A stretch of 32,000 bases of DNA from Gemmata obscuriglobus (GCF_008065095.1 NZ_CP042911.1:2040001-2072000), one strand, 5' to 3'; shown: positions 1-32,000, counted from the first letter of the stretch. A program made the numbers and translations. The notes: generated from the sequence alone by a model not told the origin.

Positions 1-22
1 GATCCGGGAGTTACTCCTTCAG

Positions 23-949
23 ATGGGGGAGCCCGCGCCCCGGAACGTAACCGCGTTTCGGCTCAACAAGACGGCCGACCTAGCCGGCACCGTTAAAACG
101 CTCGCTGCCGCGTTCGGCCCGGATCGTGCTGTTCTCGTCCCGGTTCCGGTTGAGCAGGTGCTCCTCGTTTACGCGAGCGAACCCGACACACAGACCGTGC
201 AGAAACTCCTCGCGAATGTGCTGCTCCCTGAATCTGGCAGGTTGGACAATGTGTTCATGAAAACAGTAAGGCTGAAGAACATTCTTGCCGAGGACGCGTC
301 GGCGGAGGTGCGGGCGCAGTTCGGCAGGAGCGTTTCGGCGGTCGCGCTGCCGTCGAGCCGGCAACTGATGCTGTACGGGCCGGTAGACGTGGTCGAAGCC
401 GCGCTCAAGGTTGTCACCGCGCTGGACGAGGGCGGGACGGCGAAGACGTTCGAAATGCAATTTCAGAAGGCCGCGTGGCCGGATGTGCTCGACTGGTACG
501 CGAAGGTGTCTGGGCGAGTTATGAGCACGACCGTGAAGCCAACGGGGACGTTTACGTTTGCCGCTCCCAAACCGGGACAGCGGTACACACTCGCAGATGT
601 CACAGACATCATTAACGAAGCTCTGATGCAGCAGAAGCTCCTGCTCGTCCCCTGGCACACGACGTTCTTCATCCTCAAGCCGTCCGACGAGAAACTCGAT
701 TCGTTGATCGTGCCGTTGATCTCGCTGGAAGATTTGCCGCGGTTCGGGCGGACGGAACTGGTTCAGGTCATCGTTCCGGTTCCGAAGGGTGCGGCGGAGG
801 AGTTGGTCCCAGCGGTCAAGAAGAGGCTTGGGCCGTTCGGGTCGGTTACAACTCTCCATCGGGCGGATGCGCTGGTGGTTCAGGATGTTGCGGAGAACGT
901 CCGCGAGGTGTGCAAAATCTTCGGCGTGCCGACCGACCCGAAGCGGTAA
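23..949 (+). CDS. hypothetical protein with secretin-N/NolW-like repeated N-domains and no secretin barrel; possibly 5'-partial
   Basis: 308-codon ORF with GC-rich third positions like its neighbours. Segments such as FQKAAWPDVLDWYAKVSG..TGTFTF and VIVPVPKGAAEELVPAVKKRL..ALVVQDVAENVREV resemble the short alpha/beta N-domains of secretins by eye. The frame has no stop from position 2 to the ATG at 23, so the gene may begin upstream of the window. Confidence 0.5.
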   Translation: MGEPAPRNVTAFRLNKTADLAGTVKTLAAAFGPDRAVLVPVPVEQVLLVYASEPDTQTVQKLLANVLLPESGRLDNVFMKTVRLKNILAEDASAEVRAQFGRSVSAVALPSSRQLMLYGPVDVVEAALKVVTALDEGGTAKTFEMQFQKAAWPDVLDWYAKVSGRVMSTTVKPTGTFTFAAPKPGQRYTLADVTDIINEALMQQKLLLVPWHTTFFILKPSDEKLDSLIVPLISLEDLPRFGRTELVQVIVPVPKGAAEELVPAVKKRLGPFGSVTTLHRADALVVQDVAENVREVCKIFGVPTDPKR

Positions 950-980
950 TTGCCGCCCGCCGTTCGTAAGCTGACTCCCG

Positions 981-1787
981 TTGCCGCCGCCCGGGAGTCG
1001 CATCGTGGACCTCACGTACTCCGATTATCTGCACGTCGAACCGCTCCTCTCCCTCCAGCACCCGCGGTCCGAGCCGGAGGAGCACGACGAACTGCTCTTC
1101 ATCGTCGTCCACCAAGCCTACGAGCTGTGGTTCAAGCTCCTGCTGCACGAACTCGACAAGGTCAAAGGCGACTTCGTCGCGGGGCGCACGTACCCCGCGA
1201 TCAGCACCTTCAAGCGGCTCCGCACCGTGCTGAAGGTGGCCGTCGAGCAGGTGGACATCGTCGAGACGCTCACGCCGATGTCGTTCAACAGCTTCCGCGA
1301 CCGGCTCGATAAGGCGTCGGGATTCCAGTCGGGCCAGTTCCGCGAGATGGAGTTCCTGCTCGGGTACAAGCGCGCCGACATGCTGAAGTACCAGCCGGAG
1401 GGCACGCCGGCGCACGCGCGCTTACAGGCCCGCCTCCGCGAGCCGTCGATCGTCGACGCGTTTTACACCTTCCTCGGGCACCACGGCGTTGCGGTTCCCG
1501 GGCACCTCACGGCCCGCGACCTCACCCAGCCGACGCAACCCGACCCGGAAATTGAAGAGGGGCTGTTCCGGCTCTACAAGAGCCAGCCCGATCTGGAGAT
1601 CCTGTTCGAGCTGATGACCGACTTCGACGAGGGGCTGCAGGAGTGGCGGTACCGGCACATCAAGCTGGTGGAGCGGACCATCGGGAGCAAACGCGGCACC
1701 GGCGGGTCGTTGGGCGTGGAGTTCTTGAAACGATCGTTGTTCCACCCGGTGTTCCCGGACCTGTGGGCGATCCGGCACCGGCTGTGA
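981..1787 (+). CDS. kynA: tryptophan 2,3-dioxygenase
   Basis: LTYSDYLHVEPLLSLQHP, HDELLFIVVHQAYELWFKLLLHEL and WRYRHIKLVERTIGSKRGTGGS are typical of bacterial TDO. The start is TTG at 981 or the in-frame GTG at 1005. TGA stop at 1785-1787. Confidence 0.9.
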   Translation: MPPPGSRIVDLTYSDYLHVEPLLSLQHPRSEPEEHDELLFIVVHQAYELWFKLLLHELDKVKGDFVAGRTYPAISTFKRLRTVLKVAVEQVDIVETLTPMSFNSFRDRLDKASGFQSGQFREMEFLLGYKRADMLKYQPEGTPAHARLQARLREPSIVDAFYTFLGHHGVAVPGHLTARDLTQPTQPDPEIEEGLFRLYKSQPDLEILFELMTDFDEGLQEWRYRHIKLVERTIGSKRGTGGSLGVEFLKRSLFHPVFPDLWAIRHRL

Positions 1788-1922
1788 AGAAGAGAAGAGG
1801 GTTCACCGCAGAGGGCACGAGAGGGCGCAGAGAGAGCCAAGAGAGTTAAACGGCTGTGAAGAAGAGAAGAGGGTTCACCGCAAAGGGCACGAGAGGGCGC
1901 AGAGAGAGCCAAGAGAGTTAAA
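1779..1922. repeat. tandem direct repeat, 2 x 72 bp, 71/72 identical
   Basis: Unit is cggctgtgaagaagagaagagggttcaccgcagagggcacgagagggcgcagagagagccaagagagttaaa, at 1779-1850 and 1851-1922. The single difference is g1811 versus a1883. Copy 1 contains the last codons and stop of kynA (cgg ctg tga). Confidence 0.95.
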
Positions 1923-1946
1923 CTGTTCTCACCCTTTTGGGTTTCA

Positions 1947-1994
1947 TCTCTGCGCCCTCATGCGCCCTCTGCGGTGAACCCTCTTCTCTTCTTC
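1947..1994. repeat. inverted partial copy of the 72-bp repeat core
   Basis: The reverse complement of 1947-1994 is gaagaagagaagagggttcaccgcagagggcgcatgagggcgcagaga. It matches 1858-1905 and 1786-1833 with only a few mismatches in 48 nt by hand alignment (about 3-4), so it could form a long stem-loop with copy 2. Confidence 0.9.
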
Positions 1995-2037
1995 TGGTTC
2001 GCGCTTCGTAAGATACCGACGAACCGGGAGGGTGCCG

Positions 2038-3063
2038 ATGCGCAAGGTGATTTTCGTTCAGGGCGGCGGGCTGGGCCAGGACCAGGAGCTGTCGGTGCGG
2101 CGCCTGTTCGCGGCCGCGAAGGTGCCGGTCGAGTTCGAGGTCCACCTGGCCGGGCGGATGGCGCTCGAGCACGGCAAGGACGCGCTCCCGAAGGCCACCT
2201 TCGACGCGATCCGCGAGTGCGGGCTGGCGCTGAAGACCAAGCTGCTCCAGCCGAAGGGCGTCGGCATGCCCACGGCCCACGGCCCCAGCTCCGTGCCCAC
2301 CAACTACAACGTCGCGTTCCGGCGGCAGCTCGGGCTGTTCGCCTCCATGCGGCCGGTGCACAACCTGCCCGGGATCCCGAGCCGGTTCACGGGCGTGGAC
2401 TTCCTCCTGTTTCGCGAGATCACCGAGGACCTGTACACCGCCAGCGAGCACGAGATCGTGCCGGGCGTGGTGCAGAGCTTCAAGATCGTGACCGAGGCGG
2501 CATGCCTGCGGTTCTTCAAGCTCGCCTTCGACACCGCCCGCAAGCGGGGCCGCAAGACGGTCCACTGCATCCACAAGGCGAACATCCTCAAGATGGCCGA
2601 CGGGCTGTTCCTCGAGTGCTTTTACCGGGTCGCGAAGGAGTACCCCGAGATCGCGGCGAAGGACCTGATCGTCGACAACACCTGCAACCAGCTCGTGAGC
2701 CGCCCGCAGCAGTTCGAGGTGCTCGCGGCCGGCAACCTGTACGGCGACCTGCTGTCGGACCTGGGCGCCGGGCTGGTGGGCGGGGTCAGCACGACGGCGG
2801 CGATCAACAAGGGGAACGGGACCACCGTGTACGAGGCCGTGTACGGGGCGTCGCACGAGGCGGTCCCGCCGGACATGAGCAACCCGCTCCCGCTGATCCT
2901 GCCCGCCATCGAGCTGCTCAAGGACCTGGGCGAGACTGGGACCGCCGGGCGCATTCAGAAGGCGGTGGAGACGGTGCTGCTGGAGGGCCGGATTCGCACC
3001 CGCGACATCGGCGGCACCGCGACCACGACCGCGTTCACCGACGCCATCGTTAGCCGCATGTGA
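2038..3063 (+). CDS. isocitrate/isopropylmalate dehydrogenase family protein, a divergent member
   Basis: Family metal-site motif NLYGDLLSD, plus RRQLGLFASMRP and REITEDLY blocks. GGGAGG Shine-Dalgarno at 2026-2031 precedes the ATG at 2038; the ORF track starts at the GTG at 2032. The N-terminal GDGIG box reads GGGLG, and the HGSAPD box reads YGASHE. Confidence 0.8.
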   Translation: MRKVIFVQGGGLGQDQELSVRRLFAAAKVPVEFEVHLAGRMALEHGKDALPKATFDAIRECGLALKTKLLQPKGVGMPTAHGPSSVPTNYNVAFRRQLGLFASMRPVHNLPGIPSRFTGVDFLLFREITEDLYTASEHEIVPGVVQSFKIVTEAACLRFFKLAFDTARKRGRKTVHCIHKANILKMADGLFLECFYRVAKEYPEIAAKDLIVDNTCNQLVSRPQQFEVLAAGNLYGDLLSDLGAGLVGGVSTTAAINKGNGTTVYEAVYGASHEAVPPDMSNPLPLILPAIELLKDLGETGTAGRIQKAVETVLLEGRIRTRDIGGTATTTAFTDAIVSRM

Positions 3064-3112
3064 CGCCCCGCTTCCCGCTCCCGCACGGCCGCCGAGAAAG
3101 CGAGCGCCCACG

Positions 3113-3814
3113 TTGGAACTGCTGAACTTCACCGGCAACATCGCCCTCGCCGCGTTGCTGGGGGTGGTGATCGGCGCGGAGCGGCAGCTCCGCCGGCACC
3201 CCGCGGGGCTGCGCACCAACGCGCTGGTCAGCACCGGGGCGGCGCTGTTCGTGAGCCTCACACAGCTCCTCGGCGACCACAACAGCCCGAGCCGGATCGC
3301 GTCGTACATCGTCAGCGGGGTCGGGTTTCTCGGCGGCGGCGTCATTCTGAAGGACGGGACGACGATCCGCGGGCTGACCACCGCCGCCGGGCTGTGGTGC
3401 AGCGCCGCGGTCGGCACGATGGCCGGGATCGGGTTCGGCACGCACGCCGCGATCGGCACCGCGTTCGTGCTCGCGCTGGTGCTCGGGCTGCGGCCGGTGG
3501 CGCGGTGGATCGAAACGCGGCAGGCGCAGGCGCCGGACGCGCCCGGGTACTACAAATTGCGGGTCGTGTGCCAGGAGCGGGAGCACGCGGTCGTGCGCGC
3601 GGCGGTCGCCCGCCACCTCGGGTCGGCGCCGGGTGTGGCGGTCACCCGGATCGCGACCGAGAAGCCGAAGCGCAAGAAGCAGGCGGTCGTGAACGTGACC
3701 GCGGTCGCGACCCCGGCCGACGACCGTGCCATTCAGGACACCATCGGCCGGGTGCTCATCGAGCCGGGCGTGCGGTCCGCGAGCTGGGAGAAACTCCCGC
3801 CGCCGCCGGAGTGA
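3113..3814 (+). CDS. MgtC/SapB family membrane protein
   Basis: ALLGVVIGAERQLRRHPAGLRTNALVSTGAALFV, IVSGVGFLGGGVILK and GLTTAAGLWCSAAVGTMAGIG are the characteristic MgtC N-terminal membrane domain, followed by a soluble C-terminal domain. TTG start. Confidence 0.85.
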   Translation: MELLNFTGNIALAALLGVVIGAERQLRRHPAGLRTNALVSTGAALFVSLTQLLGDHNSPSRIASYIVSGVGFLGGGVILKDGTTIRGLTTAAGLWCSAAVGTMAGIGFGTHAAIGTAFVLALVLGLRPVARWIETRQAQAPDAPGYYKLRVVCQEREHAVVRAAVARHLGSAPGVAVTRIATEKPKRKKQAVVNVTAVATPADDRAIQDTIGRVLIEPGVRSASWEKLPPPPE

Positions 3815-4043
3815 CATCACGTCTTGTCGCTCACTCTGTGCGTTCGCAGTTCGATTGTTGATGTCTGATTTGATTTTGTCTTTGTGGCACAGACACAACC
3901 ACCCGCCTGCGTTATCCAGAGACTTGTGCCCCTGGGCATTTTGCGGCTTCAGGTTCGTCTTGTGTGTCCGACGGGGGCGTGTTACACCGGCGCCACTGCG
4001 GATTCCATCTCTCGACCGGAACCCGCCGCCCCCGGGAGCCGAT

Positions 4044-5255
4044 ATGCCCCCCTCGTTCGTCGTGATCGTGCCCACCCGGAACCGCGCGGCCCTTGCGAAG
4101 AACGCGATCGGCAGCGTACTTTCGCAGGCAGGTACCAACGTCCGGTTGCTCGTTTCGGACAACTCAACGACCCCGGCGGAACGGGCGGAACTGGCGGCGC
4201 ACTGCTCCCGGCTCGCGGACCCGAGGGTGCAGTACGTGAACCCGCCCGAGCCGCTCCCGATGCCGGCGCACTGGGAGTTCGCTGTCGGGTACGCCCAAAA
4301 GAACTACGACGCCACCCACTTCGTCATCCTCACGGACCGGATGATGTTCCGGGCCGGGATGCTCGCCGCCGTGACCGAACTGGTTGCCGAGCGGCCCGAC
4401 GACGTGCTGTCGTACAACGACGACATGGTTCACGACCTGCACTCGCCGGTGCGGTTGGAGCGGAAACCGCTGACCGGGAAGGTGTTCGACCTCGAAGCGG
4501 AGCAACTCCTCTACCTGTCCTCGATCGGGGTGTTCCCACAAGCGCTACCACGGATGCTCAACTGCGTCGTGCCGCGCGGCCTGCTGGCCGCGATCCGCAC
4601 CCGGTTCGGGGATGTGTACACGTCCGTGGCCCCGGACCTGTGCCACGCGTACCGGTGCATGTCGCTGCGCGACCGGGTCCGGTATTTCGACGCCCCGGTG
4701 ATGGTGCAGTACGGGTTCGCCAAGAGTAACGGCACCGGCTACTACGGCGGCAAGACGAACGACGCCTGGGTGGACTTTAACCGGTGCGCCGGGGCGCGCG
4801 GCATCACGTTCGCGGCGCCCGTCCCCGAGGTGTGCTGCAACCTGAACGTCGTGTACCACGAGTACTGCTTCGTGCGCGAGCAGGCCAACGATCCGGCCCG
4901 GTTCCCGGCCGTGGACTGGACCCGGTACGTTCACGCCATCGCCAACGACATTCAGTCGTGCGCGAACCCCGAAAACCGTGCGGCCCTGTTCGCGGTGCTG
5001 AAGGCGCGGGTCGGTGCCGACCTCGCCGGGTGGGCACCGCCGCCCGCGGCGCCGCCGGCCCCTCCCGCGCCGCGAAAATCCCTCTGGGCCAAGCTGCGTG
5101 ACGCGGCCCGCGCCGCACGCGGGGAACCGGCCGCCGACGGCACCTTCCGGACCACCGCCGCGGCCCTCGCGTACTCGCACCGCACCGCACCTGTTTACGT
5201 GCCGATCAACGACCACGTTCAGTACATGCAGCGCGGCTGGAAGCTCGCCGGTTGA
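4044..5255 (+). CDS. glycosyltransferase family 2-like protein
   Basis: The N-terminus FVVIVPTRNRAALAKNAIGSVLSQ..VRLLVSDNSTT..RVQYV has a GT2 (GT-A) layout. I chose the in-frame ATG at 4044. The ORF-track start at 3726 would add an Arg/Ser-rich stretch that does not look like protein. Confidence 0.75.
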   Translation: MPPSFVVIVPTRNRAALAKNAIGSVLSQAGTNVRLLVSDNSTTPAERAELAAHCSRLADPRVQYVNPPEPLPMPAHWEFAVGYAQKNYDATHFVILTDRMMFRAGMLAAVTELVAERPDDVLSYNDDMVHDLHSPVRLERKPLTGKVFDLEAEQLLYLSSIGVFPQALPRMLNCVVPRGLLAAIRTRFGDVYTSVAPDLCHAYRCMSLRDRVRYFDAPVMVQYGFAKSNGTGYYGGKTNDAWVDFNRCAGARGITFAAPVPEVCCNLNVVYHEYCFVREQANDPARFPAVDWTRYVHAIANDIQSCANPENRAALFAVLKARVGADLAGWAPPPAAPPAPPAPRKSLWAKLRDAARAARGEPAADGTFRTTAAALAYSHRTAPVYVPINDHVQYMQRGWKLAG

Positions 5256-5286
5256 CCCGCTCCCGACGCGAACCGAGGAGGACCGC

Positions 5287-6783
5287 GTGACCGCCCCGCG
5301 TTTCAGCATCGTGATCCCCACCCGCGAGCGCCCGCACACGCTCGAACACACCCTCACCACGTGCCTGGCGCAAACGGGCGACTTCGAAGTCGTGGTGAGC
5401 GACAACTGGAGCGGGCCGCGCACCCGCGAGCTGGTCGAGGCCCGCGCCGACCCGCGGGTGCGGTACGTCCGCACGCCGGCGCTGCTTGCGATGACCGACA
5501 GCCTCGAGTTCGCGGTGTCGCACGCCCGCGGCGAGTACGTCATCGTTCAGGGCGACGACGACGGGCTGCTGCGGCACGCGCTGGCCGCGGTCGACGCGGC
5601 GCTGACCGCCACCGGGGCCGCCGTGCTCCAGTGGGACAGCGCGGTGTACAACTGGCCGGACGTCCGCAACCCCTACTTCAGCCCGGACACGCTGCTGCTG
5701 CCGCTGCTGCACCGGCCCGTCGGGCACCTGCTCCGGCCCCGCGCGGCGCGCCAGGTGATCGCCGAGGTGGCGGCCGGGCGGGTGCCCTACTCCGAGCTGC
5801 CGGTCATTTACAACGCGGTGATCAAACGCGACCTGTTCGACCGGCTCCGGGCGCGCACCGGGCGGGTGTTCAAGACCCGCACGCCCGACGTGCACGCCGC
5901 GTTCGCGGTGGCCGCGCTGGTGGATACGTTCCACGCGCTGCGTGCCCCGATCGGGGTGTGCGGGCGCTCCGGTGCGAGCACCGGCGTCGCGCGGCACTTC
6001 AGTAAGAAGGGGTCGCCGATCGACAACGAGTTCCGCCGGCTGAACGAGGCCGCCGGGCTCCCGCTGCACCCGTGGGTGCCGGACCTGCCGCCGATCCCGT
6101 CGGCCGTGGCCGACGCGTTCCTGTGGGCGAAGGCCGACCTGTTTCCGGACGACGCGGGCACGAACCTGGACCGCGCCCAACTGGTCCGCGACTGTATCGC
6201 CGAGACCGAGCTGGACGGCGCCGCGGAGTGGGACGAGGTGCGGGCGGCGTGCCGGGCGGCGCTGGCCGACGCCCCGGAACTGCTCGCGTGGTTCGAGCGC
6301 GAGTACGGGGCACGGGAGTGGAGCGAACTGCCGCGGCCGGACCGCGGCCGGCACCGGTCCTGGCGCCGGTACGGCCCCGGGCACCTGTTCCTCGACACCG
6401 CCGCCTTCGGCGCACGCAATGTTGACGACGTGGCCGACCTGTGCGAGCGCCTGCTCGGTTACGCCCGCGACGGCGTCAACTACCACATCGAAACCTCGGC
6501 CGGGGACGCCGAGCGGTCCGAGCTTCAGGAGAAGGAGTCGCAAGTCCGGTACCTGACCCGCGAGTGCGCGGAGCTACAGGAGCAACTGCGCCGGCAGCAC
6601 ACGGCGTTCACCCAGCACATTGGGGGGCAGGACGAGCGGCTGCGGGTTCAGGAAGAACGGCTCAAACGCCAGGACGAGGTGCTGGCCGGTCAGCGGCTCC
6701 GGATCGTTGGGCTCGAAAAGCAGACACAGAAGGGCGTGATCGGCCGGCTCGCGGACCTGATCCGCCCGCGCCGCGCCGGGTGA
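5287..6783 (+). CDS. glycosyltransferase family 2-like protein with a C-terminal coiled-coil tail
   Basis: FSIVIPTRERPHTLEHTLTTCLAQ..EVVVSDNWSG..RVRYV..YVIVQGDDDG is GT2-like. The C-terminus LQEKESQVRYLTRECAELQEQLRRQ..RVQEERLKRQDEVL has heptad character. GTG at 5287 is preceded by GAGGAGGA at 5275-5282. Confidence 0.75.
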   Translation: MTAPRFSIVIPTRERPHTLEHTLTTCLAQTGDFEVVVSDNWSGPRTRELVEARADPRVRYVRTPALLAMTDSLEFAVSHARGEYVIVQGDDDGLLRHALAAVDAALTATGAAVLQWDSAVYNWPDVRNPYFSPDTLLLPLLHRPVGHLLRPRAARQVIAEVAAGRVPYSELPVIYNAVIKRDLFDRLRARTGRVFKTRTPDVHAAFAVAALVDTFHALRAPIGVCGRSGASTGVARHFSKKGSPIDNEFRRLNEAAGLPLHPWVPDLPPIPSAVADAFLWAKADLFPDDAGTNLDRAQLVRDCIAETELDGAAEWDEVRAACRAALADAPELLAWFEREYGAREWSELPRPDRGRHRSWRRYGPGHLFLDTAAFGARNVDDVADLCERLLGYARDGVNYHIETSAGDAERSELQEKESQVRYLTRECAELQEQLRRQHTAFTQHIGGQDERLRVQEERLKRQDEVLAGQRLRIVGLEKQTQKGVIGRLADLIRPRRAG

Positions 6784-6805
6784 CCCGGCGCGGCGGCCCC
6801 GAGGG

Positions 6806-8515
6806 TCAGTAGCCGACGGCCGCGCCGTCCTTGCGGGACTCGGTGCCGCCGTGCAGCACGTTCGTTTTCGGGTCGATCAGGATGCCCTGATAGCCGCCGC
6901 CGTTCACCTTGACGCGCTCGACCACGTGGCCGCGGCGATCCAACTCCTTGACCACCTCGACCGGGATGCCGGGTTCGGCCTTGACCGTGCCCCCCTTTGC
7001 GCCCGCGGGCTCTCCTCTCGGGCTCGCGCTGCCGACGTGTTCGACCCGGGGCGCGTCCCCGGCGGCCTGCACGTTCATCCCGAAATCGATCAGGTTCACC
7101 AGCACCTGAACGTGCCCCTGCGGCTGCATGTCGCCGCCCATCACCCCGAACGTGAGCCACGGCTTCCCGTCCTTGGTGACCATCGCCGGGATGATGGTGT
7201 GAAAGGGCCGCTTGCCGGGTTCGAGCTTGTTCGCGTGGCTCTCGTCGAGCGCGAACAGGCACCCGCGGTTCTGGATGCCGAACCCGGTGCCCGGGGCGCT
7301 CAGCCCGGACCCGAAGCCCGAGTAGTTACTCTGGATCAGTGACACGCAGTTGCGGTCCTTGTCCACCACCGTCAGGTAGATCGTTTCCGAGGTGCTCAGC
7401 TTCGGGTCGCCGGCGGGCACGTCGGTGAGCGCTTTGTTCGGGTCGAGCAGTTTGGCCCGCTTCGCGGCGTACTCTTTTGAGACGAGGTCCGCCACCGGCA
7501 CCTTCGCGAACACCGGGTCCGCGTAGAACTTCGCGCGGTCGGCGAACGCGAGCTTCGTGGCTTCGACGAGCAGGTGCCAGTAGTCGGGCGAGTTCGGTCC
7601 CATCTTTTTCACGTCGTGCGGCTCGATCAGGTTGAGCATCTGCAACGCGGCGATGCCCTGGCCGGGCGGCGGCAGCTCCCACACGTCGTACCCGCGGTAC
7701 GACGCCTTGACCGGATCGACCCACTCCGACGTGTGATCGGCGAAGTCCTTGAGCGCGAAAAGCCCCCCGACCTTATCCGAAAGCGCCACGAGCTTTTCGG
7801 CGACTTCTCCCTTGTAGAAGGCGTCGCGCCCGCCGTCCGCGATCAGCTTGTAGGAGCGGGCCAGGTGCGGGTTCTTGAACACCTCGCCCGCGTTCGGCGA
7901 GCGGAGCGCGGCGCCGTCGCGGACCAGGAAGGTCTCGCGCATCCCGGGGTCGCGCATCTTGTTGACCGATTTCCAGTGCCCCGAAATCACTTCGGGCACG
8001 GGCACCCCGGCCTCCGCGTATCCGATGGCCGGGGTAAGCAGCTCCTTGAAACCCTTCGTACCGAACCGGGTCCGGAGCTGGTCCCAGCCGTCCACGCACC
8101 CCGGGACCGACCACGACAGCGGCCCGGAGGTCGGAATCGCGTTCAGTCCCTTTTCTTTGAAGTACGGGAGGGTGGCTTTACCCGGCGCGCGGCCGCTGGC
8201 GTTGAGGCCGTAGAGCTTTTGCGTCTTCGCGTCCCAGACGATCGCGAACAGGTCGCCGCCGATGCCGCACGAGGTGGGTTCCATCAGCCCCATCGCCGCG
8301 CTGGTGGCGATCGCGGCATCGACGGCGTTGCCGCCGCCCTTCAGTACGTCGAGCCCGACCTGTGCCGCGAGTGGGTGACTGGTGGCGACCATGCCGTTGG
8401 TCGCCACGGTGACGGAACGGGTGGACCGCCCCGCCGGCGTGACCGGCCGCTCCGCGGCCAGAAGGGCGGCTGCGGCGAGCGCGAAGGCGGCTGCGAACAG
8501 AACGCGGGTGCGCAT
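6806..8515 (-). CDS. ggt: gamma-glutamyltransferase
   Basis: TSHPLAAQVGLDVLKGGGNAVDAAIA, SCGIGGDLF, TIYLTVVDKDRNCVSLIQSNY (autoprocessing Thr region) and GVMGGDMQPQG. The start is set at the ATG giving MRTRVLFAAAFALAAAALLAA, which looks like a signal peptide. The ORF track starts 10 codons earlier at 8545. Confidence 0.9.
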   Translation of the reverse strand: MRTRVLFAAAFALAAAALLAAERPVTPAGRSTRSVTVATNGMVATSHPLAAQVGLDVLKGGGNAVDAAIATSAAMGLMEPTSCGIGGDLFAIVWDAKTQKLYGLNASGRAPGKATLPYFKEKGLNAIPTSGPLSWSVPGCVDGWDQLRTRFGTKGFKELLTPAIGYAEAGVPVPEVISGHWKSVNKMRDPGMRETFLVRDGAALRSPNAGEVFKNPHLARSYKLIADGGRDAFYKGEVAEKLVALSDKVGGLFALKDFADHTSEWVDPVKASYRGYDVWELPPPGQGIAALQMLNLIEPHDVKKMGPNSPDYWHLLVEATKLAFADRAKFYADPVFAKVPVADLVSKEYAAKRAKLLDPNKALTDVPAGDPKLSTSETIYLTVVDKDRNCVSLIQSNYSGFGSGLSAPGTGFGIQNRGCLFALDESHANKLEPGKRPFHTIIPAMVTKDGKPWLTFGVMGGDMQPQGHVQVLVNLIDFGMNVQAAGDAPRVEHVGSASPRGEPAGAKGGTVKAEPGIPVEVVKELDRRGHVVERVKVNGGGYQGILIDPKTNVLHGGTESRKDGAAVGY

Positions 8516-8532
8516 TGACAGACTCCAAATCC

Positions 8533-8571
8533 GACCCACCCCCAACCCCTCCCTGAAGGGAGGGGAGCAAG
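8533..8571. repeat. REP/MITE-like 39-bp element, left arm of a perfect inverted repeat
   Basis: acccacccccaacccctccctgaagggaggggagcaaga. It contains its own 8-bp hairpin, cccctccc-tgaa-gggagggg. Confidence 0.95.
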
Positions 8572-8610
8572 AGCCAATGAACCACGCGTCGGTCGTGCGG
8601 TTCGCGCGGA

Positions 8611-8649
8611 TTCTTGCTCCCCTCCCTTCAGGGAGGGGTTGGGGGTGGG
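8611..8649. repeat. REP/MITE-like 39-bp element, right arm
   Basis: tcttgctcccctcccttcagggaggggttgggggtgggt is the exact reverse complement of 8533-8571. The arms are separated by 39 bp. Confidence 0.95.
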
Positions 8650-8656
8650 TTAGTTT

Positions 8657-11600
8657 TCACTTCGGTAACGGCACTTGCTCTTTCGCCCTCAAGTACGCGA
8701 TCAGGTCGCGCACCTCGTCGGGCTTCATCTGGTCGAACAGCCCCTCGGGCATGATCGACACGTTCGTGGGTTTGCGCGTCACCACGTCCGCGACCGGGAC
8801 CGTGAGGGTGTCGTTGACGGTGCGCACGGTGACCGCGTCCTTCGTCTCGCGTAACACGATCCCGCTGACCACGCGGTCGTCGGCGAGGGTGAAGTTCACC
8901 AGCCGGTACTCGCTGGGCACGACCGCGCTCGGATCAAGGACGTTCTCCAGCACGTATTCGAGGCTAGCGCGCTGCGAGCCGGTCAATTCCGGCGCGACAG
9001 ACTGCCCTTCGCCGAACATCTTGTGACACGCCGCGCAGTGCTTGGTGAACATCACGCGGCCGTTCACCGGGTCGCCCTTTTTGAGGCTGTCCTCGGTGAG
9101 TACGCCCTTCCATTTCGTGACCAGCGCGGCCCGCTCCTTGGCGACCGGCGTGATCTTACCCCAGACCTTTTCGAGCCGCTCGGAGGTCGCTTTGTCGTTG
9201 AGCGCGAGTACCTGGCGTGCGGTCACCACCGGAACGTCCGCCCGAGGGATGTGGCCCTTCTCGACGGCGTCGAGAAGCTCCTTTGCGAAGCTCACGCGGG
9301 CCGCAAGCGTCTGGACGGCGTCCGCTTTTTCTCCCAGAGTGAACTTCGGGTACGCCTTGACGATGGCTGCGGGAGTTGCGGGATCGGGGAGTTGCGCCAG
9401 CGCGCGAATCGCGGTGCCGCGCAACGCCGGGTCGTCGAGGAGCGCGTGGAGCGTCTTGGCGAAGTCGGGGAGCTTGCGCGGCGCGAGCAACTCGACCGCG
9501 GCGCGGCGGTCGTCGGCCTTCGCGGTCGCGTCCGTGATGCGCGCCGCCAGTGCGGCGATGGCGTCCTTGTCGCCGAACATGACACTGAGTGCCTCGACGT
9601 TGCGCGGCACCTCACCCGCCGCGTGCTTCAATATTTGTTTGCGGGCCTCCGACCAGTTGGCCGGCAGCTTGACGTTCTGCCGACCCGCGAGCGCGTCGCG
9701 CATCGCCGCCAGCGTTTCGCGGGTCAGGTCAGGCGGGCTGACCACGGACAGAAGCGTGAGGGGTTGGTTGACGCTACTGAGCAGTTCGATGAGTCGAGAC
9801 ACCCCTCGGTTCATCTGGTCGTCCGGCCCACTCAACAGCAGCCGCACCGCGTTCCGCCAGATGAGCGGACTGTTGGTTTCGCACATCGTGCGGTGCGCTT
9901 CATCCGGAGCGCGAGCCAACTCATCAGCGACCCGATACCAGACCGCGAGCGCCAGTTGCGGGTTCGACTTTGCCGTCAGCTTTTCGGTCAGAACTTTGGC
10001 GCACCCCCGCGCACGCGGCCCGGCTTGAGCGACCGCCGCGGTGATGTGCAGGAGGGCGTGTTCTGAGGACTCCCGCTCCAGCGCCAGGAGGATCGGCAGC
10101 ATGTCGCTCGTGTCGCGCTTCCCGTCGTAAGTGAGGCCGCAGCGGAACCCCCACCCGCGGAGCGAAACGTCGGCGGCGGTGACAAGGGCGGACGCATCAC
10201 CCAGGGTAACTTGTTCTGTCGCCATGAGCGCCCACAGCGCCCGCAACCGCTTCGGAACCTCCTTCTCTTCTCTCAGCAACTTTCGCAGAGCGTCGGGCGT
10301 CTCCTTACCGAGTTTCCCGGCCGCGGCGCGCTCCTGGAGCACCCGGCGGGCCTTTCGCACGAACCAGTCGTTCGGGTGCAGTTGGAGCTTCACCAGTTCG
10401 GTGTCGGTCAGCTTCGCGATGTCGCCTTTAAACGGTTGGGCGCCCTTGTACACCACGCGGTAGATGCGGCCGTTGGTGGTGTCGGCCTTATCGTAGTTGT
10501 GGCACTCGCCGGTGTCGCACCAGTCGCTGACGTACAGCCCACCTTCCGGTCCGGTTTTCACGCAGATGCCGCGGAACCATGAGTCGTTCGCGAACAGGAA
10601 GTCCGGGCGCCGCACGCCCTTCATTCCGCTCTTGGTGCGTTCCAGGCCGTCGTTGTTGAGCCGGTTGCCGTGGATGTTCGCGGTGAACAGCGTGTTGCGG
10701 TACTCCTTCGGGAAGTTGTCCGCGAGGTAAATCGCCGCCCCACTGTGCGCGTGCCCGCCGCCGGCGTCGGAGTGCTCGGGCTTGCCGCCCACGCCGGTGG
10801 TGCGCGAGCTGGTCCAGTCGCCCCCGGCCCAGTGCTTGTAGTCCACGCAACTCCCCATCAGCCCGTAGGCGTGGGGGTTCGGGTCCTGGCCGTACATGCG
10901 CTGGTAGTGGCCGCCGGGGACGAAGTGAAACAGGTGGTCGATCACGCAGTTCGTGATGAACATCTCGCCGTGCTCGTCGAAGTCGAGGCCGAACGGGTTG
11001 GTGGTGCCGTGCGCGACCGCCTCGAACGCCTTCCGCGTGGGGTGATAGCGCCACACGCCGCAGTCGAGGTAGGTGCGCTTCTCTTTCGGCGTGCCCGGCG
11101 CGCCGACAAACGACTTCGCTTGAATGCCGTTGCAGCCGTAGAGCCAGCCGTCCGGCCCCCAGACGAGCGAGTTGAAGATGTTGTGCTTCGTGTCGACCAT
11201 GTTCCAGCCGTCGAGCTTCACCTCCGGCTTGCCGGGCTTGTCGCCGTCGAGAACGGGAACGAAGGTGAGGTTCGGGAGCGAGCACAGCCAGATGCCGCCG
11301 AACCCGTACTCGATGCCGGACAGGTTCACCCCGTTGTCGAGGAACACGGTCTTCTTGTCGTGAACGCCGTCGCCGTCGGTGTCTTCGAGGATCACGACGC
11401 GGTCGCTCCCCTTACCGTCCCGGCTCCACTTGGGGTAGCTCAGGCACTCAACTACCCACATCCGGCCGCGGTCGTCGAACGTGAACGCGATCGGTTGGAC
11501 GATGTCCGGTTCGCCCGCGAACAGCGTGGCCTTGAAGCCGTCGGGCAGGGTCATCTTGCCCGCGGCGTCCCGCGCCGGAACGGGCTTATCGGCGTCGGCC

Positions 11601-11662
11601 GCGGCGAGCCGCGGGCCGGCGGTGAAGGTCAGCAGGGCGAGGAGAAGTGCGAGTGTCCGCAT
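8657..11662 (-). CDS. PVC-type protein: membrane-bound-dehydrogenase-like beta-propeller domain, HEAT-like repeats and a C-terminal CxxCH heme-binding domain
   Basis: Signal peptide MRTLALLLALLTFTAGPRLAAA. FAGEPDIVQPIAFTFDDRGRMWVVE is an N-terminal dehydrogenase-like domain, followed by a long helical repeat middle. C-terminus FTKHCAACHKMFGEGQSVAPEL..IAYLR is a c-type heme site. This layout is typical of Planctomycetes and Verrucomicrobia. Start chosen at the ATG at 11662, not the ORF-track 11767. Confidence 0.85.
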   Translation of the reverse strand: MRTLALLLALLTFTAGPRLAAADADKPVPARDAAGKMTLPDGFKATLFAGEPDIVQPIAFTFDDRGRMWVVECLSYPKWSRDGKGSDRVVILEDTDGDGVHDKKTVFLDNGVNLSGIEYGFGGIWLCSLPNLTFVPVLDGDKPGKPEVKLDGWNMVDTKHNIFNSLVWGPDGWLYGCNGIQAKSFVGAPGTPKEKRTYLDCGVWRYHPTRKAFEAVAHGTTNPFGLDFDEHGEMFITNCVIDHLFHFVPGGHYQRMYGQDPNPHAYGLMGSCVDYKHWAGGDWTSSRTTGVGGKPEHSDAGGGHAHSGAAIYLADNFPKEYRNTLFTANIHGNRLNNDGLERTKSGMKGVRRPDFLFANDSWFRGICVKTGPEGGLYVSDWCDTGECHNYDKADTTNGRIYRVVYKGAQPFKGDIAKLTDTELVKLQLHPNDWFVRKARRVLQERAAAGKLGKETPDALRKLLREEKEVPKRLRALWALMATEQVTLGDASALVTAADVSLRGWGFRCGLTYDGKRDTSDMLPILLALERESSEHALLHITAAVAQAGPRARGCAKVLTEKLTAKSNPQLALAVWYRVADELARAPDEAHRTMCETNSPLIWRNAVRLLLSGPDDQMNRGVSRLIELLSSVNQPLTLLSVVSPPDLTRETLAAMRDALAGRQNVKLPANWSEARKQILKHAAGEVPRNVEALSVMFGDKDAIAALAARITDATAKADDRRAAVELLAPRKLPDFAKTLHALLDDPALRGTAIRALAQLPDPATPAAIVKAYPKFTLGEKADAVQTLAARVSFAKELLDAVEKGHIPRADVPVVTARQVLALNDKATSERLEKVWGKITPVAKERAALVTKWKGVLTEDSLKKGDPVNGRVMFTKHCAACHKMFGEGQSVAPELTGSQRASLEYVLENVLDPSAVVPSEYRLVNFTLADDRVVSGIVLRETKDAVTVRTVNDTLTVPVADVVTRKPTNVSIMPEGLFDQMKPDEVRDLIAYLRAKEQVPLPK

Positions 11663-11757
11663 GGTGGGTGTGAGCGGTGTTGGGGGAGGGCTGATTTCGG
11701 GATATGGTAACCGCAAGTGCGGCGGGAATCGAACCTCTATTCGTGGAACCTCACACC

Positions 11758-12612
11758 ATGCCCGCAACCCTCTCCGACGACGCCGTTCGCGAGTACCACG
11801 CCGACGGGTTCCACGTGGCCCGCGGGTTCTTCGACGCGGAGGAGATCGACCTCCTGAAGCGGTCCGCGAAGGAGGACAACGAACTCGACCGGCGCTCGTT
11901 CGGCCGGGCCGACGGCGAGGGCGGCGTGGTGCGGCTGTCGCTGTGGAACCACCCCGGCGACGGCATCTACGGGATGTTCGCCCGCTGCGAGCGGATGGTC
12001 CGGAGCTGCGAGAAGTTGCTCGGCGACGAGGCGTACCACTACCACTCGAAGATGATTCTGAAGGACGCGAAGGTGGGCGGCGCGTGGGCCTGGCACCAGG
12101 ACTACGGCTACTGGTACCAGAACGGCGTACTCACCCCGAACCTCGTGAGCGTGTTCATCGCGGTGGACCCGTGCACGCGGGAGAACGGGTGCCTTCAGGT
12201 GATCGGCCGCTCGCACCACGCGGGGCGGGTGAACCACATCCTCACCGGCGAGCAGGCCGGGGCCGACCGGGAGCGCGTCGAGGAACTGCTGAAGCGCCCC
12301 GACCAGTTCCCGCTGGTGTACGTGACGATGGAGCCCGGCGACGCGGTGTTCTTCCACTCGAACCTGCTGCACCGGAGCGACCAGAACCGCAGCGACCACC
12401 CGCGGTGGGCGATGATCTGCTGCTACAACGCGAAATCGAACGACCCCTACAAGGACTCGCACCACCCGCGGTACACGCCGCTGAGCGTGGTGCCCGACGC
12501 CGCCATCAAGCGGGCCGGGGTGAAGCGGTTCGCGGACAGCGGCGACGTGAAATGGCTGGAGGATGCGAGAGATTCGAGCGCCAAGTCCTTATTAGGAGAC
12601 CAGAACCGGTGA
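11758..12612 (+). CDS. phytanoyl-CoA dioxygenase (PhyH) family Fe(II)/2-oxoglutarate oxygenase
   Basis: YHADGFHVARGFFDAEEIDLL, the WHQDYGYW H-x-D facial triad, and FFHSNLLHRSDQNRS with the distal His. Start chosen at the ATG at 11758 (MPATLSDD). Confidence 0.85.
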   Translation: MPATLSDDAVREYHADGFHVARGFFDAEEIDLLKRSAKEDNELDRRSFGRADGEGGVVRLSLWNHPGDGIYGMFARCERMVRSCEKLLGDEAYHYHSKMILKDAKVGGAWAWHQDYGYWYQNGVLTPNLVSVFIAVDPCTRENGCLQVIGRSHHAGRVNHILTGEQAGADRERVEELLKRPDQFPLVYVTMEPGDAVFFHSNLLHRSDQNRSDHPRWAMICCYNAKSNDPYKDSHHPRYTPLSVVPDAAIKRAGVKRFADSGDVKWLEDARDSSAKSLLGDQNR

Positions 12613-12621
12613 GGGCTGCGG

Positions 12622-12993
12622 ATGAAACTCTTCGCCCGCCATCTGGCGCTGCTGGAACGTTACCGGGCCGAGCGGCAATGGTACGTTGAACGTGACGGTG
12701 TGCGCGTTGCTTACCTGCGTGGCGGCCGGCTGGTCGAGATGTTTTGGTACGAGTACGAAGTAGTGCCTTTGTCGGACGATTCGTCCGCGCGAGACCAGAT
12801 ACTCATACCGGCGTATTGGGACTTCGATTACCTCCCCGCTACGACTTTTTGGAGCGGAGTTTTCGGCCACCAAGCGGTTGCGTTTTGGTCGAGTTATGCA
12901 CACGGTAAACTCGTGATCCGCGGGCTGTACCACGGCGAGCCCGCGGGGGGGGATCGTGTCGTTTTGAGTTGGCTGATTCGGCTCGGGTACTGA
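12622..12993 (+). CDS. hypothetical protein, 123 aa
   Basis: The ORF starts 9 nt after the PhyH stop, and its composition is protein-like (Trp/Tyr-rich, no low complexity). I recognise no family. Confidence 0.45.
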   Translation: MKLFARHLALLERYRAERQWYVERDGVRVAYLRGGRLVEMFWYEYEVVPLSDDSSARDQILIPAYWDFDYLPATTFWSGVFGHQAVAFWSSYAHGKLVIRGLYHGEPAGGDRVVLSWLIRLGY

Positions 12994-13104
12994 TCTGCGC
13001 GATTGCGTACCAGGAGGTGCCACATGATGCCAGCCCCGCGCCGTCCGCCAACTATTGCCGAAGCGTTCTTTCGCACCGGGTTCGGATGCGCGTCGGTGTT
13101 CGTG

Positions 13105-13530
13105 ATGAAGATCCTGTTGGTGGTGACTGTAATCTTCGTGTCCGACTGCCGCAGCCGCGAACGGGCCGAGCGATTGGAGGCCGAGCGGGCCGCCGCGAGC
13201 GCGACCGCGAGCCGCGTTGCGGATGCGCTCGCGCGCGAAACCGATCCTGACGGCCGGTTCGTGCGCAAGCCCGAAGGCGAGCTACCAGACATCGACACGT
13301 GGGGACGGGTGTTTCGGCTCGCGTACCGCGCGGGGCACTTCAGTGACGGTCTGGAAGTACGGTCCGCCGGGCCGGACGGTCAGTGGGGCAACGATGACGA
13401 TGTCGTTGTTACGCGCGAGTCGAAGGTGAGCACCAAAGCCCTCACCCGCGACGCGGCAAGCGGGCTGCTCGACGCCGCGAAAAAGCGGCTGGGCGGGAGC
13501 GCGGCGGGGGCGAAGGGCGAAAAGAAGTGA
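13105..13530 (+). CDS. hypothetical membrane-anchored protein with a GspG-C-terminal-like SAGPDGxxGxDDD motif
   Basis: N-terminal hydrophobic segment MKILLVVTVIFV. The motif SAGPDGQWGNDDDVVV resembles the conserved C-terminal motif of type II secretion pseudopilin-like proteins. The start is uncertain (ORF track 13003; ATG at 13105 preferred). Confidence 0.5.
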   Translation: MKILLVVTVIFVSDCRSRERAERLEAERAAASATASRVADALARETDPDGRFVRKPEGELPDIDTWGRVFRLAYRAGHFSDGLEVRSAGPDGQWGNDDDVVVTRESKVSTKALTRDAASGLLDAAKKRLGGSAAGAKGEKK

Positions 13531-13545
13531 CTTGGGGTGCGCGCT

Positions 13546-13585
13546 TTGAGTGCGGTTCGCCCGCGGGTCAGCGGCCCGCACTCAA
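13546..13585. terminator. hairpin between convergent genes, a candidate bidirectional terminator
   Basis: ttgagtgcgg (13546-13555) pairs with ccgcactcaa (13576-13585). The GC-rich 20-nt loop contains the palindrome cccgcggg. There is no clear U-tract. Confidence 0.35.
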
Positions 13586-13611
13586 CACCAGAACTTCTTG
13601 GCCGCCCCGTT

Positions 13612-14832
13612 CTACGCGCTCCCGGCTTTGCGGTCGGGGTTCGCCAGGTACGCTTCGAGCAGCGCGAACTGCTTGCCGAAGTCGTGGTCGGACACCCCGA
13701 TCGGGCTCTTGAAGAAGCACGCGAGGTGCGGCATCGGGCCGCTCTCGCCGCGGCGCTGGGCCAGGGCGGTGAGCCGCACGAGATCGATCACCAGCGGCGC
13801 GGCCAGCAGCGAGTCGCACCCCTGCCAGGTGAACTGCAGCATCATCTTCGTTCCGAGGAAGCCCTCGAAGTGGACGTGGTCCCACGCGGTCTTCCAGTCG
13901 TCCAGCGACTCGATGTACTCGATGCTCACGTGCGACTGCGGCTTGTAGCCGAGCAGCTCGGCGAGCAGCCGGTCCTTGCTCGTCACCTTGCTCGACTTGT
14001 TGTCCGGGTCGTTGAGCACCAGCCCGTCGCGGTTGCCGAGGATGTTGTGCCCCACCCAACTGAGCACGCGAAGGTTGCGCCGCGCGAACATCGGGGCCAG
14101 CACGCTCTTGAGCAGCGTCTCGCCGGTCTTGAGGTCCTGCCCGGCGTGCGGCACCCCGCGCTTGCGGGCCAACTCTTCGAGCGCCGGGAGCGTCGCCCCG
14201 CGGCTCGGGGTCATGTTCACGTAGGGGAAGCCCGCGTCGAGCGCGGCGAACGCGTACACGCCGCTCGTGGGCAGGGACGCGGGCGCCCCGCGCTCGAGCG
14301 CCGGGAGCAACCGCTCCAGCGACTTCTGCTCGTCGGTCGGCTCGAACGGGGGTTCGGTCGACGCCGCGTTCACGACAACAAGCTGGTCGAGCTTGTGGGC
14401 CGCTTTGAACGCCCGCAGGTCGGCCTGGATGGTGTCGATGGCCTCGCGGGCGCTGCCGGCTCGGCGCATGTCCGGGCGGTCGGCGAGGGCGGTGACCGCG
14501 GCGTCGGGGCGGTACACCACCCCGGGCCGGAGGTTCGCCGACCACGTCTCCAGGTCGCCGGCGCAGGCCGCGAGGGTGCGCTCGTCGAACACGTTCGACC
14601 GCTCGTGCAGCTCGCGCGCGGCGGTGAGGAAGTTCCCCTTCCGGATGTCATGGCCGCCCACCACGAACGCGTCCGGGGCGTCGAAGTCGTGCCCCGCGAA
14701 TTGGGGGAGCGCCGTGACGAGCCCCGTGGGCGGGGTCTGCCCGCGGGCCAGCGCCGAGAGCCCGAGTGCGGTGGTGCTCGCGACCCCGCCGCAAGCACCG
14801 ATCAGCCACAGTCCGACACGCCGAGGGGCCAT
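13612..14832 (-). CDS. ino1: inositol-3-phosphate synthase (myo-inositol-1-phosphate synthase)
   Basis: GLWLIGACGGVASTTALG is Rossmann-like. NMTPSRGATLPALEELARKRGVPHAGQDLKTGETLLKSVLAPMF and FEGFLGTKMMLQFTWQGCDSLLAAPLVIDL closely follow the archaeal/bacterial MIPS sequence as I recall it. Confidence 0.85.
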   Translation of the reverse strand: MAPRRVGLWLIGACGGVASTTALGLSALARGQTPPTGLVTALPQFAGHDFDAPDAFVVGGHDIRKGNFLTAARELHERSNVFDERTLAACAGDLETWSANLRPGVVYRPDAAVTALADRPDMRRAGSAREAIDTIQADLRAFKAAHKLDQLVVVNAASTEPPFEPTDEQKSLERLLPALERGAPASLPTSGVYAFAALDAGFPYVNMTPSRGATLPALEELARKRGVPHAGQDLKTGETLLKSVLAPMFARRNLRVLSWVGHNILGNRDGLVLNDPDNKSSKVTSKDRLLAELLGYKPQSHVSIEYIESLDDWKTAWDHVHFEGFLGTKMMLQFTWQGCDSLLAAPLVIDLVRLTALAQRRGESGPMPHLACFFKSPIGVSDHDFGKQFALLEAYLANPDRKAGSA

Positions 14833-14984
14833 GAGAGTTAAACGTCCGTCGAGGGGGAGGCAGGCGGATAACGTATTCTACCAGAAATTGTCGATGCCGC
14901 GCGCGACCGAGTCAAGCACACGACGCACGCCGGAGGCAGAACGAGCCGGCACGCACCCGCTTTAACCGGGTGAGCAACTTTTGC

Positions 14985-16208
14985 TCACCTGTGCTCCTCC
15001 GGCTCACGCGCGAGTTCGCGCGCGGCGAGCCACCCCACCATACCCATCACCGGCACGCCGACTTGCACGATAACCGGGAGCCCGTGCCGGATTTGCACGG
15101 CCGTTAACGCCGACGTGGCGGTCAGGCCCGCCCACGCGAGGGCGAAGAGCGGGAGCCACACGTTCCGCGAGCCCGGGAGCCGTTCCCACAGCACCACCGC
15201 GGCGGCAACGAGGAGCGTCCACTCGTAGATCAGGGCGTGCGGCGACGCCCACAGTGAGAGGAGCACTGCGACCGGGAACATCACCGCGACCGGGCCGCCG
15301 CTTTTCCGTTTCACCCACCAGGCGGCACCGACGCCCGCAATCGCGCACGCGGCGGCTAGGGGCCAGTGCAGTTGAGGGTGCTCGGGCAGCAGCAGCGCGA
15401 AGAACCCCTTCGGGTTCACCACGTTCCACATGCCGAACCCGCTGAAGCCGGCGTTGGTGCGGAGCGTTTCGACGAACGCCCGCGACGCTTCGGGAACGAT
15501 GATCCACGACACCGCGGCCAGTAGGGCGCCGCTACAACCGACGCCGAGAACGCACTTCCAGTAGCGGCGCGGCTCGAGCCCCCACCACACGAACAGCCCG
15601 AGCAGCAACTGCGGCTTGAACCACAGGAGCCCCGCCACCAGCCCCGCGGCAAAGGTACGGTCGTTCGAGAGCAGTCGGTACACGCCGGCAAACGCCGCAA
15701 GACTGATAAACGTGTTCTGCCCGAAGCTGGCGGTCGCGAACACCGGGAAGAACGCCAGCGCCCACAGGAGAGCCCGGGCGGGGCGCTCCGGGCGCAGGAG
15801 GAGAACGGCGAGCGCGAGCAGCGAGAACCCGATCAGCGTCCAGACGGCGAAGCTCACGTAATACGAGAGCCCCGCGGTGGGCGTGTAGAGGAGCGCGTAG
15901 AAGGGCGGGTTGCGGTACGCCTCGAACGCGCGGTTCGGGCTGCCCCAGTCCCAGCCCACGAGTTGCTGCTGATAGCCCTCGGCGATCAATTCGGGGTAGC
16001 TGTAGATGCGCTGCGGCTGGCCGTCCCGGATCAGCTTCGCGGCGTGATAGAACGCGAGGTGGTCGGCCCCGATCAGTTGACCTTCGGAGTCCTTGTACCA
16101 CCCGCCTAGCGCGAGGCTGACCGCCCACACGACCCACGACGCCGCGCCCACGACCAGCCCGACCCACAGCTTCGGGCGGAGCCACTCGGCGGTCGCGGCA
16201 TACGTCAT
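14985..16208 (-). CDS. polytopic membrane glycosyltransferase, GT87/DUF2029-like
   Basis: About 10 predicted TM helices. The first loop, GADHLAFYHAAKLIRDGQPQRIYSY, matches the typical DUF2029 / alpha-1,2-mannosyltransferase-like signature region. Start chosen at the ATG at 16208 (MTYAATAEW). Confidence 0.7.
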   Translation of the reverse strand: MTYAATAEWLRPKLWVGLVVGAASWVVWAVSLALGGWYKDSEGQLIGADHLAFYHAAKLIRDGQPQRIYSYPELIAEGYQQQLVGWDWGSPNRAFEAYRNPPFYALLYTPTAGLSYYVSFAVWTLIGFSLLALAVLLLRPERPARALLWALAFFPVFATASFGQNTFISLAAFAGVYRLLSNDRTFAAGLVAGLLWFKPQLLLGLFVWWGLEPRRYWKCVLGVGCSGALLAAVSWIIVPEASRAFVETLRTNAGFSGFGMWNVVNPKGFFALLLPEHPQLHWPLAAACAIAGVGAAWWVKRKSGGPVAVMFPVAVLLSLWASPHALIYEWTLLVAAAVVLWERLPGSRNVWLPLFALAWAGLTATSALTAVQIRHGLPVIVQVGVPVMGMVGWLAARELAREPEEHR

Positions 16209-16289
16209 GGTGGTCTCGTATCGGATCGCGGTGATGCGTAACCGTGTCGTCGCCCTTGGCGGCACAGGGCGGGAGCCCTGTGCCGCCAG

Positions 16290-17384
16290 TCACCTGGAGA
16301 CGGCCGATTCCAGAACGGTCCGCACCAGCGGCTCGGGCACGTCGTCGAACAGCTTCACCTCTCCCAGGCGCGTGGGGAGGATGAACCGCATCTGTCCGCC
16401 CACGGCTTTCTTGTCGCGGCGCATCACGGCGATCAGGTCGTCGGCGGGCCACCGGGTCGGCGGGGCGGTCGGCAGCCCGAGCGCGTCGAGCAGCTTCGTT
16501 TGTCGGGAAACGAACTCGTCCCCGATCAGACCGAGCTTACGGGCCAGTTGGGCCGCGCACTCCATGCCGATGCTGACCGCTTCGCCGTGGAGAAGGGTGC
16601 CGTACCCGCCGCACGTCTCGAAGGCGTGCGCGAACGTGTGGCCGTAGTTGAGCACCGCCCGCAGGCCGGTGCGCTCGTACTCGTCCTGCTCCACGACATC
16701 GGCTTTGAGCCGACACGACCGCGTGACGACGCGGAGCAGCGCTCCCGGGTCGCGCGTGCGGACGGCGTGGGAGTTGGATTCGAGGTACGCGAAGAATGCG
16801 GCGTCGAGGATGACGCCGTATTTCACCACCTCGGCGAGCCCGCTGATGAACTCGCGCGCGGGCAGGGTGTTGAGGAACGCGAGGTCGATCCACACGCCGG
16901 CGGGCTGGTGGAACGAGCCGATGAGGTTTTTGCCCTTGGGGTGGTTAATGCCGGTTTTGCCGCCGACGCTCGAATCGACCATTGATAGGAGCGTGGTGGG
17001 CACCATCACGAGCGGCAGCCCGCGGTTGTACGTGGCGGCGGCGAACCCTGCGAGGTCGCCGATCACCCCGCCGCCGACCGCTACCACCGCGGTGCTGCGG
17101 TCCGCGGCGAGTTCGTAGAGGGCGTCGTACAGCCCCGCGAGCCGCTCCAGGCACTTCGACGCCTCGCCCGCGGGCACCACGGCGCTCCCGGCACGCAGGC
17201 CCGCTCTCGTAAGTGTGGCCTGAATCGATTCCGCGTGCGGCCAACTGTTGGAATCGCCCACCACGAGTACACTGGAAGTCTTCGGCAGCGCGGCCCGGAC
17301 GAACGCGCCGAGGTTGGCGGTGGCGCCGTGAGTGAGGGCGATGTCGTAGCTGCGCGACCCGAGGTTCACACGAACGGTTTCCAT
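16290..17384 (-). CDS. aroB: 3-dehydroquinate synthase
   Basis: VAVGGGVIGDLAGFAAATYNRGLPLVMVPTTLLSMVDSSVGGKTGINHPKGKNLIG, NYGHTFAHAFE and LHGEAVSIGM. The real start is METVRVNLG at 17384, or MRSMET at 17393. The ORF-track extension to 17945 is an artefact. Confidence 0.92.
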   Translation of the reverse strand: METVRVNLGSRSYDIALTHGATANLGAFVRAALPKTSSVLVVGDSNSWPHAESIQATLTRAGLRAGSAVVPAGEASKCLERLAGLYDALYELAADRSTAVVAVGGGVIGDLAGFAAATYNRGLPLVMVPTTLLSMVDSSVGGKTGINHPKGKNLIGSFHQPAGVWIDLAFLNTLPAREFISGLAEVVKYGVILDAAFFAYLESNSHAVRTRDPGALLRVVTRSCRLKADVVEQDEYERTGLRAVLNYGHTFAHAFETCGGYGTLLHGEAVSIGMECAAQLARKLGLIGDEFVSRQTKLLDALGLPTAPPTRWPADDLIAVMRRDKKAVGGQMRFILPTRLGEVKLFDDVPEPLVRTVLESAVSR

Positions 17385-17757
17385 GCTCCGCATTTCAGCG
17401 AGAACGCAGAGGTTTGCCAAGTGTCCGGCGGGCACGACGTTCGCGACACCGGCCGCCCCCTTCGTCGTGGCGAGCGTTCGCCCCCGTTGTCGGCACCGTT
17501 CCGGCCCTGGCGCGCGGAGCTTCCTGGGATCGTATGGGACGTTCCTCCGCGCTGGTCCCGATAAGACCGATGCGCTGCAACTACCTTGGGACCGGTCGCA
17601 GGCGCATAACGAACCCGGCACGATCCTGAGCCGTACCGGAACCGGTTGGGATTCCATGTTTGTGCCCAAGACACGGACGTAACCCGGCGGGGCGGGGCCG
17701 CGTTTCCGGAGCGACCCGCCGACCACAAGACCTTCCGCCCACGTGAGTTGAATCCTG

Positions 17758-20019
17758 ATGCCGACAGACGATAACGCCAATTCGGGAAGCCTGCTCCCGG
17801 ACCTGGGGGCGGGGCTGGTGGTGTTCCTCGTTGCGCTGCCGCTCTGCCTCGGGGTGGCGCTCGCGTCCAACGCGCCGCTCTTTTCGGGTCTGCTGGCCGG
17901 TGTCGTCGGCGGGTTGGTGGTCGGATTTTTGAGCGGATCGCACACCAGTATCAGCGGCCCGGCGGCGGGGCTGACCGCGGTCGCGGCCGCGCAGATCGCC
18001 GCGCTCGGGTCGTTCCAGGCGTTCCTCCTGGCCGTTGTGGTGGCCGGGCTGATTCAGATCGTGCTCGGCCTCGCCCGGGCCGGGTTCGTTGCCGCGTTCT
18101 TCCCGACCGCCGTTATTAAGGGGCTGCTCGCGGCGATCGGGGTCATTCTGGTTCTCAAGCAGATACCGCACGTTGTGGGACACGACCCGGACCCGGACGG
18201 GGACATGGCGTTCCAGCAGCCGGACCACCAGAACACCTTCACCGAACTGATCCAGACCATCGAGGACGTCCACCCGGGGGCCGCAACCGTCGGCCTCCTG
18301 TCGATCGTCATGCTGGTGTTGTGGGAGCGGTCCCGGCTGGCCCGGCTCCCCGTGCCGGCCCCGCTGGTCGTGGTCCTGTTCGGGGTGGGCCTGAGCCAAC
18401 TGTTCCGCCAGCTCGGCGGGGGATGGCCGATCGAGTGCGGGCACCTCGTGCAGGTGCCGGTGGCGGACAGCGTGTCCGGGTTCCTGGGGTTCCTTCAGTT
18501 GCCCGATTTCGAGCAGTTGAGCAACCCGGCCGTGTACATGGCGGGCCTCACCATCGCCGCCGCCGCGTCCATCCAGTCGCTGGTGACGCTCGAGGCCGTC
18601 GACCGCACGGACCCGCAGCGGCGCGCGTCGCCGGCGAGCCGGGAACTGCTGGCGCAGGGGTGCGGGAACGTCTTGCTGGGGTTCCTCGGCGGGCTCCCGA
18701 TCGTGACCGAAATCGTCCGCGGGACCGTGAACGTGAAGGCCGGGGGCCGGACCAAGTGGGCCGCCGTCGTCCACGGGGCGCTGCTGCTCGGGTGCGTGGC
18801 CCTGCTGCCGACCCTGCTGAACCTGATCCCGCTGTCGTGCCTGGCGGCCATTCTGCTGGTCACGGGGGTGAAGCTCGCCAGCCCGCGGCTGGTCCGAAGC
18901 ATGTGGGTCCAGGGCTGGCCCCAGTTCGCCCCGTTCATTCTGACCGTGGCCGCCATCGTGCTGACCGACCCGCTGATCGGGGTGCTGATCGGGCTCGCGG
19001 CCAGCGTCGTGTTCATCCTCCGCAGCAGCGTCCGCTGGCCGCTGCGGCTGATCGTCGAGCGGCACCTGTCCGAGAGCGTCACCCGGATCGCGCTGCCGAG
19101 CCAGGTGAGCTTCCTGAACCGGGCGGTGCTGGCCCGGTCGCTGGACGAGATCCCCCGCGGCGGGCACGTGCTGCTCGACGCCGAGCACACCGACTACATC
19201 GACCCGGACATCCTCTGGCTGATCCGCGAGTTCACGGAGCAAACGGCCCCGGCCCGCGGGGTGGAGGTGAGCCTGCGCGGGTTCCGCAGCGAGTACCGGC
19301 TCAGCGACCAGATCCAGTACGTGGACTACTCGACCCGCGACGTTCAAGAGGCGATGACCCCGGAGCAGGTGCTCCAGATCCTGCGCGACGGGAACGAGCG
19401 GTTCCGCGCCGGCCGCCAGCTCACCCGCGACCTGGGGCGCCAGGTGCGGGGCACCGCGGGCGGCCAGCACCCGCTGGCGGTGGTGCTCAGTTGCATCGAC
19501 TCCCGGACCCCGGCCGAACTCGTCTTCGACCTGGGGGTCGGGGACGTGTTCAGCGTCCGGCTGGCCGGGAACGTGGCCAGCCGCAAGGTGCTCGGGAGCA
19601 TCGAGTACGGGTGCGCGGTGGCGGGGGCGAAGCTGGTGCTGGTCATGGGGCACACCCGGTGCGGGGCCGTGACCGCGGCGGTCGATCTGATCTGCTCGGG
19701 TCGGACCGCGGCCGAGGTCACCGGGTGCCAGCACCTCGACCACATCATCGGGGACGTTCAGCGGGTGGTGGACCCGGTCGCGTGCCGCGCCGCCCACTGG
19801 CCCACCCCGGCGGACAAGGAGGCGTTCGTGAACGACGTGGCCCGGCGGAACGTGCTGCGGGTGGTGGAGTCGGTCGTCGAGCAGAGCGAGACGCTCCGCC
19901 GGCTGGTCCGGGAGGGCCGGATCGCCGTTGCCGGCGCGATGTACGACGTGAACACCGGGGAGATGGAGTTTTTGACCGCAGGAGCGACAGACCTCCCGCC
20001 CGCGAAGTCGGATCAGTAA
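17758..20019 (+). CDS. SulP-family anion transporter (with STAS domain) fused to a beta-class carbonic anhydrase
   Basis: The N-terminus LPDLGAGLVVFLVALPLCLGVALASNAP plus about 10 TM helices is SulP-like. A STAS-like segment follows. The C-terminus LRDGNERF..LSCIDSR..VMGHTRCGAV carries the Zn ligands of a beta-CA. Confidence 0.9.
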   Translation: MPTDDNANSGSLLPDLGAGLVVFLVALPLCLGVALASNAPLFSGLLAGVVGGLVVGFLSGSHTSISGPAAGLTAVAAAQIAALGSFQAFLLAVVVAGLIQIVLGLARAGFVAAFFPTAVIKGLLAAIGVILVLKQIPHVVGHDPDPDGDMAFQQPDHQNTFTELIQTIEDVHPGAATVGLLSIVMLVLWERSRLARLPVPAPLVVVLFGVGLSQLFRQLGGGWPIECGHLVQVPVADSVSGFLGFLQLPDFEQLSNPAVYMAGLTIAAAASIQSLVTLEAVDRTDPQRRASPASRELLAQGCGNVLLGFLGGLPIVTEIVRGTVNVKAGGRTKWAAVVHGALLLGCVALLPTLLNLIPLSCLAAILLVTGVKLASPRLVRSMWVQGWPQFAPFILTVAAIVLTDPLIGVLIGLAASVVFILRSSVRWPLRLIVERHLSESVTRIALPSQVSFLNRAVLARSLDEIPRGGHVLLDAEHTDYIDPDILWLIREFTEQTAPARGVEVSLRGFRSEYRLSDQIQYVDYSTRDVQEAMTPEQVLQILRDGNERFRAGRQLTRDLGRQVRGTAGGQHPLAVVLSCIDSRTPAELVFDLGVGDVFSVRLAGNVASRKVLGSIEYGCAVAGAKLVLVMGHTRCGAVTAAVDLICSGRTAAEVTGCQHLDHIIGDVQRVVDPVACRAAHWPTPADKEAFVNDVARRNVLRVVESVVEQSETLRRLVREGRIAVAGAMYDVNTGEMEFLTAGATDLPPAKSDQ

Positions 20020-20049
20020 CCGGGTACGCGACCCGCGAACGGGAAACCA

Positions 20050-20105
20050 CCAACGCCTCGTGTCCCGCCCAATGTTTTGCACCCGGGCGGGACACGAGGC
20101 GTTGG
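20050..20105 (+). terminator. perfect 21-bp stem hairpin downstream of the SulP-CA gene
   Basis: ccaacgcctcgtgtcccgccc (20050-20070) is the exact reverse complement of gggcgggacacgaggcgttgg (20085-20105), with a 14-nt loop. It is followed by ctttg, a weak T-tract, and starts 31 nt after the stop codon. Confidence 0.55.
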
Positions 20106-20219
20106 CTTTGCCGTCACGCAGTTGACCAATTGGGCAATCGGCCGGCCACGCGCGACGCATTCATTATCAGTTTCTTCTGCACTTCGACGGCGTGGCGGTG
20201 ATGCGATCTCTGCCCATGG

Positions 20220-20597
20220 TCAGCGAACGCCCCACCTGTACGTGGGCGTGTAGTAATACCTTGTGGCGTTGCCGTAGCGGATGGTAAACTTCACGTAGTA
20301 AGAAACCATTTGAAAATCCCCCAACCCGACGGCCCACGTCCCGTTCGTCGGGTTGAACGTCCCCTGAGCCACGCTGAGTTCGCGGCCGTTGGCGTCCAGC
20401 GAGACGATCCGGACATCGGTCAGCGTCTCGTAGGCATCGAGGCGGTACGTGCCGGTCAGTTCGGCCACCCTGGCCGTACCGCTGCGGTACTCCTTGCGCG
20501 TGGTGACTTGCTGGCCGAACGCGTGGGCCTCACCGGCCAGGGAGACGAAGAGCCCTGCGAACAGGGCGAAGGCCAAACAGAGCTTAATGCGCCGCAT
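20220..20597 (-). CDS. small secreted hypothetical protein, beta-rich with a Tyr-rich C-terminus
   Basis: Signal peptide MRRIKLCLAFALFAGLFVSLAGEAHA. GGAGG Shine-Dalgarno (reverse complement of 20606-20610) lies about 8 nt upstream of the ATG at 20597. Divergent from the sigma factor gene. Confidence 0.6.
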   Translation of the reverse strand: MRRIKLCLAFALFAGLFVSLAGEAHAFGQQVTTRKEYRSGTARVAELTGTYRLDAYETLTDVRIVSLDANGRELSVAQGTFNPTNGTWAVGLGDFQMVSYYVKFTIRYGNATRYYYTPTYRWGVR

Positions 20598-20807
20598 GTC
20601 TACGACCTCCAAAGGACCGTGCGACTTGAGCCAGGCCGGGGAAGTGGTCCCCACGTTGAGGTGCCCGGTTGCTGGCAGGAGTGAGTAAGAGCGGCCGGGC
20701 GATTCTCGGTGAACTTTTTCCGCAATTTTCAGCCGGCCGGTTTCCGGAGCGACTGTTCCCGTCCCGGCGCGTGCCGCGATACGATGTACTCATCGCGAGG
20801 GTTGCAA

Positions 20808-21494
20808 ATGTCCAACCTTGTCACATCGACTGCACTTTTGTCCGCGATGCTCGACCCCGAGCAACCGGAGGCGTGGGAGAAGTTCCAGAGTATATACGCA
20901 AAATGGATTAAGGGGCAGATTGTCGGCAAGCTGTCCAGCCCGCCCGGCAAGACGTTGCAGCAGGAGATCGACACCCTCGTCCACGACATCGTGAGCCGGA
21001 CCTGGGAGCAGTTCCGCGGGAAGCGCTACGACCCGCAGAAGCGGGCGCACCCGGGCAGCTTTCGGGCGTGGCTCAAGACGGTCGTGCAGTCGGTGACCGC
21101 CGACGCGGTCCGGTCGCGACGACGAACGACGCGCGCGGCGGGCGGGGATTCGGACTGGCTGGCCGAAGTGCCCGACGCCCACGCCGTGGCGACGGAGTTC
21201 GAGGCGACGTTCGTGGAGGATGTTGCCGAACGGGTGTTCAGCGAGTACCTGCTCGAGTGCAAGGAGTGGCAGCGCGTGGTGCTCGAGCGGCGCGGCCTCC
21301 GCCACGGCAACGCCGCCCCCAAACACGGCGAACAGTTCCCGAGCTTACCAGAGTTGAGCGCGGAGTTGGGCAAGACGGTCGCGACGATATCTGATTTTTT
21401 GACAGGCGCCCGCAGTGCTCTACAAAAGCGGTTCCGGGACGCGCTCGACGCGCTCGACATGTACGGCCTGCCGGCGCTGGCGAAACCGCTGTAG
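20808..21494 (+). CDS. ECF-type RNA polymerase sigma factor of the Ser/Thr-kinase-associated kind
   Basis: The region-2-like block is HDIVSRTWEQF..FRAWLKTVVQSVTADAVRSRRR. The region-4 HTH-like block is SLPELSAELGKTVATISDFLTGARSALQKRF. No anti-sigma gene follows; a kinase gene does. Start chosen at the ATG at 20808. Confidence 0.7.
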   Translation: MSNLVTSTALLSAMLDPEQPEAWEKFQSIYAKWIKGQIVGKLSSPPGKTLQQEIDTLVHDIVSRTWEQFRGKRYDPQKRAHPGSFRAWLKTVVQSVTADAVRSRRRTTRAAGGDSDWLAEVPDAHAVATEFEATFVEDVAERVFSEYLLECKEWQRVVLERRGLRHGNAAPKHGEQFPSLPELSAELGKTVATISDFLTGARSALQKRFRDALDALDMYGLPALAKPL

Positions 21495-21543
21495 CGGTTC
21501 CGCGGAGCCGGCGCACCGTCGCACCCTGGTCAAGAGTTCCGCC

Positions 21544-23451
21544 ATGAGCAGCGAAGTGGAAGGCCGCGCCGGGCCGTTGCTCGATCCGGGGGGCGGCGCC
21601 CCGACCGATACCGCCGGCCTGCCGGTTCCCAGCATTGCATTGTTACTCGAGCGACGGCGGCAGCGCGTCCGGCACATCAGCGCCACGCCGGACAAGGTCG
21701 GGCGCTACATCGTTAAAGAGGTCAAAGGCCGTGGGGGGATGGGGGTCGTGTATGCGGCCGTGGACCCCCACTTGAACCGCGACGTGGCCGTCAAAGTCAT
21801 TCGGCCCGAGTACGCCGAGTCGCCGGCGTTTCAGGCGCAGTTCGTCCAAGAATCGCGCGCGATGGCGGGCGTCAAGTCGCCGAACGTTGTGACCGTCCAC
21901 CACGCCGAAGTGGATGAAGCGGGGCACCTCTTCCTCGTGATGGAGCTTTCGCCGGGGACATCGCTGCAACACCTGCTCCGTCCGGGGCAGGCGCTGCCCC
22001 AGGCGACGGCGCTGGAACTGGGAATCGGCTTGGCTATCGGGTTAACGGCCGCTCACGCGCACGGCGCCATTCACGGCGATGTGAACCCGAACAACGTGCT
22101 CGTCGAGCCGGGGCCGGACGGGACCCGGGTCGCCAAGTTGACCGACTTCGGGCTGGCGCGGTTCGTGGAGGAGTCCGGTTCGAGCATCGGGTGCGGAACC
22201 CCCGGGTACCGGAGCCCCGAGCAAATCAACAGCAACCAAAACGTCACCGTCGCGAGCGACGTTTACAGTCTGGGCGCCGTACTGTACCGCATGCTCACGG
22301 GAAGACTGCCCGTTGCCGAGGAGCCGCTTCAGTTCCCGTCGCGGTCCCGCGTCCCGCGGCCGTTGCGTCGGCTTTGCGTCCGGTGCCTCCAGGCGGAGCC
22401 CCACGCGCGACCGTCGGCGGCAGATGTCGTACAGGCGCTCAAGGCGTACCGCGCCCGATGGCGGCGACGGCTCCTCGTCGCCGGCGTGCTGACCGCGACC
22501 GTCCTGGCGGGCGTTTTCGGCGCCACATGGTGGTTCAACATCAAGTCGGCCGCGACCATGAACAAGGTCCGTGCCGACATGCTGCACATCCGGGCGTCGT
22601 CGCTCATGACCTCCCCGGACCCGGCGAAGCGGGCGCAGGCGGAGCGCGAGTTCCGCGCGGCTCTGCCCGTGCTCCGCAAGCACGCCGCGCGGGGCGAGGT
22701 GGAGGCGACGATGGACCTGGCCGAGGTGCTGTGCAACCTGGCGACCCTCGCCGCGCCGGACGAGGGGCTGAACCTGTGCGACGAAGCCGAGCGCGCGCTG
22801 AACCAGACGGGCGTTCCCCACGACAACGACATCTGGGCGTTCACCTGGTTAACGCGGGGCACCGTCCTCCAAAACCTCGGGCAGACGGAGAAGTCGTTCG
22901 AGGATTTGACGCGGGCTCGAACGCGCTACGCCGAACTCGCCCCGACGGTCGATCGCGACGAGTTCAAACAGCACCACGCGACCGCCCGGCTGAACCTGGC
23001 GAAGCAGCTCATCCGCCGAAACGACTTCGCGGCAGCGGTTCAAGAGCTGGACGCGGCGGTGGCGATTTGGCAGTCGCTCCTGGCCGCGAACCGGACGCAA
23101 TACCTCACGCCCTGGATCGACGCACGATACACGCGCGGGATCGCGCGGTACGGGCACTCCTCGTCCCTACCGGCGGAGCCGGCCGCGGCCGAGCGGGCCA
23201 CGGCGATTCAAGATTTTTCCGAGGTGATCGCCGAACAAACGCGCTCGGTCGAGGCGGGAAACACGTCCGACGCCCTGTTGCTCCTGCGCGCCCTGATGAT
23301 GAGGCACGGCTTGTTCGTCCGCCAGGGCCGGGCCGCCGACGCACTCAAAGACGCCGAGCAGGCGATCGCAATCAACGACCGCTTCGCTCCCAACGTGCCC
23401 GGTCACCAGATCGACGCCCTGCGGAAGTACGTCCAAAAGTACCAGCACTGA
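21544..23451 (+). CDS. transmembrane Ser/Thr protein kinase with C-terminal TPR-like repeats
   Basis: Hanks motifs: GRGGMGVVY, VAVKVI, the catalytic loop IHGDVNPNNVLV, DFG in LTDFGLAR, and GTPGYRSPE. There is one TM segment (LLVAGVLTATVLAGVFGATWWF), then about 300 aa of helical repeats. Start chosen at the ATG at 21544. Confidence 0.9.
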   Translation: MSSEVEGRAGPLLDPGGGAPTDTAGLPVPSIALLLERRRQRVRHISATPDKVGRYIVKEVKGRGGMGVVYAAVDPHLNRDVAVKVIRPEYAESPAFQAQFVQESRAMAGVKSPNVVTVHHAEVDEAGHLFLVMELSPGTSLQHLLRPGQALPQATALELGIGLAIGLTAAHAHGAIHGDVNPNNVLVEPGPDGTRVAKLTDFGLARFVEESGSSIGCGTPGYRSPEQINSNQNVTVASDVYSLGAVLYRMLTGRLPVAEEPLQFPSRSRVPRPLRRLCVRCLQAEPHARPSAADVVQALKAYRARWRRRLLVAGVLTATVLAGVFGATWWFNIKSAATMNKVRADMLHIRASSLMTSPDPAKRAQAEREFRAALPVLRKHAARGEVEATMDLAEVLCNLATLAAPDEGLNLCDEAERALNQTGVPHDNDIWAFTWLTRGTVLQNLGQTEKSFEDLTRARTRYAELAPTVDRDEFKQHHATARLNLAKQLIRRNDFAAAVQELDAAVAIWQSLLAANRTQYLTPWIDARYTRGIARYGHSSSLPAEPAAAERATAIQDFSEVIAEQTRSVEAGNTSDALLLLRALMMRHGLFVRQGRAADALKDAEQAIAINDRFAPNVPGHQIDALRKYVQKYQH

Positions 23452-23484
23452 AAACGTCAGATGAACGACCAGCGAGGGCCGCGA

Positions 23485-24222
23485 ATGACCGAAGCGGAAT
23501 GGCTTGCGGTGACGGACTCGCGCCCGATGCTGGAGTTCATTCGGGGCAAGGTAAGCGAAAGGAAGCTGCGGCTGTTCGCCTGTGGCTGCGTTCGGCTCGC
23601 GGAGCGCCGCCTTCGCGACATGCCCACATCAGAATCGGGCTGCCACACTGCGTTGAACGTAGCAGAACAGTACGCCGACGGGTTAACAACAACCCGCTGG
23701 CTGTCCGAGGCGCGTGAAGATGCTCGCCTCGTCCATGCGCAGTTTCACACACTTGCTCGGCGGTACCTGGAAGAGGCGAGAGGAAAGCGGCGGCATTTCG
23801 TTCAGCAGGCGTATGCCGTTTCGGGCTGGGCGGAAGCGGCCGAGATGGCGGCATGGCCGGATCCACACATCTACCCCTACCCGTGGGAATCCGACTGCGG
23901 AGGTGGCGAGTACGATCTTGCCGACATGGGTTTACAGCAGGCGGCGTATGACAGGGTTTTCGGCGAATGTGGCGACGTGCTTCGCTGTGTCTTGGGCAAC
24001 CCCTTCCGTGCCGTTACCCTGCATCCGTCTTGGTTAACATCCACTGTTCTTGCACTTGCTGGTCAAATGTATGAGAACCGGGATTTCGCACCGATGCCGA
24101 TCCTGGCCGACGCCCTGCAAGACGCTGGCTGTGGCAACGACAACATCCTAAGCCACCTGCGCAGCGACGGCCCACACGTTAAGGGCTGCTGGGTGCTGGA
24201 TGGAGTGCTGGGCAAGTCGTAG
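23485..24222 (+). CDS. conserved hypothetical Cys-rich protein of a planctomycete/myxobacterial paralogous family
   Basis: The N-terminus is MTEAEWLAVTDSRPMLEFIRGKVSERKLRLFACGCVR. The C-terminus is LGNPFRAVTLHPSWLTSTVLALAGQMYENRDFAPMPILADALQDAGCGNDNILSHLRSDGPHVKGCWVLDGVLGK. I recognise this as a widespread uncharacterised family. The ATG at 23485 has a GAGGG upstream; 23461 is the alternative start. Confidence 0.7.
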   Translation: MTEAEWLAVTDSRPMLEFIRGKVSERKLRLFACGCVRLAERRLRDMPTSESGCHTALNVAEQYADGLTTTRWLSEAREDARLVHAQFHTLARRYLEEARGKRRHFVQQAYAVSGWAEAAEMAAWPDPHIYPYPWESDCGGGEYDLADMGLQQAAYDRVFGECGDVLRCVLGNPFRAVTLHPSWLTSTVLALAGQMYENRDFAPMPILADALQDAGCGNDNILSHLRSDGPHVKGCWVLDGVLGKS

Positions 24223-24388
24223 CGAATCTGTCACACCGGTGGAGCACATGCTTGCGAAGGTCCGGGCGGCTCAAAGTGTGTTCGAGTTACCCTCCCATTT
24301 CCTGCTCGCTTTGAATCGGATAAGGTTGCTTCGTTATTGTGCAGTTTCCCGTGCGGCTTTGGGCTACGACCTGTGTTTGTGATTGATG

Positions 24389-25456
24389 TAGGACTTACGT
24401 AGTTGACTTTTGGGTAAGTAGGTATGTAGGTGCGGCGAGGTAGGTTCGCACCGCTTCGCGCACGATGGCCGTCTTGGCCGCGAACCAACTGACGCCGGAC
24501 TTGAGCCGGTGCCACTCGAGCCGCAGGAACGCGCGGATCGCGAGCCCGATGTGGACCGCTTGGGCCCGGCTCATGCGCACCTGGCACCGGTCCACGTGGC
24601 AATGCTGCTTGAGGCCCCGGTGATACTCCTCGATGCCCCACGCGTGCCCGGCCAGAACCGCACGAGTGGCCTCGTCCATGTCGAGGTCGTTGGTGATCCA
24701 ATGCTCCGTGCCCCCATCACCGGTGGCGATCCGGAACGCCTTCACCAATCCGAACCCCTCCAGGTGCACCACCGTACCGGCGGCCCCGATCGGGCACCCC
24801 TCGATGGCCCGATTGCCCGTGCGATCCGGGTTCACCCGCCGGTTGCTCCGCACCCGGGTCAGGAAGTGCCACCCCAGGGCCCGCACCGCCTTCAGGTTGT
24901 CCTTGCCCGAGTACCAGGTGTCGAACAGTACCACCCGGGGCGACAGGTCCCGTCCCTTGGCGACCGCCAGCATGGCTCGGAAGTGGTCGTTCTTGGTCTC
25001 GGCTCGGGCCGGGTCGGCGAGCCGGTAATCACACGGTACCAGGGCGGCCCCGTCGGTCCACAGCAGGGTCACCAGCCCGATCCCGCTCACCACCCGGCGG
25101 TGCCGCCCGGACCAGCACCGGCGCACCAGCCCCATGTGCCGGGCGAACGGCTTGTCCAGCACCGAGTCGTCGAGCACCACGGCACCGCCCGGGCGGACCG
25201 ACGACCGGGCTTCGTCCCACAACGCCGCTGGGTCCGGTTCCAGCCGGTGCAGCAGTCGGGTGAACGCATCATGCGCGGGCGCCGTCGGATGGTCCGGTTG
25301 GGCTCGCGCGGCTTCCGCGGCCGACGCCACCTTGGGGGTGGCGATCAGGAATTGGATGTAGTCCTCGGCGCTCGCACGTGGTGCGTTCATGGCCCGATCA
25401 TAGACCAACAACACACCATGCGCAAATCCTGCGCCAGCGCAACTGCGTAAGTCCTA
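24389..25456 (-). mobile_element. complete insertion sequence, 1068 bp, single DDE transposase, IS701/IS4-like (family assignment tentative)
   Basis: The terminal inverted repeats are taggacttacgTagttg (24389-24405) and the reverse complement of caactGcgtaagtccta (25440-25456), matching at 16/17 positions. It is flanked by a 5-bp direct target duplication, TGATG, at 24384-24388 and 25457-25461. Confidence 0.88.
24395..25390 (-). CDS. DDE transposase of the IS
   Basis: DYIQFLIATPKVASAAEAARAQP..PAHDAFTRLL, VLDDSVLDKPFARHMGLVRRCWSG, VLFDTWYSGKDNLKAVRALGWHFLTRV and WGIEEYHRGLKQHC give a DDE pattern shared with IS701-like transposases. The stop codon lies inside the left IR. Confidence 0.9.
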   Translation of the reverse strand: MNAPRASAEDYIQFLIATPKVASAAEAARAQPDHPTAPAHDAFTRLLHRLEPDPAALWDEARSSVRPGGAVVLDDSVLDKPFARHMGLVRRCWSGRHRRVVSGIGLVTLLWTDGAALVPCDYRLADPARAETKNDHFRAMLAVAKGRDLSPRVVLFDTWYSGKDNLKAVRALGWHFLTRVRSNRRVNPDRTGNRAIEGCPIGAAGTVVHLEGFGLVKAFRIATGDGGTEHWITNDLDMDEATRAVLAGHAWGIEEYHRGLKQHCHVDRCQVRMSRAQAVHIGLAIRAFLRLEWHRLKSGVSWFAAKTAIVREAVRTYLAAPTYLLTQKSTT

Positions 25457-25742
25457 TGATGTACTCCTGAGTGAAGTACGTTACGATGGCGAGGCAACAT
25501 CCAGGGTCTATGAGTAGCGGCATCCAGCACAGCCACTTTACCATCGCCACCGGGAAAAAACACATGCCCAATGAGGCGATCATCCCTCCTAGAACTGGGG
25601 CTATCGAAGCAGATCTTCTCCAGAATGCCCAGCGTAACACTATTGCGTAGTTTCCGATGATGATAAATGATCCTACGGAAAATAATAACAAGCCAATCAC
25701 CTCAAAGAAAAATACTACCGACGGGTGTTCGGCTGCTGTCAT
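25398..25742 (-). CDS. small 3-TM membrane protein whose 3' end was replaced by the IS insertion (native part 25457-25742)
   Basis: ATG at 25742 with GAGGG about 8 nt upstream, and three hydrophobic helices. G+C is visibly low. Residues 96-114 are encoded by IS sequence. Removing the IS and one TSD copy restores ..TQEYINHKHRS with the stop at 24364-24366, giving 101 aa. Confidence 0.55.
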   Translation of the reverse strand: MTAAEHPSVVFFFEVIGLLLFSVGSFIIIGNYAIVLRWAFWRRSASIAPVLGGMIASLGMCFFPVAMVKWLCWMPLLIDPGCCLAIVTYFTQEYIIGLTQLRWRRICAWCVVGL

Positions 25743-26030
25743 TTCGTTGCCCTCGGAACAGCGTCATCGCAATTATACCGAGTTCTCCGGAAGCCCGAAA
25801 CGGCTGAGGAAATTAGTTCACACAATCGGGTGTACTAACTGTTGTGGCGGTTCTACGTGGATCAGGTAGTGAGGCCGCCGTTTCCGGACAAAAGCAGTCC
25901 CGGCGTGGAAGCCGTGCTGGCGGCACTCGACGGGCACAGAAATGGTCCGCTCGCTTGCGGTTGCCGATACTACGTGAAGATCGCAGCATCGGTCGCCGCA
26001 CGATAACCGGTTCGGTGTTGAGAGCCGAAG

Positions 26031-27071
26031 ATGCCCGCCCCATCGCCCGCACCCGATGACGAGCCCGCGAAGCCGTCTCCTCCGCCGTGGCGCGAGTTCG
26101 CGCGGTCGCCGCTCGTGCCGTTCGCGCTGGCGGCGTCGGCGGGGTTGCTCGCGGACCGTTACATCGGCGTGCCGCTCGGGGCCGCGTTGGTGGTCGCGGC
26201 GGTCGCGCTCGTGGGGTGGTGCTTCACCCGCCGCGCGACGCCGCAAACGGCCCTCGGGTGGCTGCTCGTGTCTACCGCCACCCTGGCCGCCGCACATCAC
26301 CACGCGCACCGGCACACGTTCGCCCCCGACGACGTTTCGACACTGGCGAAGGCCGCGCCGGAAGTCGTCCGCGTGCGGGGCACGCTGGCCGAGGAGCCGG
26401 ACCGGTTCCGGCCGCCGCGGTTCGACCCGCTGCTGACCATGCAGCGCGAGGCGACTAGCACGACGGTTCTGGAGATCAGCGAAGTAGACGGCGCCACCGG
26501 CTGGCGTTCGGCATCCGGGCGCGTGCGGTTGTCGGTGGAAGGGCGGCTCGACGACTTGCACTGCGGCGACGCGGTTCAGGTCGTCGGTCGGCTGTCGCTC
26601 CCCGAAGGGCCGGCCAACCCGGGCGAGCGCGACTACCGCGGGTCACTCCTCGACAAGCGGATCACTGCGGACCTGCGGGTGAAGCGCTCGGCGGACTCGG
26701 TGGTGCGGATCGAGGAGGGCTGGCGGGCGTCGCTGTTCGGGTGGCTGGCGGTGCTGCGCGGGTGGGGCACGCGGGCGCTCGCGCAGGCGCTTCCCAAGGA
26801 CGAAGCGGGACTCGCGACGGCCCTGCTGCTGGGCGACAGCACCGCGCTGGACCGCGAGGAGTGGGACGCCTACGTTCGCACCGGGGTGATTCACGTCCTG
26901 GCGATCTCGGGCCAGCACCTGGTCATTCTGGGGGCGTTCGCGTGGGCCGTGCTCCGGCTGTGCGGGTTCCGCAACCGCTACTCGGCGTGGGCGGTGGCGC
27001 TGCTGCTGCTCGGCTACGCGCTGCTCACCGGGGCGCGACCGTCGGCGATGCGAGCGGCCGTGATGGAGTAG
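26031..27071 (+). pseudogene. comEC: comEC/rec2 DNA internalisation channel gene, 5' fragment only, truncated by element insertion
   Basis: The N-terminal TM helices plus an OB-like DUF4131 region (VRVRGTLAEEPD..RVRLSVEG..GDAVQVVGRL) are followed by the start of the competence domain (LLLGDSTALDREEWDAYVRTGVIHVLAISGQHL..LLTGARPSAMRAAVM). A stop then follows immediately at 27069-27071. Full-length ComEC proteins continue for several hundred more residues. Confidence 0.8.
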
Positions 27072-27133
27072 ACACTTATGGTTGTGTTTGCTATTATAAC
27101 TCCGGTACGAAAGTTTGCCCGGAGTGACCCGCC

Positions 27134-28837
27134 ATGAACACCCCGAATCCCGTCGCCTTCTCCTACATTCGCTTTTCACAGGCGTCACAGGCGAAGGGCG
27201 ACAGCGTGCGGCGGCAAACCGAACTGGCCGAACTCGGGGCGAAACAACTCGGCGTAAAGCTGGACCCGTCCACGTTCCAAGACCTCGGCGTTTCGGGATT
27301 CACCGGCGAACACCGGAACAACCCCGACCGGCACGGGCTGGCGATGTTCCTTCTGGCGCTGGAAAAGGGGAAGGTGAAGCGGGGCGATTACCTGCTTGTT
27401 GAGAACTTGGACCGACTTTCCCGTGAACACGTCATGAAGGCGCTTGGCCTTCTGCTGAACCTTGTGAACGCCGGTGTCCGGGTGGTGCAACTCTCCCCGT
27501 CCCTCATGGTCTTTGACGAGAACTCGCAGCCGATGGCGCTGATGATGGCGGTCATGGAACTGAGCCGGGGGAACAGCGAAAGTGCGATGAAGGCCGAGCG
27601 GTGTGGGAAGGCGTGGCGTGAGAAGAAGAAGGAAGCTCGGGAGGAGGGAACGCCAACAACCGCTATGCTCCCGGCTTGGCTGGAGTTGTACGGCGGGAAG
27701 ATCGTGACGAAGCCCGACGCAGCGAAAGCCGTGAAGCGGGTGTACGAACTGTGTGTTGCGGGTTACGGGCATCTCGGCATCTGCAAGAAGCTGGCGGAAG
27801 AGGGACACGCACCCATTGGCAAATCGGGCCAGTGGGTGCGGTCTTACGTCGCACACCTCCTGACGTGTCGGCAAGTGCTGGGGGAGTATCAGCCCATCGT
27901 GAAGAAGACCCGGAAGCCCGACGGCAACCCGATTCCGAACTACTACCCGGCGGTTGTGACCGAAGAACTTTACCACCAAGCGCAGCACGCCAAGAGCCTT
28001 CGGGACGGCACCACGGGCCGACCACCGACCCGCACAAACTTTAACTACTTCACGGGGCTGATGTGCCGGGCCGGTAACCCCGAAGACAAATATTTCACGC
28101 AGACCTGTGTTGAGACGAAGAAGAACCGGCGACAGGTGAACTACCAGAGCCAGAAGGCGAACCAGGGCGTTGCGGCTGCGTCCTGCTTCCCCCAAGACGT
28201 TCTTGACCGGGCGTTCTTCAAACACTTCCGCATCCTACAGCCCAAAGACGTTCTCGGCGAAGACACCACGTCGGAAGAGCTATCGGCCGTCACCGGAGAG
28301 CTAGAAGCGGTTCAAACGAAGCTGGCCGAACTGACTGCCGAGATGGAAACTGGCGAAGTGAAGCGGCTCGTTCCTCTGCTACGGAAGTGGGAAGAGAAGG
28401 CGGAAGCACTCACGACGAAACAGAACGCCTTGCGGCAGAAGGCGGCGCACCCGAAGGCCGAAGCGTTCGGCGAGACGCAACACTTACTTGGCGGGTTGCT
28501 CTGGGACGCCAAGCCGAAGAAGGGCGAACCCGACAACTCCGACGAGATGAAGCACCGGTTGCGGGCGTGTCTGAGGCGGGTGATTGATCGGATGCACTGC
28601 ACGTTCGGCGGGACACGGAACCGGCGGCGGGCAATCGTTCAGATCACCTACCACGACAGCACGACCGTTAACGTGTTGCTGGTTGACTTCTGGCCGCAAC
28701 GGGCGCACGGTACCGCCGGGGGCGGAAAAAAGGTGTTCAGTGAGGCGAAGACGGTAAGCACCTGGGGGACGCTGGATCGGGTGATTGATGAGGAAGAGGC
28801 CAACGGGCTGTTTGAGAAGACCTTCAAAGGGGAGTGA
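27134..28837 (+). CDS. large serine recombinase (serine integrase)
   Basis: The resolvase-type catalytic domain shows VAFSYIRFSQASQAKGDSVRRQ (nucleophile Ser in YIRFS) and GDYLLVENLDRLSR. A recombinase domain follows (GHLGICKKLAEEGHAPIGKSGQWVRSYVAHLLTCRQVLGEY). The C-terminal coiled coil is ELEAVQTKLAELTAEMETGEVKRL..EEKAEALTTKQNALRQK. 567 aa. Confidence 0.92.
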   Translation: MNTPNPVAFSYIRFSQASQAKGDSVRRQTELAELGAKQLGVKLDPSTFQDLGVSGFTGEHRNNPDRHGLAMFLLALEKGKVKRGDYLLVENLDRLSREHVMKALGLLLNLVNAGVRVVQLSPSLMVFDENSQPMALMMAVMELSRGNSESAMKAERCGKAWREKKKEAREEGTPTTAMLPAWLELYGGKIVTKPDAAKAVKRVYELCVAGYGHLGICKKLAEEGHAPIGKSGQWVRSYVAHLLTCRQVLGEYQPIVKKTRKPDGNPIPNYYPAVVTEELYHQAQHAKSLRDGTTGRPPTRTNFNYFTGLMCRAGNPEDKYFTQTCVETKKNRRQVNYQSQKANQGVAAASCFPQDVLDRAFFKHFRILQPKDVLGEDTTSEELSAVTGELEAVQTKLAELTAEMETGEVKRLVPLLRKWEEKAEALTTKQNALRQKAAHPKAEAFGETQHLLGGLLWDAKPKKGEPDNSDEMKHRLRACLRRVIDRMHCTFGGTRNRRRAIVQITYHDSTTVNVLLVDFWPQRAHGTAGGGKKVFSEAKTVSTWGTLDRVIDEEEANGLFEKTFKGE

Positions 28838-28841
28838 CCAA

Positions 28842-29048
28842 ATGGAAGAGTTGTGGGCCGAGTGCGAACGCCAGCAGTGGCGAAACGGGGAGAACGTTCA
28901 ACGTCTGGTTGTTGCCCTGGAACACGCCGGGCAACACGAACGAGCGGCAACGGTACAACGCCACTACACTGAAGCAAACATAAATATAATCCAGCGAATG
29001 TGCAGCCGGTGGGGGCATCCGGCTACTGAGGAACCGTCGTCTAGCTGA
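28842..29048 (+). CDS. hypothetical 68-aa protein immediately downstream of the recombinase
   Basis: The ATG lies 5 nt after the recombinase stop and is preceded by AAAGGGGAG. Composition is protein-like. I recognise no family. Confidence 0.4.
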   Translation: MEELWAECERQQWRNGENVQRLVVALEHAGQHERAATVQRHYTEANINIIQRMCSRWGHPATEEPSSS

Positions 29049-29083
29049 ATGCTAACCGTGTTGTGTCGCTATGGTAAGGGTCA

Positions 29084-29299
29084 TTACTCGTCCTCTTCGG
29101 CTTCCGCATCTGACGCCTCAAGCTCGTCACGGATCATTTCGAGAGCGTCAATCATCTCTTGGGCGACGGCCGGATCAAAGAAGGACAATTTGACTTGCAA
29201 CCGATGCTTGGCTGCCGGATCAAACACCGAGAACAAAAGAACTCGGTTGCCGTCGTGCGTAATGCCGTCGGTGGCCAAAATCATTGCGTCTAGCGTCAT
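29084..29299 (-). CDS. hypothetical 71-aa protein with an acidic tail
   Basis: ORF ending ..DELEASDAEAEEDE. Convergent with the recombinase operon. No recognisable family. Confidence 0.45.
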   Translation of the reverse strand: MTLDAMILATDGITHDGNRVLLFSVFDPAAKHRLQVKLSFFDPAVAQEMIDALEMIRDELEASDAEAEEDE

Positions 29300-29330
29300 G
29301 TGGCGTCACTCACGATGTGTCATTATGGAT

Positions 29331-29358
29331 GCCCCGCCAAAAGCGGGGCGTTTCTGTT
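29331..29358 (+). terminator. intrinsic-terminator-like hairpin, plus-strand orientation
   Basis: gccccgc-caaaa-gcggggc followed by gtttctgtt. A U-rich tail is present only when read on the plus strand. It lies between two minus-strand ORFs. Confidence 0.45.
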
Positions 29359-29671
29359 ATGCTGCTGCTAACCGTGTCACACTCAGGGCCGGTAGCAAGG
29401 CTAGGTAAGTCTCTGTCGTTTCCTCTGCCCACTTCTTCGCATCCGTCATCGTCTTGAACCCGAGGCGTTCCAGTCTCACCCACGGGCTAGGCTTCGTGTC
29501 CTCTGGGTCAAAGTCCTTCCACTGGAAGGTTACCTTGTGCGGCCCACCCGTCTGTTTCAGGATGGTGACCTTTACCCCGCACTCGTCTTCACCGTTGGGC
29601 GGGAGCAGGGCGAAGACATGATCACGCCCCATTCCGTCCTTCTGCCAGTTCAGTTTCATGTTGCCCATCAC
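29357..29671 (-). CDS. hypothetical 104-aa protein
   Basis: ORF with GTG/ATG starts at 29671/29668 and a protein-like sequence (KVTILKQTGGPHKVTFQWKDFDPEDTKPSPWVRLERLGF). No recognisable family. Confidence 0.5.
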   Translation of the reverse strand: MMGNMKLNWQKDGMGRDHVFALLPPNGEDECGVKVTILKQTGGPHKVTFQWKDFDPEDTKPSPWVRLERLGFKTMTDAKKWAEETTETYLALLPALSVTRLAAA

Positions 29672-29687
29672 GATGCGTCACGTTTGA

Positions 29688-29807
29688 CTAAAAATCTGCA
29701 TCGTATGATTGAATGGCCCGCATGTGCCCGTCGTTGTTAACCTCTTTGAGTTGACAGGAGCGGTCAGCCTTGCCCACCCGCTTTACGATTGCTTTCACAG
29801 TTGCCAT
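29688..29807 (-). CDS. possible 39-aa ORF
   Basis: MATVKAIVKRVGKADRSCQLKEVNNDGHMRAIQSYDADF, with GGGAG 7 nt upstream of the ATG. The longer 72-aa version in the ORF track has an implausible N-terminus. Confidence 0.25.
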   Translation of the reverse strand: MATVKAIVKRVGKADRSCQLKEVNNDGHMRAIQSYDADF

Positions 29808-30169
29808 GTTGCGAACTCCCACCGTTCGCCGAAAACGAAAAAACGGCGAACTCTCCGGTTGGAAAGCCGCCGCAGTGGGATGCGGAGGAGTGTGCAACAC
29901 GCACACTTACCGATATGGGTTACCGCTTCATGCGGGCCATCGGGTGACAGAACTTGGAACCCGACCGGGTTCTACCCTGACCGAAGCCAGTGAACCGGGC
30001 GTCTGTCGTCGTCTACCACTTGTCGCAGTGGGCGGGCGGCCAGATAAGCTGCGTTAGGCTGGTCGGGAGCAGCTTACCAAGACAACTTTGGTATCCGCAA
30101 CCCCAAAACGAGAAAAATCGCCAAGACCCGCAACAGCAGGCAGCCAACAGTATTGGGATGAAAGTACGC

Positions 30170-30727
30170 CTACTTGAAGCGGTCTGCCGGGTGCGTCTCC
30201 GACATCAGCCAATCTGCCGACGCATCGCCCTCATCCCTTCGCTCCGCAGCCAGTGCCCACGGCATGTCCGGTGGAACGGAGAAGACGAACTTGGCTCGTG
30301 CTGCGGCGACTTCTGAAATCACCTTGTCCGGGCTGGTGAGCGGGACGTATCCGGCTCTCCCCCACAGTTCCACTGTGAAGCAGTCGGGCGGAATGACGCC
30401 GTGAAAGAACGACCACCACTTAGCCTGTCCTGCCGGGTTCAGACCGTTACGAATCGTCTTGGCCGGAACGCCCAGTCGCTTCCAGGCGGCCAGTGCGGGT
30501 TCAAGCCGCACGTCGCCGTCCGGGATGCGGCAGGCGTAGCGGACGGCGGTCTTTACGGGCAACCTCGTTGACCAACAGAGGAGCGTGTCAGGATCGGTCT
30601 GGGTTGTTAGGCTGACGGCCGTTAACGTCTGTTTCAGGTCGTGGGTGGCAATCTCGCCCTTGCTCAACCCCTCCGACCAAATCGGGGGGAGGTGGACGAG
30701 AGGGGAATAATGAAAGAGAACCGGCAT
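30170..30727 (-). CDS. hypothetical 185-aa protein, orphan
   Basis: ATG at 30727 with AGGTG 5 nt upstream. Globular-looking sequence with no low complexity. I cannot assign a family with confidence. Confidence 0.65.
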   Translation of the reverse strand: MPVLFHYSPLVHLPPIWSEGLSKGEIATHDLKQTLTAVSLTTQTDPDTLLCWSTRLPVKTAVRYACRIPDGDVRLEPALAAWKRLGVPAKTIRNGLNPAGQAKWWSFFHGVIPPDCFTVELWGRAGYVPLTSPDKVISEVAAARAKFVFSVPPDMPWALAAERRDEGDASADWLMSETHPADRFK

Positions 30728-30787
30728 GGTTTCACCTGCGGCGAGGATAGAGCATCGAAGATTTGCAGACTACTGGACAGGGCCGGA

Positions 30788-30900
30788 CTAACTAATATAA
30801 ATACGATTTAATTGATTAAACTTACTGCAACCAAAAGTAAATTATGTTAGTGTGTAATAAAATCTATTCACACATTCGTTATCATGATCGTGATTATTGT
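30788..30900 (-). promoter_or_regulatory. AT-rich segment, about 25% G+C by hand count, upstream of the 185-aa gene; candidate promoter/operator region
   Basis: On the minus strand, TTGGTT (reverse complement of 30829-30834), a 17-nt spacer and TTAAAT (reverse complement of 30806-30811) resemble a sigma-70 promoter. The near-palindromic tatcatgatcgtgatta carries a GATC site. Confidence 0.35.
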
Positions 30901-31073
30901 TCCGCAGTCTCTTGTTTCGCCCGTTCCCGGCCCTTGCCCAAAGAAGCCCGGCATCCGTGCCATCGGGACGCTGGGACAGCGAGCTTAAGTCCGAGTTCGA
31001 TGCCGCCGATGCCGGAGCAGAGGGACAGAACGTTGAAGGAAGATGCAGCCACATACATGTTGGCCCCGGTTGG

Positions 31074-31868
31074 TTATTGAATGTGCGGCGTAATCAGCAC
31101 CTCTTTGTAGAACCGAGTCGGCCCACCCAGCCCACGCCCGAACACAATTGTCTGGATGCGGCAGGTCTTGTAACGGTTCCAGATGGCCGGATGGTCGTCG
31201 TAGGACATTAGCCACGGTGACTGCCGGGCCAACACGATGTCCCGAAGCATCAGATGGTCAAGTTGGGTAAAGCCGTGTGCGTAATACTTGCGCCGAGCGG
31301 CTCCGACGTACGGTGGATCACAATACAGCACGCTGTCGTCGTCTTTGAGCACCTGCCGGAAGTCCAAGTTGGTGATCTTGGCGTCTCTGAGGAGCCGGTG
31401 GGCGTTACGGTACTGCTGCTCTTTCGTGTGCAGTTTCGCTCGTGAGCCGCAGCGGGGGTTAAACGACACGCCCTTCTGCCCGTACGACCAGGCGTGGAGG
31501 GCGCACAAGCGCCAGCCGAGTTCCTTCAGGTCGGCCACGGTTCCGTTGGCGATGGACTGGTGGTACTCCTCCCACTTGTCCCGCTCGCAGTGCTCACCGT
31601 ACAACTTGTCGATCAGGAACTCGTGGTCGTCCCGAATGGTCTTCCAGAAGGCGTAAACCGGACGGTATACGTCGTTCAACCAGACGTCCGCCCACGGCAG
31701 GCGGTCCAGCAAGGTCAGGGCCACGGCCGCACCCCCGGCGAACGGCTCGGTGTACGAAACACCTGGCCGCATGTGCTGGGTGAGCAGGTGCAGGAAGCGG
31801 TGGACGATCCGGCGCTTGCCACCGAGCCACGGGAGCGGGTAGATGAAGTTGCTCTTGTTCTTCGGCAC
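31074..31868 (-). CDS. DNA N6-adenine methyltransferase, Dam/D12 class
   Basis: YPLPWLGGKRR, the SAM motif YTEPFAGGAAV and the catalytic motif LYCDPPY. GTG start with GAGGCG upstream. Confidence 0.9.
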   Translation of the reverse strand: MPKNKSNFIYPLPWLGGKRRIVHRFLHLLTQHMRPGVSYTEPFAGGAAVALTLLDRLPWADVWLNDVYRPVYAFWKTIRDDHEFLIDKLYGEHCERDKWEEYHQSIANGTVADLKELGWRLCALHAWSYGQKGVSFNPRCGSRAKLHTKEQQYRNAHRLLRDAKITNLDFRQVLKDDDSVLYCDPPYVGAARRKYYAHGFTQLDHLMLRDIVLARQSPWLMSYDDHPAIWNRYKTCRIQTIVFGRGLGGPTRFYKEVLITPHIQ

Positions 31869-31939
31869 GGTGACGCCTCGTGAGACGGAACACCCGGCGG
31901 TAGCTTTTCCGCCGAGTGGAAATCGAAACTGAAAGTGCG

Positions 31940-32000
31940 TTAGCCCTGGGGAATGATGACGATGATGTCGTTGCCGAGCTTGATCGGGACCGTTTGGTTT
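31940..32000 (-). CDS. 3' end of an unidentified gene running out of the window
   Basis: The minus-strand frame reads ..NQTVPIKLGNDIIVIIPQG, then TAA (31940-31942). Only 19 codons are visible. Confidence 0.3.
   Translation of the reverse strand, partial: NQTVPIKLGNDIIVIIPQG

Follow-up and report, generated by a model that had tools for sequence, protein, structure and literature searches.

The comEC gene of Gemmata obscuriglobus ends after 345 native codons where a low-GC, foreign island begins, and the truncation most probably means that the gene is permanently lost, not that it is switched reversibly. The window analysed here is a stretch of 32,000 nucleotides, and positions are counted from its first letter. 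As a whole, it is probable that the remaining stub is a recent, irreversibly truncated pseudogene, explained by an island junction, a chromosomal rearrangement, and the loss of about 1.8 kb.

The comEC reading frame occupies 26031-27071 on the plus strand. It contains 346 codons, namely 345 native codons followed by GAG, with the TAG stop codon at 27069-27071, and ends in ...LLTGARPSAMRAAVME. The protein has the NCBI accessions AWM39852.1, QEG27023.1, and VTS03362.1; gene identities were obtained from exact protein look-ups. Pfam analysis showed a DUF4131 domain at residues 47-219, and positions 1-84 of the 270 Competence positions at residues 265-345. The preliminary description, which had placed the end of this frame at the start of the channel domain, was correct in this respect. 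No Lactamase_B domain was found by Pfam in the 346-aa ORF, and the ORF is therefore a 5' fragment of comEC. In Gemmataceae, an intact ComEC measures about 846-850 aa and has all domains; the ComEC/Rec2 domain set of the stub is incomplete, with neither a full Competence channel nor a metallo-β-lactamase domain.

The closest comparison is with Gemmata algarum, in which comEC is intact (846 aa). Codons 1-345 of the two species share 96.8% amino acid and 95% nucleotide identity, and the stub has a dN/dS of 0.105 at a dS of 0.149. Most of this divergence thus accrued under selection, which suggests that the truncation is recent. A stub that is still expressed and under selection would fit this low value as well. 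The 346-aa product might then be a functional short ComEC-like protein kept by selection, and not a pseudogene; three assemblies indeed carry a protein annotation for the ORF. However, this is very improbable. The stub stops at Competence position 84 of 270 without the metallo-β-lactamase domain, the non-fragment relatives are all about 846-850 aa, and its last two codons, including the stop, belong to the island. A truncation that is recent relative to the dS would give a low dN/dS just as well.

The DNA upstream of comEC is native. It is colinear with G. algarum over 14010-24226 (blastn, 77-93% identity); window positions 14010-17423, 17745-23587, and 23990-24226 correspond to positions 1-3412, 3564-9389, and 9712-9948 of the G. 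algarum locus L091. Distant relatives had suggested an insertion at 17.4-25.8 kb of the window, which is ruled out by this colinearity. The only upstream stretch private to G. obscuriglobus in this comparison is 24227-26003. The intergenic DNA 5' of comEC contains a 1,068-bp IS element (24389-25456, minus strand), which is missing from G. algarum (blastn). Its DDE transposase ORF (24395-25414) matches DDE_Tnp_1 and DDE_5 (Pfam), and its terminal inverted repeats of 17 nt lie at 24389-24405 and 25440-25456. Four independent Logan assemblies all break at 25428, within this element. A relic of the comEC metallo-β-lactamase part (aa 639-682) was also identified upstream of the comEC start, at 25809-25938 on the plus strand (about 130 bp; tblastn with residues 639-682 of the ComEC query P0109, E = 3e-7). 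It has 78% identity to nt 1943-2047 of G. algarum comEC (blastn); its divergence exceeds that of the two Gemmata species at synonymous sites (dS 0.149).

Base-by-base alignment with G. algarum comEC showed that homology ends at 27066-27069 (junction J1), the putative crossover point. The sequences are 95% identical through 27066; position 27067 is A in place of T, 27068-27069 (GT) are common to both, and no similarity to G. algarum comEC was found by nucleotide alignment beyond 27069. By this alignment, the GAG and TAG codons of the stub thus derive from island DNA. The shift in base composition noted previously was confirmed: over 26001-27000 the GC content is 0.73, and all 500-bp windows of 27001-32000 lie at 0.53-0.62. 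Homology ends where the stop codon lies and the GC content changes, and the junction is therefore real and not a chance effect.

The gene next to the junction encodes a large serine recombinase of 567 aa (27134-28837, plus strand; QEG27024), which adjoins the stub protein QEG27023. As previously described, it reads away from the junction, and it begins 62 bp past the comEC stop codon. Judged from its sequence, the recombinase is apparently intact. Pfam identified a Resolvase domain (residues 8-168, E = 1e-15) and a Recombinase domain (PF07508, residues 194-288, E = 2e-11). The catalytic residues R13, S15, D93, R94, and R97 are invariant in an alignment with 25 homologues. The N-terminal catalytic domain, the Recombinase domain, and the length above 400 aa place the protein among the large serine recombinases. 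In its C-terminal part, no Zn_ribbon_recom domain was found at E ≤ 1, and there is a weak leucine-zipper match at 377-409. The nearest non-self relatives are 42-48% identical, with no homologue above 48% among 5.8 billion proteins; no relatives were found in IMG/VR, and no sequence match was found in the PDB.

The spacer between the crossover point and the recombinase gene (27070-27133, plus strand) showed no similarity to comEC by alignment. It holds a hairpin (CTCCGG-N13-CCGGAG), and is the putative P' arm of the island end together with the predicted promoter and ribosome-binding site of the recombinase. The 5' part of comEC therefore abuts the integrase-side end of the island, with the recombinase start codon at 27134, which is a feature of an attL-type junction. 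Since the breakpoint lies 64-68 bp upstream of this start codon, the junction was most likely catalysed by the recombinase, and it is probably the recombinase's own attachment site. Thus, in the earlier reading of this junction as attL, the break of comEC at a foreign island and the fitting position of the recombinase stand as observations; that the recombinase made the junction is what we infer from them. A search for the reverse complement of the 34 bp past the junction revealed no convincing P arm in the G. obscuriglobus DNA examined. An attR, with the 3' part of comEC resuming at the island end, was found neither in the 33.7 kb downstream nor in the native downstream flank.

The island extends at least 33.7 kb from the junction, of which at least 28.7 kb lies past the window end. 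This was followed in a 60,752-bp composite, formed by joining the window with loci L001, L089, and L094, in which the GC content past the junction stays at 0.56-0.68 throughout. GC and Pfam analyses bore out the description of the downstream genes as lower-GC orphan cargo with a Dam methyltransferase. Four ORFs were called on L004 in the region 28838-31073, at 28842-29048 (plus strand) and at 29084-29299, 29357-29671, and 30170-30727 (minus strand); none has a significant Pfam, PHROG, or PADLOC match. An orphan Dam-type (D12) N6-adenine methyltransferase is encoded at 31074-31868 on the minus strand (Pfam MethyltransfD12, E = 1e-21), and also matches the MTase_II and orphan-MTase models of PADLOC. 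The remainder of the island, from 31869-32000 onward, runs past the window and was annotated on the composite with PHROG, Pfam, and PADLOC. The distal genes encode a 193-aa Recombinase-like fragment, a PAPS-reductase/SspD-like protein, a DUF6900 protein, a cI-like, repressor-like HTH protein, and a protein that is leucine-rich-repeat-like by its sequence and has no family match. They also include a complete class-1 DISARM system in one cluster, consisting of DrmC, DrmB, DrmA, an LmuB-like protein, DrmMI, and DrmD. The PADLOC E-values of the DISARM genes on the island span 0 to 1e-63 (on L094 and L089: DrmD, DrmMI, and DrmA, 0; DrmB, 2e-69; DrmC, 9e-72), and the identities agree with the NCBI names.

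Further evidence comes from the other side of the gene. In the composite, no 3' part of comEC was found within 33.7 kb downstream of the junction. In G. algarum, comEC is followed by genes for TatD, a 421-aa protein, an MCP, a DUF4240 protein, and a Pkinase. The G. obscuriglobus orthologues of these genes (QEG31315 to QEG31311) lie at about 0.72 Mb in the complete genome CP025958.1, and their order is inverted relative to the stub and the recombinase. As estimated from locus-tag and accession numbering in that genome, the stub and this flank are separated by about 4,240 locus tags (C1280_03140 versus C1280_24355), roughly half a chromosome. At the TatD locus (CP025958.1:715975-736832), the match to G. 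algarum sets in 311 bp past the comEC stop codon, and no ComEC sequence was found by tblastn; comEC nt 1040-2541 are missing from this native downstream flank. In G. palustris-like genomes, yet another gene arrangement is present 3' of comEC.

The protein databases gave a similar picture. The only G. obscuriglobus member in the 90% cluster of G. algarum ComEC is the 346-aa fragment, and no C-terminal ComEC of G. obscuriglobus was among the best 120 matches to a ComEC C-terminal query, all of which were ComEC proteins. An alignment of the ComEC C-terminal part with genome contigs matched at least 80 Gemmataceae loci; G. obscuriglobus was not among the matches listed, an observation which carries no weight. 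A 507-aa C-terminal ComEC (P0106) was considered as the lost half and rejected; it comes from metagenome/SRA-assembly contigs and starts near codon 396.

These results bear directly on the proposal of the preliminary description, that a discrete element splits comEC, with the 3' half beyond an attR, and that excision acts as a reversible on/off switch. The anatomy of the junction fits this proposal, with an intact recombinase 62 bp from the break that reads away from it. The stub is little decayed (dN/dS 0.105), and in other Gemmataceae comEC also occurs split, at a different site and with both junction types. However, the 33.7 kb downstream without the comEC 3' part, the distant and inverted native flank without comEC sequence, and the lack of a C-terminal ComEC protein from G. 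obscuriglobus in the 90% cluster or the best 120 matches leave the switch with very little probability. The absence of a downstream 3' fragment is the result that had been named in advance as refuting it, and it holds as far as the search extended; a short or frameshifted 3' remnant might lie elsewhere in the genome. An active-lysogeny arrangement, with both halves intact and excision rebuilding the ORF, was not found at comEC in the DNA examined.

In the favoured explanation, the recombinase would have joined the attachment site of the island to a site in comEC, which would have made the attL-type junction. A megabase-scale rearrangement of the inversion type occurred after this event or together with it, and about 1.8 kb (comEC nt 1040-2541 and 311 bp) was lost. 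The stub was thereby parted from the DNA once 3' of comEC, to which no comEC sequence is now attached. Because the native flank is distant, inverted, and without comEC sequence, excision can no longer rebuild the gene. This strain would thus have lost its DNA-uptake channel, and there would be no switch.

The order of these events might also have been different. The island may never have entered comEC as a free element but may have existed beforehand next to an ATP-grasp/PAS-kinase locus, and a large inversion may have fused the middle of comEC to the recombinase end of the island; the second breakpoint would have been made by the recombinase acting in cis on a comEC pseudo-site, or by illegitimate recombination. 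One inversion of an algarum-like ancestor, between comEC nt 1039 and the recombinase-proximal island end, gives the observed order and orientations, and the breakpoint lies at the extreme island end, where the recombinase site would be. Homologues of the recombinase were found at 80 metagenome loci (29-52% identical), and none of the 80 adjoins comEC; comEC is therefore not a family-wide target of these homologues, as this order of events would have it. However, an additional 1.8-kb deletion is needed at the other junction, and neither half-site is evident in the sequence at locus L092 around 8257. Integrases of this family normally recombine attP with attB only, which also speaks against an inversion of this kind. 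This alternative is unlikely, although it and integration followed by inversion fit the same data.

In the Listeria comK phages, SPβ, and skin, the two gene halves stay in cis and are rejoined by excision. G. obscuriglobus resembles the A118/φ10403S-type comK, SPβ spsM, and skin sigK elements in having a large serine recombinase beside an attachment site, here a probable one, inside a host ORF, and the Listeria comK target is likewise competence-related; the comparison draws on established knowledge and on PMC3556126. Unlike in these elements, the 3' half of comEC is gone from its cognate flank, and about half a chromosome separates the two flanks. The choice of comEC had been thought undescribed in this phylum. 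The target itself is known from streptococci, in which φ1207.3 (Tn1207.3), φ10394.4, and Tn1207.1 are elements with serine-family recombinases inside comEC/celB (PMC4260502); the phylum is new. Both cases share a serine-recombinase element within the comEC coding sequence. The streptococcal elements are phages of Firmicutes with a GA-dinucleotide target, both junctions, and demonstrated transfer, whereas G. obscuriglobus belongs to the Planctomycetota, its recombinase is at most 48% identical to its relatives, and neither a second junction nor the 3' half was found. In Acinetobacter baumannii, comM is interrupted by AbaR/Tn7-like and other defence-carrying islands (PMC11472951). There, too, a defence-bearing mobile island breaks a natural-transformation gene, with DISARM as the defence in G. 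obscuriglobus. However, the target here is the comEC channel and not the comM helicase, a serine recombinase takes the place of Tn7-like transposition, and the chromosome was later rearranged as well.

A second site in comEC, near codon 396, is occupied by prophages or defence islands in many metagenome contigs of Gemmataceae. These elements form a widespread family with a conserved end, and both junction types occur.

A broader reading is that comEC is a family-wide landing pad in Gemmataceae with at least two independent sites, and that its 3' boundary is a recurrent breakpoint of megabase rearrangements. The sites would be codon 345, with the orphan recombinase, the one near codon 396, and possibly a third att-like stretch at aa 604-697. 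Taken furthest, the reading would have the recombinase itself catalyse the chromosome-scale inversion, acting in cis on the comEC site. This reading is quite doubtful.

For the organism, the analyses suggest that a planctomycete model in wide use, the G. obscuriglobus type strain, has no functional DNA-uptake channel, so that one would not expect it to be naturally transformable. Gemmata algarum, with its intact comEC, is a better place to seek natural transformation. The island is a further case, from a new phylum, in which a defence-carrying mobile element has landed in a competence gene; this accords with the view that transformation and mobile elements are in conflict, but brings no new mechanism. 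More useful as a lead is the recurrent codon-396 site in other Gemmataceae, where split-gene or excision behaviour could be tested because both junction types occur.

The comEC gene of G. obscuriglobus is truncated. The reading frame at 26031-27071 (+) encodes 346 aa ending in ...LLTGARPSAMRAAVME, and the TAG stop codon is located at 27069-27071. Pfam analysis of this stub identified DUF4131 and just the first 84 of the 270 Competence-domain positions, and no metallo-beta-lactamase domain. In protein clustering at 90%, the stub protein (AWM39852.1, QEG27023.1, and VTS03362.1) groups with the intact 846-aa ComEC of Gemmata algarum (P0109). Colinearity between the G. algarum locus (L091) and the window covers 14010-24226 and resumes over 26004-27069, and codons 1-345 share 95% nucleotide and 96.8% amino acid identity. 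Base by base, the two genes match through 27066 (...GTGATGG), differ at 27067, and have GT in common at 27068-27069, where the similarity ends. This is the same place as the GC shift, from 0.73 in 26001-27000 to 0.53-0.62 across the remaining window, and it lies 64-68 bp 5' of the start codon of a serine recombinase gene. The abrupt end of homology at 27066-27069 indicates that the break point is real. The frame of 346 codons, its stop, and the composition break reported in the preliminary description were all borne out by the ORF, Pfam, and GC analyses.

The stub and G. algarum comEC are separated by 11.5 non-synonymous and 39.5 synonymous differences (dN/dS = 0.105), and the synonymous divergence of comEC between the two species is 0.149. 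These values suggest that most of the divergence was built up under purifying selection, so that the truncation would be recent on that time scale. Alternatively, the stub might still be useful, which is less likely than a recent truncation.

The gene starting at 27134 points away from the junction, as described before, and its product of 567 aa matches the Resolvase and Recombinase domains of Pfam. In this large serine recombinase (QEG27024.1, GobsT_17770), residues R13, S15, D93, R94, and R97 are invariant in 25 homologues. Both core domains were found; the zinc-ribbon and coiled-coil part had no confirmed match. Judged from its sequence, the recombinase looks functional. Its best non-self matches, from 1.84 billion cluster representatives and a 5.8-billion-sequence database, are 42-48% identical. 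No relatives were found in IMG/VR, and none of the 80 metagenomic loci listed has a comEC fragment beside the recombinase homologue. As the enzyme has no close relative and these homologues do not adjoin comEC, its natural target could not be inferred by comparison. The break in homology and GC beside the recombinase supports the proposal that an element bearing this gene abuts the interior of comEC. From its position, the junction is a putative attL of the recombinase; the G. algarum comEC sequence around GTGATGG-TG-TGCGCG would then be a candidate attB, and 27067-27100 the putative P' arm.

The window was extended through exact protein matches to a 60,752-bp composite in the same orientation. 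After the junction, the recombinase is followed by small orphan ORFs and a Dam methyltransferase of the D12 class (31074-31868, -; Pfam), which had been correctly placed in the low-GC downstream cargo. The next gene is a 193-aa ORF (L004 7232-7813, +; 659-1,240 bp past the window end), with a weak match to the Recombinase domain (Pfam E 2e-5; PHROG integrase E 2e-5). This ORF could be what is left of a second serine recombinase gene, or it could encode an accessory protein that binds DNA. Further orphan ORFs follow, together with paired 44-bp direct repeats. The repeats (L001 4072-4115 and 4336-4379), ~5.1-5.4 kb past the window end and inside the island, are 91% identical and 264 bp apart, with a 66-aa ORF between them. 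Four independent short-read assemblies stop at this repeat, which could represent an origin or an iteron-like element. Then come a PAPS-reductase/SspD-like gene, a DUF6900 gene, a cI-like HTH gene, and a gene for a leucine-rich-repeat-like protein, the last judged by sequence, as it matched no family. The low-GC island that holds the recombinase also includes a complete class-1 DISARM system (L094 118-16019 and L089 448-6778; ~44.4-60.6 kb of the composite), with the gene order DrmC, DrmB, DrmA, LmuB-like ATPase (671 aa), DrmMI, and DrmD.

The GC content is 0.56-0.68 all along the composite after the junction, and a tblastn search of the composite with G. algarum ComEC matched only the stub and a short relic upstream of it. 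The island therefore extends over at least 33.7 kb. It is best described as a defence island that includes some phage-like genes, and is no obvious complete prophage. The second composition break anticipated in the preliminary description was not seen up to the composite end, and the comEC 3' fragment anticipated downstream was absent from the composite.

Downstream of comEC, G. algarum has ~1.7 kb of DNA that is non-coding or pseudogenic, and then genes for TatD, a 421-aa protein, an MCP, a DUF4240 protein, and a protein kinase. The G. obscuriglobus orthologues of this set (QEG31315, 31314, 31313, 31312, and 31311; AWM36101-36104) are ~4,290 protein accessions away from the stub, in reversed order. 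The locus tags C1280_03140, beside the TatD flank, and C1280_24355, in the island, are ~4,240 tags apart. By this numbering, the former neighbours of the missing segment would be inverted and separated by about half of the chromosome. The TatD flank was taken from the complete genome (L092, CP025958.1:715975-736832). Its homology to G. algarum starts at ~8258, which corresponds to 311 bp past the G. algarum comEC stop, and tblastn of ComEC against L092 gave no match. Thus, in comparison with G. algarum, comEC nt 1040-2541 and the following 311 bp are missing from this flank.

Of the three proteins in the 90% cluster of G. algarum ComEC, the 346-aa stub is the only one from G. obscuriglobus. 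A search with a 504-aa ComEC C-terminus gave, in the best 120 hits listed (each at least 660 bits), none on a contig as large as the G. obscuriglobus chromosome (~9.0 Mb); the hits on Mb-scale contigs among those 120 were full-length ComEC, including P0091 (9.24 Mb) and Frigoriglobus (9.83 Mb). These two indirect tests argue against an intact comEC 3' half elsewhere in the genome. Short or frameshifted 3' remnants elsewhere are possible. The comK, spsM, and sigK systems need both gene halves in cis. G. obscuriglobus comEC differs from them in this feature: no 3' half was found within 33.7 kb downstream of the stub or at the native flank, so the proposed reversible on/off switch is unsupported.

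A single inversion in an algarum-like ancestor, with breaks at comEC nt 1039 and at the island end nearest the recombinase, would give the observed gene order and orientation if combined with a 1.8-kb deletion. In G. palustris-like genomes (L176, L177), ATP-grasp and luciferase-like genes are located ~10 kb 3' of comEC. Near 8257 in L092, this set stands back to back with the TatD flank, and comEC is absent between them; a PAS hybrid kinase gene and a 103-aa ORF occupy this second junction. Since both gene sets adjoin at L092, the comEC 3' boundary has been a breakpoint of at least two large rearrangements in Gemmata.

Upstream of the stub, 24227-26003 is specific to G. obscuriglobus in comparison with G. 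algarum. In this DNA 5' of comEC, a 1,068-bp IS element with a DDE transposase (24389-25456; 17-nt terminal inverted repeats, 24389-24405 and 25440-25456) cuts into a hydrophobic ORF of 114 aa (25398-25742). It is multicopy in the genome, because short-read assemblies break at the IS end. The comEC relic (25809-25938, on the comEC strand) is ~130 bp long, corresponds to aa 639-682 of the metallo-beta-lactamase region, and ends ~90 bp before the comEC start codon. With no more than 78% identity to G. algarum comEC, it is more diverged than neutral sites between both species. Given the synonymous divergence of 0.149, the relic should predate the truncation or be foreign; it is not the missing 3' half. 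A 253-aa protein at 23461-24222 (+), with no Pfam match, has homologues that adjoin comEC in varied positions and orientations. They are found 5' of comEC in G. obscuriglobus and G. algarum, 3' of it in G. palustris-like genomes (L176 12632-13243), 5' on the opposite strand in Fimbriiglobus, and within a 1.26-kb comEC insert at L017 (973-1623); L023 and L024 are among the loci concerned. Self-comparison of the window showed direct and inverted repeats at 1779-1994 and 8534-8650 (73-141 nt, 81-99% identity). Similar repeats occur in L092 (18535-18661), and they may form a dispersed short repeat family. A tRNA-Ser (anticodon TGA; 5812-5902, -; ARAGORN) is unrelated to the comEC finding.

The 80 comEC loci listed from species-representative genomes of Gemmataceae and other planctomycetes are intact or cut by contig ends; the exception is L017, whose comEC carries the 1.26-kb insert. 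With the stub as query, 12 of the 70 N-terminal ComEC cluster representatives end right after ...CQLSFLSVF, at about codon 396 (proteins P0001, P0004-P0006, P0008, P0009, P0012, P0014, P0017, P0027, P0028, and P0034). This second, recurrent insertion site is also represented by loci L085, L086-L088, and L017. Most of the non-ComEC tails at these breaks carry the motif WT(E/K)xK(E/D)RWY(N/D). P0012 is adjacent to a small terminase and a 2,074-aa protein, and P0014 to a phage lysozyme and a methyltransferase. On the other side, three samples have McrBC, N6-methyltransferase, helicase, and PIN protein genes ahead of the C-terminal ComEC fragment P0106. The right-hand junctions near codon 396 have a degenerate target copy, GCHLSYPSAKIIVLIWG, compared with the native GCQLSFLSVFVLIWG. 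These mobile-element contexts make comEC a recurrent landing site in Gemmataceae. The site differs in position from the G. obscuriglobus break and, as both junction types are present, it is a better candidate for a true split-gene system than the G. obscuriglobus locus. In L015, a palsa-soil Gemmataceae MAG, three relics of comEC aa 604-697 (10483-10608, 11167-11325, and 11405-11587) lie directly 3' of a complete comEC; they stem from the part of comEC that the window relic also represents. They hint at a third att-like site, at which integrating elements duplicate part of comEC.

The preliminary description knew of no report of comEC as such a target in this phylum. Serine-recombinase elements in this gene are known from streptococci: Phi1207.3, Phi10394.4, and Tn1207.1 are integrated inside comEC of Streptococcus pyogenes or celB of S. 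pneumoniae, at a GA dinucleotide target (PMC4260502). In Acinetobacter, defence-carrying islands are common in the competence gene comM (PMC11472951). The G. obscuriglobus case is an ordinary gene loss, cleanly documented, at the junction with a mobile element. What is new is the phylum for comEC as a target, with a chromosome-scale rearrangement superimposed, and the codon-396 site of other Gemmataceae is a better lead than the G. obscuriglobus break.
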